A DNA stretch of 64,000 bases from Candidatus Poribacteria bacterium. GTDB lineage: Bacteria > Poribacteria > WGA-4E > WGA-3G. Made by a program: the position numbers and the translations under genes. Of the stretch, positions 1-64,000 are shown one piece after another; position 1 is the stretch's first letter, and each line of letters opens with the position of its first letter. Below the pieces are notes generated by a model that was not told the origin of the DNA, searched no databases, and saw only the letters and a program-made list of their open reading frames with translations. Where the stretch lies: positions 640,001-704,000 of the forward strand of contig CAXXUA010000004.1 in assembly GCA_963663765.2 (NCBI GenBank), given 5' to 3'.

Positions 1-1
1 G

Positions 2-838
2 ATAGATAGTTTGTCGCTACAACCCCGCGGCCTAATAGGTATGACACTGGGACCAAGTGAAACAGTTGGTTATAGTCAATCACTTTTTCCCTTGGATCTA
101 CGCTTTATGTATGGCAAGTATGTTCAGAATCCTCAACTTTATCAAGTGTCACTTGGTAATGTCAATCCTGAAATAAAACCAAGTTCAGCAAAGCACTATG
201 TAGTTGCAATAGAAAAAAGACTCACTGCCGAGACAAAAATAGAAGTTGCAGGCTATTATAAAAACCTTGAAGATATGATAGCGTATAATTTACTTGAGAA
301 ACGGTATGAGAATGGGAGAATTGGTTCAGTGAAAGGGATAGAAGCATCATTAGAGCACAAAATTGGTGATGTCTTTCAGGGATGGTTTGCTTATGCTTAT
401 ACCGTTTCTAAACGACAGGATTCCAGCAAGGATGAGGAACGAGAATTTATGTATAGCACGCCACATGTCTTGACAGTAAACCTAAATTATATGTTTGGGA
501 CATTGGAAATTGGAGCAAACTGGCAATATAAAAGTGGGACATTATATGCACCTTTAGATGATAGACAACGTTATACTAATCCATTTACCAAAAGACAAAC
601 ATGGATTCCGGTTTACGGGGATCCCCTAAGAACTTCATCATATCATCGTTTAGATTTACGTTTTCACTGGTCGTTCCTACCATTTGAAAGATGGAAAGGG
701 GGATTAACGTTTGAGCTTTGGAACGCATATAACCGTGGTAATCCGCTTCAAGTACGTTACAACTCAGATTTTTCAAAAGAGGTGCCGATTTATCAACTTC
801 CTATTGTACCATTCCTTGCGATAACATTAGAATTCTGA
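2..838 (+). CDS. TonB-dependent receptor, C-terminal beta-barrel (5'-truncated by window edge)
   Basis: Frame is open from the window start; alternating beta-strand pattern, 'PEIKPSSAKHYV', 'YHRLDLRF', 'ELWNAYN' motifs and terminal Phe (ITLEF). Confidence 0.85.
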   Translation: MDSLSLQPRGLIGMTLGPSETVGYSQSLFPLDLRFMYGKYVQNPQLYQVSLGNVNPEIKPSSAKHYVVAIEKRLTAETKIEVAGYYKNLEDMIAYNLLEKRYENGRIGSVKGIEASLEHKIGDVFQGWFAYAYTVSKRQDSSKDEEREFMYSTPHVLTVNLNYMFGTLEIGANWQYKSGTLYAPLDDRQRYTNPFTKRQTWIPVYGDPLRTSSYHRLDLRFHWSFLPFERWKGGLTFELWNAYNRGNPLQVRYNSDFSKEVPIYQLPIVPFLAITLEF

Positions 839-841
839 TTT

Positions 842-1028
842 TATAGTAGACTTTAGAATTAATTGGACATTATGTTCGGCAGAATACGCCAAATCAACGG
901 TATAAATGCTATATAATATTCCCGTGTGGTATCCTGCATTGGTTTGGAAACCGAACCTAACGAGGGAGTTGTGGCACAACTAACAGTATGATGCTCAAAA
1001 TGTCCAATTAATTATCTGCTTTACTATA
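842..1028. mobile_element. MITE-like element, family A (TA-ended, approx. 28-bp imperfect TIR)
   Basis: TATAGTAGACTTTAGAATTAATTGGACATT ... AATGTCCAATTAATTATCTGCTTTACTATA; internal hairpin GGTTTGGAAACCGAACC; related ends at approx. 20921 and 34010-34125. Confidence 0.6.
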
Positions 1029-1118
1029 TATTCCATTGAACTGTGTGTAACCGCTATATTCTCCTTTTACGTAATTATTATAACACACCCATTACCCGCA
1101 AAAAGGAGGTGTCCGCGT

Positions 1119-3350
1119 TTGGCAAACAATTTATTATTTTTTCTTCCGTTACGGAAAATACAATTCTTTCTTCTTATCTCTACACTGTTATATTTTTTCG
1201 TTTACGATGTCAGTTCAGACGAATCGGTCAATCAGATAAAAGCTCATCACACTTCAGAAAACATTGTAATAGACGGTCACCTATCAGAATTGGATTGGCA
1301 GAAAGCAGATGTCATTGACAAGTTTGTCCAAATTGAACCGCATGAAGGTGCATACATGTCAGAACCGATGGAGTTGCGTATTCTATATGACAACGATTAT
1401 ATCTATTTTGGGTTTATCTGCTATGATTCTGATATTTCAAGGCTTGTTGCGAACGAAATGCGGCGTGACGCATGGAGTATTCATGAGAATGACAATGTAT
1501 TTGTTTTGTTAGATACCTATAATGATAAACGAAGTGGGTTTTTCTTTAGGATTAACGCGTTGGGGGCAATTCAGGATAGAGCTGTAACAGACAATGGAGA
1601 TACATTTAATGATGATTGGGATATTGTCATAACAGGTAAGTCCAAAATTAACGAGGAATCTTGGACGGTAGAATTAAGGGTTCCTTTTCATCAACTTCGG
1701 TTCAAACAAAGTGATCCAATGATATGGGGAATCAATGCGGGTCGTGAAATTGCGCGTAAACAGGAAGAAGCCGTTTGGATACCAGTTCCTGCTTCTTATG
1801 GTGGTAGAGCAAAGTATCGGACAGCAAACCTTGGTAAGTTGGTGGGTTTAGAGGGAATTAAACCGTCAAGACCTATAGAGATTCTACCCTATATGCTACC
1901 GGGAATAACATATACCAATGAAGAGGATACATCTTTAGCAGCAACCCGTCAATTCAAACTTGGTTTTGATGCAAAATATGGCATCACAACGAATGTGACT
2001 TCTGACATAACGTTTAATACCGATTTTGCGCAAGTTGAGGCTGATGAGGAACAGGTGAACTTAACCAGATTTGGTCTATTTTTTCCAGAAAAGCGCCCTT
2101 TCTTTTTAGAAGGTGTTGGACACTTCAATTTTGGTGTTCAACGTAGGGGTTTTGGTGAAGCACCACCGGCAATATTGTTTTATAGTCGTCGAATTGGCTT
2201 TGCAGAAGGGAACCCGATCCCAATTCTTTTTGGCGGTAAAGTCAGTGGTAAAGTAGGAACTTACGGAATTGGTATTTTGAATGTCCTGACTGATAAATTC
2301 TCTGGATTCACAGATGAGGATGAACCAATTGAAATTCCTCTGACTAATTTTTCTGTTTTACGGGTTACAAAAGATATTATAGCCGGTTCGCGTATTGGAA
2401 TAATACTTGTAAATAAAGACCAAAGGTCAAATTACAACCGTGCTGGCGGTTTTGATTTTCAATACCGTCCCAATAATTATCTTGATATCAGAGGTATGTG
2501 GGCACGTAGTTTATTTCCGGATATGTCTGGCATGAACAATGCATGGCATTTAAGTTCCCGTTTTAGAAGTGATAATTTCCGCATAAACGGTTCATTCACA
2601 AATATTGATGATGAATTTAATCCTGAAGCTGGTTATGTACAGCAACCTGATATACGACACTTTTCAGGAGATATCCGTTGGGCACCGCGTCCAAATAAAT
2701 ACGGGATTAGAGAAATATCGTCTGGACCAAGAGGTGAATATATACTGAATACGAACAATGAACTTGAGAAGTGGTCTATATCTTATAGACATTGGACTTC
2801 ATTTGCGACTTCAGATAACTTTTCCTTTTACGGTAGGAGAACGTTTGAACGTCTTTTTAAATACTTTGAATTACGCGATGGTGTGATTATACCAACTGGT
2901 GACTATTATACAAATATGTTTGGTGCAAACTTATCTATGAATGAAAGTCGAACTCTACATGGATGGACTGGTGTTGATTTTGGTGAATTTTATAGAGGCC
3001 ATCTACGTTCTTTTTTTATTGGATGTGGGTTGAAACCAAATGGTCAGTTGAGTTTACATGCGATTTATAGGTTTAACCGTATCACTTTTCCGTTAATAGA
3101 ATTTGATGCGAATCTATTTTCAGGTAGGTTAACTTACTCATTTTCGACAGATCTTTATGCCAAACTATTTACACAATGGAATGCTGAAGAAAACACTGTA
3201 TCTATTAATATCCTCGTCAATTATATTTATCGTCCTGGAAGTGATTTTTACTTTGTATTCAATCAAACTTACGATACAGATAAGACAACACAGACAGTAT
3301 TAAAGAATTCTACTGTGGTTGGTAAAATGACTTTTTGGTGGAATCCTTAG
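1119..3350 (+). CDS. DUF5916 / CBM9-like sugar-binding domain outer-membrane protein
   Basis: AAGGAGG RBS before TTG; N-terminal 'IDGHLSELDW' CBM9-like domain; 'NTDFAQVEAD...NLTRFGLFFPEKRPFFLEG' and 'FYSRRIG' DUF5916 signatures. Confidence 0.85.
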   Translation: MANNLLFFLPLRKIQFFLLISTLLYFFVYDVSSDESVNQIKAHHTSENIVIDGHLSELDWQKADVIDKFVQIEPHEGAYMSEPMELRILYDNDYIYFGFICYDSDISRLVANEMRRDAWSIHENDNVFVLLDTYNDKRSGFFFRINALGAIQDRAVTDNGDTFNDDWDIVITGKSKINEESWTVELRVPFHQLRFKQSDPMIWGINAGREIARKQEEAVWIPVPASYGGRAKYRTANLGKLVGLEGIKPSRPIEILPYMLPGITYTNEEDTSLAATRQFKLGFDAKYGITTNVTSDITFNTDFAQVEADEEQVNLTRFGLFFPEKRPFFLEGVGHFNFGVQRRGFGEAPPAILFYSRRIGFAEGNPIPILFGGKVSGKVGTYGIGILNVLTDKFSGFTDEDEPIEIPLTNFSVLRVTKDIIAGSRIGIILVNKDQRSNYNRAGGFDFQYRPNNYLDIRGMWARSLFPDMSGMNNAWHLSSRFRSDNFRINGSFTNIDDEFNPEAGYVQQPDIRHFSGDIRWAPRPNKYGIREISSGPRGEYILNTNNELEKWSISYRHWTSFATSDNFSFYGRRTFERLFKYFELRDGVIIPTGDYYTNMFGANLSMNESRTLHGWTGVDFGEFYRGHLRSFFIGCGLKPNGQLSLHAIYRFNRITFPLIEFDANLFSGRLTYSFSTDLYAKLFTQWNAEENTVSINILVNYIYRPGSDFYFVFNQTYDTDKTTQTVLKNSTVVGKMTFWWNP

Positions 3351-3436
3351 CAACTCCAAAACATGACTCACCTAAATTTAGAACAGGACTTATGCAGTTT
3401 TCATGATTACATCAATTATTTTGACGAAAATTATGT

Positions 3437-3594
3437 CAGGACTTACGCAGTTTTCATGATCCAATCAAGAATTAAGACGAAAACGATGTAATTTTCAGCA
3501 TTTTTTAGGTTTCCGGCGCGCTTACAAAGCACCAAATCAACGGTATGAATGCCATTTAGGCATTCCCCGCCTACCGTTGGGTGCGTAAGTCCTG
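3437..3594. mobile_element. MITE family B, copy 1 (13-bp TIR CAGGACTTACGCA, 5-bp TSD TATGT)
   Basis: CAGGACTTACGCA...TGCGTAAGTCCTG flanked by TATGT; partial duplicate of the left end at 3384; paralogue at 8247-8412. Confidence 0.8.
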
Positions 3595-3825
3595 TATGTA
3601 ATACAAATTCTAAAAATAAGATACTATTGTCTGTGTGTACTTGTAGAAGCGATTCCCCGGTCACAACTGGGAAATATTAGATTGCCTAATTAATCAATAC
3701 CTTCGCCATTTTTGAGTGCTTCAGTTGAATGAGTATATAGTGTTGATCTACCATTGCTCTGTGATATTGTTAGGATTATATAAAAAAAATAACTTCAGGT
3801 TTTCGTTGAAGTTTTTTTATCATAG

Positions 3826-4219
3826 TAGGGTTATTTAGTTTTAAGAGTTTTCTGTTATTGAGATTTACTGAAAGTTAATACCCAGGTTTGGTTTCCTAAC
3901 CGAACTTTTTGCATCAGTTTTAGATTATTGAAAAATGAATATCGCTCTTTAGTCCCGACAAATGCCATACGCGCATTTGGCGTTGATTTGGTAGGGACGA
4001 TATGTTTATAGAAAACGAATACCCTCCCCAGTTCTTTAGTCCCGTAGGGACGATATGTTTATTTTTCTATGTCGTTCCTACGGAACTCAAGAGGGATAGA
4101 TAACATGTTTCTATAAACATATCGTCCCTACGGGACTAAAGAACTGGACAAGATGGCAACACATAAAATTAACGACATAGCAAAATATTATCAAAAATAT
4201 TGAAAACTGAATAACCCTG
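3826..4219. mobile_element. MITE family D nested inside family C (TIR approx. CAGGGTTATTCAGTTTT, 9-bp TSD TTATCATAG)
   Basis: TAGGGTTATTTAGTTTT...AAAACTGAATAACCCTG; TTATCATAG at 3817-3825 and 4220-4228; the copy at 12.9 kb has a single TTATCATAG (empty site). Carries GTAGGGACGATATGTTTATAG/CTATAAACATATCGTCCCTAC inverted repeats. Confidence 0.85.
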
Positions 4220-4284
4220 TTATCATAGCCTCTAATTTGACAATAGAAATGACTATATCAGCAATCTGACAGAATAATTTATAT

Positions 4285-4530
4285 GCACAATCTGGCAGAA
4301 TGTGCTACAACTACCCGCACAATCTGGAAGAATGTGCTACAACTACCCGCACAATCTGGAAGAATGTGCTACAACTACCCACACAATCTGGAAGAATGTG
4401 CTACAACTGCCCGCACAATCTGGCAAAATGTGCTACAACTGCCCGCACAATCTGGAAGAATGTGCTACAACTGCCCGCACAATCTGGAAGAATGTGCTAC
4501 AACTGCCCGCACAATCTGGAAGAATGCCTA
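4285..4530 (+). repeat. Tandem 32-bp REP-like hairpin array (approx. 8 units)
   Basis: GCACAATCTGGAAGAATGTGCTACAACT(A/G)CCC at 4285, 4317 ... 4509; GCACA/TGTGC stem ending in CTAC (GTAG on the minus strand). Confidence 0.95.
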
Positions 4531-4613
4531 TTATTGGCGAAGGTATTGATTAATAAATTAAACTTCATATAACGTACCTACCGTTTAGTTTATAAGTTAA
4601 AATAAAAAACGAG

Positions 4614-4696
4614 TTGACATATACAAAAAAATCTGTTAGAATTTAATATTGACATATACATTTAATGTTGACATATAGATTGAACAGTGCTATAAT
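4614..4696 (+). promoter_or_regulatory. Two tandem sigma70-type promoters upstream of tonB
   Basis: TTGACA(4614)-17 bp-TAGAAT(4637) and TTGACA(4668)-17 bp-TATAAT(4691), both with a TG extended -10; three TTGACATATA direct repeats. Confidence 0.7.
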
Positions 4697-4869
4697 TGTA
4701 ATAATTTCGGTAAGTTTTACAGGAATTAGTTACATTTTGTGTCATTGAATATTCTAGAAAACTACTATTTTACAGTTATTTTTATTCACGAACAATCTCA
4801 TAAATACTCCCTGTCAGTGTGTTGTAAGCGCGCTTTAGACATCACGAGATAATATCAAGGAGAAAAGAG

Positions 4870-5829
4870 ATGAGCCGAAGTTCCGATATCGTATACCAGA
4901 TGCAACATCGTCGTTCTGAGCGAAAAAAACCGAAAGTCAATGCAAAACTAAAACGAACTAACATAGACGACACTCTGAAAGGTGGAATCGCAGCTGCGAA
5001 TGAAAACAAACCACCTCCCATCACTATGCAGAAAACTGCTGGAAGAAATTCCTTTGCTTTATTCTTTTCAATCGGATTCCATGTAGTGCTTGCACTAATT
5101 TTTGGGTTTATTGTCATTAAGGATAGGATTACAACGATTGATGAAAATTTAGTTGTTGATATTGTACCACCTGAACCCATACATAGAGAACGGGGAACCG
5201 TCAATGTGCGTGAACGTCCAACATTTGATGCAAAAGATCAAGTTATTGAGGCACCAATTCAACAACCTATGGTCACCAATGCGAATTTACCACCAGCGAG
5301 AGATGGTTTTATTCTACCAACAGATACAAGCACAGATATTGGACCAATAGGACCTGCTTTAGGCGCTGGACCAAGGATAGGTGAGATTAGTCGAGGAATA
5401 GTTGGTCCTATTCAACCTACAACCCCGACGGCGGTTAGTCCAACAATTGTGAGACCTACACAAAAAGGTGGTCCGATAGCTGATCTCTCGACGGATCTTG
5501 AGGTTGCAGAAAATTCAAGTTTAGAAACGCCAGATATTGATCTTTCACAACCTGGTTCTTCAAATCCCAAAGCTAAATATGTTCCGAAACCCTCATATCC
5601 GAAGAATGCCAGACGCGCACAGAAGGAAGGCACTGTAAAATTGCGTGCAACGATTGGTACAAATGGAATACCGAAAAATATTGTTAAATTAACCAATCTT
5701 GGATTCGGTTTTGAGGAAGCAGCAATAGCAGCGTGGAAAAAAAGTAAGTATATTCCCGCACAGAAAAATGGAAAAGATGTAGAGGTAACGGTAACAATCA
5801 AGTTTGAATTTAAACTTGATGATTACTAA
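4870..5829 (+). CDS. tonB: Energy transducer TonB family protein
   Basis: TM helix with SxxxH ('SIGFHVV'), Pro-rich linker, C-terminal 'PSYPKNARRAQKEGTV...GFEEAAIAA...PA' TonB_C domain. Confidence 0.9.
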   Translation: MSRSSDIVYQMQHRRSERKKPKVNAKLKRTNIDDTLKGGIAAANENKPPPITMQKTAGRNSFALFFSIGFHVVLALIFGFIVIKDRITTIDENLVVDIVPPEPIHRERGTVNVRERPTFDAKDQVIEAPIQQPMVTNANLPPARDGFILPTDTSTDIGPIGPALGAGPRIGEISRGIVGPIQPTTPTAVSPTIVRPTQKGGPIADLSTDLEVAENSSLETPDIDLSQPGSSNPKAKYVPKPSYPKNARRAQKEGTVKLRATIGTNGIPKNIVKLTNLGFGFEEAAIAAWKKSKYIPAQKNGKDVEVTVTIKFEFKLDDY

Positions 5830-5880
5830 ATTATCTGCCAAAATTATCTGAAAGAAAGGTATAAAGTCTACCTTATATTG

Positions 5881-6684
5881 TTAACGAATTTTCAGCAATC
5901 CTTTTGCTGCAAAACTACGTACTAAGTTGACGACTGATTGTTGAGCGGTTTTACCTAAGCGTCTTTGTTCAATAGGCAGTTTCTCACATTCTGCTTCAAC
6001 CATTTCAGCTTTTTCGGTAGACATACATTGATAAAACCTATCCTGAATTGCAGCTGGAGCATTGTGCAGTGCGAGTGCTATAGTATTTACCTCTAAGACT
6101 TGCATCAAGGTTAGAATTACTTCATCAGGTACTTCTGCAAGGTCTTCAAAAGCAAACAGACCATCGGCAACCGTGTTAGCTAAATCCGGTTGCCTTTTTT
6201 CTAATGCTTCCATAAGTTTGTTCTGTCGTTCAGTATCAATTTTTGTAAGAAATTTCGCAAGGTTTTTGGGTCCATTGCCAAAGAATAAAGTGCTTTTGAA
6301 TAAATCATTCATTTTAGCGAGAATATCTTCCCAAATCTGTTGAGCTTGAGTAGTATCAACCATCTCCGTTTCTGCTAAATGTTCTGCAATTAGAATCTGC
6401 CTCTGATAGGAAAACTTTGCGAAAATTTGCTGTGCATATCCAGTGAGTGTTTCTTCTGTATTCTCATTTGATATTTCGTCCTCACCCCGTTCCAGTGTTC
6501 TCCGTATCTCATCCGAACTGTCTAGGTTGCTTTTAGTAGCTGCAACATCAAGCAATAATAAGAAGAGCGCAATATCCCCCTCATCTATATCATCAAACAC
6601 CTTCATTATTACTGGTAAAGGTGTTTTTTCAAACACATCCATCAATTGCTGAACTGTGGTATCATTTAGAAATGATTCTGACAC
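5881..6684 (-). CDS. FliG-like protein (middle and C-terminal domains only)
   Basis: 'GNGPKNLAKFL...LEKRQPDLANTVADGLFAFEDL...IALAL...MS...AQQSVVNLVR...G' aligns by eye with FliG M/C; overlaps the purM stop. Confidence 0.75.
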   Translation of the reverse strand: MSESFLNDTTVQQLMDVFEKTPLPVIMKVFDDIDEGDIALFLLLLDVAATKSNLDSSDEIRRTLERGEDEISNENTEETLTGYAQQIFAKFSYQRQILIAEHLAETEMVDTTQAQQIWEDILAKMNDLFKSTLFFGNGPKNLAKFLTKIDTERQNKLMEALEKRQPDLANTVADGLFAFEDLAEVPDEVILTLMQVLEVNTIALALHNAPAAIQDRFYQCMSTEKAEMVEAECEKLPIEQRRLGKTAQQSVVNLVRSFAAKGLLKIR

Positions 6685-7715
6685 AATTTAACCCCTTTTT
6701 CTCCGCATTCTATTTCACCTATAATGAAAGCCGTTTCTTCTAATACGTTTAAAGAATCTATTGCAGCAGAAATGTCTTCAGGTTTAAGTATCAGAACAAT
6801 TCCAACCCCCATATTAAAGACTTTGTACATCTCAGTTTCTTCAACGTTGCCTTCACTTTGAAGTAGTTTGAAAATTGGTGGTACATCCCAATTCTGTGTA
6901 TAAATTCTTGCGCAACAACCGTCAGGTAGGATTCTTACAATATTCCCAGGCAACCCTCCACCAGTTATGTGTGCTATGCCTTTTATTTCATAATACTTGC
7001 GCAGGTTCAAGATAGATTTCACATAACTTTTATGGTTTCTTAGTAGTTCATTTCCAACAGTTGTAGAAAGTTCAGGTACATAAGTATCAATATCATACAT
7101 ACAACGATCAAAAAGAATTTTTCGTGCCAGAGAATATCCATTAGTATGCAGCCCTGTAGATGCTAATCCAACTAACACATCTCCGGGTTTAATGTCACGA
7201 CCAGCAATGAGTGCATCTTTTTCAACAACACCGATGATAGTTCCGACCAAATCGTATTCGTTTTGTTTGTATAAACCAGGGAGTTCTGCTGTTTCCCCAC
7301 CAATTAAAGCACATCCAATCTCCTTACAACCTTTAGTTAGACCTACCATAATTTGTTCAACAACAGCAGGATCCATTTTCCCTATACCGATATAATCCAA
7401 AAAGAAAAGCGGTTCAGCCCCTTGTACGACGATGTCATTTCCACAATGTGTTACAATATCATATCCGACTGTATCGTGTTTATTTGCTTTAAATGCAACC
7501 ATTAGCTTTGTGCCGACACTATCAGTGCTTGACACGAGCACTGGTTTCTCATATTTACCCAGAGCGAACAATCCACCAAAACTACCTAAGTCACTAACAA
7601 CTTCAGGACGGTAAGTAGATTTCACAAGGTCTCTTATGCGGTGCATAGCCTTGCTTTCTTCTTCAAATGAGACACCTGCATGCGCATAAGTCAAGGGTAT
7701 CTTGTCAGCCATCAT
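6666..7715 (-). CDS. purM: Phosphoribosylformylglycinamidine cyclo-ligase (AIR synthetase)
   Basis: 'TYAHAGV', 'DSVGTK', 'GAEPLFFLDY', 'GGETAE', 'HTNGYSL', 'HITGGG', 'FNMGVG'. Confidence 0.97.
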   Translation of the reverse strand: MMADKIPLTYAHAGVSFEEESKAMHRIRDLVKSTYRPEVVSDLGSFGGLFALGKYEKPVLVSSTDSVGTKLMVAFKANKHDTVGYDIVTHCGNDIVVQGAEPLFFLDYIGIGKMDPAVVEQIMVGLTKGCKEIGCALIGGETAELPGLYKQNEYDLVGTIIGVVEKDALIAGRDIKPGDVLVGLASTGLHTNGYSLARKILFDRCMYDIDTYVPELSTTVGNELLRNHKSYVKSILNLRKYYEIKGIAHITGGGLPGNIVRILPDGCCARIYTQNWDVPPIFKLLQSEGNVEETEMYKVFNMGVGIVLILKPEDISAAIDSLNVLEETAFIIGEIECGEKGVKLCQNHF

Positions 7716-8143
7716 CTATTATTCCTATTGTTAGGATGATTAGGAGCAAAAGTGTGTGAATTTTGTCTATTTGATGCTGATGTTTCTCGTTTTGTTCTGT
7801 TTCGGAGTATGACACCTTTCAGTAAACTAACTACAAGAAACAGTAATGTAATTGCAATTGCGCCAATCATGCCATAATATTGTGCGTCATCTTTTTGCAT
7901 TTCAGGTTGTATCATTTGGATGACGATTGGGAGTAACCACGCCAATACCATACCCATAATTGAATACATGAGTATGAGTTTTAACGTTGAGACACCTTGT
8001 TTGGTTCCGAGTTGATTTTTCACAATTTTTCCAAATCCAGGTCTTGCGATCTTTTCTCTTCTTAGTCTTCTTTGTTCTCTAATTTCTCTATTTTTCCACT
8101 CTTGTAGTTTATCGGGTTGCTGCGTTGGTGGTATAAAATCCAT
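7712..8143 (-). CDS. Hypothetical two-TM membrane protein coupled to purM
   Basis: AAGGA RBS, two hydrophobic segments, 4-bp overlap with the purM start. Confidence 0.75.
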   Translation of the reverse strand: MDFIPPTQQPDKLQEWKNREIREQRRLRREKIARPGFGKIVKNQLGTKQGVSTLKLILMYSIMGMVLAWLLPIVIQMIQPEMQKDDAQYYGMIGAIAITLLFLVVSLLKGVILRNRTKRETSASNRQNSHTFAPNHPNNRNNR

Positions 8144-8246
8144 TGTTTATTCCTTATTGATTTTAGGAACAGTTCAATTTCCTACATAAGTATATTTCTT
8201 CATTACTGATGTTGACTTGTAGCGTAAACTTCTTTCTACTTAAAGG

Positions 8247-8412
8247 GAGGAGTTACGCAGTTTTCTTGATTTAATCAAAAATTATGATGTAAATGATGTA
8301 ATTATCAGCATTTTTATGGGTTTCCAGCGCGCTTACAAAGCACTAAATCAAGAAATCAACGGTATGAATGCCAGTTAGGAATTCACCGTCTACCGTTTTT
8401 GCGTAAGTCCTG
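8247..8412. mobile_element. MITE family B, copy 2 (5-bp TSD AAAGG)
   Basis: GAGGAGTTACGCA...TGCGTAAGTCCTG flanked by AAAGG; interior alignable with 3437-3594. Confidence 0.8.
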
Positions 8413-8432
8413 AAAGGAATTAAAGGAATTTA

Positions 8433-9836
8433 TTAGGAAATTAATGGCAATTGTCGTGGTATACTTTCATTCAAAGAAATACGATAATCACCATCAAAAC
8501 ATGCAGTGCAAAAATTGTTAGGATTTTTTACTGAATTTAGCATTCCTTCAATACTGACATAACCTAAACTGTCTGCTCTGATATACTTACGGATTTCTTC
8601 AATTGTATGTTTGCTGGCAATGAGTTCTGCTCGTGTGGGAGTGTCAACACCGTAGAAACATGGATACTTATTTGGAGGTGATGCGATTCGGACATGTACT
8701 GCGGTTGCACCGCCTTGGCGGACAATTTTTACAAGTGAACGACTATTTGTACCCCGCATGATTGAATCGTCAACCACCACAACCCGTTTCCCTTGAAGAA
8801 CCTCATTGATAGGATTTAATTTAACCTTCACCATGAGTTCTCTTATATTCTGTGTAGGGTTCATAAATGAACGACCCACGAAAGCATTTCTGGATAAACC
8901 AAGATCAAATGGAATACCAGATTCTTCTGCGTAACCGAGTGCAGCGATGGTAGCGGAATCGGGAACTGGTATGACTAAATCTGCTTTTACAGGATGTTCT
9001 CGTGCAAGTTGTCTACCGAACTCGCGCCGCGTACTATTGACACCATGACCAAACATCATACCATCAGGTCGTGCAAGATAGATGAATTCAAAGATACATT
9101 GAGATAATTGTTTTTGTTTTGGAGAGAAACGGAAGGATTCTAAACCAAGTTGTTTTGAACGAAAAGTAACCAATTCCCCTGGTTCTACTTCCCGTATAGG
9201 TTCAGCTTCAATCACATCAAGCGCACATGTTTCAGAAGATAAGACAAACGCATCCTTGAGTTTCCCTATCCATAAAGGACGAAATCCGTGTGGATCTCTT
9301 GCTCCCATTAGCGTTGTCTTGTCCATGCAAACGAATGAGTAAGCACCTTCAACTGCTCTAAACGCGTCAAATATTCTATCTTCTAAGCTGTCTTGTCTTG
9401 AATGTGCTATTAGATGGAAGACGACTTCTGTATCTAAAGTTGAACTAAAAATAGATCCGAGATTTTCAAGATGGTTACGGATCTGTAGTGCATTAACCAA
9501 ATTACCGTTGTGTCCAAGAGCAAGTGGTCCCTCTTTATAGTTTCGGACTAAAGGCTGTGCATTTTCAATATTGCTTTCACCTGCAGTTGAATATCGATTA
9601 TGTCCAATAGCAATGTTACCTGAAATTTTCGCTAATACATCCGTATTAAATACTGCATCAACGAGTCCCATCCCATGATGCTTGGTAAAACTTTCTCCGT
9701 CAGATGCGACGATTCCACTGCTTTCCTGACCACGATGTTGCAATGCTCGTAAACCTAAATATGTCAATTCAACTGCTCTCGGGTGTCCAAAAACACCGAA
9801 CACGGCACATTCATCCTTGGGCTTATCGTAGGGCAT
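8433..9836 (-). CDS. purF: Amidophosphoribosyltransferase
   Basis: Propeptide-Cys ('DECAVFG'), 'LQHRGQESSG', 'HNRYSTAG', 'VDDSIMRGT', 'FCTACF'. Confidence 0.97.
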   Translation of the reverse strand: MPYDKPKDECAVFGVFGHPRAVELTYLGLRALQHRGQESSGIVASDGESFTKHHGMGLVDAVFNTDVLAKISGNIAIGHNRYSTAGESNIENAQPLVRNYKEGPLALGHNGNLVNALQIRNHLENLGSIFSSTLDTEVVFHLIAHSRQDSLEDRIFDAFRAVEGAYSFVCMDKTTLMGARDPHGFRPLWIGKLKDAFVLSSETCALDVIEAEPIREVEPGELVTFRSKQLGLESFRFSPKQKQLSQCIFEFIYLARPDGMMFGHGVNSTRREFGRQLAREHPVKADLVIPVPDSATIAALGYAEESGIPFDLGLSRNAFVGRSFMNPTQNIRELMVKVKLNPINEVLQGKRVVVVDDSIMRGTNSRSLVKIVRQGGATAVHVRIASPPNKYPCFYGVDTPTRAELIASKHTIEEIRKYIRADSLGYVSIEGMLNSVKNPNNFCTACFDGDYRISLNESIPRQLPLIS

Positions 9837-9948
9837 TCGTTAGTGTTTCCTTTGGTAAAGGATTGGGTAAGTAAAATAAATTAACATTACACACTTAGGG
9901 AAATATCTTTAAGGAAATGAAGACTTCTGAAGTTATGCTAGGGATTTA

Positions 9949-10497
9949 TTATGTTTCTTGCACTTGAACTTCAGGATCTTCAATACTTGTTAACCTATAT
10001 CCTATTATAGCTCCGATAGGAATTGCTAATACATACAGTAATACAAGCGGTATACCGAGAATAGACCAAATACGGACAGGCAAAGACAACAGAAATGATA
10101 TTTTCTCTATCAAAGGAAGAATGATTTTTAGAAGAACGTTTGCGGGTAACTCTATATCCGACCAAGGAATATTTAGTAGTGCGACCAGTCCGACGATCGT
10201 AGGTGCTCCCAAAAATGCACCCGAACATACTGGTTTGAAAGGTATCTGATGCTTAAATTTTTGCCCAACAAACTGAATTCCTTTTGTCACACCGACTATT
10301 AAAATCCCATAAGAACAAGTAATTGAAATTAACAACAACAGACCAACCCAAAAACCGTGTGAAATCCTTTCATTAATTAGCAGTTGCCATAAGAATTTGT
10401 TAAATATAAGGAAATACACCAATCCTGCAGCAACAGCAATGACCACTCCCACAGCGATCTGAACAAGTGTCATTAGGACACTATTTCCTCGCGACAT
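9949..10497 (-). CDS. Hypothetical multi-pass membrane protein
   Basis: AGGAG RBS; four to five hydrophobic segments. Confidence 0.75.
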   Translation of the reverse strand: MSRGNSVLMTLVQIAVGVVIAVAAGLVYFLIFNKFLWQLLINERISHGFWVGLLLLISITCSYGILIVGVTKGIQFVGQKFKHQIPFKPVCSGAFLGAPTIVGLVALLNIPWSDIELPANVLLKIILPLIEKISFLLSLPVRIWSILGIPLVLLYVLAIPIGAIIGYRLTSIEDPEVQVQET

Positions 10498-10663
10498 TTC
10501 AACTCCTGTTAAACAAAATTCGTCTGTTTTAAGTATATCATGATGTCATATAATTGTCAAGATTTTAATATTGTTGATCAGGATTATTCAGTTTTAAGAA
10601 TTCTTTGTTGATGAATTTTACTTAATGTATACATCGTAGGTCGGGTAGAACGTGAGCGAAACC

Positions 10664-11783
10664 CATAGGTGTCAACTTAAGAAGAAAGTCAAGTGCTAAA
10701 TACCCCATCTCGGTAGGCGTGTTTTGTAAGTGCGCCGATAAACCCAGGATTGCCAACGGCGCGCTTACAAAGCACGCCTGCGGGGGAGTGCAGTTGAGGG
10801 GCGCGCTTACAAAGCACGCCTGCAGGGGAGTGCGGGTGAGTGCGGGGCGCGCTTACAAAGCACGCCTGCAAGGGAGTGCAGTTGAGGGGCGCGCTTACAA
10901 AGCACGCCTGCAGGGGAGCGCGGGTGAGTGCGGGGCGCGCTTACAAAGCACGCCTGCAGGGGAGGTGCGGGGTGAGTGCGGGGCGCGCTTACAAAGCACG
11001 CCTGCAGGGGAGGTGCGGGGTGAGTGCGGGGCGCGCTTACAAAGCACGCCTGCAGGGGAGTGCGGGGTGAGGTGCGGGGCGCGCTTACAAAGCACGCCTG
11101 CAGGGGAGTGCGGGGTGAGGTGCGGGGCGCGCTTACAAAGCACGCCTGCAGGGCAGTGCGGGTGAGTGCGGGGCGCGCTTACAAAGCACGCCTGCAAGGG
11201 AGTGCAATTGAGGGGCGCGCTTACAAAGCACGCCTGCAGGGGAGCGCGGGTGAGTGCGGGGCGCGCTTACAAAGCACGCCTGCAGGGGAGTGCGGGTGAG
11301 TGCGGGGCGCGCTTACAAAGCACGCCTGCAGGGGAGTGCGGGTGAGTGCGGGGCGCGCTTACAAAGCACGCCTGCAGGGGAGTGCGGGGTGAGTGCGGGG
11401 CGCGCTTACAAAGCACGCCTGCAGGGGAGGTGCGGGGTGAGTGCGGGGCGCGCTTACAAAGCACGCCTGCAGGGGAGGTGCGGGGTGAGTGCGGGGCGCG
11501 CTTACAAAGCACGCCTGCAGGGGAGCGCGGGTGAGTGCGGGGCGCGCTTACAAAGCACGCCTGCAGGGGAGCGCGGGTGAGTGCGGGGCGCGCTTACAAA
11601 GCACGCCTGCAGGGGAGTGCGGGTGAGTGCGGGGCGCGCTTACAAAGCACGCCTGCAGGGGAGTGCGGGTGAGTGCGGGTGAGTGCGGGGCGCGCTTACA
11701 AAGCACGCCTACCTTGAGTGAGAAAATCGTGATTACAAGGTTTCCCTCCTACAAGAATATGAATCGCTAAGTTGACACCTATG
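10664..11783. mobile_element. MITE family E (TIR CATAGGTGTCAACTTA, IS186/IS231-like ends) with approx. 20-bp target duplication
   Basis: Perfect 16-bp TIR; GGTAGAACGTGAGCGAAACC duplicated at 10644-10663 and 11784-11803. Confidence 0.85.
10712..11712 (+). repeat. REP doublet whose right arm is expanded to 21 tandem copies with G-rich linkers
   Basis: GGCGCGCTTACAAAGCACGCC x21, period 42-56 bp (mostly 46-48); one inverted copy GTAGGCGTGTTTTGTAAGTGCGCC at the left; only the last copy ends CTAC. Confidence 0.95.
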
Positions 11784-12035
11784 GGTAGAACGTGAGCGAA
11801 ACCCTACATTATAACCACAAACAATACATGTTAGGTTTTGCTCATGCTCTACCCCAACTATGCAATTAATTCACGAATACTAATAATATCTTCCAAAAAA
11901 CGAAAACAAAATAATCCTATAAAATTTATTTGCATGGTTTGCGAATTTTGTGATAGTATAATAAGCATGTCAACAAGGATTTTATGATTTGCGTTATACA
12001 TAGATGAAATACATAATATCCTATAGGAGAAAAAA

Positions 12036-12869
12036 ATGTTGAAAAAAATAGTTAAGGTCTTTGTGCCTTTTTTTTGTGTAATCTTTGTTGTAACGCAAAT
12101 TGGTTGTTATATAGACTCAGACGATGATAGGGACGGTGTAAATGTTGATGTTGATGTTGATCCACCCGCAATACCACGAGGAGTCAGAACTATAACAGGG
12201 GATGAGTATGTAATAATTGAGTGGTACCCAAATGGGGAAAACGATTTAGAAGGTTACAAAGTTTGGCGTGGAGAAGATGATATTAACTTTGACCTGATAG
12301 CTGATATCCTTTCCAGTGGATCAGAGGACAATGCGCGGGAACAGTATACTGATACAGATGTGCGAAATGGTAGTACCTATTTCTATGCGGTTACTGCTTA
12401 TGACATAAATGGTAACGAGAGCAAATTGAGTCCGGAAGAAGCGTGGGATACACCGCGACCTGAAGGGAAAAACATTACATTAGACGATTTTAACCTTGAA
12501 CCTGATCGAAGCGGTTTTGATTTTTCAAATGCCTTCAGAGGTGCGATTGCATGGAATGATAGAGAAACAGATGTCTATTTTGGATTAGAGTTAGAGACAA
12601 ATATCACCTATCTTTATTCTGACAATCAAACAGGGATGCAAGATTTGGGGTATCATGAATATTTTGATGATATTGATACTGTCCCGGAATTTGGTTATGT
12701 CACTTCGTTTGTTGAACTAGTGGAAGGACATGTTTACGCCTTTTATACTCCTGATGGGAATTTTGCAAAAATTCATGTGCGTGTATTAAATGATGAAAGT
12801 GTTGAATTTGATTGGGCATATCAAACTGAAGTAGAGAATATTCAATTAGCACCAGCACAATCTGAATAA
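12036..12869 (+). CDS. Lipoprotein with fibronectin type III-like domain
   Basis: Lipobox 'QIGC'; 'PPAIPRG...EW...DLEGYKVWR...YTD...YFYAVTAYDINGNES' FN3 pattern. Confidence 0.85.
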   Translation: MLKKIVKVFVPFFCVIFVVTQIGCYIDSDDDRDGVNVDVDVDPPAIPRGVRTITGDEYVIIEWYPNGENDLEGYKVWRGEDDINFDLIADILSSGSEDNAREQYTDTDVRNGSTYFYAVTAYDINGNESKLSPEEAWDTPRPEGKNITLDDFNLEPDRSGFDFSNAFRGAIAWNDRETDVYFGLELETNITYLYSDNQTGMQDLGYHEYFDDIDTVPEFGYVTSFVELVEGHVYAFYTPDGNFAKIHVRVLNDESVEFDWAYQTEVENIQLAPAQSE

Positions 12870-12909
12870 GAAAACACATGTGAATAAAGTTCAATATTAG
12901 ATCATATAT

Positions 12910-13445
12910 CAATACCTTCGCCATCTTTGAGTGCTTCAGTTGAATGAGTATATAGTGTTGATCTACCATTGCTCTGTGATATTGTTAGGATTACATAAAT
13001 AAAAATAACTTCAGGTTTTCGTTGAAGTATTTTTAATTATCATAGCGTCTAATTTGACGATAGAATCTGACAGAATAATTTATATGCACAATCTGGAAGA
13101 ATGTGCTACAACTACACGCACAATCTGGAAGAATGTGCTACAACTACACGCACAATCTGGAAGAATGTGCTACAACTACACGCACAATCTGGAAGAATGT
13201 GCTACAACTACACGCACAATCTGGAAGAATGTGCTACAACTACACGCACAATCTGGAAGAATGTGCTACAACTACACGCACAATCTGGAAGAATGTGCTA
13301 CAACTACACGCACAATCTGGAAGAATGTGCTACAACTACACGCACAATCTGGAAGAATGTGCTACAACTACACGCACAATCTGGAAGAATGTGCTACAAC
13401 TACACGCACAATCTGACAGAATGTCTATTATTGGCGAAGGTATTG
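12910..13445. mobile_element. MITE family C, copy 2 (6-bp TSD ATATAT)
   Basis: CAATACCTTCGCCA...TGGCGAAGGTATTG with ATATAT on both sides; paralogue of 3695-4548. Confidence 0.88.
13086..13430 (+). repeat. Tandem 32-bp REP-like hairpin array (approx. 11 units)
   Basis: GCACAATCTGGAAGAATGTGCTACAACTACAC x10 identical plus one terminal variant. Confidence 0.95.
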
Positions 13446-13579
13446 ATATATAGAAAATATTTCAAAAGGAACAGCTTTGTTAGTATTCGTTTGTAGTAAT
13501 TTCTGCGATAGGTTTGTTCACATTGCAGTCTGTAGAACAATCTTTTGAGAATGCTATTTCATAACTCTTAGGAGAGAAT

Positions 13580-14191
13580 GTGTACAAATATAAATACATA
13601 CTTCTTTTGTTATTCACGTGTTTGTTTCTAATCACCAATCCGATGGATATATACTCAGAAGAGGAATCCTCTGACAGAAAACCGATTTCAAGACAGCAGA
13701 TAATAAGTACACAAGCAGATACATTAATAGAACCGGTGTATCCTCTATATCGTGAACATTCTTTACAATACTATCCCACTCGTAGCTCCCGGAAAGCAAA
13801 ATTGTTATCAGCAACAATGCCCGGATTAGGGCAAGCTTATGCAGATAATTATATTAAAGCTACACTTTTTCTTGCTACCGAGATAACTATATTTTCTTAT
13901 GCGGGTTATCACTTTGCACGTGCAATACATTATAGAAATCATAACACTTTCGGAACAGGATTTTATGATGAAAGGTCTGGTAATTTCTTAACCAAAGATC
14001 AAGTCAGTTCAAGAAGTGCAGATCACAACATCCGAGGCGTGCTTTTTCTCATAACTGGTATCGGAGTCCATGTGTGGAATATCCTTGATGCTTCAAAATC
14101 GGTTGATGCTTATAATAATCGAAGAATCTCCGTGCAAATGCAACATAATAAGTATGGTAGACATACATTCATTTTTACACATAGTTTTTAA
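13580..14191 (+). CDS. DUF5683-like exported/membrane protein
   Basis: Signal peptide; 'LLSATMPGLGQAY' and 'WNILDA' motifs. Confidence 0.7.
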   Translation: MYKYKYILLLLFTCLFLITNPMDIYSEEESSDRKPISRQQIISTQADTLIEPVYPLYREHSLQYYPTRSSRKAKLLSATMPGLGQAYADNYIKATLFLATEITIFSYAGYHFARAIHYRNHNTFGTGFYDERSGNFLTKDQVSSRSADHNIRGVLFLITGIGVHVWNILDASKSVDAYNNRRISVQMQHNKYGRHTFIFTHSF

Positions 14192-14314
14192 TTTTAATGT
14201 TGTTTGATGTATTGTATTTCAAGGACGGAACCATTCTTTTATATTGTTGAGATTATAGTGTGTTAATGTTTGTTATTTATTTCCGTATGTGCGTATTAAT
14301 TTCATACATAGTAA

Positions 14315-15199
14315 ATGATCCGAGAGGAGATTTTTCTTTGGAGTGGTATAGTGAAATATCTGAAGTACCTATTACTCGTTGTATTATTTTTCGGAATAAG
14401 TTTACCACTCTCAGAGATTGTAGCTGAGGAAGTTCAACCAAAAAGCAGTTCTGTACAGAAACGGACAAATATTGAGATTGCACTTGCTGATGTAGAAAAT
14501 ATATCAAAACAACCCCTCCGTGTTGGAGAAAAGTTAACTTACAATATTAAGGTGTCCTGGGTTCCTGTTTCAGCAGGAAAACGCGTTGACATGATAGAAA
14601 AGATATTACCAATTGAGAGGCAAAACGTTTACCATATCACTTCAGAAGCAAAAACAGGTAGAGTTGCTTCCAGAATACACCGCTTTCAGAACCGTCAATC
14701 GACTTTCTTGAATGTCAAAGAATTTATTCCTGTGAGTTTCAGAAACCAACTCCAGGACAAAAAATACAGAGCGCGTGTTGAAGTTAAGTTCAAAGATGAT
14801 AAGGCAGAATATGAAAAAATATCGCAGAACAATCCGAATGAACCAGAGAAACGTGAGAAAAAGGAAATAAAAATTCCTTTTGGGACACAAGATGAGTTGT
14901 CAATGGTGTACTTTATAAGATGTAAAAAACTGGAGATTGGAAAAACCTATTTCTTTCCCCTTATTGTCAAAGCAAAAGTAATAAAAGTAACCATAAGAGT
15001 GCATCGCGGTGAGGTATTAAAAGTGAAGGGATTAGGAAGAGTGCGAACTATTGTGGTGCAGACCTCACACGGTTATCGTCTTTGGTTGACCGATGATGCG
15101 AGACACATTCCCGTTAGAATTGAAGCGGAAGCAAAAATCGGTAAAATGAAAGCCAACCTTGAAAAAATAGAATTTGTTGGACAAGTAGCACGTCGGTAG
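14315..15199 (+). CDS. DUF3108 domain protein (start may be GTG at 14351)
   Basis: 'GEKLTYNI', 'TQDELSMVYFIR', 'LWLTDDARHIPVRI' motifs. Confidence 0.75.
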   Translation: MIREEIFLWSGIVKYLKYLLLVVLFFGISLPLSEIVAEEVQPKSSSVQKRTNIEIALADVENISKQPLRVGEKLTYNIKVSWVPVSAGKRVDMIEKILPIERQNVYHITSEAKTGRVASRIHRFQNRQSTFLNVKEFIPVSFRNQLQDKKYRARVEVKFKDDKAEYEKISQNNPNEPEKREKKEIKIPFGTQDELSMVYFIRCKKLEIGKTYFFPLIVKAKVIKVTIRVHRGEVLKVKGLGRVRTIVVQTSHGYRLWLTDDARHIPVRIEAEAKIGKMKANLEKIEFVGQVARR

Positions 15200-15256
15200 T
15201 TGTATTACAGCAATGAATTATTTCAATTATACTACCGAACGACAAGGAATAGGTAC

Positions 15257-18200
15257 GTGTTAGATTATTTGCGAAAAACTGAATACTACCAAGATTTTGT
15301 TGAATTCATTAGGTCCGGAGAAAAACCCCCATCAATCCGGGGGTTAAGGAACGCCTCTACATCCTATTTCATAACAACCCTAATTAGAGATTTTCCAAAT
15401 AAGTCCTTCCTTGTCGTATTCCCCTCACATCGTGAAGCGGAACGAGCATTAGAAGAGGTACGAGCGTTTCACACACACAACGATGAACTCAACAGTGGTA
15501 AAAATACAATTCCAGATGACATTTTACATCTCTTTCCAGCATGGCAAAACACCTTGTTTGATGGAATTTCTCCAACGACACACATATCTGTAGGACGCAT
15601 GCACACTTTACACAGTCTAATCACAAATAGCAGAAGACAGACCTGTTTAGATTCCGCAGAGTCTTCGTCCCAAGACGTAGTTTTTACAACTGTTCGTGCT
15701 TTGTCCTACAAACTCACCCCGTTTGATACTCTCTCTTCCGCATGTCGTACATACAAGATTGGGGATGAAGTAGAGTACGACGATTTTATAGGATTTCTGC
15801 TGCGAAGTGGTTATAGAGAGACTGAATTGGTTGAAGTAAAAGGAGAATTCGCACATAGGGGTGATATTATAGATATATATCCACTAATTGCAGATGCTCC
15901 TGTAAGACTTGACTTTTTTGGTGATGAGCTTGATGAAATACGTGTTTTCGACCCGACTTCGCAAGTATCAGCATCAAAGACGATCTCTATAGACATTACA
16001 CCGATGTCAGAGGTTTGTCTTGCGGACATCTCATTTTCTCATTGGAAATCACGAACCGAACGACTGATGAAAAAACCTGGAAATTCCGCAGATTTAATAA
16101 ATACTGTTAGAGAAATAACAGTACGTTTAGAAAACTATCTTGCAGAAGCACAGTCCGGTAGTCGGTTTACAAAAGATGAAATTGATGGAATTGAATTATT
16201 TCTACCGATGTTATATCCGCATCCTGAAATGCTAACTGATTATTTACCAGATGAAACGATTGTCATCAATGTCGAACCCCATTGGCAAAATCGGGAAGTA
16301 GTACAGATGCGCGAACAACTACAAGATATATTTGATCAGAAAATCACTGAAGGGAAGTTAATACCAACGTTGGATGACCTATTGGTTGCAGATGAGGTGT
16401 TACAGTTGAGATTGGATAATTTTACACATATCTCCGTTACATTAGCAGCACCAGCGATTGATCCTGATATTCCAAATAATCTGTCAAATGATACCCATGA
16501 TAATGAAACCTTTGAATGTCATTTTGACATCAAACCACTTGGTCTGGGTAAAGGTAATTATCAGATGGTTATTGATCATATCAATAAATGGACAATGAAA
16601 CAGTACCTTGTGAATGTTTTTTGCGAGACTCCCCAACAAGCAAAACGTGTATTAGAAATGTTAATAGAGCGCGATCTACCACCTGAATATATTTCAGTTT
16701 CTGCCGGTTTTATCTCTGAAGGATTTCTAAGCGAGTCATTAAAACTCGTGATTATCTCAGAAAACGAGATTTTTGGTAATCGTCAGCGGCGCGTAGTATC
16801 TCGAAAACGTTACAATAGTGGAGCACCAATCCTCAGTCTGATTGACATGAAGGTGGGTGATCATGTTGTCCACGTTTCACACGGTATTGCAATCTATGAA
16901 GGCATTCGTCGTATGGATATAGATGGACAAGCTCAGGATTTTCTTATTCTCAAGTATAAGGAAGATGATAGGCTTTATGTTCCAACCTATCAGGTTGATC
17001 TTGTGCAAAAGTATGTTGGTAACAAAGATGAGTCATACGAACCGAGGATCGACTATCTTGGTGGGAAATCATGGCAAAACAGAAAACGTCGAGCGAAAGC
17101 TGCTGTAGAAGAGATGGCTGAGGAATTGTTAGAATTATATGCATCACGTCAAGCGAACGAAGGTTTTAGTTTTCCAAAAGAGGTGCCTTGGGAAAGTGAA
17201 TTTGAAGCACTCTTTCCGTTCACTGAAACGGATGACCAACTTCAAGCGATTGAAGATGTGAAAACAGATATGGAAACGGACAAACCGATGGATCGTCTTG
17301 TCTGTGGCGATGTCGGTTATGGTAAAACAGAGGTTGCATTACGAGCTGCGTTCAAAGCGGTCATGACAGAAAAACAGGTCGCACTCCTCGTTCCAACAAC
17401 TATCCTGGCTTTGCAACATTATGATACTTTTGAAAAACGGTTCAAACAGTTTCCACTTAATGTTGAGATGTTAAACCGCTTCCGTAGTCAAAAAGAGATA
17501 AAATCTGTAAAAGAACGACTCGCTGATGGCACCGTAGATATTGTCATAGGTACTCACACACTGCTATCAGATACCGTTACATTTAACAATCTCGGCCTAT
17601 TGATTGTAGATGAAGAACACCGTTTTGGTGTAAAACATAAAGAGAAAATCAAGCAGTTTAAAGAAACAGTTGATGTATTAACGTTAACTGCTACACCAAT
17701 TCCACGTACATTACACATGTCGCTTGTTGGGATAAGAGATTTCAGCATTATCAACACACCCCCAGCAAATAGACTACCGATTCAGACTTATGTGATGCCG
17801 TATAATACCAAAGTCATCAAGGATGCAATCATTAAAGAGATGTCACGTGATGGTCAAGCCTTCTTCGTTCACAACCGTGTGCAGAATATTTCTATGATAG
17901 CGAAAACCATTCAAGAACTTGTTCCTAATGCGCGCGTAGCGATTGCTCACGGTCAGATGCCTGAACGAGAATTAGAAAACGTTATGTTAGAGTTTGTCCG
18001 CCATAAACATGATATTTTGGTCTGTACAATGATTATTGAATCGGGGTTAGACATTCCAAATGTCAATACCATCATGATAAACCGTGCAGATGCCTTCGGT
18101 TTAGCACAATTGTATCAACTTAGGGGTCGCGTGGGTCGTGCAGATGAACAAGCGTATGGTTATCTATTCTATCCACAAGACAAACCAATTACCGAACGTG

Positions 18201-18850
18201 CGCAGAAACGTTTAAGAGTAATTGAAGAATTTACTGATCTTGGATCAGGATTCAAAATTGCACTAAGAGATTTAGAAATTCGAGGAGCTGGAAATATCCT
18301 CGGTTCACAGCAGCATGGACACATTACAAATGTTGGGTACGAACTCTACTGCAAATTGTTAGATGATGCTGTCCGAAAGTTAAAAGGGGAAAAAGTTGAA
18401 GAAGAAATTGAAACAAATATCAATTTACCAATTGAGGCTTTTTTACCTGATGACTATATCCCTGATAGTCGTCAGAAAATATCTATATATAAGAAAATAT
18501 CAGCACTAAAAACAGAAAAAGAAAAACAAACACTTACCAATGAACTGAAAGACCGATATGGTGATATACCTGCCCCAGTTGAGATGCTTCTGGAAATTGC
18601 ATCTATTAAGCAGTTATGTCAAAAACTTGGAATCACTGCAATTGTTGCAGGGGGCAGTAGGATCAAAGTAACATTTGATGAACACAAACCACGTATTGAT
18701 GTGGCTCAATTTATTGAGACAATCCACCAAAATCCGCAGCTTGAATTACGTCCTCCAGCACAACTTCTGGTGAGTGTAGATACCCTAAAAGGCAAGATGC
18801 TATTAACTGAATTACAACGAATTCTATCGATTTTTGTTGTATCTGATTGA
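15257..18850 (+). CDS. mfd: Transcription-repair coupling factor (ORF open from 15200; GTG at 15257 likely start)
   Basis: '[14 protein letters not shown]', CarD-like '[11 protein letters not shown]', '[12 protein letters not shown]', 'DEEHRFG', 'QLRGRVGR', 'DLEIRGAGN'. Confidence 0.97.
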
Positions 18851-18909
18851 TTATTATTACGGTTTAGATATTACATCAAACCGCTACATAAAATAAGGAG
18901 AATTTCGAA

Positions 18910-19884
18910 GTGAAAAAAACATTTATAGTCGTTGTTGCAGTTTTTGTAAGCTGCCTTCTCACTTGGTCTCTTGTGCGTTCCGATAATCATGAACCTTCCG
19001 TAGATGAGTCTGAGAAGAGTGATATTATTATTGCAGAGATGAAGTGGAACGGAGAATTGCACCAGATATCTCTTGCAGAACTGGATGCTGCAATTGCTGA
19101 ATTACCAACCTACCGCCAGCGAAACTATGCGAGTAAAGCAGGGAAAGCAGAATACTTAGAAATCTATATAGATGAAAAGTTAAAAATACTGCAGGCAAAA
19201 GAAGCAGGTTTTGATAAATTGCTGGAACATTTGAAAAGATTGGAAGAATATACACATCAACTTATGATAGAAAGGCTCACCGAAATGGAAGTTGATGAGA
19301 AGGTCACGTATACCGAAAAAGATCTGATGGCATACTATGAAGGACACAAGCAAGATTATATAGAAGCTGCCCAAGTTCGTGCAACTTGTATTACACTTGA
19401 AGATGAAGACCTTGCTAATGCAACCTTAGACCAAATAACTGAAGGAAAAGACATTGTAGAGTTAGCAAAAAAACTATCTGAGGAAGAAAAATTAGCCAAT
19501 GGGCCTGGCAGTGGTCAAGATGATCCGGGTAATACTTTCTTTTTCAACAAAAACGCATCTCCGACATGGTCGGAGTTCATAGATGCTGTATTTGAGATGG
19601 AAATTGGAGAAACAACAGAAACTGTCTTTGAAACCGATGTGCAAGAAACGACATATTATCTGATTTTCCGTAAAGAGGAAGCGAAGCCTGAACGACAGAA
19701 AGAATTTGAAGAAGCTAAATCTGATGTTGAACGTAAAGTTAAACGTGCAACGAAACGAGCGCGTATACTTGAATGGATAGATGAAATTACAAAACAAGCG
19801 AAACTGAAAACTTATCCTGAGAATATTCCAATTCCTGTTCAGCCAGAGACTGCTGATGAAGATGCCGGGAATCCAGATAAATAA
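18910..19884 (+). CDS. PrsA/parvulin-type peptidyl-prolyl isomerase (foldase) 1
   Basis: Signal/anchor, SurA-like helical N-domain, degenerate rotamase domain; paralogue of the next gene. Confidence 0.8.
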   Translation: MKKTFIVVVAVFVSCLLTWSLVRSDNHEPSVDESEKSDIIIAEMKWNGELHQISLAELDAAIAELPTYRQRNYASKAGKAEYLEIYIDEKLKILQAKEAGFDKLLEHLKRLEEYTHQLMIERLTEMEVDEKVTYTEKDLMAYYEGHKQDYIEAAQVRATCITLEDEDLANATLDQITEGKDIVELAKKLSEEEKLANGPGSGQDDPGNTFFFNKNASPTWSEFIDAVFEMEIGETTETVFETDVQETTYYLIFRKEEAKPERQKEFEEAKSDVERKVKRATKRARILEWIDEITKQAKLKTYPENIPIPVQPETADEDAGNPDK

Positions 19885-19918
19885 CGTTACACTTTATACT
19901 ACTTAGGAGGTTAACTCA

Positions 19919-20893
19919 ATGTTGAAATATAGTATTATTCCAATCTTATTATTATTTGCGATACTCGCTACGCTGCCTTTCATATCAAGTTGTGCTGATA
20001 AGGCTATCAGTGCTGAAGGGACAGTCATTGCTGAATTTGAATGGGATGGAAAACAACGAATCACACTTGAAGAGATGATGCAAGAAATAAGCGAACTTCC
20101 AGACTATAAACAGCGACTGTATCAAGACCAGAAAGGTCTTGAAGAATACATGACGTTGATGGCTGAAAGTCGTTTGATTCTTTGTCTTGCAAAAGACATG
20201 AAACTGAATGAAGATCCCGAAATACTGAAAAAAGTTCAAGATTACCTTCTGGACTTGATGGTTGATAGGATTACAGAACAGGAAGTTGATGCGAAATTAA
20301 TTTTGACAGATAAAGACTATCTTGAATATTATGAAGCAAATAAAGCCGATTATATTCGTCCCGCACAAGTGAAACTGATGTGTATTACACTTCAGGACAA
20401 AGCGCGTGCAGATGAGGTATTTGCTGAGCTAAAAGCAGGTAAGGATATTGCTGTTGCAGCTCAAGAACTTTCTGATAGAGGAGAATTGATTGGACCAGGT
20501 GCAAATCCTGAATCACCTGGGGACACAGATTATATCAGTAGAAATTCATATCCTCCAGGAACAGAACCTTTTATGGATGCAGCTTTCAAAGCAGAAAGAG
20601 ATGTACTTCATCCATCAGTCGTTGAGGTAGAGGTGCAAGAAGAAAAATTCTATATGATGTTCATTAAAAAGGAAGCAAGAGACGAATATCAACGACCCTT
20701 TATCGAAGAAGCTGTCAGAAAAAGCGTAATTAGAAAGGCTGAACGCGAAAAACGTGATGCACTAATGACGGCATGGCTTTTACAACTGCGGGAACGCGCT
20801 GAAGTAAAAACCTTCATAGACCGTATTCCAGAGGACAAAGCACCAGAAGAAGAAGCTGTAACTCCTACGGAACAAACTATACCTGAGAAATAA
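19919..20893 (+). CDS. PrsA/parvulin-type peptidyl-prolyl isomerase (foldase) 2, lipoprotein
   Basis: Lipobox 'ISSC'; alignable with 18910-19884 (IAExxW, ELPxYxQR, CITL, GPG). Confidence 0.8.
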   Translation: MLKYSIIPILLLFAILATLPFISSCADKAISAEGTVIAEFEWDGKQRITLEEMMQEISELPDYKQRLYQDQKGLEEYMTLMAESRLILCLAKDMKLNEDPEILKKVQDYLLDLMVDRITEQEVDAKLILTDKDYLEYYEANKADYIRPAQVKLMCITLQDKARADEVFAELKAGKDIAVAAQELSDRGELIGPGANPESPGDTDYISRNSYPPGTEPFMDAAFKAERDVLHPSVVEVEVQEEKFYMMFIKKEARDEYQRPFIEEAVRKSVIRKAEREKRDALMTAWLLQLRERAEVKTFIDRIPEDKAPEEEAVTPTEQTIPEK

Positions 20894-20920
20894 ACGTTCA
20901 GTGTATAAAATGAATTCCCT

Positions 20921-21016
20921 TAGTAGAATCTAAGATTAATTGGACAAAGATTACTTGTAGGAGTGAACTCCAATTCCCGATGTTTCCTATGTCTTGATTC
21001 GGAGTATCACTCCTAC
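20921..21016. repeat. Family A left end plus REP doublet
   Basis: TAGTAGAATCTAAGATTAATTGGACA followed by GTAGGAGTGAACTCC...GGAGTATCACTCCTAC. Confidence 0.55.
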
Positions 21017-21079
21017 ATGCAAAGCGATAAAATAGTAAAATTCACTATTATTAGACATTTCTAAGAGTGGAGGTGCCAC

Positions 21080-22429
21080 ATGAAGCTTAAAACAGGAACA
21101 TTTCTTCTGCTAATTGCACTTGTTATCTGCAGCTTTGTAGTATCAAGTGATGCTCGGATTTTTGATAGAATTATCGCTTATGTGAACGATGAAGTCATCA
21201 CGAAACGCAAACTTGATTTGTTAGTAAAACAGCAAGCATTTGAACTTCAGCAGATTTATCGTTACAGTGAAAGTGAGGCACTTAATGAAGCAGAAAAGCA
21301 GCGTGGTGAACTTCTTGATAGACTCATTCGACAAATGTTACTCTTAGAAGCAGCATTGACTTTAAAGGTTCAGGTAACTGATGTTGATATTGAAGAACAG
21401 ATACAAAAGTCAAAATCGCAATATCAAATTTCGTCAGATGAAGAGTTTAAGAAATTGTTGAATCGTGATGGACTAACAATGATTGCTTTTCGTGAACTGA
21501 TAGAACGAAATCTGAAGACCGAAAAACTCGTGATGGGTCGAATCTTACCTCGATTACAAGTACGCGACAGTGATGTGCAGAAGTTTTTTGAAGAAAATAG
21601 AGACCAACTTCCAACTAAAGCTGATAGAGTTCATTTGCGTCAAATATTCATCGCTTACAAACCGAGTGATGCAGACAAGAAGGCTGCAAACGAGACAGTA
21701 AATCAAGCTATTGAAGAGATTCGCAGTGACATAACAAAATTTGAGGAGATCGCACAACGTATTTCCTCAGAACAAAATACTGGTTCACGAGTTGGTATGC
21801 TGATAGAGACTACACCAGCAGAAATACTTACATTACCAGATGCATTTCTTACCGTTCTTGCCAAACTCAAAGCGGGTGAAATCAGTGATTTGATTGAAAC
21901 AGTTGATGGGTTTCATGTGTTTTTGGTAGAAACTCGTACTGATGAAAAAGTTACCTTTAGACATCTAACTGTTCCGTTCAAATTTAGCGATCAAGCAAAG
22001 CAAATCGCTATTGATAAAGCAGCAGAGATTTACAAGAAACTGGATGATGGTATACCGTTTATTGATCTTGCTAAAGAAGTTTCCGATGATGAAAAAACTC
22101 GTGGGAAAGGTGGCGACCTTGGCACCCATATCCTCACAGAGTTAAATCCAAAAACTCGTGATGCTGTCAATAGTGTTGAAGAAGGTAAGTATAGTAATCC
22201 AATTGATACTGATACTGGTATTTTCATCTTCAAGGTTGCTGAACGCTTAACTCCAGAATTAACACCACAAGAAAAACAGCAAATAATCGGTATCCTACGT
22301 CAACAACTATTTGAAAAAGAGTGGACTTCATACACCGACTCACTCATGGAAAATGCATATATTAAAATTAAGTCTGATGCAACACCTACAGTCGCAACAC
22401 CTAAGTCAGATAACATCAAAACACCGTAG
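21080..22429 (+). CDS. surA: SurA-like periplasmic chaperone with two parvulin domains
   Basis: 'DRIIAYVNDEVIT' SurA N-domain; 'HLRQIF', 'FIDLAKEVSDD...KGGDLG', 'SNPIDTDTGIFIFKV'. Confidence 0.85.
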   Translation: MKLKTGTFLLLIALVICSFVVSSDARIFDRIIAYVNDEVITKRKLDLLVKQQAFELQQIYRYSESEALNEAEKQRGELLDRLIRQMLLLEAALTLKVQVTDVDIEEQIQKSKSQYQISSDEEFKKLLNRDGLTMIAFRELIERNLKTEKLVMGRILPRLQVRDSDVQKFFEENRDQLPTKADRVHLRQIFIAYKPSDADKKAANETVNQAIEEIRSDITKFEEIAQRISSEQNTGSRVGMLIETTPAEILTLPDAFLTVLAKLKAGEISDLIETVDGFHVFLVETRTDEKVTFRHLTVPFKFSDQAKQIAIDKAAEIYKKLDDGIPFIDLAKEVSDDEKTRGKGGDLGTHILTELNPKTRDAVNSVEEGKYSNPIDTDTGIFIFKVAERLTPELTPQEKQQIIGILRQQLFEKEWTSYTDSLMENAYIKIKSDATPTVATPKSDNIKTP

Positions 22430-22481
22430 TTGAGTAAGAATTCTGTGCAAAAAAAACGAAGATAACCCTCCAATCTATAAC

Positions 22482-25400
22482 ATGACCCCCGCTGCAGCAA
22501 GTTTATTTACAAATTTAATTCCTATAGCCATTCACATGAAGAATTTACGAGGTGTCTGTAGGTATGCATGTTTACAACAACTTGCTGTAGTACTTACTTG
22601 CATATTTCTCGCTCTTATCCCGCTTCATGCACAAGAATCGGAACCAAACGAACCGATCCCTGCACCAGACACATCAGAAAATTCAAACGCAACTTCTGAT
22701 CAGAAAAAGACCGAACCACCAACAACAAAAAAATCGTCATTAAATCCTGAAACTATGACCCCAGAAACTGATACAGTAATCGGTGATGGTGACGAAGTGA
22801 TTTTACAGGATAATTTTGTACAGATACATGGGGATGCACTCATAAAGTATGATAATATTACTTTACGAGCAGACCACGTATGGGCAGATTTCAATGAAAA
22901 CCTGATGCGTGCATCTGGAAATGTCTACCTTAAAGTAGGGGAGGAGGAGACATATTCGGATGAGCTCGTGTTCAATCTTGAAACAAAGAAGGGAATTGCA
23001 CGAAATGGATTCACTTTCAGTGATCCATGGTACTTTGGTGGAAGTGAAGTCTTTAAAATAGAGGATAATAGATCTTATATTCGCAGTGGTACCCTTACAA
23101 CATGCTCCCTTAAGTATCCGCATTACCATTTCAGCGTGTCCCGAGTGATCGTCAAAATGAACCAAGAGATGATTGCAAAGAATATCGTTATGAAGATAGG
23201 CGGTGTCCCAATATTCTACTTCCCTGTGATTCGTCGTGATCTGCGTAAAGATAAAATAGCAAAGATAATTGTGCGGGTTGGAACGGATAGTTACCAAGGT
23301 CCAAATATTAGTATCATCCTTCCTGTTGCACGAGAGAAACGGTATGATGGTGCGTTATTATATGATAGGAGTGCACGTAGGGGACAAGGCTTCGGCACTG
23401 AAGGCAAATATAGGTTTAGTGATACACAATTTCAAGAAATTCATATTCCTATCCCACCAGATGCTACTCCTGCTCAGCGTACTAAATTGGAAGAGAAAGC
23501 AAAAGAGATATATGACAGGTTAGAAGGAAAATATGACCGGTTTTGGTTAAAACAAATATATCTGGAATATAAAATTTCCGATGATGATGCTGATAGAGCA
23601 AAGTCAGAAGCAGAAGAATTACTAAACCGGTTGAATGAAGAAGGTGCTGATTTTTCCCGAATTGCCCAGACTGATTCTGACCATGCTGAAACGCGTTACG
23701 ATGGTGGTGATATGGGTTTCCTTGCAAAGGGTGAGACTGATGAGGAGGGTAACCCAAAACTCCATCCAATCATAGAAGCAGCTGCGTTTGAACTTAAGGA
23801 AGGTGAATTGAGTGAGATACTAAAAACTGAAACTGCTTTCCACATTCTAAAGGCAGACCGTGTTATTGACATTTATGGTGAACGTGAGGTAAGACTTCTT
23901 CGTATTGATGTAGCGATTACCGCAAGTAATGAAACTCAACAAAACATTCGTGGAATTGCTAATACTATACATGTACGAGCTCTTGCTGGTGAAACTTTTG
24001 AAGAACTTGCTAATGAATTTCCTGAAGCTTCCTTATCTGAAATAAATGAAGGTAAAGGTTTACCCCTTAATGAGATGGAATCCGGTTGGCAGTTTTCTGT
24101 TAGAAGGATGACTCTACCTGGAGACATAACAGAACGACGTCCTGTTTTTTCTTCTAAGGGTGTTTATATCTTCCAGTTAATTAAAAAAGAGGAAACACCT
24201 ACCTTTGAAGAACTTGCTGAACAGTTTGAAGCGGAATGGGAAACATTTGAAGCAGAAGTGTTATCATCAACCAGTGATGAAAAAGAAAAAGATTCTTCTG
24301 ATGAAACCAAAGACGATTCTGGCGCAGATAATGCCACTAAGTCAGAAGAGAATAGTAGTAATGAGAGTGAATCGTTGACGAAACCAGCACCAACAGAGGA
24401 TATTCCTACAAAAGAGGAAAATGTTGAAGAGGGTGAGGAAGATATAGTAACGGATAAAGAAAATGTTGAGGTGGTTGGAGAAAACACAGAAGAAGAGGAA
24501 AAAATAAAAGTCTATAGAAAACACGGTTTCCGAGGACAATGGGAAGACCCAAGACAAGTTGCTTCAGAAGCAAATAATTTATACGCTGGCGAACACAGTC
24601 GAGTTCTTAATACTGATGATTCGTTTAGACTGATCAAAGTTGATAGGAAACGGAGCTATAACGGAGATTTATACCTCTACGGTTCAGATGAATATTCATT
24701 TAGTAGACAGGATGCATCCCGAATTGGAAGACGTTGGAATATGCGATTGGGACACAGACAATCCTTCTATACTCCATGGGACAGTCGCCAAGCAGGGAGA
24801 CGTCCAATTAGTTTCGTTGGAAGGACTGCATGGCGTGCAATTCACTATAAAGATGATTTGGGGTTACAGAATGAATCCTCATTAAATTCTTTTGGAATTT
24901 TGACATACGGCTCCGCATTATCCACCGCAAGCCATGAAGACGTTGACAAAGATGGTAATCTTACGTACTCAAAAGAAACAATTGGTGATATTTCAAGCAG
25001 GCTTGAAGTTCGTCATGTTCAAGATTTATCTGGACAGCCAAACACTGCCCTACAAAAACTACCCCAATTCACTTTGAATTTTTCACGCATGCGATTTAAC
25101 AGACTTCCTGTCTTCGAAACAATCAACAACGGGATGGTTGCAGTAGCAGATAAAATTAAAATTGATAAACCGATTTTATCGCTTCTTGCATTTCCTACCC
25201 TTGAAGACACCAGTTTTGATATGGATATTGAATTCGGAAACTTCTATAGGCAGACGTATCGTGGTAAACATGGGGAGGAGAATAACATTTTTCTTCAAAC
25301 CCTTAACTTAGGTTTTGACCTTCGTAAACAGGCAAGCATCTTTGTCACACCCATGCGGGAGATTAAGTTAAATGCAAATCTGAACACAAATGGGATTTGG

Positions 25401-26333
25401 CACGCAAAGGATCAAGACAATAATCGTAACATCATGCGCGGGATATATAGCATTCGCGCGCAAGCGACTAATACACTGTTTCGCATATATAATACAAGCT
25501 TTATACCAGTTGTTCGGAAGTTACGTCATGAAATGCAATCATCGCTAACATTTAGTTATCAACCCGCCATCGATAAGAATAACAATCTTTATCCTTTTGG
25601 ACCTAGTACCTATTTCTTTGAAAGAAAAAGGTTGACATACAATTTCAATACAAATATAGAAGTTAAGACGAGACGAAGCCAAAACGCCCACCGTATCTTC
25701 CATTTTGACACACGACTTACAGCAGATTTCACAGAATTTGAAGCATTATATAGACGTAAATATGAACCAATTGAAAGTGATTTCACAATTGTACCATTAC
25801 CAAGCCGAACGCTAAATATCACTGTCCGCCTCACGCATGACCCTAATCCACATCCAGAAGATGGGAAACAGTTCAAGATGGTTGGCGTGCGGACGAACGT
25901 TAGATACACACGTAGTGATTGGAATGTCAGTTTCGGAAACTCTTTCAGCAAACGACATACTTCCATTCAAGCCTCACGTTCTATGACAGCTAATGGTCGA
26001 TACAGTGTTAGCAAGGACCTTCAATTTGACTTTAGTCTAATATATTATCCAATTGAAAGACAATTTTACTCACAACGAATCAGTATGAACCGAAATTTGC
26101 ATGATTGGAATTTGCGCATATCATGGAGTAGGGTTGGAATCAAACGCGACCCACCGTTTGATAATGTACGTCAAGATTTTACATTCCAAGTTAACTTGAT
26201 CGGTGAACCAGCTGTATCTATGGGTGTTGGTTTTGACGCAACTACAGAAACTTGGGGTCTTCATACTTTACCTGCGGGTGTGCCATATAATGCGTTTGGT
26301 AGTGGCAATTCACTTGGTCGTTCCTTCTTCTAA
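22482..26333 (+). CDS. lptD: LptD-like LPS assembly protein with an internal parvulin-domain insertion (true start probably 22537 or nearby)
   Basis: N-terminal jellyroll ('LRAD...ASGNVYL', 'TTCSLKYPHY', 'GGVPIFYFP'), beta-barrel strands, C-terminal 'RNLHDW'; internal 'FSRIAQTDSD...GGDMGF...LSEILKTETAFHILK'. Confidence 0.8.
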   Translation: MTPAAASLFTNLIPIAIHMKNLRGVCRYACLQQLAVVLTCIFLALIPLHAQESEPNEPIPAPDTSENSNATSDQKKTEPPTTKKSSLNPETMTPETDTVIGDGDEVILQDNFVQIHGDALIKYDNITLRADHVWADFNENLMRASGNVYLKVGEEETYSDELVFNLETKKGIARNGFTFSDPWYFGGSEVFKIEDNRSYIRSGTLTTCSLKYPHYHFSVSRVIVKMNQEMIAKNIVMKIGGVPIFYFPVIRRDLRKDKIAKIIVRVGTDSYQGPNISIILPVAREKRYDGALLYDRSARRGQGFGTEGKYRFSDTQFQEIHIPIPPDATPAQRTKLEEKAKEIYDRLEGKYDRFWLKQIYLEYKISDDDADRAKSEAEELLNRLNEEGADFSRIAQTDSDHAETRYDGGDMGFLAKGETDEEGNPKLHPIIEAAAFELKEGELSEILKTETAFHILKADRVIDIYGEREVRLLRIDVAITASNETQQNIRGIANTIHVRALAGETFEELANEFPEASLSEINEGKGLPLNEMESGWQFSVRRMTLPGDITERRPVFSSKGVYIFQLIKKEETPTFEELAEQFEAEWETFEAEVLSSTSDEKEKDSSDETKDDSGADNATKSEENSSNESESLTKPAPTEDIPTKEENVEEGEEDIVTDKENVEVVGENTEEEEKIKVYRKHGFRGQWEDPRQVASEANNLYAGEHSRVLNTDDSFRLIKVDRKRSYNGDLYLYGSDEYSFSRQDASRIGRRWNMRLGHRQSFYTPWDSRQAGRRPISFVGRTAWRAIHYKDDLGLQNESSLNSFGILTYGSALSTASHEDVDKDGNLTYSKETIGDISSRLEVRHVQDLSGQPNTALQKLPQFTLNFSRMRFNRLPVFETINNGMVAVADKIKIDKPILSLLAFPTLEDTSFDMDIEFGNFYRQTYRGKHGEENNIFLQTLNLGFDLRKQASIFVTPMREIKLNANLNTNGIWHAKDQDNNRNIMRGIYSIRAQATNTLFRIYNTSFIPVVRKLRHEMQSSLTFSYQPAIDKNNNLYPFGPSTYFFERKRLTYNFNTNIEVKTRRSQNAHRIFHFDTRLTADFTEFEALYRRKYEPIESDFTIVPLPSRTLNITVRLTHDPNPHPEDGKQFKMVGVRTNVRYTRSDWNVSFGNSFSKRHTSIQASRSMTANGRYSVSKDLQFDFSLIYYPIERQFYSQRISMNRNLHDWNLRISWSRVGIKRDPPFDNVRQDFTFQVNLIGEPAVSMGVGFDATTETWGLHTLPAGVPYNAFGSGNSLGRSFF

Positions 26334-26336
26334 TAG

Positions 26337-27134
26337 ATGTTTACAAAGGATTTATCCATCGTGCAACTAAAAGACCGTATCTGCATTGTAACGGGTGGTA
26401 GTTCAGGTATCGGACGCGGTATCGCGCTTGAATTTGCACATGAAGGTGCGAAAGTAGTAATTGCAGATTTACAAGAATCTCCACTTCAAGGAAAATATCA
26501 CGAAACTAATGTCACAACCCCAACCGTCACAGAAATTGAGAAACATGGCACACAATGTATATTTATACAAACTGATGTTTCTGATGAATCTCAAATTGAA
26601 TATATGATTCTGCATACTGTGAAACAGTTCGGAGGGATAGATATTCTCGTAAATAATGCAGGTGTTCATATTCCCGGCGTTTCCCAAGATATATCTATTG
26701 CAGATTGGGACGAAGTAATTGGTGTAAATCTTCGCGGTGTATTCATGTCAACGAAACTTGCTATTCCATACTTGAAAGAGTCACGATATGGACGGATCAT
26801 CCAAATCGGATCTATTCACGCGTTTGGAGGTGGTGCTGGCCCCGCTTATGCATCTGCCAAAGCAGCTGTTGTCAATTTAGTAAAAGACACAGCATTAGAA
26901 GTAGGTAAGTATGGAGTTACTGTCAACGCAATCTGTCCTGGATATATTGAAACTGCTATACAAGACTACCTCACAACAGATCAAATTGAATCATCCTTAC
27001 AAAAGACACCTCTGCAGCGTTTAGGTCATCCCAGAGACATTGGACGCGCAGCGGTTTTCTTTGCGTCAGATGATGCGGAGTGGATTACTGGTACTTCTCT
27101 TATTGTTGATGGTGGAAGTAGTGCTAAATCATAG
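26337..27134 (+). CDS. SDR family NAD(P)-dependent oxidoreductase
   Basis: TGGSSGIG, NNAG and YASAK motifs. Confidence 0.95.
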   Translation: MFTKDLSIVQLKDRICIVTGGSSGIGRGIALEFAHEGAKVVIADLQESPLQGKYHETNVTTPTVTEIEKHGTQCIFIQTDVSDESQIEYMILHTVKQFGGIDILVNNAGVHIPGVSQDISIADWDEVIGVNLRGVFMSTKLAIPYLKESRYGRIIQIGSIHAFGGGAGPAYASAKAAVVNLVKDTALEVGKYGVTVNAICPGYIETAIQDYLTTDQIESSLQKTPLQRLGHPRDIGRAAVFFASDDAEWITGTSLIVDGGSSAKS

Positions 27135-27222
27135 TTGGAACAACAATGTTCTTTCTTAAAGAAAAAATAACAAACTTGGGTTACACGACAGAAAATGTTG
27201 TAAACCTGTGTCAATATGCCAA

Positions 27223-27343
27223 CAGGGGTATTCAGTTTTCCTAATTTTTGGATATTTCAAAAAAGAAACCCCGCGGTAGGAGCGACCTCCCGGTCGCGAT
27301 TTTCTCAGGAAACAGCTAAAATGCCTAAAACTAAATAACCCTG
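27223..27343. mobile_element. MITE family D, 121-bp copy (9-bp TSD ATATGCCAA)
   Basis: CAGGGGTATTCAGTTTT...AAAACTAAATAACCCTG; ATATGCCAA at 27214-27222 and 27344-27352; carries REP GTAGGAGCGACCTCCCGGTCGCGA. Confidence 0.85.
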
Positions 27344-27345
27344 AT

Positions 27346-27903
27346 ATGCCAAGTAAAACTCATTCAACAGCAGTTGTAATAATTCCACCCGAAGAAGTGC
27401 AACCACCGATTCAATCCATCCGCCGCATACATGATCGTAACTTTGAGCGATGGATGCCACATATTACACTGCTTTACCCGTTTACATCGCAAAGTAATTT
27501 TGATAGTATAAAACCAATTCTTGCCGAAGTCACACAACAAATGACTCCTTTAGTTGTTAAGCTTGCATCCTTTGACGCATTTAGACATAGTAAGACTAGC
27601 ACGCTTTTTCTCATACCAGAACCTAAATACGAAATCGTTGCATTGCACGAAACACTCTTGCAGTCTCTTCCAGAATATGACGACACCTCAAGGTATCACG
27701 GTGGATTCAATCCTCACCTATCTGTAGGACAATTTCAACACAATCTGCTTAGTAATGCAAAGCAACGATTACAGGAAAACTGGAAACCTGTTGAGTTTTT
27801 ACTTGATTCTTTTTCACTTATTTATCGGTCAGAAAAAACAGAAGATCGGTTTGTTATAGCAGAAACCTTCCTATTTAGTAAAGGAGACAAAAATGAAAAT
27901 TAA
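27346..27903 (+). CDS. 2H phosphoesterase (2'-5' RNA ligase family)
   Basis: Two HxT/S motifs: 'PHITLLYPF' and 'PHLSVGQ'. Confidence 0.9.
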   Translation: MPSKTHSTAVVIIPPEEVQPPIQSIRRIHDRNFERWMPHITLLYPFTSQSNFDSIKPILAEVTQQMTPLVVKLASFDAFRHSKTSTLFLIPEPKYEIVALHETLLQSLPEYDDTSRYHGGFNPHLSVGQFQHNLLSNAKQRLQENWKPVEFLLDSFSLIYRSEKTEDRFVIAETFLFSKGDKNEN

Positions 27904-29059
27904 TATAAAAATCTTATATTTAACGTTTATATCAATCTTAGTCTTATCGATTGTTGGTTGCGAAAAGATTACACGAGTAGTTACACAGGAGAGTGATTCA
28001 ACAGTAAGAATCGGGATTATTCAACCGTCGGGACTTGCACCCAGCTTTGCCACAGGAGCAGAACTCACACGGTCTCAGATCAATAAAAATGGTGGTGTAC
28101 TTGGTATGCAAGTTGAATTCATCGTTATGGACAATCAAGGTATGCGCGATTTTCCTGACCCCGACGAAAGTGTTCGTATTGCCAAAACTCTTATTGAGGA
28201 TGAAGGTGTCGTTGCGATCCTTGGACCACTGCTCTCAACAAATTCTACAAAGGTCGGTCCTGTGGTTACAGCCCTAAAACGTCCCATCATTACTGGATCA
28301 TCTGGACAAAACGTTACTGCAACGGGAGAATATGTATTTATCGCGGTTGCACCATCATCAATTCAAGGTGCTACTACTGCGAAATTTGCCCTGGACCCCA
28401 ACGAACTAAACGCGGAAACTGCAGCAACTATAAGACAAGAAGGGGATGTATACTCTAATGCGGTAGCAGATGCTTTTGAAGAGAACTTTGAAAAACTTGG
28501 GGGAGAAGTCGTCGCTACAGAATTCTACCAACATGGTGATAGAGAGTATGATTCGCAGCTAACAAATATTAGAGACGCTGCACCAGATGTACTTTTAATT
28601 GCTGGTTTTATTCCTGAAGTGCCATTGTTAGCAGCACGAACAAGAGAAATGGGTATTGATGCTACTTTTATCGGTACAAACGGTTGGGATGAACCCGTCA
28701 AACTCTTCAATACATTGGACGACAACACACCATTAGAAGGTGCATTTTTCACAAGAGATTTTAGTGTTGAATCACCCGATGCTGCTGGTTTTGTACAGGC
28801 ATATACCGAATTACATAACGTTGCACCTGATGGTCCTGCCTCATGGGGTTATGATGCTATGTCTCTGTTGGGAATTGCTATAGAAACTGCGGGAAATCTT
28901 GATCCTACTTCAATACGAGACGCTTTAGCCAATGTTACTGATTACCAAGGTGCATCTACAATCTCACATTTTGATGAGAACCGACATCCTGTCAAGAACC
29001 TGCTGCTTCATACTATTCGCAACGAACATATAGTCCTATATAAATCCATTGATCCGTAA
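27893..29059 (+). CDS. Branched-chain amino-acid-type ABC substrate-binding lipoprotein
   Basis: Lipobox 'IVGC'; 'QINKNGGVLG', 'ILGPLLS', 'DYQGA' type I periplasmic binding protein pattern. Confidence 0.9.
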   Translation: MKINIKILYLTFISILVLSIVGCEKITRVVTQESDSTVRIGIIQPSGLAPSFATGAELTRSQINKNGGVLGMQVEFIVMDNQGMRDFPDPDESVRIAKTLIEDEGVVAILGPLLSTNSTKVGPVVTALKRPIITGSSGQNVTATGEYVFIAVAPSSIQGATTAKFALDPNELNAETAATIRQEGDVYSNAVADAFEENFEKLGGEVVATEFYQHGDREYDSQLTNIRDAAPDVLLIAGFIPEVPLLAARTREMGIDATFIGTNGWDEPVKLFNTLDDNTPLEGAFFTRDFSVESPDAAGFVQAYTELHNVAPDGPASWGYDAMSLLGIAIETAGNLDPTSIRDALANVTDYQGASTISHFDENRHPVKNLLLHTIRNEHIVLYKSIDP

Positions 29060-29062
29060 AAA

Positions 29063-29527
29063 TTATTTGTCTATTTCATCGGGCGGTCTGTCAATTACCC
29101 AATTACTAATGTAGTCAACATCACGTACAACCTCTCCCGTAGATTTCAATCTATACTCTGCCCCCGGTGTAGCAGGTTCAAGAGATTCAAGGTCGGGTGG
29201 TAAGGATAACTCTCCTTTGCCATCAGCCCTATTGATAAAGATACCGTTCTTAGTGATTCGTGTGATTTTTCCATGCAGTTGAATACGTTTGATAACTACT
29301 CCATCAGTATTGCGATACGCGAGTCCTGCCAGCAGATGCTTACCAATATATGCTTTTGCTTCTTCCATTTCCACTTGATCCTCTGTTTGTGAAGCGTCTT
29401 GCGATTCTACAATTTCAGTACGATCTTTATTGATATTATCATTTGATTTTGGTTTAACTCTTGAAGTACATCCTAAGAATAGGACAACTACCAGTGTTAA
29501 TGTGATGAAAATATTAATCTGTTTCAT
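29063..29527 (-). CDS. Hypothetical lipoprotein
   Basis: GAGG RBS; lipobox 'FLGC'; conserved-looking C-terminus 'LPPDL...A.PG.EYRLKSTGEVV'. Confidence 0.8.
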   Translation of the reverse strand: MKQINIFITLTLVVVLFLGCTSRVKPKSNDNINKDRTEIVESQDASQTEDQVEMEEAKAYIGKHLLAGLAYRNTDGVVIKRIQLHGKITRITKNGIFINRADGKGELSLPPDLESLEPATPGAEYRLKSTGEVVRDVDYISNWVIDRPPDEIDK

Positions 29528-29879
29528 TATATTTCCTCATGCGTTTTAATCTGTTGAAAGTTTAGCAGAATTGTATCACATGTTCAAGATAAAAACTAAC
29601 GCAGTTCGTACAAAGAATGGTGTTATCAATATTTATTGTCTGATCCAAGATTTTCAATTAACAGGATTTAAATCAACAAGGATTTTTAATGTGCGTTTAT
29701 GTGTTCTTTTTGAATAAGATTTGATGGGAAAATCCTGCTAATCTGTAAATCCTGAAAATCGTGGTTCAGACAAAGAATGAGTTAACTCTCAAAATTAGCA
29801 AACTAAGGGACTAACGCTTGTGATAGAATTTACTCAAAAAATCAAAAACTGAATAATCCTAACCGATACAACACAATGA

Positions 29880-29908
29880 TTGACATATTCAACGTGAGAG
29901 AGTATAAT
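29880..29908 (+). promoter_or_regulatory. Consensus sigma70 promoter
   Basis: TTGACA-17 bp-TATAAT, exact match. Confidence 0.7.
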
Positions 29909-29973
29909 GTCCCATTAGTTGAAAGATAATAATCTAAATATGAAAATTGAAAGATATTAAGTTTTCCCGAACC

Positions 29974-30221
29974 ATGAAATATCTGATATTCTTTTTCTAT
30001 TTGTAAGCGTATTTATCGGTTGTGTTTCTACACAGCACATTGAAATCCGAAAAGAAAACATAACACCCCAAGCAGAGAATCTTGAGAAAGTAGTTGTTGA
30101 AAATCATAAGAATTTACGATATGTCTCTCTAAAATCTAATCCGATTGTTGACATGTCTCCATTACAGAAACTACGTAAACATAATTCAAAGTTGAAGGTT
30201 TTAACCGAAGAATCAGAATAG
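29974..30221 (+). pseudogene. Small lipoprotein with LRR-like remnant, frameshifted in a T-run
   Basis: Adding one T near 29992 gives MKYLIFFFLFVSVFIGC...NLRYVSLKSNPIVDMSPL...EESE*. Confidence 0.5.
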
Positions 30222-30266
30222 TGTTTGTCCAACGATTTTCATTTTATAAATAGCAAAGGAATTTTT

Positions 30267-31871
30267 ATGCTTCTGACACTCAAACAAGCAAGCCAATGGG
30301 CATCAGACTTCCTCAATAGGAACGTTACCACTGCAAATATTTCCTACTTGATACAGTATGGGCAAATTGAACCAGTACTGAAGAATGGGACAACGTTGGT
30401 TTCATTGGATAGTCTTGAAGAATATTATGGACAAAGCAATCGTGAAAGGCATTGGAAAAACGAACTCGGGGATGACCTGAATTGGGCTCTGTCTTTTGAG
30501 GAGTACAAAGAAGCAGAGACGACAAAACATGTTCATCGATTACATCCTTACAAAGGTAAATTCATTCCGCAATTGGTTGAATACTTTTTAGACCGACATA
30601 AAGACGAATTTAAAAAGGATACATATTTCAAACCTGAAGACATTGTTCTTGATCCGTTTTGTGGCAGTGGAACTACCTTGGTGCAAGCAAACGAACTCGG
30701 AATGCATGCAATTAGGATTGATGTTTCAGCATTTAATACATTCATAAGCAATGCAAAAGTAGACACATTCAACTATGTTCATCTATATGATGTAGGAATG
30801 AAAATTACAGCATCACTTAAGAATCTTGTTGCACAATCGGGGGTAATTGAGTTTGAAATCCAACTTGGGGATAAACTCAAAGAATACAACAATGTGTACT
30901 TTCCCGTTTCGTTCAAACGCAAAGTTAGAAACGGTGAAATAGATCAGAAAAAGTATGGAACTGAGAAAGAGAAAGCTTTTATTGATACCTACTCTCAATT
31001 GGTATCTGAGCATCAGATTGATATAAATATGCCACAGGACTCTGCGCGTTTTATGAAACAGTGGTATCTGCCGGAAGTCAGAGCAGAAATAGATTTTGTC
31101 TACAATGAAATACGTAAAGTAGAAGATACGTCACTACAAAAAGCATTGATGCTGATTTTAAGCAGGACGATTCGTTCTTGTAGAGCTACAACGCACGCAG
31201 ATTTAGGAACTTTACGGAAACCTGTTACAACAACTTATTATTGCCGTAAGCATGGAAAAATATGTAAACCACTTTTTTCCATTTTAGGATGGTGGGAAAG
31301 ATATTGTAAAGATAGCCTACAAAGATGGATTGAATTCAGTAAGATAAAGACAGATACATTTCAACATTGCATTACGGGTGATTCTCAAACGATTGATATC
31401 TTTCCAGTTTTAAAGCAGGAAAAATCAGAATTGCTTAAATTAGCAAAAGAACAGAAAATTAATGGCATCTTTACAAGTCCACCTTATGTTGGCCTCATCA
31501 ACTATCATGAGCAACACGCGTATGCTTATGATTTGTTTGGTTTCAAAAGATTAGATGAGTTAGAAATTGGACCGTTGTTTAGAGGAAAAGGAAGAGAAGC
31601 GAGAGAATCTTATGTTCAAGGTGTTGCACAGGTATTCAAAAACTGCAAGAAGTATTTAGCAGATGATTACAATGTCTTTGTTGTGGCAAATGATAAGTTT
31701 AATATGTATCCTACCATTGCAGAAATTGCAGGTATGCACATAGTTAATGAACATAAGCGACCAGTACTAAATCGCACAGAAAAAAATCGTGAGTCAGCGT
31801 ATTCCGAAACTATATTCCATTTGAAAAACATACCTGGTAAAAAGGTTATGTCACATGAAAAATACTTTTGA
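30267..31871 (+). CDS. Orphan N4-cytosine-type DNA methyltransferase with N-terminal HTH
   Basis: AAGGA RBS; 'HRLHPYKGKFIPQL', motif I 'DPFCGSGTT', motif IV 'TSPPY'. Confidence 0.9.
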   Translation: MLLTLKQASQWASDFLNRNVTTANISYLIQYGQIEPVLKNGTTLVSLDSLEEYYGQSNRERHWKNELGDDLNWALSFEEYKEAETTKHVHRLHPYKGKFIPQLVEYFLDRHKDEFKKDTYFKPEDIVLDPFCGSGTTLVQANELGMHAIRIDVSAFNTFISNAKVDTFNYVHLYDVGMKITASLKNLVAQSGVIEFEIQLGDKLKEYNNVYFPVSFKRKVRNGEIDQKKYGTEKEKAFIDTYSQLVSEHQIDINMPQDSARFMKQWYLPEVRAEIDFVYNEIRKVEDTSLQKALMLILSRTIRSCRATTHADLGTLRKPVTTTYYCRKHGKICKPLFSILGWWERYCKDSLQRWIEFSKIKTDTFQHCITGDSQTIDIFPVLKQEKSELLKLAKEQKINGIFTSPPYVGLINYHEQHAYAYDLFGFKRLDELEIGPLFRGKGREARESYVQGVAQVFKNCKKYLADDYNVFVVANDKFNMYPTIAEIAGMHIVNEHKRPVLNRTEKNRESAYSETIFHLKNIPGKKVMSHEKYF

Positions 31872-31910
31872 AACAACAAATTATGGTATGAACGACTTGG
31901 AGGAAAATTA

Positions 31911-32642
31911 ATGTCTCAAATCAAATCGGTGTTGCTATGGGAAAACCAAAGGCGTTATATCCGTGAAGCGATAGATGCAGGCACGCTCATTGGAGCGATA
32001 ATACCAACAGGCAGCACTGAACAACATAACGAACACTTGGCAATGTATCACGATACGCAGAGTGCGGTGTATGTATCCAAACTGGCAGCAGCAAAGTTGT
32101 TTCCACAGGTGATTGTTACTACGCCACTGGCAATCGGTGTATCGGAACACTGGATGGATCACAAAGGCACACTAACCTTACGTCCTGAGGTGTTTTGTGA
32201 GGTGCTCTACGATGTTGCAGATAGTGTGCGTAGACACGGTATAAGCAATATTCTGATTTGCAATGGTCACGCTGGTAATTCCGCGCCTGTCCATAATGTG
32301 TTAGATGAATACCAAGAAAGACTTGGTATCAACATTGCGTTTCATTCTTATTGGGAAGCGTATAGCAGTGAGTTGGTTGAGGAACAGATGGAATCTGGAG
32401 AATGTCCCGGACATGCAGCAGAATTTGAAACAGCGTTTGCACTTGCTGCATTTGCTGAAAACGTTGATTGGAACGGTGTTGACTACGTTAGTGCAAGGCT
32501 TACTATATCTAATGAAAATCAAGCAAAATCTGACCGTAAATATCATAACCATGCTAAACTTGCATCAGCAGAAAAAGGTCAGGTCATGATAGATGTCGCT
32601 GTGAATTGGGTAGCGGAAAAGATGCAAGAGATGATGTCGTAA
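31911..32642 (+). CDS. Creatininase family amidohydrolase
   Basis: 'PTGSTEQHNEHL..HD', 'GVSEHW...GTL', 'NGHAGN', 'HAAEFET'. Confidence 0.92.
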   Translation: MSQIKSVLLWENQRRYIREAIDAGTLIGAIIPTGSTEQHNEHLAMYHDTQSAVYVSKLAAAKLFPQVIVTTPLAIGVSEHWMDHKGTLTLRPEVFCEVLYDVADSVRRHGISNILICNGHAGNSAPVHNVLDEYQERLGINIAFHSYWEAYSSELVEEQMESGECPGHAAEFETAFALAAFAENVDWNGVDYVSARLTISNENQAKSDRKYHNHAKLASAEKGQVMIDVAVNWVAEKMQEMMS

Positions 32643-32847
32643 TTTATTCTTGCTGTAGGTGAGGATTGTTAGTCTTGTCTATATCAGAACGACTAAATGC
32701 GGGGTTATTAATGGTGAAATTTGACATACTCCCCAATCTGAATGGTTTACTCGGTAATAAATATTGGTATTTTGGACACCCTAAATTCACCCTTGTTTAT
32801 CCCCCAGCAAGCGAGGTGAAGGGACTTTTGGGTTTATTCTGTTCGTT

Positions 32848-33353
32848 CTATATAATACTATACGGCACATTGGCACAGATAGAAGCAAGCCCTTGTAGGC
32901 TATTATCTTGTTCTTTTCCCGGACACATCACCCTGGCTGCCGGAAATAGGCGCGTGCCTTCTGGTGTTTCACAGAGCCATCCGATCGCAACAAACTGGTG
33001 GCCGTAATGGAACTTGGATTGATTTTTGTTACGTTTGTTATACAGAGTGTTTCTGAAAAAATGTGTGCCATATTGATGACGACCCTCGTTAGTAGACTTG
33101 GTTTCATCATAAACATAAACACCCTTGCTGTAAACTTTTTGAACTTGTTGTGTCAGAACGGATGTGAGTTCATCAATACACCATTGGCTACGGGATAGAA
33201 ACTTCGGTAAAGTCCAATAGGTTGTTGTAGTTTTTTTGATTGATACATCTGTGTCATCGTTCCACGATTGGATGTAGAGATCAAACCTTGGACGAATGTT
33301 TGAAAATTGCTAAAGTTATTATAATTGAAGATCCACTGATATTCTGATAACAT
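32848..33353 (-). pseudogene. IS701-like transposase 5' fragment
   Basis: A frameshift in the A-run near 33235 joins 'FQTFVQGLI...RGTMTQ' to 'KFLSRSQW...VYDETKS...G...YGHQFVAIGWL'; truncated downstream. Confidence 0.55.
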
Positions 33354-33516
33354 TGTATATAAGTGTGAAAGAGGTTTGATTGTAATATCCTTTCAAAGAA
33401 ATTTATATTTTAAAAAGGATAACCTCTCTTCTACGTTTTGTCACTAAAAATCTTAAAACTGTCCAAACTATAGAAAACTTTAATGCAACACAATTTTTAG
33501 ATATGGACAGCACTTT

Positions 33517-33747
33517 ATGAAAATAAACAAAGATCTAAATTGGAAAAAGTTCTTTTTTAGGCTTACGATAGTCCTCTCAAGCATAGCCTTTATTATCGGT
33601 GGTAACATAGATACTTATGGCGATCTGTTTGTTTTACTCCACGGGATAGTCGTTGCCAGTTCTGTCTGGGCATTATACTTTGCAATCTGGGCATTATATT
33701 TTGCAATCCGTTGGATCTATAAAGGGTTACAGCATCAAGACAAATAG
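33517..33747 (+). CDS. Small two-TM membrane protein
   Basis: Two hydrophobic helices; 21-bp internal duplication (WALYFAI x2). Confidence 0.6.
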   Translation: MKINKDLNWKKFFFRLTIVLSSIAFIIGGNIDTYGDLFVLLHGIVVASSVWALYFAIWALYFAIRWIYKGLQHQDK

Positions 33748-34009
33748 TGAATGGACACAACACTATTACCGGACGAATAAATTGTTAGCATTTAATGATC
33801 TTCAAGTCGGAATGAGATTCCGCTCAACGCAACCAGTATTCAGAGGGGATAATATAGAATTCCCCACAGGCTCAGAATTTGAAATCGTCCAATTAAAACA
33901 GAACTGGATAAAACTCAAATGTGACGAAGAACGACATCATACCTTTGTGCGCCCAGTCCTCCGCCCCGAAAACGAACCAGAAGACTATTTCCAGCACGTC
34001 ACCCTCAAC

Positions 34010-34125
34010 TATAGAATAAAACATAAAATTATTTAGACATTTTGTAGCACAAGCTTTTAGTTTGTGCAGATATGTTCAGTTTCCTAACCAAACATATTGT
34101 CTTATTAATTCTAAAGTCTACTATA
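34010..34125. mobile_element. MITE family A copy carrying a GTAGCACA...TGTGC REP
   Basis: Right end TGTCTTATTAATTCTAAAGTCTACTATA matches the reverse complement of 842-869; internal GTAGCACAAGCTTTTAGTTTGTGC. Confidence 0.55.
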
Positions 34126-34190
34126 ATCAGTAAACAATAGTGGTCAATATTATATTTGATGAACTCATAGGATTATGGTAAAATTGTATT

Positions 34191-34532
34191 ATGCAAATTA
34201 AACGTAGAAGTTTGCGTAATTATACTACGGCAGAAGGGCGGGAGCCTTTCCGAGATTGGATCACGCAGCTGCGTGATAAAAAGGCACGAGCTATCATTGC
34301 ACAACGAATCGAACGTTTACGATTAGGAAATCCTGGTGATTTCAAAAGAATAGATAAGGACTTATTTGAGTTACGAATTCACTCTGGACCTGGATATCGG
34401 GTATATTACACCATTTTTCGAGACACAGTCGTAATTTTACTTTGTGGCGGTTCCAAAAGAACACAACAACAAGATATTGCAAGAGCACAAAACTATTGTG
34501 ATGATTTTTTACAACGAACAATTGGAGAATAA
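34191..34532 (+). CDS. Type II TA toxin, RelE/ParE family (addiction module killer protein)
   Basis: 'RIERLRLGNPGD.K...ELRIHSGPGYRVY...LLCGGSKRTQQQDI'. Confidence 0.92.
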   Translation: MQIKRRSLRNYTTAEGREPFRDWITQLRDKKARAIIAQRIERLRLGNPGDFKRIDKDLFELRIHSGPGYRVYYTIFRDTVVILLCGGSKRTQQQDIARAQNYCDDFLQRTIGE

Positions 34533-34534
34533 AA

Positions 34535-34843
34535 ATGGATATTGAAAAACAACTCACAGGATGTACAACAAGTTTTGACGATACCTTGCATGAATTGCTC
34601 TCGGATCCGGAAACTACTAAATATTATTTGGAAACCTCGTTGGAATCCTACGAAAAGGATAATAACATTGAAATACTTATGCAATCTGTGCGAAATGTTA
34701 TTGAAGCACAAGGCGGATTCGTGAAACTTGCTGAACGCACGAATAGAGATCTGAAACACCTCTATGCCGTATTTAACGGAAAACAGCCGCCGCAATTGAA
34801 TAACCTTCAGGATATTCTGATAGATTTAGGTATCCAGCCCTGA
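34535..34843 (+). CDS. Addiction module antidote protein (HTH)
   Basis: Directly downstream of the toxin; 'YLE...RNVIEAQGG..KLAE.T....LY...P' pattern. Confidence 0.88.
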   Translation: MDIEKQLTGCTTSFDDTLHELLSDPETTKYYLETSLESYEKDNNIEILMQSVRNVIEAQGGFVKLAERTNRDLKHLYAVFNGKQPPQLNNLQDILIDLGIQP

Positions 34844-34902
34844 ATCAACTCAAATTGTTTCGTTTTTGGTGAACACCAAATATGTGACACAATATATCTC
34901 CT

Positions 34903-35160
34903 TTATGCAATTGGTGGTTTGTTATGCATCCTGAAAAACGCATTCAATGCTTCCGCCAAGATGTCTTGAGTCGTCATATTATTCTCAACACCGAGATGTT
35001 TTAACTGGCGATACACATCGTCGTTAAAATACCCACCTATATGTCTTTTCTTGGTTTTTTCCTTGACTACAGGCATAGATGCAACGGCTTCAGGTTCAGT
35101 TTGCAACTCATTTTCATTAACATTAAAAACTTCCGCAAGATTTACCTTTTGTTTGGACAT
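34903..35160 (-). CDS. ParG-like ribbon-helix-helix partition protein
   Basis: Follows parA by 1 bp; C-terminal 'HIGGYFNDDVYRQLK.L......QDILAEALN.FF....KPPIA'. Confidence 0.8.
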   Translation of the reverse strand: MSKQKVNLAEVFNVNENELQTEPEAVASMPVVKEKTKKRHIGGYFNDDVYRQLKHLGVENNMTTQDILAEALNAFFRMHNKPPIA

Positions 35161-35161
35161 G

Positions 35162-35782
35162 TTATACCCTCATTTCTTTTGATATGTATTTATACAACGC
35201 TTGTATTTCTTGACTGGCTTTTCCACGCGGTTCAAACTCTTGCACAGTCAATCCAGCATTATACGAATCAAGAAACGCTCCACGATCCCCTATATTACAT
35301 GGAGCACAAGGTATATCAAATACTTTGACTGCCTCGCGTGCTTGATCCACCCGATTGCCTCTTGATGGAACAGCATTGAAAACAATCCGTGCTGGCACAT
35401 TCGCGATACGAATGACGTTGACCGTTGACGGAATTGCTTCAAGTTCAACAAGCGCAGGTTTACAAGGAATCAACACGATTTCTGCAGCGGTTGCCGCATC
35501 TAGTGCTGCTGTTTCTGTGTGTGGTGCTGTATCAATGATAGCAAGGGTAGCGCCGCTTTCTTTCGCTCTGTTTATGGTTTCCGCCAACCTTGAGACTGGA
35601 TTCGTCACCACAAAAGGCGTTTCGTCTTCACGATGATCTTTCCACTTCGCAGCAGATGCTTGTGGATCCAGATCAATCAAGATGACTGTATGCCCAGACC
35701 TTTCTGCCTCAACAGCAAGATGCACAGCAAGTGTTGTTTTCCCTGTGCCTCCTTTTCGGGAAAGAATGGCTAAAGTTTTCAT
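35162..35782 (-). CDS. parA: ParA family ATPase (short type Ib)
   Basis: 'SRKGGTGKTT', 'IDLDPQAS', 'IIDTAP'; start at MKTLAI (35782). Confidence 0.93.
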   Translation of the reverse strand: MKTLAILSRKGGTGKTTLAVHLAVEAERSGHTVILIDLDPQASAAKWKDHREDETPFVVTNPVSRLAETINRAKESGATLAIIDTAPHTETAALDAATAAEIVLIPCKPALVELEAIPSTVNVIRIANVPARIVFNAVPSRGNRVDQAREAVKVFDIPCAPCNIGDRGAFLDSYNAGLTVQEFEPRGKASQEIQALYKYISKEMRV

Positions 35783-36131
35783 AATATCCCCATTCATCAA
35801 TCCTGCAAGGTTGCAGTTTTTCAGAATTGATGACTTGATAGATTGCAGGATTAATGTCGTGTTTGTTAGGTAGAGACGACATAAAATCAGACATGAAGAA
35901 TTACACGTAAAGTTAATAAATTGAGAAGGTATTCTGAGCAATAAAAAAGCAGAACCTACATCCACCGGGGAGTGTTCAGTAATTTTGTGTAATCGTAATT
36001 ATAAAACGCTATTTGGTCATGGGTTTTTTGACATACTGACGCTTTGATGGTATAATACCTGAAGTGTAGCAAAGTAGAAATTAGTAGACATCTACTTGTC
36101 AAGCGATTGCCTTTAGACAAAAGGGGACTTA

Positions 36132-36578
36132 ATGCGTGTCCATAGAGAGATTTCTGTCTACTCAAAAGAACGCGAAATACCGGATTATAACCTTATCGGT
36201 GTCATCAAAATCCTAAATAAAAATGACCTTGTTGATATAGAGATAAGCGAGGATGAACAAGTTATTACTGGAACAGAAGATGATATTGTGATGTTGGGGC
36301 TCGTGGCAAGTAAGTTTACACTTGAGGGATACCAGAAAACTTTTTCTTTGACATTTATGCACATTGACGAAGCAACAAATATGATGGGAGTGTCTAAAGA
36401 GCAAGTATATGGAATCAATGGAAGAACTCGCTGCCGTAGGTTTACAAGACCATTACATTGACGAATCAGGGAACATGACAATCATACAGTTTCATTCAGG
36501 AAAACCTATAAAGAATCAGAGTCAACCTCGCCCTAAACGGGATAAAGTGAGAAGACGTAGACGACGCAAGAAGAGATA
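36132..36578 (+). pseudogene. Hypothetical protein, apparently frameshifted near 36410
   Basis: ORF 36132-36461 continues plausibly in another frame as 'MEELAAVGL...KVRRRRRRKKR*'. Confidence 0.4.
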
Positions 36579-36703
36579 ATAGCACACCTTTTCTCTTTGA
36601 TTTCTTTTAGATCGTGCTAAAATAGCTTTTGATAAATGGACTTATCAAAAGCTATAGGCGATGTTCTGGATACGCACTTTGTTATCTGTTAATTCACTTA
36701 GGG

Positions 36704-36880
36704 TTACTTCAATATCAACATTTTACGAGTAGCAGTGAAATTGCCGGCACTGAAGACATAGAAATACACACTACTTGCTACAGTTTCACCGATAACATTT
36801 ATTCCATCTCAATACGTAGCACGACTACGGTGATAATAAAAACCTACTGCCTGATGTCCTAATGCTAACTTCCGGATCAA
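36704..36880 (-). pseudogene. Relic of the Poribacteria-type FlgD/T9SS-like C-terminal domain
   Basis: 'RKLALGHQAVGFY..RSRATY*DG...GETVASSVYFY...AGNFTATRKMLILK*' matches the end of 39190-41307. Confidence 0.8.
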
Positions 36881-37158
36881 TTGCCCATTTTTTATACCGT
36901 TTTTAATTGAACATTTACCAATAGGGAAAAAGGGTTCAATACTGGAAGAGGGAATTCCGATATTTGGCTTATTACGATATCTGATCAAGTCAACAGCAAA
37001 TGCGCCTACAGCATTTGGCGAATCACAGGATTTTTAGGATTAGTGATCTCGTTGATTTCAATTTGTTTTTTGTGAAATATTGATGAAATAGGTGGGTTAT
37101 TGACCATCTCATAAAATTCGTAAGTTGTTGCTGAAATAAAGTTTGTTATTTTGAACTA

Positions 37159-37791
37159 TCAGAGTCTCGCGTTTTTATTTCCCCACTTAGGATTAACTGA
37201 AGGAGCACAGAGGTGTTCACGGTTGTGTTCTAAAGCTGCAGCTTCCTTGTAGTGTCCCCCATTTTTCAATTCGGATATTTTCCGATTATAGTATTTAATT
37301 GCGCGCAAGTATACTTGTTCTGCTGTCAGACCGTCTGCAAACGCTCTATCTATTTCAGAGTCACAGTCGAAAAAAGCATCAGAAACATGCATGTAAACAA
37401 TGTGTTCAACGTCATAACCAAAAAAAGCGAGACATCCGTGCTTCACAAAATCTGGTCCAAGTTCAGTAGCAGTTTGACAAGCAAAAAAGTGAACTATTTT
37501 ATTGTTTAGTTCTTTGGGGTGATACTCACCTATATCAAAAATAGGATCAGAATCTTCTCCCATATACACTGTGTCAGTCCCGTGTCCTACACCTGTTATG
37601 TAGGCAATATCTTCTTGGGATAATTTAGATTTAACATAAAAACGACGCGCTGATTGATCCTGACAACGTACAATTTCAAACCCTTTTGATTCCAAGTATG
37701 GATAAACATGTCGATTCCGATACTCACAAGAACCTTGTGTAATTTTATCATAATTGGAATCAATAGCAAGAATTTTCAAATCAAGTCTCAA
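37159..37791 (-). CDS. Putative clan CD (caspase/gingipain-like) cysteine protease
   Basis: Catalytic-dyad-like motifs 'YITGVGHG' and 'VHFFACQT', followed by 'G..AFFGY'. Confidence 0.7.
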   Translation of the reverse strand: MRLDLKILAIDSNYDKITQGSCEYRNRHVYPYLESKGFEIVRCQDQSARRFYVKSKLSQEDIAYITGVGHGTDTVYMGEDSDPIFDIGEYHPKELNNKIVHFFACQTATELGPDFVKHGCLAFFGYDVEHIVYMHVSDAFFDCDSEIDRAFADGLTAEQVYLRAIKYYNRKISELKNGGHYKEAAALEHNREHLCAPSVNPKWGNKNARL

Positions 37792-37836
37792 TTCAACACG
37801 TCGCTTTATGTCCGGGCTGTGCTTGTATTTTGTATA

Positions 37837-38175
37837 TCAAAGTTTTCCTTCACGGGCACTTTCAAGCAACATTCTAATCATTCGCTGCTCAATATCAATT
37901 AAGGTGCAACCCAAAGACGTTCGACGTTTCACTTCTTTGATGGCCCGTTTTTTGTCAATAATTTCTTTACCTATCGCGCTTATCTCAAATTGTGGACGTA
38001 ACCGAATGCGTTCTGCAACCAATTCTGACTTTATCTCAAGGGACAAATCGGTAAATGGCACTTGTTCGGGTTCTTTTTCTACCACTTCCCGTAAAGATAG
38101 CCATTGCCCGACAAGATCCATAGCCACCGGAGAACTCCAATGGTCTTCATAAGGCATTGGTACGTAATTCGTCAT
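37837..38175 (-). CDS. Hypothetical protein co-oriented with the protease
   Basis: AAGGAG RBS; 45 bp upstream of the protease ORF. Confidence 0.8.
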   Translation of the reverse strand: MTNYVPMPYEDHWSSPVAMDLVGQWLSLREVVEKEPEQVPFTDLSLEIKSELVAERIRLRPQFEISAIGKEIIDKKRAIKEVKRRTSLGCTLIDIEQRMIRMLLESAREGKL

Positions 38176-39189
38176 GGGTATCTCCTTTTATACTATAGTA
38201 TAAATAATTATATTATAATTATAGTAAATATAGAAATGTATGTCAAGTATATTAATATCGGATGTGTAAAGTTATTGCCAGACGGTATGTTGTATAAATC
38301 TCGGATTATCTGAATTTTCATATTCCAAGCCCTTAATATTTTTTCAAATATGACATAATTATTAACGGATTGGTTTCAAGAAAGAAGGGCAATCAAGCGT
38401 GAAAGACAGCTTGCGTGTAGGTTTACCGGATTATTCGGTATAATTATCAAAGCGTTTGGTGACCCTACCTGCTTACTTAGTTGTTCATCTATTAAAGTAT
38501 AACAATCAACGCATAAAGCATCGTTGTCAAACAGCATATTACATAGGGCGAATTCATCGTTGATAGGATCGCCCCTTGTTCTCATTGCTATACGAGCATC
38601 AAGCTTCCTAAACAAATCAAGGATACAAAGTGAATGCATTGTGTGAGATCTAGGGTTATTCCTATCAACAGCGTTATGATAAATATCTGGTTGTAAGCTT
38701 GAGAGGATGCTTGGTGGCATTCTTCACACACAATAGGTTTTAACTTTTTCAATAAAGCTTTGGTTCGTCTTTTATTCATTGTTTATTTCCTTTGTTGCTT
38801 TTTACGTATATAACGAACAATTAGATAGATAATGGGATAGAATATAGCAGTTGCTATAAGATAGTAAGGACTGTATTCAGGTTGAAATATTATACCTAAA
38901 GACCAGACAAGTGCAGCAACAGAATTGATTTTTCATCGTTTTGCAACTATGAAGACGATAATAGAAGGTAAGAACAACATGATATATCTCCTATATTTAT
39001 TAGACAATATAACGAATTAAGTGTTAATTTTAGTTAGTCTCTGTTAAACTTGTATTAATATCCATTTGGAGGCTAACTCATGACAGTTATCAGAAGGTAA
39101 AAGTTCTTAGAGAATCAACACGATCTTTTAGATATTTTTGTATTGATAAAGTGCGGGTTTTTTCGTCTCCCCGCAGGACGCACCACAAT

Positions 39190-41307
39190 TTACTTCAAAA
39201 TCAACATCCGTCGCGTCGCAGTAAAATCGCCTGCGGTGAGCGTATAGAAATACACACCGCTTGCGACAGGTTCACCGACAGCGTTTCTGCCGTCCCAATA
39301 CGCAGCACGACTTTTGCTTTGATAGATACCTGTTGGCTGCTGTCCTAATGTCAATGTCCGAACAACCGCCCCATTTGCTGAATAGATCGTCAAAGTTACA
39401 TCTGCTGACTTTGCGAGCTGGTAAGGTATCCACGTCTCTGGATTGAAAGGATTCGGGTAGTTTGGCAAGAGTGTTGTTTCTTTTGGTGTCAACACTACCA
39501 AGAGTTGTTCAAGGAAACGAATACCTTGTAGTGAGATTGGATCTGTTAGATTCAGCTGCTGTGTTTGTGTAAGCCACTTCTGGACATCTCTTGCATTTAA
39601 CAGAGTCGTAGCCTGGGAATGAAGAGTTGGCGCATTTTCACCTGCTCCCAATGCGGCTGCAACTTTTACAAGGTCAACGATATTGACAACACCATCACCG
39701 TTGATGTCTTCTTTATCTATATCCGATGTGTGATTAAATCGAGATGCCACTTGAACCAAATCAATGATATTTACGATCCCATCGCTGTTTACATCTTCCG
39801 GTCTTAGTTGAGGGTCTATAACGATTCCTGTATTGAACAACAGGTGTTTCAATATTTCGCCCTCGCTGTCTGTAAGGATAACATCGGATAGTATCAGGTT
39901 TGTTGCTTTAATGTCAAGCACTTCAAATGTAATAGACGCGAGATTACCATCACCGTTAACTGTTCCAGCAACAGAAGTCGCAGCAAGCGTGATTTTATTT
40001 GTATCTTCTATCGGCGGTATAGGAAAAGCACCGGTGGGCAGGTAATCTTCATTTGCACTCCCAACATAGCGAAGGACTTTTGAATCGTATATGACACTAA
40101 ACTGGTAACCGCCAACGTTTTGTCCATTCTCAATACTCACGTTAATGGTGAAGTGTTGTCCATTCGCGGGTGATATGACTCGGTAGGGGGTGATACTCAC
40201 TCTATTAGTGGTTTGAAGATTCCAGAGATTGATATACTGATCGTTATGCGTTGCAAGGGTGTTTCCATCGGGACTGAACAATACGGTGTTATAATCGCTG
40301 TCCCCGTAATAGTTGTAACTATCCGGATTTTGATATACATCAAACGCAGCTTTCGGTCTGGCAGTCTCAACATCCCATAGGTAGACGGTGGTGTTTTCTA
40401 TAGTTGCGAGTATTGAACTATCAGAACTGAATGAACCCGATTGCCCTTGTATACTGGCTTTGTATGTGCTTGTGTCCACATCTAACAAGCTAGCTTTGTC
40501 GTCCTGCATGTTTATCAAGAGTGTTTTGCCATCAGGACTAAACATTACCCGATTGATTATGTCTGTACGTCCTTCAATGGTATTTTTGAGATCACCTGTA
40601 GCAACATCCCACAAACGAACTGTACCGTCCGAACTTCCGCTTGCCAACGTTTTTCCATCGGGGCTGAATGATGTGCTATAGACTGCCCCTTTGTGCCCAA
40701 CAATAGTTCTTTTTATTTCACCAGTAGAGACATCCCATAAATCAACGGATCTCCGTTGATTAGCATTTGCCAATGTAGAACTATCTGGACTGAATGAAAG
40801 ACTTTGTGCCAAATTTATATGTCCTCCCGAAATAGTGGCTTTGTGTGTCCAAGTGTCTGTGTCCCACAGATCTACTACCACTTCATTTTGCCAACCGATA
40901 TTACTCATACTCGCCAACGTTTTTCCATCAGGACTGAACAGTAATCTCGCGACATTATCTCCATTTCCATTTAGAGTGCTTTTGCGTACCCGTGTTGCAA
41001 CATCCCACAATAATATTGATCCGTTCAGTTCTCCAGTTGTCAATGTTTTTCCATCTGGACTAAATGCGATACTATAAATTGAGCGAGTTCTGGAGCCATC
41101 AAGTGTAATTATGTGCTCACCTGTAGAAACATTCCATAGGTCCACAGAGTAATTTGTTACACTTGCAAGTGTTTTTCTGTCGGGACTGAACGCTATGCTT
41201 GTAATGTATCTTGAAGTGTTAATAATCGTACGGGGTTCATCTTGTGCAAAGGTGCTTAGCTGAACAAATAAGATTAGAAGTATGGATAAAGTAATACGCC
41301 TCTTCAA
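39190..41307 (-). CDS. Secreted WD40-repeat protein with cohesin, dockerin-like and FlgD/T9SS-like C-terminal domains
   Basis: Signal peptide; repeated 'FSPDGKTLAS...LWDV'; 'GYQFSVIYD' cohesin; two 'D(V/I)N.DG.VNI.DLV' repeats; 'NYPNPFNPETWIPYQL'. Confidence 0.93.
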   Translation of the reverse strand: MKRRITLSILLILFVQLSTFAQDEPRTIINTSRYITSIAFSPDRKTLASVTNYSVDLWNVSTGEHIITLDGSRTRSIYSIAFSPDGKTLTTGELNGSILLWDVATRVRKSTLNGNGDNVARLLFSPDGKTLASMSNIGWQNEVVVDLWDTDTWTHKATISGGHINLAQSLSFSPDSSTLANANQRRSVDLWDVSTGEIKRTIVGHKGAVYSTSFSPDGKTLASGSSDGTVRLWDVATGDLKNTIEGRTDIINRVMFSPDGKTLLINMQDDKASLLDVDTSTYKASIQGQSGSFSSDSSILATIENTTVYLWDVETARPKAAFDVYQNPDSYNYYGDSDYNTVLFSPDGNTLATHNDQYINLWNLQTTNRVSITPYRVISPANGQHFTINVSIENGQNVGGYQFSVIYDSKVLRYVGSANEDYLPTGAFPIPPIEDTNKITLAATSVAGTVNGDGNLASITFEVLDIKATNLILSDVILTDSEGEILKHLLFNTGIVIDPQLRPEDVNSDGIVNIIDLVQVASRFNHTSDIDKEDINGDGVVNIVDLVKVAAALGAGENAPTLHSQATTLLNARDVQKWLTQTQQLNLTDPISLQGIRFLEQLLVVLTPKETTLLPNYPNPFNPETWIPYQLAKSADVTLTIYSANGAVVRTLTLGQQPTGIYQSKSRAAYWDGRNAVGEPVASGVYFYTLTAGDFTATRRMLILK

Positions 41308-41519
41308 AGTGAATTCTCCATTGTCATAAAAAACCAGACATCAATATCCGTATCTTATATATGAAATAGATTGGAAATAGAAATAAGATTGTTGTTTCGG
41401 ATGTTTATAGGTTTCCTGCCCAGCGTTAAAGTGAGTTATAAAAGATTATTTTAGCATGAGGATAAGATAAATTCAACCAGAAATCAATCTGATTTACCCC
41501 CAGTTTTTCAGGGTCTATA

Positions 41520-42763
41520 TGTACTGCCACCGGAAATTCGGGCTACTCTCTAAGACAAGATTATGGTATAATATCCATCTACTTGAAAGGAGTATCCGAT
41601 GGCAAAACGAAAACGAAGAACCGTCACCCCCGAGTTTAAAGCCGAAGTTGTTCTTGAGGCTTTTAGCGGTGAAAGTTCCCAAGCAGAAATATGTCGGCGG
41701 CATAACCTCAGCGATGAACAGCTTTCAAAGTGGAAGCGACAGCTTCTTGAAAATGCGGCGACCCTCTTTGAACCCGCTGATAAAAAGACTGATGCCGCTG
41801 CGGAGCGCATTGCACACCTTGAGCAACTTGTTGGACGATTGACTGTAGTACTTGACATTCAAAAAAAGCCTCGACTTGGTTGAGTTGACCCCAATGGAGC
41901 AGCGAAAAATGGTTACGGCATTACGGACAGACTTTTCAGTTCGGCAGATATGTGAGACACTCGGTTTCAACCGAAGCAACCTCTATTATCACCCCAAGCA
42001 GGCCCCGTGTGAAGCGGGCCTCCGGGATGAAATAGAGAAGTTATCTTTGCTATATCCAACTTATGGATATAGGCGTATCACACCATTGTTAGTGCGTAAC
42101 GGATACACCATCGGGTATAAACGTGTTGCCCGATTGATGAAATCCGCGAACCTCTCGGTTTCTGTCAAACGTGTCTGTCAAACCACGACATCCGTTGCGG
42201 GTGTGCGTCCCTGGAGCAATCGGCTTGAAAACCTTGATGTCTCCCGATGTGATCAGGTCTGGGTGGGCGATATTACCTACGTCCGCCTCAAAGGACACTT
42301 CATCTACGTTTGTCTGCTCATGGATGTCTTCACTCGCATGATCAGAGGGTGGCATATCAGTCAACACTTGACGCAATCTCTGACGCTGAAACCCTTAGAG
42401 ACAGCATTATGTCAAAGTGTTCCAGAGATCCATCATTCTGATCAAGGCGTTCAATATCTTTCAAATTCGTATATCTCACTGCTTAGGCATCATGGGATTG
42501 AGATTTCAGTTGCCCGGAGAGGGTGTCCTTGGGAGAACGGATATGCTGAAAGGCTTATCCGTTCTCCCAAGGAAGAAGAAGTTCATCTCAACGACTATGA
42601 GAACATTCACGAAGCGAGAACCCGCATTGAGCATTTTATTACACAGGTGTATAATCACAAACGCCCTCACTCTGCGTTAGGGTATTTGACACCTATGGAA
42701 TTTGAGCAAAAAAACTTGTCTTAACTTTGCTAAATATTGGTCTGAATAAACGGTAGCACTTCA
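41520..42763 (+). mobile_element. IS3 family insertion sequence (orfA 41599-41883, orfB ending 42724)
   Basis: TG...CA imperfect TIRs, HTH orfA, A7G slippery site at 41861, 'WVGDITY', 'HSDQGVQY', 'WENGYAE', 'RPHSALGY'. Confidence 0.95.
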
Positions 42764-42768
42764 AACGA

Positions 42769-43752
42769 ATGCCTTATAAACCTAGCGATTATTTTAAAAC
42801 TCCATATCTACGAAACTCAGATGAATTATGGAAATATATGCATATAGATAAATTCATGTCAATGCTAAGCAATGGATCACTCTATTTTCCTAACATCTAT
42901 CGCTTTGACGACAAATATGAAGGCACTTTAACAAAACGATCAAGAAAAGAAGTCAAGAAAAAAAGCCTATTAGATAATAATACACTAATAAAATTCACTG
43001 AAGTATTAAAAAAAAGAGAAGAAATTAAAAAAGAATATCCTAATGAGAAAGAGAGAGAAAACAGAATATCATCATATTCCTTTGAAGTATTACTAAAAGT
43101 TTTTTCAAACCATCTCATTTTTTGTAACTGTTGGTTTATAAAAACTGAAGAAAGCCATTCAATGTGGGCTGAATATGGTGATAAAATCCCGACATCCATA
43201 GCCATTCAAACGACGGTGGGTGACTTGAAAAAAAGTTTAAAAATTAGTGATTTTTGTATCCATATAGGTAAAGTTAGATATGTAAACTATGAAAAAGATC
43301 ATATTAAGGGATATGAAAAGTTTGCGTCAGAAGACTTAACTGATCCTGCCATAGTTCTCAAACTACTTTACGCTCCTGTTATGCATAAAAGAAAAATCTA
43401 TAATGACGAGCGTGAAGTCAGAGCAATCATCGCATTCGAAAATACCTATGAAAAATACTTAAATGCAGATAACATAAAGAAAGATAGCATAACAGAAATA
43501 CCTTTCTTTAGTAAACAACTTTTAGATTTAGATACATATCACGACTCCCCAGATGATCATGAATCCGACTTAACACAACGTGTTCGTGTTGGAGAACATG
43601 TCTTTATCAACATAAAGACATTAATACAAAAGGTTGTCATACCTCCAAATGCTAATACTTATTTTGAGAAGCCATTAAAAGAACTATTAGATAAGCACGG
43701 TATAGACCCCGATATAGTAGAAAGATCTAAAATACCTGATAAAAACCGATGA
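42769..43752 (+). CDS. DUF2971-like protein
   Basis: 'LWKYM..DKF', 'F.DKYEG', 'CNCW....ESHSMWAEY', 'KR..Y..E.EVR'. Confidence 0.75.
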   Translation: MPYKPSDYFKTPYLRNSDELWKYMHIDKFMSMLSNGSLYFPNIYRFDDKYEGTLTKRSRKEVKKKSLLDNNTLIKFTEVLKKREEIKKEYPNEKERENRISSYSFEVLLKVFSNHLIFCNCWFIKTEESHSMWAEYGDKIPTSIAIQTTVGDLKKSLKISDFCIHIGKVRYVNYEKDHIKGYEKFASEDLTDPAIVLKLLYAPVMHKRKIYNDEREVRAIIAFENTYEKYLNADNIKKDSITEIPFFSKQLLDLDTYHDSPDDHESDLTQRVRVGEHVFINIKTLIQKVVIPPNANTYFEKPLKELLDKHGIDPDIVERSKIPDKNR

Positions 43753-43760
43753 GAAGTGGT

Positions 43761-44363
43761 CTACAACAGTTGATTCAGAACCACATCTGGAATCTGTTTC
43801 TCTTCAAATCGCAAAGCATAATAATCGTTTGGATTATTAGGTTCTAACGCTAACTTGTTATATGTTTCAAGAGCAATACCTCTAAATTCTCCCCAAAAAG
43901 TCTTTACTGATAAAACTGCTTTATTTTCAAATACAAGAAGACCAGAAGAAGCTATAATATAAGCATATCCTTTATATGCAAAGTTTAATTCAGCAAGGAC
44001 AATTCGTTCATAATCTGGGCATAACAGAAGAATCAAATCATAACTTGACACATCAACAGTAAATTCAGTAATATAGCGTTCGTTTCCGCTCCAATCCGTT
44101 TTTTCAGCACCATTAGGATCTCTTTCTTTTGGGTATCTATCAATAGCTACAACCTTTCCGCCATTTTCTATGCCTAATGATTTATTAATTTCATCTACTT
44201 TAGTATTAAATGCCTCACTACCATTGTAATATTTTCTACTGATTGAAAAAGGTTCTCGGTCTTTGAATACCAGAACATCATAATAATTATCTTCCCCCAA
44301 ACCAACTAAATCTGAACCTCTATAAAAAATAGGTTCTAACTTAACCAACAAGACATTTAACAT
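43761..44363 (-). CDS. Hypothetical protein
   Basis: AGGAG RBS before ATG 44363; TTGACA upstream at 44429. Confidence 0.65.
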   Translation of the reverse strand: MLNVLLVKLEPIFYRGSDLVGLGEDNYYDVLVFKDREPFSISRKYYNGSEAFNTKVDEINKSLGIENGGKVVAIDRYPKERDPNGAEKTDWSGNERYITEFTVDVSSYDLILLLCPDYERIVLAELNFAYKGYAYIIASSGLLVFENKAVLSVKTFWGEFRGIALETYNKLALEPNNPNDYYALRFEEKQIPDVVLNQLL

Positions 44364-44644
44364 AAGTCTCTCCTGAATATTATTCTTTACCCTTACAATA
44401 AGTAAAACACATCTGATTATCTTTGTCAATCTTGTATTGGCAATATTAGATTTTGGAATCTAAGGTAATTTTTGGAATCGTTTCCGCCTGAAAAGGTAAA
44501 CTTATTCTGTCATAATTAACTGAAACCAATCTATTAAACCTAATCTTTCTAACAACATATTTTGCGGTATTGGATTGACGCTTTCTATATTTATGACATT
44601 GAACTGTGCATTAAATGCTGATTCTAAGCCCAATTCATTTTGTA

Positions 44645-44673
44645 TTGCACATATTTTGTTTATTTGCTACAAT
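44645..44673 (+). promoter_or_regulatory. Sigma70-type promoter directly before the structured region
   Basis: TTGCAC-17 bp-TACAAT with TG extension; predicted +1 near 44680. Confidence 0.6.
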
Positions 44674-44679
44674 ATATGT

Positions 44680-46391
44680 TGACGTTGGCAATTCACGGAG
44701 CGCGTGAGTTACGTCAGGGCTGCTTCCTAATCATTTTAGGTGCGCCGCAGGTGCAAGCACACCCGCGACGCTTAGCACTGCCATAATACGAGTATGACAG
44801 CGCTGGTTTCTATTATATCAGAAAGTTCTTCTTGCTGGTAGTTTAAAGTGGAAACCAGCTCCCTAATGAACTTTGACGTTCAAGTTGGGTAATATTTAAA
44901 CAGGTCTACAAGCGTTTGCTATTAGACCATTGCCTTTCAGTCCTATATAACGGAGTAAGTCCTCCGAACCGTCTGCAAATTGATCGAGAAATCCGTTCAC
45001 CCGGGCCCTGAACTCCTCCCACTGGCTCGCAAAGCGATGCATCTTAAACACGTCTACACGCAGCCATCTCCACAACTTCTCAATCGGGTTCAACCACGGT
45101 GCATAGGTCGGTAGCCAAACAGGCTTGATCTGTGGTAACTCTGATAACGCATCAAGCACATCTGGATGTTTATGAATAGACCAGTTATCTTGAACAACAT
45201 AAAGTATTTCTGCTTGTGGATATACTTGTGTCAACTTCTGATACATTTCAATCACTTTCGCACGTCCTACAATGTAGTTATCAAGATAACAGACCTGCCC
45301 TGTCAACGCATTCAGTGCACCAATAATTCGCCATTGCTGGTTATTTCCATCACAACTTGCCACAGGAATACTTTCCGGCGGTGCTTGTGTCCAAACACGC
45401 CCCGCTTCAGGCCAACGAGTATATCCCATCTCATCCAGAAATACCAACTCTTGTTGACCACGATTGCCAATGGTCTGCTGTAAGCAGGAACACAAATGCA
45501 ACACTTTCTCCTTATACTCAGGATCCGGACTATACTGCTGCACGCGACCTGAGCGAAGACGCAAACCACAACGAGACAGCACTCTATGAACACCGCTCAG
45601 GCTGTATCCTTCTAACCAATCAAGACTCGCACGTAGTGTCCGAAGCGTCCAACGATTTGGGGGAGGCACATCAGTAGAAACAACTTTCGCATTATCCATA
45701 ACTTCAGCAGGGACTTGGCGCACACGTTCTAATAGTTCTTCTTCTTTTTTTTTTGAAAATCGTTGTCTTGCTCCACCATGTTGTCGCTGTATGAGTTCAT
45801 CAAAACCTTCTTCTTCATAAATATTCAACCATCTGTAGACAGTATCAGGCTTGCGGCGTTTGAGTAACCCACTTTTTGAAACCCGGTGTGCAGGAATACC
45901 ATCGTTTACTTTCAACAACGCTGCAGCTTTTTCTCTGACATCAGGCCGGGGGTGATGATCTCTGTATTTAATCAATTTCTGTCTTTCTTCTTCTGAAAGA
46001 ATAAGTTCTCTGCGTTTTGCCATGATATACTCCTTATATTTAGAATTATATCATTATAACATTACCCCGTTTGAATGTCAAAGTTCATTAGGGTGAGTTG
46101 CCTGAAACTTCTTCTATTTGGTTAACAAACCTGTTAACCTTCCCTGTAGACTGTCAAAATGTGTATACACAACCCCGGTGTTACTTAGTGCAGTCTAAAA
46201 ATGGGATGCCCCTAAGTATTATATATCAGCACGTATAGCAACTTTATACGTTCACATAGATCAACATTAGGTGACATGCTAGTTAGCGATGCTGTCACGC
46301 ACGGATTATCGCGCACATTGCATGGAGATACTATTGATAGGTATGGTACAGCTGCTACCACAAAGTATCCATTCAATAGAGGTATATATCA
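44680..46391 (+). ncRNA. Candidate large structured RNA or leader (approx. 490 nt once the IS630 at 44866-46088 is removed)
   Basis: About ten consecutive stems and a possible pseudoknot; non-coding; starts at the predicted TSS; family not recognised. Confidence 0.5.
44866..46088 (-). mobile_element. IS630 family insertion sequence (transposase 44896-46023)
   Basis: TIR ATGAACTTTGAC...GTCAAAGTTCAT, TA duplication in CCCTAGGG; 'FLDE', 'VQDN...H', 'LPTYAPWLNPIE'. Confidence 0.96.
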
Positions 46392-47153
46392 GTGAAAAAG
46401 TGGTTATCACAATACTTCAGAATTCTAATAGGATTTGTTTTTGGCTTTTTGATTGCTATACTACTTGTTCATGGTACAGAGTTATTTGGTTATGCACAAG
46501 CAGATACTGCTACATTTGCGATTATTGGTATAGGAACACTTATTGGAATCGTTTAGCATATCCAACACAAGAGCAACAAATGAATTTTAATGTTTCAGAC
46601 TTAAAATGGTACGATATTGGTGAAAAAACTGAATTTTATCTAAGGGAATATCCAAAAATATTGGAAGCTTCCTTAAGAACTTTACAAGAGATACATCCAA
46701 ATGTTTCGAAAACAGAATTATATAAAATAGTCATCAAATCCCATGCAGATCTTATAGGTATTCCCCCTGAAGAGAAAGTTGATTATGCAGAAGATGTTTT
46801 ACGACAAGTAGAAACGATATGTATTGCACGATCTACACCATTCTGTTTTCGCATTATTGTTTTTCATCTAATAACTCAATTTGATAAAGTTCGGACTGGA
46901 GAGTCCCCAGATGTCCGAAAAACGCGAGGAAATCAGAAGCACGGATTTGATGCAGAAGCTGGAAGAAAAAGTGACAAGCCTACGACGAGATATGACACCA
47001 GAACAGACTATGAGCTGCCTAATACAGAACAACGACTTCTTTACCATATTAGAAGCCGACGATCTAATAGAAGGAGCAACCGCAGCACTGTGGATACTAA
47101 TCGATATGATACTGATAAACCTGGGCTACCCAATTCCAGATGACAAAACATAA
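46392..47153 (+). pseudogene. Two-TM protein with helical domain, broken by two single-base indels (approx. 46553 and 46905)
   Basis: GAGGT RBS plus GTG 'MKKWLSQYFRILIGF...'; +T in GTTTAG and -C in TCCCC join three frames into approx. 253 aa. Confidence 0.55.
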
Positions 47154-47169
47154 TGAGGTTTAATAGAGC

Positions 47170-48668
47170 ATGGATATAGCAATACTTATTGTGATTAGTT
47201 CTATAGCCCACAGAGGTGCATGCGTTATTATACCATTTCCAATAGATTTATTCTCATTATTATTGTATAATATTTGACAAATTTTATTTAGAGAAAGGTA
47301 GTTTTCTATGAACAAAAAAGTTCCTGATATTACAGAAAGTGTTAAAGAACTAAAATCCCTCATGAGCACCGCTAAGGATACGACTGAAAAAGACAAAATT
47401 CGTATGCTCTATCTACTAAAAAGCGGTGAAGCGAAAAATCGTATAGGTGTAGCCGCTTTGCTCGGTATGTGCCGAGAAACGATTGGCCAATGGTTATCCA
47501 AGTATGAAGCAAGGGGACTTGAGCAGTTGTTAGAACGCCGTTATGCTCCGGGACGCAAACCCTTTATGACACCCGATCAACTTGAGACACTCCGAGAAAA
47601 ATTGAACGAACCAGAAGGTTTTAGCAGTTATGTTGAGATCCACCGATATGTCATTGAGACGTTTGGAGTTGAGATAAGTTATCAGGCGATTTATGCACTG
47701 GTGCATGATAGATGGCATGCGAAACTCAAAGTGCCACGCAAAAGTCATATAAAAAAAACGCCGATGCAGCAGATGAGTTCGTAAAGAACTTTTCATCAGA
47801 AGTATTCTCTGCTATTTCAGAAAAGCGTTCCACTGGTCAGCGTGTTCGCCTTTTCTGTGAAGATGAAACCAGATATGGCACTTTATCGGACACTCATAGA
47901 CGGATTACCGCACGGGGTGTCAAACCTGTTGCCAAAATAGATTATACTTATGAGGCAGTTTATCTATATGGAGCTGTTGAACCCCTTACGGGCAAAGGGT
48001 GTTTTCTTGAACTCCCTTATCTGAATGCAGCCTGTTTCCAGATCTTTATAGACCATCTCAGTGAGACTTTTCCCGATACCCTAAATGTGGTGATCCTTGA
48101 TAATGGTCGGTTCCATCACGCAAAAGCGTTGAAAGTGCCTGAAAACGTTGTCCTACACTTTCTACCTCCTTATTGTCCGGAATTGAACCCGATTGAGCGT
48201 CTGTGGCAAGATATCAAAGCAAAGTTATTTAGCAAAACATATCAAACCTTGAAACACATGCAAGAAAGCATCACACACATACTATCTGATTATTCTAACG
48301 ATGTCATCGCAAAAATCACAGGGTTCTCGTATTTTATAAAAACTGCTAATGAGATATAATCAATTAGAATTGGTATTACCAACAATAACATTAACCGCAC
48401 CGGTGTATTATGCAATCCTATTTGGACGACTACATCTTTTGGAAATAACTTTGTTTCTGTATACATGTTCACTTCTATTCATATCTCTTGCCTTAACGGG
48501 TTATTGCTCTACGGTTGGATAGGTCTACTAATTGCAGGAATTGCGACATGGATTGGCATGCCACTTCTAAACTTATTTTTCAGATATAATCCTGGCTCAC
48601 AATTACAGATATGCGGCATAGTCACTCTAATCTGGACAACGGCTTGTAACCACTCCTTGACTATGTAA
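47170..48668 (+). pseudogene. Small membrane protein interrupted by IS630
   Basis: Removing the IS restores '...HALLPTITLTAPVYYAILF...GWIGLLIAGIATW...'; further indels present. Confidence 0.45.
47231..48375 (+). mobile_element. IS630 family insertion sequence, two-ORF frameshift type (47308-47784 and 47712-48359)
   Basis: TACCATTTCCAATAGATT/AATCAATTAGAATTGGTA ends, (T)TA duplication, A8 slippery site at 47751, 'EDETRYG', 'LDNGRFH', 'LPPYCPELNPIE'. Confidence 0.95.
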
Positions 48669-48805
48669 GCCGTCTATAATCTGATTTTATTCAAGGGGAG
48701 TTCTAACAGAAGCGATTCCCATTTCTATGCTACAACCAGCCCACTAATGAAGTTGTAAATCCAGAGTTCGCGTCATAATGCAACATAGACACGAAAGGAA
48801 TAAAT

Positions 48806-51800
48806 ATGTCAGAAGCCACACAAGAATATCTCTTTAGTCCAACCGAAGACACCAATCCTGGATTCAAAGCCACACTGGAATACATCCGCGAAGTTGCCAA
48901 AACCCAACATAGAAAGGGAGAACTATTTGAGCGATTGATGCTGAAATATTTCAGTGAAGACCCTGACTATAAAGAGCAGTTTTCTGATGTATGGCTATGG
49001 AAACAGTGGGCACAACTCCGAACAGAATTTGACGGTCGTGATATAGGCATAGACCTTGTTGCCAAAAAACATGATGGTGGAATTTGTGCCATTCAATGTA
49101 AATGTTATGCTCCTGAAACTCGGATTTCAAGGAATGATATTCAATCATTCCTCGCCACTGCCTCCCTTCCTCCTTTCGCTGACAACACAAGAATTCTTGT
49201 CAATACAGGCGGCGAATTAGGAGAGAACGTGCTCAGAAATATAGAGCCATTAGGAAACAAGTTTCGTATAATTCGCTTCAATGAACTTGAAAGCAGTCCA
49301 TTTGACTGGCCCGATCTCAGCATACAAGAACCCGAAGCACTTACATATAAGCAAAGAAAGTTTGCTCTGGAAGACCATCAAAGAGAAGCGTTTGATGATG
49401 TTATCAACGGCTTTAACAAACATGACCGCGGCAAACTTATTATGGCGTGTGGTACAGGTAAAACTTTCACAGCACTCCGTATTGCTGAAGAAATCGCAGG
49501 AATTGAGGGAAGAGTGTTATATCTCGTGCCATCTATCGGTTTACTTTCACAAGCAATGCGTGAATGGTCAGATCAACGCGGAATAGATCATAGTTACATC
49601 GGTATCTGCTCCGACAGAAGCGCAGGAGATAAAACCGAAGATGCATCTATTCAGGAACTCAAAATTCCTGTCACAACAGATCCATTAGCAATCACACAAG
49701 CATTACAGAAAACTGACACAAATAAAATGACAGTAGTTTTCTGCACCTATCAATCGCTTCCGAAAATTGAGGAAGCACAGAATTCAGGGTGCCCCTCAAT
49801 TTGATATAATCCTCTGCGATGAAGCACACAGAACCACCGGCATAGACAAACCCGGAGATAAAACATCGCCATTTATCCTTGTCCACGATGCAGAACGAAT
49901 ACGTGCTAACAAACGCCTCTATATGACAGCTACTCCCAAACTTTATACCGAAAGTGCAAGGACAAAAGCAGCTGAATATAATGTTGACGTGTTCTCTATG
50001 GACGATGAAGAGAAATACGGACCCCAATTTCATAGGCTTCCCTTCTCAAAAGCCGTTGAAATCGGTCAACTTTCCGACTATAAAGTAGCAATATTTAGCA
50101 TATCTGAATTTGAAGTCAATTCGGCACTGTCAGGTGATACCGGTAAGTATGGTAGCGAAATAAATATAAACGATGCAACGCGTATCATCGGTTGTTGGCG
50201 TGCATTACAAAATCCTGAAGATAAGGAAAAAGATGACGAAACACGCAAACCCTTAAGACGCGTAATCGCATTCACAAACAGAATTGACGAGTCAAAGGCT
50301 TTGGCACACTATTGGAATGATATTATTGAAGATGCAATTATAAAACTACCGGAAGATGAAATACCTAACGATTTTGCATGCGAAACGAAACACGTTGACG
50401 GAACAGTCCACGCACTGAATCGAAAGGCACGTATTGATTGGCTCAAAGGTGATACTGATGGTGTTTGTCGTATTCTCTCCAACGCAAGATGTCTCTCCGA
50501 AGGTATTGATGTTCCCGCACTTGACGCTGTTATCTTCTATAAACCCCGAAAATCCCATATTGATGTCGTCCAAGCAGTCGGTCGTGTCATGCGTAAAGCA
50601 CCCGGCAAACAGTTCGGTTATGTCATATTGCCCGTCGCAATTCCTGAGAATAGAGACCCTGCCGCAGCATTAGATGACAATGAAAGGTTCTCAAATGTCT
50701 GGAGCGTCCTAAACGCACTTCGTTCACACGATGATAGACTTGACGCTAAAATTAACAGTATTGACCTTAATCAAGAACTCCCTGATCAGATTGTCATTGG
50801 TGGCAAGGGTAGCGGAAATGGTGACCATACTCAGATTACCGAACAACTCCCCCTTTTACCGATTGAAATTCCCATAGAGGCAATTATCTCAAAAATTGTT
50901 CAGAAATGCGGTGATAAACCATATTGGGAGAACTGGGCAAAAGATGTTGCTAAGATCTTTGATATACTTGTTGACCGCATCAATAATCTATTGGAAAATA
51001 CCGAAAACACCGCGTTAATCAAGAAGTTTGAAAACTTTTACACCGAGTTGCAAGAAACAATTAACGACTCTATAACACGGACTAACGCTATTGATATGAT
51101 GGCACAACACATCTTGACACGCCCTGTATTTGACGCACTCTTTGAGAATTATGACTTCTCATCTGGTAATCCAGTCGCAATTGCCCTGAATAGTCTACAA
51201 ATGGATTTTGCTGAATTCGGGCTTGAAAGTGAAACTCGCGATTTGAAAGGTTTCTATGAAAGCGTTCAGAAACGTGCTAGTGGGATCAAGAAAACCGAAG
51301 GAAAGCAAAGTGTGCTATCGGATTTATACGAGCAGTTTTTCAAAAAAGCACTAAAAAAAGAAGCAGACCGACTCGGCATTGCGTACACACCAATTGAACT
51401 TGTTGACTTCATTCTACATAGTGTCAACGATGTATTGCAGGAGGAATTTGGGAAAAGCCTCAGCGATGAAGGTGTTCATATCCTTGATCCATTCACCGGA
51501 ACCGGAACGTTTCTTGTGCAACTTCTCCAGTCCGGACTCATCAAACCTGAAGACCTTGAACGGAAATACCACGAAGAACTCCACGCGAACGAAATCCTCT
51601 TACTTGCCTACTACATCGCATCTGTCAATATTGAGGAAACATACCGCGTTCAGCGCGGGGAAGATACCAATTACGAACCATTTGACGGCATTATCCTGAC
51701 AGATACCTTCAATCTGAATAGATACAAAGAAGAAAAACTACAACAAGATACCCTCCTTCCTCAAGAACAACGAATGGTAGAAAACAATGAACGGGTAGAA

Positions 51801-53621
51801 CGTCAACAAAACCTTCCAATTGAGGTTATCATTGGCAATCCACCTTGGTCAGCATGGCAAAAGAGTTCTGCAGACGACAACCCTAACGTACCATATCCTG
51901 TACTTGAAAATCGTATCAGCAAAACCTACGCTGCACGCTCGACAGCAACGTTGAAAAATAGTCTATACGACACATACAAAATGGCAATCCGGTGGGCAAC
52001 TGACAAACTTCAAGAACGAGAACAGGGGATCGTTGCCTTTGTCACCCCTGCTTCTTGGATAGATGGAAATGTTGATGCGGGAATTCGTGCTTGTCTACCG
52101 GAGGAGTTTAGTGTAATTTATGTCCTGAACTTATTAGGGAATGCCAGAATATACGGAGAGCAAGGAAAATACCAAGGAGAAGGTGTGTTTGGGAATGCTA
52201 CACAATCACCTGTTGCTATCACACTTCTTGTTAAGAACCAAAATACTGGAGATGACGACTGTCGTATTCACTACCGAGATATAGGTGGCAACCTCAAGCG
52301 TACAAAGAAACTGGAGATGCTGAAAGAGGTAATTTCAATATCAGGAATCAATGATTGGAAAATAATCACACCAAATTCATATCATGATTGGATTGGACAA
52401 CGTAGTGATGCATTTACCCGATTTTATCCAATTGGATCGGAGGAAGCAAGGACGCGCAGGTCAGATCATACCATCTTTCGTTTATACAGTAACGGATATA
52501 AAACCGGAAGAGACGCACACATCTACAATTTCTTACGCGATTCCTGTGCCGAGAACGCGCAGCTAATGGTACAAGACTATCTAGATACGCTTTCAGAATT
52601 TGAAACGAATCCTGGACGTTCAGTAAATGAGATAACAAGCCAACACAACTTAAATATTAAGTGGGATGGAGATCTTAAGAATAAACTGCGGCGAAAGAAA
52701 AAACCAGAATTTAAAGAGGACTATATCCGAAAAGTTTCGTACCGACCATTTGTTGCCACGAATTGTTATGCTGACCATTTTTTCGCACAAAGAAGAGGCA
52801 AGATGCATCAAATCTTTCCCAACAGTTTAAGTGAAAACCGCGTAATATGTGTCCCAAACAAAGGTTCTAAAAATCCGTTTTCCGCTCTGATGACTGATAC
52901 GATGCCAGATATGCACTTTATTGAGGCAGCACAATGTTTTCCGCGGTGGACACATTCGGTAACTGGACACACTTCTCAGCTATCAAGCGGAGGCGAAATG
53001 CGTTTTGACAACATTTCAGATACAGCACTTCGCGCCTTCCAACAACAATATCCCGACGACTCCATCACAAAAGACGACATATTTGACTATGTTTACGGTA
53101 TCTTGCACGCCTCCAGTTATCGAGAACAGTTCGCCAATGATTTATCGAAAATGTTACCACATATCCCGTATGCGCCAGACTTCCGCGCCTTCTCAGAAGC
53201 AGGAAAAGACCTTGCACACCTCCACCTCAATTATGAAACCTGCGATCAATATCCAGGACTGAAAGTTGAATCCATCAAAACTCAATTATTTTGGGAAGAA
53301 AAACCGGAACACTTCCTGTTACGGAAACAAGCGATGAAATATAAAGATAAGAATACAAAAGACATCCTTATTATCAACGATCATGTTATGTTAACAGGCA
53401 TCCCTGAAGAAGCACATCGCTATGTCGTCAACGGCAGAACCCCACTGGAGTGGTTTATCAACCGATACAAAATAACAACGGACAAGAACAGCGGCATCGT
53501 TAACGACGCAAACGCATGGTTTGAAAATCCGCGCGACCTCATCACTGCAATAGAACGCATCGTCCATGTCAGCGTCGAATCCGCCCGCATAATTGGCAAC
53601 CTACCTACCAAGATAACTTAA
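48806..53621 (+). CDS. Type ISP restriction-modification enzyme (LlaGI/LlaBIII-like), frameshifted at approx. 49788
   Basis: Mrr-like 'GIDLVA...AIQCK', 'MACGTGKT', 'DEAH', 'QAVGRVMR', MTase 'DPFTGTG' and 'NPPW', C-terminal TRD; one extra G in TCAGGGTGCC splits the ORF. Confidence 0.92.
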
Positions 53622-53736
53622 GGAAACAATTTAGTATTGATAATTAAAAACTGGTAAATAGAGAACCCCTTTGTTATTATGAAGTATACCAAAAACTGGG
53701 ATAATTAGTTGTATCTATTATGATTTGTGCTGATCA

Positions 53737-55254
53737 ATGAATTCTATATTTTTACAAACACTCAGAGACACGCTTGCTAATGCCAGTAAACCCAGTTGCG
53801 TTTATGATACTACTATCGCGATTGTGCGTGCTTATGGACATGCCGGTTTGTCTAAAGTTATTGAGTACTTGAAATCCGAACAAGATACACTTTCCGACTT
53901 GATATACGAGATGGAAAGTGTCGCGACCTTGATTAAAACACTGCGGACAAACGATAGACTTTTTTATTTATCCTATTTCCGAGATGCCCAAATAAATGCG
54001 AAGGTGTTTACCGTGGACGATGCGCGCACGTTGTATGTGCTGGAAAATGCCAGCGATCTGCTGAACGGAGGGACAAAGCGACATGATATACCCTCTCACA
54101 CGATCCTTGATGATGTTAATGAATTTCGTGAGTTGAATCATCTGAAGACTCTGATGCACCAGTCCGGTAAAAGTGGAATAGATAATTTATTGTTGCAATT
54201 GCGAGCAGATAGAGACCATCCACAGACAACTTTAGATTTGAATCAAAGAAGAACACTCTATGTGTTAGAACGTAATTACCAAGACATCACCAGTGAACTC
54301 TTCCCACAGTTTGAGTTTCGAGAACCCGTTGTGGAGAACAATCACGAAACTAACCAAACCGCAAAAGCAATGATGAAACAGATACGCCAATCTGAAAAAC
54401 ACTCCGGTAAGTCGTGGTCAGAAACGGTGGATAATACAAAGTTATACATACCGCAAATGATGCTTTACGGTATGCGACCTTTGAACCAGATATATGGGAC
54501 ACCTCTTGATGAATGGAGATTTGACACGTTTTTCTACGATGAGGAAACTTATGAGAGCTGCAATGTAGAGGATCGTGTGTGGTCGCAAGTTCACTATCTG
54601 TTAAACTCTATGCGCCCACAAGAAGCAATGAAATACCTTGATACTGAAGGCTATCTGGAGATATATACTCCATCTCATTTTAAAAGCCCAGATCACGCTG
54701 CAGCAACACTACTGAGCGATCTAATATGGGCAATGGTGATCAATGAAGAATTTATTTATGACACGGAACGCGAGGTTACCCCTGCCCCGCTACAAGATTA
54801 CACTTGGGTGAAGCCTGTATATGAGACATCACCATCAAACCTACCCCGCTACAATATTTCACATCGTAAACCGCGGCTGCAGTGGAATGAACCATCACAG
54901 AACTTAACAGAGGAAAACCAACTGGCGATGAAACTACTCAGGAAAATACAGGATGAGAACGTGAAAATTGACTACAAGAAACTCTATCTACTACAACTGG
55001 CGGAATACGGCGTGAAGGGCAGCAACGAGGAATTGGATCAACTACGCAAGGCGAACGACGAACTGATGGAGTGGCTGGGGAGAGTCGAGCAGGAACTCTC
55101 GTACCTGTGCAGCCTGCCACCAAAACAAGCGATGGATCGGCTACAAGTATCGGTGGAATTCCACAGAGCAGCTATGCAGAGTAATCCGAATTTGGGTGCA
55201 TACTACCTGATCAAAGGACTGATGCAACAACTGATGGAGCAGACCGAGTGTTAG
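53737..55254 (+). CDS. Hypothetical protein with A-A-B-B internal duplication
   Basis: 'RTLYVLE' occurs twice; 'E.NQ.A...(R)..KLY..Q...YG...V.....YL..S..P..AM..L' occurs twice. Confidence 0.8.
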   Translation: MNSIFLQTLRDTLANASKPSCVYDTTIAIVRAYGHAGLSKVIEYLKSEQDTLSDLIYEMESVATLIKTLRTNDRLFYLSYFRDAQINAKVFTVDDARTLYVLENASDLLNGGTKRHDIPSHTILDDVNEFRELNHLKTLMHQSGKSGIDNLLLQLRADRDHPQTTLDLNQRRTLYVLERNYQDITSELFPQFEFREPVVENNHETNQTAKAMMKQIRQSEKHSGKSWSETVDNTKLYIPQMMLYGMRPLNQIYGTPLDEWRFDTFFYDEETYESCNVEDRVWSQVHYLLNSMRPQEAMKYLDTEGYLEIYTPSHFKSPDHAAATLLSDLIWAMVINEEFIYDTEREVTPAPLQDYTWVKPVYETSPSNLPRYNISHRKPRLQWNEPSQNLTEENQLAMKLLRKIQDENVKIDYKKLYLLQLAEYGVKGSNEELDQLRKANDELMEWLGRVEQELSYLCSLPPKQAMDRLQVSVEFHRAAMQSNPNLGAYYLIKGLMQQLMEQTEC

Positions 55255-55621
55255 TAGTAATACAAGTAACAGATGTCATCAATAGTGATAGTTTCGTTTT
55301 CTCTGATAGGTAATATTTTCTTGACTAAATTCAAAAAATACCTATCCTACTTGTATCTGCTGGATAGGAATGCAATCATTAACTTTCCCTGTTAATGTCC
55401 TATCCACCCATATTGCATTGGAGAAAGCAGGTGCAGTTATTCTGCTGATACAATAATTTAGCCCGGAGTGAAGTGCCATTGATTTTTTAGACCATAATTT
55501 CGTAAAGTTAAGACAAGTGTTCTTTCTCAAATTCAATAGGTGTCAAATAACCATAGTTATATGACGCTATTTCGTCTCATTGAAAGCAAACACAAAAAAT
55601 AAACTGATCGGAGGATCAATC

Positions 55622-56134
55622 ATGAATATCAAACAAAAATTAGGATATATGTTTATCGGGTGTCTATTTACAATCGCAGGATACATCCTCGCATCGCTGG
55701 GTGGAGATACGACACACGCACAACAAAATGAATAGGTGATTGATAAAATCGTTTGTAGAGAGTTGGAAGTTGTTAACACTGCAGGAAAGGTAGTTGCCAG
55801 TATCGCTTCAAGTGATAATGGTGGGATTATGTCAGTCCAGAACACCGCAGGAAAGATCGTTGCTGGCATCGCTGTAACTGAACATGACAGTGGGATTATG
55901 TCAGTCCAGAACACCGCAGGAAAGATCGTTGCCTTTATTAGTGCAACGGATAATGGTGGGGGTATGTCAATCCAAAACACCGCAGGAAAGAATATTGTCG
56001 CTATCAATGCAACGAAAGATGGTGGGGGTATGTCAATCCAAAACACCGCAGGAAAGAATGTTATCCGCTTCGGTGTCACTGAAAAAGGCAACGGGGGTAT
56101 ACAAACCTACAAAGACGGTTGGCGTATCCATTAA
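55622..56134 (+). pseudogene. Exported beta-repeat protein (22-23-aa 'QNTAGK' repeats) with in-frame TAG at 55733
   Basis: GGAGG RBS, signal peptide 'MNIKQKLGYMFIGCLF...HAQQNE*VIDKIVCRELEVV' in frame with the 55736 ORF. Confidence 0.75.
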
Positions 56135-56143
56135 AGGAACAAA

Positions 56144-57076
56144 ATGATGAATAACACAAGCATCGTCCAATCGGACAAAGACACAAGTGCCAACATCACA
56201 CTCAGACAAGAGACTGAAAATCTAATCAGGGCAAGTATCGCGCCGAATACACTGAAAGCATATCGGCATGCTTTGGCGGGGATTCAGACGTACCTTTCGG
56301 ATCATAACTTAGAGATTTCTGATGGTGCTTTAGCTGCTTATATCACAGAGCTATATGGACAAGGACGCGCGCCTTCGTCAATATCTATTGTGGTGGCTGC
56401 GGCGCGTTGGCAACTGCGGAATGAAAGCAAGAATTATGATTTACCGGTCACCACTCGGACATTAGCAGGCATTCGACGCGAAGGAAAAAATCGCGGACGT
56501 GGACAAGTCACTGGACTTGATTGGCAACAAACAGAACGAGTCTGTGCATTCGCTGAATCGGAAAACACGATCGCAGGCTTACGTGATAGTGCGATGATAC
56601 GGCTTATGTCTGATTGTTTGCTTCGCGTTTCTGAAGTGGTCGCGGTAGATGTATCGGATTTTGAAAAGCAAGCTCTGATAGTTCAAACATCCAAGACAGA
56701 TCAAGAGGGTGCGTCAACCGCGCTTTATGTGACAAATGTAACACGGGACATCATAGAAAGGTATAAAACGCGTGCGGGTATCACATCGGATGCATTGTTT
56801 CGTTGGATACGCCGGGGTGATCATATCCAATCGAAAAGATTGACGGATTTCTCTGCGCGGCGGATCATACAGAAACGTGCATCTGATGCCGGTGTCAAAG
56901 GATTTATTGCTGGGCATTCGCTTAGGGTTGGTTCTGCGGTTGCTTTGGCACAAGCGGGTGCTTCCGTTGTGGAGATGCAAATTGCGGGCAGGTGGAAAAG
57001 TTCAGAGATGCCGGCACATTACGCGAAATCGGAACTGGCGGAACGCGGAGCAATCGCGAAGTATAAAGAAAAATAA
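56144..57076 (+). CDS. Tyrosine recombinase, Cre-like
   Basis: SAM-like N-domain 'APNTLKAY'; R ('LLRVSE'), K ('SKTDQ'), 'GHSLRVG', 'GRW', Y ('AHYA'). Confidence 0.93.
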   Translation: MMNNTSIVQSDKDTSANITLRQETENLIRASIAPNTLKAYRHALAGIQTYLSDHNLEISDGALAAYITELYGQGRAPSSISIVVAAARWQLRNESKNYDLPVTTRTLAGIRREGKNRGRGQVTGLDWQQTERVCAFAESENTIAGLRDSAMIRLMSDCLLRVSEVVAVDVSDFEKQALIVQTSKTDQEGASTALYVTNVTRDIIERYKTRAGITSDALFRWIRRGDHIQSKRLTDFSARRIIQKRASDAGVKGFIAGHSLRVGSAVALAQAGASVVEMQIAGRWKSSEMPAHYAKSELAERGAIAKYKEK

Positions 57077-57196
57077 CGATAAGTAATTCAAAACTCTACC
57101 ATAATAAGAACTCTTTTGATATAATGAAACCATTATATTTTCCTCAAAAGGCGTTCTCTTAGATTTTAAGAAAGTCAGACCCGGGAAACTCACAAA

Positions 57197-58282
57197 ATGA
57201 ATGACATTGTAAATGCTCACTATACACTTGGCAAAGCTGCGCTTGAGGATGGACAAGTTGACCAAGCGATCACACATTTTGAAGCGTCTTTGAAACTTGA
57301 CCCTGAGTTTATTGACGCTCACCACGCCCTTGCTCTGTGTTACTTCTCACAGCATAAACTCCGAGAAGCGAAAGACGCTGCACAAGCTGCGCTCAAACTT
57401 GACCCAACCTACGAACCTGCTCTCTCCTTCTTACAAGCCATCGAGCCACAGGAAGCAAGAACAGCCGCTGAAAAGCAGATACCTACCGAAAATACGGAAC
57501 AACCTGTCAGACCTGTTCCGAGTCAACAAACAAAGCCATCTGTTGATGAAACGGAACTTGATACTCACAAAGAGATGGAACGCGGACTGGTTTTCCTCAA
57601 TAATAAACAATACCCGCAGGCAGAAGCTCTGTTCAAAAGGGTGATAAAAACAAACCCACAAGACGCACCAGCGCATTATCACCTTGCACAAACATACTTA
57701 GAAATCGACGCATTGAATGACGCACAAAAAGAAGTTGACACAGCTTTACGGCTGAGCCCCCAGTATCAACCCGCACATCAACTGCGAGACGCAATTTTAT
57801 TCGTCGCCAAGCGGAACAAACAGAAACAGCTTCAGAAGAAACTGAAACGTTACCTGATCCCGTTTGCAATTGTCGTAACCCTCGTCTTTATTGCGTTCAA
57901 TCTCGGTTTTTTCCGCAGTCTATTGCCAGAGAAGTCTCCGCCTGATGTCGCTATTGATGCAATATTAGAGGATCCTGAAAACAAGAACGGGCTTATTGAT
58001 GCGGGGGAACTGGTGCGACTCAAGTTGACGCTTACGAACAGTGGCAGCACTGTGAAAAATGTCAAGGTGCGTCTTTCTCCAAAGTCTATCGGTGGGTTGC
58101 GGTATGATCTCCCCGACAGACAGTTGACGCTCCGTAAAAATGGATTTGAAACGCTGCGTATCCCGATGACTGCGGATCAACAAGCACGCACGCAGAAAAT
58201 AACGATACAAATAGAGGTCTTAGATAAATCGCTTGTTGTGCTTGCAACCACAAGCGTTCACCTGCATATCAAATCAAAATAA
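57197..58282 (+). CDS. TPR protein with TM helix and C-terminal Ig-like domain
   Basis: Two TPR clusters, one TM segment, 'NGLIDAGE.V.L.LTL.NSG' CARDB-like motif. Confidence 0.88.
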   Translation: MNDIVNAHYTLGKAALEDGQVDQAITHFEASLKLDPEFIDAHHALALCYFSQHKLREAKDAAQAALKLDPTYEPALSFLQAIEPQEARTAAEKQIPTENTEQPVRPVPSQQTKPSVDETELDTHKEMERGLVFLNNKQYPQAEALFKRVIKTNPQDAPAHYHLAQTYLEIDALNDAQKEVDTALRLSPQYQPAHQLRDAILFVAKRNKQKQLQKKLKRYLIPFAIVVTLVFIAFNLGFFRSLLPEKSPPDVAIDAILEDPENKNGLIDAGELVRLKLTLTNSGSTVKNVKVRLSPKSIGGLRYDLPDRQLTLRKNGFETLRIPMTADQQARTQKITIQIEVLDKSLVVLATTSVHLHIKSK

Positions 58283-58292
58283 GGAAAATAAT

Positions 58293-60119
58293 ATGGATAG
58301 ACGGCTACTCCAGCGCGCGTTCCAAACAGAATATAGAAAGCGCGGTTTTCTTATTTCTTTTCTCACCCATGTCATCGTGTGCCTCATCTGCAGTTTCTTT
58401 TTCATCAACGCACAGATACAAGAAACTGAAGATGAAATACATGTAGAACTTATAGAGGCACGATCGCGAAAGAATAAAACACTGCCAATACCAAAGAAAG
58501 AACCCGAACCGCCAAAAGAAGAACCACCCAAACAACCTGAAATAATACCTATACAACCTGAAAAAACGACTCTCATCAAGCAAAAGCGAACGATGCAGCA
58601 AAAACAGGGGGAAGTCAAACAAACAGAACATCCCGCCGAAATACCCAAGATGCAAGCCACAAAAACGGAGACAGAACACCTACAACCCAATAGTCTAAGT
58701 GACACCTCAAAAACTGAAGATGTGCCAATCGTATTAGAGACCCCAGATTTGTCTACAGACGCGGATTTGACACCTACGCCCGATTCGGTATTAGCACCCA
58801 TAGGAGGAGAAACCGCGACCGCTGCAGAAAAAAGTGTCGGGAGACGCAAAGGCACTTACGCAAGAACAACAGGCACAAAAAAGGGACTCAGTATCGGTGA
58901 TCCAAGCACAGGAACAGCGAAAACAAACGGTAAAGGAAACACGAACTCTGGAAAGGGGGACACAAAATATGGTGGCACAAACTCTGGAAATGGTGACACA
59001 TTTAGCAGTATCATACAGCAAATCACTGATGATATTATTCAAAGCAGTGCCGGCGCACCTATTGATGTCGTCTTTGTCGTGGACGCTTCTGGCAGTATGC
59101 AAGACAATATAAACGCAGTCGCAGAACATCTCGGACTCATGATTGATGCATATAAAGCGTCTGAGATTGATTACCAACTCGGCTTAACCGACTTCTTTGT
59201 GGATAGAACGGGCAACCAAAAGATTACGGTGTCGCCCCTGACAACAAGCTTACAAAAATATAAACAGATGCTCTACGCAATTATACCCACTGGTGATGAA
59301 AACGCGCTCGATGCAATTCATCAGACCGTGACAGAAATGCAATTCAGACCCAATACTGTCAAACATTTTATCCTCGTCACTGATGAACCTTTCACCAGCA
59401 AGCTTGGGGAAACAGTTGATAGCACAATCAATCTTTGTAGACAAAATGAAATCTATGTGAATGTGCTCGGCTTGAATATGCCACAACACAAACGGCTCGC
59501 AGAAGAAACGGATGGCACATTCCACGCTGTCCCTCAAGACCCGAAATCGCAGATACTCACACAACAACCTAAAACAGTTCAGGACATCGGACAACGTATA
59601 CTCAGAGATGCTGCCAACCTTCCCACAGATATTATACTATTCGTTGATACAAGTAAAAGTATGGAAAGCAAAATGGATTATATCACACAACAGATCAATA
59701 TGTGGAGACGCAGCTGGGATAACGCAATGATTGACTATCGTATCGGCGTCGTCAGATACAGAGCAAAAGGCAGCGTCAATATCGTCAACGTCTACAACCC
59801 ACCCCAAACACAACAACAGATACACAAGATTTTAGAAATCCCCACTCAAAATGATGAGAACTTGTTTCACGCTGTCATTGAAGCCATAAAACGCATAAAA
59901 ACAAGACCCAACGCAAAAACACATTTTATACTCATCACAGATGAACCCGGAAATCCAAAACAAACTATCACCGGCACCATATTGATGCTGAACGAAAAAG
60001 GAATCGTCGTGAGTGTGATCGGAACGATTGACACATTCCAACAACAAGTCGCACAACAAACAGGCGGAATTTGGGTGGAAATGCCAAACGCACACAAAAA
60101 AAACGAAACATATCATTGA
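58293..60119 (+). CDS. Membrane-anchored protein with TonB-like N-terminus and two VWA domains
   Basis: 'SFLTH' anchor, Pro/Lys linker; MIDAS motifs 'DASGSM' and 'DTSKSM'; 'LVTDE' and 'LITDE'. Confidence 0.9.
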   Translation: MDRRLLQRAFQTEYRKRGFLISFLTHVIVCLICSFFFINAQIQETEDEIHVELIEARSRKNKTLPIPKKEPEPPKEEPPKQPEIIPIQPEKTTLIKQKRTMQQKQGEVKQTEHPAEIPKMQATKTETEHLQPNSLSDTSKTEDVPIVLETPDLSTDADLTPTPDSVLAPIGGETATAAEKSVGRRKGTYARTTGTKKGLSIGDPSTGTAKTNGKGNTNSGKGDTKYGGTNSGNGDTFSSIIQQITDDIIQSSAGAPIDVVFVVDASGSMQDNINAVAEHLGLMIDAYKASEIDYQLGLTDFFVDRTGNQKITVSPLTTSLQKYKQMLYAIIPTGDENALDAIHQTVTEMQFRPNTVKHFILVTDEPFTSKLGETVDSTINLCRQNEIYVNVLGLNMPQHKRLAEETDGTFHAVPQDPKSQILTQQPKTVQDIGQRILRDAANLPTDIILFVDTSKSMESKMDYITQQINMWRRSWDNAMIDYRIGVVRYRAKGSVNIVNVYNPPQTQQQIHKILEIPTQNDENLFHAVIEAIKRIKTRPNAKTHFILITDEPGNPKQTITGTILMLNEKGIVVSVIGTIDTFQQQVAQQTGGIWVEMPNAHKKNETYH

Positions 60120-60209
60120 GCAACATATCACCATATTTGACTATACTCAACAAGAAGGAAAACAAATGAACTTTAAGCAAAAGCAGGATACATGTTATTA
60201 CAGCGTATC

Positions 60210-60555
60210 TCATAAATATTTTAGTGACATACGTATGCAAGCAAGAAGTACAAAACCTAAATAATTTTCAGCGTAGTATTCCCAACGAACAACTAAACGC
60301 CGATAATCCTCTAACCAACTGAAAAATCTTTCTACTTTGAAACGACGCTTATACCGTCGTAAACGCCGACCCTCCTGTGTAGCCTGTTTTTTTACGATTC
60401 TTTTTATGAGGTGCTACCATTTCAATACCACGTTCCCTCAAAGAAGCATCTAAAGGATCAGAGGCATAGGCTTAGTCACCAATCAACACTGCGGGGTTTT
60501 CGGATATCCAACATGCGTTCAATGCCGGTTCAACCAGGCGCACCTCATGACAAGA
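60210..60555 (-). pseudogene. IS5 family transposase 3' fragment
   Basis: 'LIGD*AYASD...YKRRFKVERFFSWL..YRRL..RWE' with an in-frame stop. Confidence 0.85.
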
Positions 60556-61068
60556 GACATCTGTAATGAAAACATTCACAGGTCTTACAATACTCAACTT
60601 TATACGCGGTGTTGTGGACATGGAACATTCAGAATTAATTACAAACGAGTTTCGGGCATATAATGTGATCGGTAGACAAATGAAACATGCTGTTATCAAT
60701 CACTAAGAGCAGTCGCGGACGGTGACGTGCATACGAATACGATAGAGAGGTTTTGGAGTTTGCTAAAACGGGCATGGTACGGACAACAACACCATTATCG
60801 GTCAAAATATACGCCTCTATATAGCTGAAGAATGCTACAAGAATAATTATCAAGATATCAATGCATTCGCGAAATTTATAGCAGATTCAATGAAATTTGA
60901 AAGTTAATTGAACTTTTGCGAATTAACGTGATATTATAAAAGAAGTGTGGCATGTTACATACCACACTCAAATACAGCTGTTTGCCATCCGTCACTGTCA
61001 CAGACATACGTTTGGTAAACAACTATATAATCACTTATTTCTTATCAAAAGTCAAGGGAATCAGTTTA

Positions 61069-61788
61069 TTACCAATCTTTGTATAGCACGTTATATACAG
61101 TGCCATCAGATTTTACGAAAAACATAATTGATTCTACCTTGTGCCGAGTTACATGTCCTGTAACAACCTTCTTTTGTGACTTTAAACCTTTGACAAAAGC
61201 ATTAGAACTATCGGAACGTGCGTTTTCACGCATCTTGTTAATGGCATCACTATGAACAGAGCTTACAAGACTATCTCCACTCGAATTACGCGTTTTAGAC
61301 TTCCATTCATACCTGTCAAGGTAAGGGTTATACCACATTTCACCCTGTGTTTCAGATTTCTCTAATTTTAGTGGTGACTTTAATGGATCGATCTGTGGGA
61401 TAAATGGCTCTTCTAACGGTTTATTATTCTGTAGGGCGGGCACATAATCATATTGTGGCACAGAAAACTGCTTCTCATTTGTCCATATAAAAATCTTCCC
61501 ACCAGTGTAATCATCAGTAATATTTTGTGGCGGACCAATCCTCTGGATTACTTCAGATATATGACGACCAACATTAGCCTCTTTGATTTCTTCTACTATC
61601 AATTGTTTTTCCAACTGCTTTTTCTCTTTATAAGACTCTGCTTCCTCAACTGTTTCCAGAAAAATGTAACCGATTGTCCCTGCCACTGCCACACCTGATA
61701 AAACAGCAATACCATTAGATATTGATTTTCCAGAACACCCAGTTAATATAGTAATTAACGCTACTATCACAACAAAATTTCTAAACAT
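61069..61788 (-). CDS. Hypothetical lipoprotein
   Basis: AAGGAG RBS; lipobox 'LTGC'. Confidence 0.8.
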   Translation of the reverse strand: MFRNFVVIVALITILTGCSGKSISNGIAVLSGVAVAGTIGYIFLETVEEAESYKEKKQLEKQLIVEEIKEANVGRHISEVIQRIGPPQNITDDYTGGKIFIWTNEKQFSVPQYDYVPALQNNKPLEEPFIPQIDPLKSPLKLEKSETQGEMWYNPYLDRYEWKSKTRNSSGDSLVSSVHSDAINKMRENARSDSSNAFVKGLKSQKKVVTGHVTRHKVESIMFFVKSDGTVYNVLYKDW

Positions 61789-61898
61789 TGTACATCTCCT
61801 TGTTTTAGTCTGTAGGTCGAGGTTTGAAGTTCATTCCTACAAATTGCATCGTCTCAGTAGGAGCGAACTCCAAATCTCGTGCTAATAAATCTTAGCTA

Positions 61899-62748
61899 GG
61901 TAGTGTTTACATATTCTTATATTGTTATGAGAATTGATGCGAAATATACAAAACCGAGATACCGGTCTGCGTATTTATCATAACGTGTTGCTACACGACG
62001 ATACTGTTTTAATCGATGAAAGAAACGTTCTATTTTGTTTCGCTGTTTATATAACTCTTTGTCATAGGTGCGTATTTCAGTGCGATTTTTGCGCGGCGGT
62101 ATCACAGCCGTCGCATTGTTGGAGACGATCTCCTCTATAAAAGCATCCGAATCGTAGGCTTTATCTCCTATCACATACTGATAAGAAAAACCTTTGATCA
62201 GTGCAGATGCTTGCGTAATATCATGGCATTGTCCTGCTGTCAAAGTAAACCTGAGAGGTATCCATTCATCGCTGAGAGATAGATTTAGTTTCGTGGTAAA
62301 TCCGCCTCGGCTCCGACCAAGTGCTTGTGTTTCTTGTCCTCCTTTTTTTTAGGTGCACCGGCTGAGCAGGAGTGGGCGCGCACTATCGTGCTATCAACGA
62401 GAATGGTAGAAATCTCACTCGCATCGTGAACTTGAAAAATACCCGATTCACACCATCTACCGAACCGACGATAGATAGTGTTCCAGTATCCATAGACTTT
62501 AGGCAAAGCACGCCAGGAAGCTCCTTCTTTAGTCATCCAGATAAGTGCAGAGAGAAACCGTCTGCAGTCTTGTGGATCACCAACATAGACGTTGGGATAC
62601 GCTCGGAGAAAAGGTAAAAGGCTTTTCCAAGCTGCGTCACTGATGGAATGGGGGAGTTCTTGGGATTTATCTGTTTTTTCGCTATTCATATATACAAAAT
62701 ACTATAATTTCTGTAAAATGTCAATACAAATTAAATGTAAACACAACC
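61899..62748 (-). mobile_element. IS5 family (IS427/IS1031-like) insertion sequence, two ORFs (62285-62689 and 61917-62243)
   Basis: TIR GGTAGTGTTTACA/TGTAAACACAACC flanked by TA; A8 slippery site; 'VDST.VRAH', 'GDKAYDS', 'YKQRNKIERFF..LK.YRR.ATRYDK'. Confidence 0.93.
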
Positions 62749-62760
62749 TAATAACCTTTG

Positions 62761-62859
62761 ATGACTCACTCTGTCATCATCTATCAACTGCGCGATGCAA
62801 AATGGATGACCAAAGAGGTAATGGGCGCAGACAAAAATCCTGCCACAAACTTGTTATAG
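62761..62859 (+). pseudogene. cas2: cas2 3' remnant (type I-B-like)
   Basis: Translates to 'HSVIIYQLRDAKWMTKEVMGADKNPATNLL*', resembling Cas2 C-termini; lies immediately before the CRISPR leader. Confidence 0.7.
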
Positions 62860-63116
62860 ACTGGTGTTAGGGCAATAATCGGTCAACACATCTGCCGTCA
62901 ACCTCTGAATTATAGCGCATATTGCGTTAATACTTTCTTACGAAATATGGTAAAAAGTGTCTATAAACGCAGTCAGGACATACTGCCGTCAACCTCCCAG
63001 AGAATTTGCACGATTGGAGGTCGACAGCAGACACCCCAAAAATCCGTGCAAAACCAAAATTAACTTGACAGCAACTGTGCGGGTTTGTTATCATATACAT
63101 GTCATTTTCGGATAGC
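62860..63116 (+). promoter_or_regulatory. CRISPR leader with palindromic motif and promoter
   Basis: CTGCCGTCAACCTCC(62983)...GGAGGTCGACAGCAG(63030), second CTGCCGTCAACCTC at 62892; TTGACA(63065)-18 bp-TATCAT(63089). Confidence 0.8.
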
Positions 63117-64000
63117 CTTCTAATCGAACCAATTTGGAATAGAAACTTTTCATACTTTACGCAGACGGATAAGATTGGCAGAACTTCTAATCGAACCAAT
63201 TTGGAATAGAAACTGCAGTAACTGACAATGACCTTGACCCATATTTGAGCACTTCTAATCGAACCAATTTGGAATAGAAACCCAGTAGCTCCTCCCTGTA
63301 TAGCCTCGTTCAATCCTACTTCTAATCGAACCAATTTGGAATAGAAACCAGACAGTTCATAAGCAATACTATGCCGATCCAGACTTCTTCTAATCGAACC
63401 AATTTGGAATAGAAACCACACACCATTTATTCCTATTTGGAGCAGAGGTACAACTTCTAATCGAACCAATTTGGAATAGAAACTTTGAATTCATATAATA
63501 CTCCTTGTGTTGACTAACACACTTCTAATCGAACCAATTTGGAATAGAAACCGAGCTGCTGCTGTCCATGCACCTGTGCCTAACGACTTCTAATCGAACC
63601 AATTTGGAATAGAAACTTATCAGTATAGCAGAATTGTATAAACTTATCAATAACTTCTAATCGAACCAATTTGGAATAGAAACATGTCACGTTTTTCTGC
63701 TGCAGAGAATGCCCCTTTACTTCTAATCGAACCAATTTGGAATAGAAACAATGCTGCGTTGGCAGATAAGGTTATGCAGCGTATTCTTCTAATCGAACCA
63801 ATTTGGAATAGAAACGACCGCTCAGATTTCTTGCATTGTACGGTTGTATTTCACTTCTAATCGAACCAATTTGGAATAGAAACATATAGAAAATGATTTC
63901 CGCATTCACAAGGTAGTTGACTTCTAATCGAACCAATTTGGAATAGAAACTTTGCAAATATTAGCTGAACGCACAAAAAATCGTAGACTTCTAATCGAAC
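63117..64000 (+). CRISPR. CRISPR array, 30-bp repeat CTTCTAATCGAACCAATTTGGAATAGAAAC (type I-B-like), runs off the window
   Basis: 13 identical full repeats plus one partial; 13 unique spacers of 35-38 bp. Confidence 0.99.

What the first reader, a model, noticed from the sequence alone, without database searches (positions are those of the whole stretch)
44680..46391. Hidden approx. 490-nt highly structured non-coding element split by an IS630
Seen: a promoter (44645-44673) is followed at once by stems 44680-44716 (TGACGT/ACGTCA, AATTCACG/CGTGAGTT), 44726-44740, 44747-44766, 44774-44804 and 44802-44859 (GCTGGTTTC/GAAACCAGC). After excising the IS from CCC-TA-GGG come 46120-46139 (perfect 8 bp), 46141-46206 (TAGACTG/CAGTCTA) whose loop TACTTAG can pair with CTAAGTA at 46212 (pseudoknot), 46231-46251, 46271-46298 and 46328-46385. 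The last stem abuts the GAGGT RBS of a two-TM gene. TCAGG(44714)/CCTGA(46101) could close a multibranch domain across the IS, and TATATCAG recurs three times. I do not recognise it as tRNA, tmRNA, RNase P, SRP or an intron. Inference: a novel large ncRNA or regulatory leader coupled to the downstream membrane/helical-domain genes. Some stems have A-C mismatches on the plus strand, so the minus strand or an ssDNA role remains possible.
Basis: partly seen in the sequence, partly recalled or inferred. Interest (0 to 1): 0.75.

Follow-up and report, generated by a model that had tools for sequence, protein, structure and literature searches.

The report
Conserved structured non-coding element beside IS630
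Next to a jumping gene in an uncultured Poribacteria-like genome lies a roughly 190-base, GC-rich, hairpin-forming non-coding stretch with its own promoter-like site that also occurs in a few related uncultured bacteria, but the proposed 490-base RNA split by the jumping gene is not supported.

Summary
The IS630-family insertion is real: 44866-46088, TA duplication inside CTAG, intact transposase. Only the left flank (about 44643-44863) stands out. It is 50% GC against a 29% GC spacer. It folds better than shuffles (z -2.97 on plus, -5.30 on minus) and ranks 11th of 672 window-strands. No open frame exceeds 59 aa across the healed region.

A pseudo-translation of this flank finds three database "proteins" at 74-94% identity. 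Each can be aligned to the window only by switching reading frames, so this is conserved non-coding DNA. Conservation peaks on the promoter-like site (TTGCAC-17-TACAAT, 44645-44673) and the first hairpins.

The right flank (46091-46391) folds no better than shuffles (z -1.24 and -0.09). Joining the halves gains no more energy than joining the left half to a shuffled right half, and the proposed TCAGG/CCTGA closure has pairing probability 0.

Rfam, tRNA/tmRNA, Pfam, plasmid and phage searches all give nothing. The strand is ambiguous: the outer hairpins favour plus and the central two favour minus. No covariation could be tested because no homologous DNA could be fetched.

Best reading: an unclassified candidate small RNA or leader of about 190 nt, with the IS at its 3' edge. 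Function is unproven and interest is modest.

The parts
44551..44640 (+). Upstream flank, homologous to a related sequence but diverged
   Evidence: P0019 residues 27-56 align here in window frame 1 at 16 of 30 identical. The core that follows aligns in a different frame.
44645..44673 (+). Sigma-70-like promoter: -35 TTGCAC 44645-50, 17-nt spacer, -10 TACAAT 44668-73 with TG before it
   Evidence: Consensus scan, (listed there as TGCACA-16-TACAAT, 9 of 12). It lies inside the most conserved block 44643-44732 (29 of 30 pseudo-residues identical to P0019, 27 of 30 to P0017 and to P0018).
44680..44716 (+). Hairpin He (TGACGT/ACGTCA outer stem, AATTCACG/CGTGAGTT inner stem), favoured on the plus strand
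   Evidence: -14.7 kcal/mol on plus against -9.3 on minus. Two inferred changes in relatives turn pairs into G.U on the plus strand (44703, 44707), and one (44693 in P0018) breaks a pair.
44717..44864 (.). Self-closing multibranch domain: GGG 44717-19 pairs with CCC 44861-63 and encloses hairpins Hd 44726-40, Hc 44742-71, Hb 44774-804 and Ha 44802-59
   Evidence: Folds. Hc is -13.9 on plus and -23.9 on minus; Hb is -7.9 and -15.8; Ha is -22.1 and -13.5. GC reaches 55% at 44700-44799. P0018 'PATLSTAI' aligns to 44762-44785 in a third frame.
44864..44865 (.). TA target duplication, left copy (the right copy is 46089-46090); the healed site reads CCCTAGGG
   Evidence: Sequence; exact 8-nt palindrome after excision. 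TA duplication and the CTAG preference of the IS630 family: PMC2170065 passages and a reference title.
44866..46088 (-). IS630-family insertion sequence with an intact 375-aa transposase gene (44896-46023)
   Evidence: (I6). Its own promoter-like site is 46081-46053 on the minus strand (12 of 12).
46091..46391 (+). Right flank: ordinary spacer or 5' region with several short hairpins, not shown to belong to the element
   Evidence: z -1.24 and -0.09; GC 40.5%; no excess gain on joining. Its conservation could not be tested.
46392..46556 (+). 54-aa ORF (GTG start, AGAGGT 8 nt upstream) with two hydrophobic segments; an orphan
   Evidence: It found only itself among 1,835,955,588 representatives. 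No Pfam or PADLOC match.

Best explanation
The real feature is a conserved non-coding module of about 190-220 nt (about 44643-44863), not a 490-nt RNA. It consists of a sigma-70-type promoter (44645-44673), a 5' hairpin (He), and a GC-rich four-hairpin domain that closes on itself just before the CTAG into which an IS630-family element later inserted.

I read it as the gene for a small structured RNA, or the 5' leader of a transcript, made rightward from the plus strand. The first hairpin would protect the 5' end and the compact multibranch domain would be the functional body, acting as a protein- or RNA-binding scaffold. In this genome the IS cuts it off from whatever lay 3' of it. The 300 nt to the right of the IS is ordinary spacer or 5' region of the small downstream ORF.

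Shown: the insertion anatomy, the absence of a coding frame, conservation in three other sequences peaking on the promoter and first hairpins, and folding of the left half better than shuffles. Inferred: that it is transcribed at all, the strand, and any function.
For: 1. IS anatomy.
2. Non-coding: no frame longer than 59 aa and none across the junction. There were 0 Pfam matches for 11 stop-to-stop frames and for the three database 'proteins'.
3. Conservation: the pseudo-ORF 44628-44783 finds P0017, P0018 and P0019 at 84, 74 and 94% identity. Each aligns to the window only through two or three frames, with shifts near 44640 and near 44760, and the three have three different ends. That fits non-coding DNA carrying indels.
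4. Uneven conservation: 29 of 30 pseudo-residues are identical over 44643-44732, against 16 of 30 over 44551-44640 for the same sequence P0019.
5. Structure: z -2.97 (plus) and -5.30 (minus) for 44675-44865, rank 11 of 672 in the window background. GC is 50% against 29% in the adjacent spacer.
6. Plus-strand hints: the promoter-like site; He and Ha are more stable on plus; inferred changes at 44703 and 44707 give G.U on plus, and 44754 C>T in P0017 turns a C.A mismatch into T-A.
7. The inferred changes visible at protein level fall more often in loops and linkers (44725, 44733, 44755, 44757, 44758) than in stems (44693, 44703, 44707, 44749, 44754), although stems hold more bases.
8. Independence from its neighbours: the element is absent from all 4 of 4 genome loci that carry the left-hand gene. 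P0017's contig (66,929 bases) is longer than every multi-contig cluster entry of either neighbouring gene family and matches no single-contig entry.
Against: No covariation was seen: no pair shows compensating changes on both sides, and one inferred change (44693 T>G in P0018) breaks a pair in He. The relatives are known only as protein translations, so third codon positions and the true DNA are unseen.

The strand is ambiguous. Hc and Hb, the two strongest hairpins, are 10.0 and 7.9 kcal/mol better on the minus strand, with 5 G.U pairs there. These become A.C mismatches on plus. He and Ha carry 4 G.U pairs on plus. This mix is also what decaying DNA palindromes would show.

The plus-strand z of -2.97 is matched or beaten by 43 of 672 background window-strands. 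No terminator-like site follows the domain: the only one in 43700-47300 lies inside the IS. The best-conserved part is the promoter plus the first hairpin, which could equally be a DNA operator-promoter. Promoter-like matches are no more frequent here than in shuffles. There is no transcript evidence of any kind.
Confidence: 0.45

Rival explanations
1. It is DNA-level sequence with no RNA function. One possibility is a conserved promoter-operator region whose inverted repeats bind proteins. Another is a relic of mobile or foreign GC-richer DNA whose palindromes are decaying. The hairpins fold on paper only because they are inverted repeats.
For: G.U-type mismatches are split 4 on plus and 5 on minus, as expected for random transitions in DNA palindromes. 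The conservation peak is the promoter plus the first inverted repeat. The neighbourhood is an island of IS elements, a restriction enzyme and an integrase gene. The IS itself is GC-richer (43.8%) than the spacer. Other intergenic stretches in the window fold as well or better.
Against: All six mismatches in the well-defined helices He, Hc and Hb are transition-type and none is a transversion, although that is only about a 1-in-11 event at a 2:1 bias (my estimate). Changes in He in the relatives weaken the DNA palindrome but keep plus-strand RNA pairing (44703, 44707). The element is single-copy in the 64-kb window and in the 72 kb of related loci, unlike REP-type repeats.
Confidence: 0.27
2. 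It is a type I toxin-antitoxin-like locus. The plus-strand transcript would be the long structured 5' region of the mRNA for the 54-aa hydrophobic peptide. The central hairpins, which fold best on the minus strand, would belong to an antisense RNA. The IS insertion would then have disarmed the toxin gene.
For: The small ORF has two hydrophobic segments and a Shine-Dalgarno sequence. Opposite strand preferences of neighbouring hairpins would fit overlapping sense and antisense RNAs. The best, though insignificant, Rfam match is the SymR antitoxin on the minus strand at 44739-44805. No plus-strand promoter-like site lies between 44673 and the ORF once the IS is removed.
Against: SymR scores 19.6 bits against a gathering score of 61 (E 0.16 to 1.4). 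The ORF found only itself. A 5' region of about 490 nt is far longer than in the type I systems I recall. The only minus-strand promoter-like site in the left half is weak (44812-44783, 9 of 12) and no terminator was found. The right flank is not structured.
Confidence: 0.1
3. One reading: one ncRNA or leader of about 490 nt (44680-44865 plus 46091-46391), interrupted by the IS.
For: The joined sequence gives z -2.86 (plus) and -3.26 (minus). Three TATATCAG copies on the same strand span both halves. No other plus-strand promoter-like site lies upstream of the ORF.
Against: The joined z is no better than the left half alone. The right half alone gives z -1.24 and -0.09. The gain on joining equals that with a shuffled right half, and TCAGG/CCTGA has pairing probability 0. 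The left domain closes on itself.
Confidence: 0.1
4. It is a small protein gene of 60-88 aa, as predicted in the three database records, that has been frameshifted in this genome.
For: Three gene calls exist, and two start with the same 'MAL'. There is a hydrophobic middle segment.
Against: Four sequences show four different frame structures and three different C-termini. I see no Shine-Dalgarno motif before the matching ATG at 44593 (read). A full promoter consensus and stable hairpins lie inside the 'ORF'. There is no Pfam match. AT-rich DNA translates into hydrophobic-looking peptides by default.
Confidence: 0.06

Closest known systems
Candidate structured ncRNAs found in long, GC-rich intergenic regions of AT-rich bacterial genomes (the GC-IGR / DIMPL approach; PMC8723152, PMC6429828, PMC8632094, PMC11109978). 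I saw only the search listing and the start of each abstract.
   Same: A GC-rich island (50-55% against a 29% spacer) in a long intergenic region. It has several adjacent hairpins, no coding frame and a promoter-like site in front.
   Different: Those motifs are accepted on covariation across many representatives. Here only three relatives are known, and only as translations, with no compensatory change seen. It belongs to none of the 4227 Rfam 15 families.
Type I toxin-antitoxin loci (hok/sok, symE/SymR and similar; features recalled, not from a call)
   Same: A small hydrophobic ORF lies downstream of a structured untranslated region. Some hairpins fold better on the opposite strand.
   Different: The ORF is an orphan and lies about 490 nt from the promoter. 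No antisense promoter or terminator is defined. The SymR match is far below threshold (19.6 against 61 bits).
REP/BIME-type palindromic intergenic repeats (recalled)
   Same: Adjacent GC-rich imperfect palindromes (Hb, Hc) in an intergenic region, with G.T-type mismatches.
   Different: The element is single-copy in the 64-kb window and absent from 72 kb of related loci. REPs are dispersed in many copies.
IS630/Tc1/mariner insertion sequences (ISY100, IS630; PMC2170065, passages read)
   Same: DDE_3 transposase with N-terminal HTH domains, terminal inverted repeats, TA duplication and insertion into TA within CTAG.
   Different: Nothing notable. This part is an ordinary family member.

Membership tests
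Any Rfam 15 RNA family | Covariance-model score at or above the family's gathering score | tested here: not met
   0 hits in the whole window. In permissive searches, including searches ending exactly at the IS borders so that truncated matches count, the best hit is SymR at 19.6 bits against 61.
tRNA / tmRNA | ARAGORN detection | tested here: not met
   0 genes in the window.
IS630 family insertion sequence | DDE_3 transposase with HTH domains | tested here: met
   PF13358 E 4.6e-22, with HTH_32, HTH_23, HTH_29 and HTH_28.
IS630 family insertion sequence | Terminal inverted repeats flanked by a duplicated TA (preferably in CTAG) | tested here: met
   I6. The healed site is CCCTAGGG. The family rule comes from PMC2170065.
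Structured ncRNA (generic standard) | Folding energy better than dinucleotide shuffles | tested here: inconclusive
   Left half: z -2.97 and -5.30. Right half: z -1.24 and -0.09. Background: 43 of 672 window-strands reach z <= -3.
Structured ncRNA (generic standard) | Covariation supporting the helices in homologues | not testable with these tools
   The only genome-contig scan went to the neighbouring gene, and its 4 loci lack the element. Only protein-level proxies exist, and they show no two-sided compensatory change.
Structured ncRNA (generic standard) | Conservation beyond that of the flanks | tested here: met
   29 of 30 against 16 of 30 pseudo-residues in the core and the upstream flank of the same relative. 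This is proxy evidence only.
Type I toxin-antitoxin | Small hydrophobic toxin ORF | tested here: met
   54 aa, with hydropathy peaks at residues 9-27 and 40-54.
Type I toxin-antitoxin | Antisense RNA gene overlapping the toxin mRNA | tested here: inconclusive
   Hc and Hb favour the minus strand. However, the only minus-strand promoter-like site is weak (44812-44783, 9 of 12) and no terminator was found.
REP/BIME repeats | Many dispersed copies in the genome | tested here: not met
   Apart from the self-match, blastn-short of the left half against the window found at most a 15-nt exact match, and against the four loci only matches with E of at least 2.5. Only 64 kb plus 72 kb were searched.
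Protein-coding gene | A shared open frame in the relatives | tested here: not met
   The frame shifts between the window and all three relatives, and P0018 switches to a further window frame (44762-44785) that P0017's alignment does not need. The ends differ.

The most novel reading that the evidence does not exclude
The left element is the founding example of an undescribed small structured RNA class of Poribacteria-like bacteria. It would have its own conserved promoter and a five-hairpin body, and would move independently of its neighbouring genes within defence and mobile-element islands. In the boldest form, its sense and antisense strands are both used, which would explain why neighbouring hairpins prefer opposite strands.
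Probability: 0.3. Interest if true: 0.45.

Novelty: new member of a known kind. Interest (0 to 1): 0.3.

Why it matters
If the element is transcribed and its helices are under selection, it would be a new structured RNA motif from a phylum with no cultured members. My one literature search (5 papers, none on the subject judging by title) found no work on its non-coding RNAs. It sits in an island with a candidate defence gene (PDC-S31), a Type ISP restriction enzyme and several IS elements, so a regulatory role there would be of some interest. As it stands it is a modest lead: one conserved, unclassified element with no transcript and no covariation evidence. The more striking claim, a large 490-nt RNA, does not hold.

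Tried and rejected
1. Rfam on the whole window, on the region including the IS, and on each flank cut exactly at the IS borders: nothing.
2. blastn 'distant' searches of both flanks against plasmids and phages: no match.
3. Synteny route. The left-hand 200-aa gene family has 11 members. blastn and blastn-short of both flanks found nothing in them. In L001 the upstream neighbour is a 668-aa ORF that I recognised by eye as a DNA ligase; no family search was run on it. In hindsight a DNA-pattern scan, or a scan with P0017-P0019, would have been the better use of that scan.
4. Interrupted-gene idea: no ORF crosses the healed junction.
5. Minus-strand RNA idea. It was prompted by z -5.30 and the 5 G.U pairs in Hc and Hb, and was weakened when per-hairpin energies showed He and Ha prefer the plus strand.
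6. CRISPR-repeat relic. A 12-nt match of 44803-44814 to the repeat end at 63340-63351 has E 0.56 and does not extend: chance.
7. CsrB-like GGA-loop sponge: I counted 4 GGA motifs by eye in about 490 nt, roughly the chance number. No tool was used.
8. attC or integron site: I found no RYYYAAC ... GTTRRRY pair by eye. No tool was used.
9. Context proteins. The 200-aa neighbour folds confidently (pLDDT 88.9) but has no PDB neighbour (best E 0.17, TM <= 0.18). PADLOC names only the DUF2971 protein.
10. The listing of cluster members for P0017-P0019 could not be run because the database was switched off.
11. Conservation of the right flank could not be tested.

Full report
**What is there.** The finding spans a long gap between two divergent genes, interrupted by an insertion sequence. 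The left gene is a 200-aa ORF on the minus strand (43764-44363). The right gene is a 54-aa ORF on the plus strand (46392-46556).

**The insertion sequence.** It is a complete IS630-family element at 44866-46088.
- Its terminal inverted repeats are 36 nt long and 86% complementary (I6), and both ends match one 18-nt pattern.
- It encodes an intact 375-aa transposase with DDE_3 and HTH domains.
- It is flanked by duplicated TA. Removing it restores CCCTAGGG, that is, TA within CTAG. This is the family's known target (PMC2170065, passages and a cited title).

**Is the flanking sequence coding or a known RNA?**
- With the IS removed in a script, no reading frame crosses the junction. The longest stop-to-stop frame inside the element is 59 aa.
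- Eleven such frames have no Pfam match.
- Rfam 15 gives no gathering-level hit in the whole window.
- Permissive searches give only noise, including searches cut at the IS borders so that truncated matches are allowed. The best is SymR at 19.6 bits against a threshold of 61.
- ARAGORN finds nothing.
- Both flanks have no blastn match in the plasmid or phage collections.

**Is it more structured than chance?** Only on the left.
- For 44675-44865, z is -2.97 on the plus strand (2 of 200 shuffles as good) and -5.30 on the minus strand (0 of 200).
- For 46089-46391, z is -1.24 and -0.09.
- I built a background from the window itself: 336 non-overlapping 190-nt windows on both strands, 20 shuffles each. 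Mean z is -0.51, 43 of 672 reach -3 and 13 of 672 reach -5.
- The left flank on the minus strand (-5.19 in that grid) ranks 11th of 672. Most of the ten stronger window-strands lie in tandem- or inverted-repeat zones.
- The left flank is also a GC island: 50% GC, peaking at 55%, beside a 29% GC spacer in a 39.8% GC window. The right flank is 40.5% GC.

**Do the two flanks form one RNA?** I found no sign of it.
- Joining them lowers the minimum free energy by 5.9 kcal/mol. Joining the left flank to shuffled versions of the right flank lowers it by 6.2 +/- 2.8.
- The proposed closing helix TCAGG/CCTGA has pairing probability 0.0.
- The joined z-scores (-2.86 and -3.26) are no better than the left flank alone.
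- The left flank folds as a self-contained unit on either strand. GGG 44717-19 pairs with CCC 44861-63 and encloses four hairpins, with a further hairpin (He) in front.
- The IS therefore sits at the edge of the structured domain rather than inside it.

- That family has 11 members. The scan returned four loci, three titled Candidatus Poribacteria and one 'uncultured bacterium'.
- None of the four contains anything like either flank.
- My last protein search used a trick: the stop-to-stop frame 44628-44783 as the query. It returned three database 'proteins', P0017 (60 aa), P0018 (68 aa) and P0019 (88 aa), at 84, 74 and 94% identity.
- Mapped back with tblastn, each needs more than one window frame:
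  - P0019 residues 27-56 align to 44551-44640 in frame 1 (16 of 30 identical), and residues 58-87 align to 44643-44732 in frame 3 (29 of 30).
  - P0018 uses frame 1, then frame 3, and its 'PATLSTAI' matches 44762-44785 in frame 2.
  - The three 'proteins' end at three different places.
- Four sequences with four frame structures means conserved non-coding DNA carrying small indels, not a gene.
- Conservation is uneven. It peaks over the promoter-like site (-35 TTGCAC 44645-50, -10 TACAAT 44668-73) and the first hairpins.
- This is the strongest evidence that the left element is functional.

**What the relatives say about structure.** I inferred the minimal nucleotide changes behind each amino-acid difference.
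- Two changes in He convert Watson-Crick pairs to G.U on the plus strand (44703 and 44707).
- One change in P0017 converts the C.A at the top of Hc into T-A (44754).
- One change breaks a pair (44693 in P0018, which also carries 44707 G).
- The rest fall in loops or linkers (44725, 44733, 44755-58) or on positions that are already mismatched (44749).
- No pair changes on both sides, so there is no covariation evidence. Third codon positions are invisible. This is compatible with a plus-strand RNA but proves nothing.

**Strand.** Per-hairpin energies are contradictory.

| Hairpin | Plus strand (kcal/mol) | Minus strand (kcal/mol) |
|---|---|---|
| He | -14.7 | -9.3 |
| Ha | -22.1 | -13.5 |
| Hc | -13.9 | -23.9 |
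| Hb | -7.9 | -15.8 |

There are four G.U pairs on plus and five on minus. Possible explanations are a plus-strand RNA that tolerates five A.C mismatches, overlapping sense and antisense RNAs, or DNA palindromes drifting by transitions. I cannot decide between these without transcripts or DNA alignments.

**Link to neighbouring genes.**
- The 54-aa ORF has two hydrophobic segments but found only itself among 1.84 billion representatives.
- The next gene has three relatives of 118-126 aa that match only its first about 100 residues. The window copy then diverges and runs on.
- For multi-contig clusters only the longest contig is shown. The inference is therefore firm only for P0017's contig.
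- Together with the 4 of 4 loci that lack the element, this suggests a module independent of both neighbours.

**Conclusion.** The best-supported reading (confidence 0.45) is a conserved, unclassified non-coding module of about 190-220 nt. It has a promoter followed by a five-hairpin domain, and is probably a small RNA or leader made from the plus strand. An IS630 has landed in the CTAG at its 3' edge.

Rivals:
- a DNA-level regulatory or relic sequence (0.27);
- a type I toxin-antitoxin-like arrangement with the small hydrophobic ORF (0.10);
- the original 490-nt RNA (0.10);
- a degraded small protein gene (0.06).

It resembles the GC-rich-intergenic-region candidates described by the DIMPL and GC-IGR papers (listing and abstract starts only), but it lacks the covariation on which those are accepted.

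**What stayed unchecked.**
- The DNA of the three relatives.
- Conservation of the right flank.
- The metagenome and viral collections, which were closed.
- Any transcript data.
- No supplementary files were consulted.

Noticed in passing
window 63105-63956 (runs towards the window end): CRISPR array. At least 13 copies of a repeat of about 30 nt ending ...GGAATAGAAAC, spaced 65-68 nt apart (family D4). The 180-aa ORF 62927-63469 on the minus strand overlaps it and is probably spurious. I saw no cas genes in the preceding 6 kb, judging by Pfam on ORFs of 150 aa or more.
   Followed up: no
window 48806-49804 and 49767-53621: A Type ISP restriction-modification enzyme is split into two ORFs that overlap by 38 nt in different frames. 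The first carries Mrr_cat_2 and ResIII; the second carries Helicase_C, the ISP coupler, N6_Mtase and Type_ISP_C. This indicates a frameshift.
   Followed up: partly
window 47308-47784 and 47712-48359: A second, different IS630-family element. Its HTH part and its DDE_3 part lie in two overlapping frames. It shares only a 45-nt stretch at 71% with the first IS (I5).
   Followed up: no
window 41599-42724; 42680-42763 against 55469-55552: An IS3-family element (orfA and orfB). Its terminal 84 nt recur inverted 12.7 kb away at 82% (I1), bracketing the whole stretch that holds the element, both IS630 copies and the restriction enzyme. Sequence at 75-88% identity to 42700-42765 also occurs in L003 and L004.
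   Followed up: partly
window 42769-43752 and 43761-44363; L002 791-2566: The DUF2971 protein matches the PADLOC candidate defence family PDC-S31 (E 7.9e-14). It lies tail-to-tail with the 200-aa gene both here and in L002. The 200-aa protein gives a confident beta-rich model (pLDDT 88.9) with no PDB neighbour (best E 0.17).
   Followed up: partly
window 46580-47143 and 46911-47153: The gene starting MNFNV matches its three relatives (118-126 aa) only up to about residue 100. It then diverges and stays open for 187 aa across an 80-aa ORF in another frame that has its own GGAG site. This looks like a rearranged 3' end.
   Followed up: partly
window 3385-4663, 8248-8397, 10555-11970, 12908-13560: Dense intergenic repeats with the strongest folding z-scores in the window, down to -11.6:
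- 32-nt-period arrays at 4184-4663 and 13017-13560;
- 46-48-nt-period arrays at 10704-11727;
- an element of about 150 nt at 3438-3578, repeated at 8248-8397 (83-90%);
- 3693-3819 repeated at 12908-13035 (95-97%);
- a perfect 35-nt inverted repeat at 4028-4147.
   Followed up: no
window 55255-55566: Another intergenic stretch that folds well (z -4.50, 0 of 100 shuffles as good). It partly overlaps the inverted IS3-end copy.
   Followed up: partly
window 46017-46046 (+): A promoter-like site inside the right end of the IS, reading outward (TTGCCA-18-TAGAAT, 10 of 12). It could now drive the right flank and the 54-aa ORF.
   Followed up: no
window 39190-41307 (-): A 705-aa protein with WD40 repeats matched by Pfam. 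By eye it also has dockerin-like repeats and a C-terminal sorting-tail-like end.
   Followed up: no
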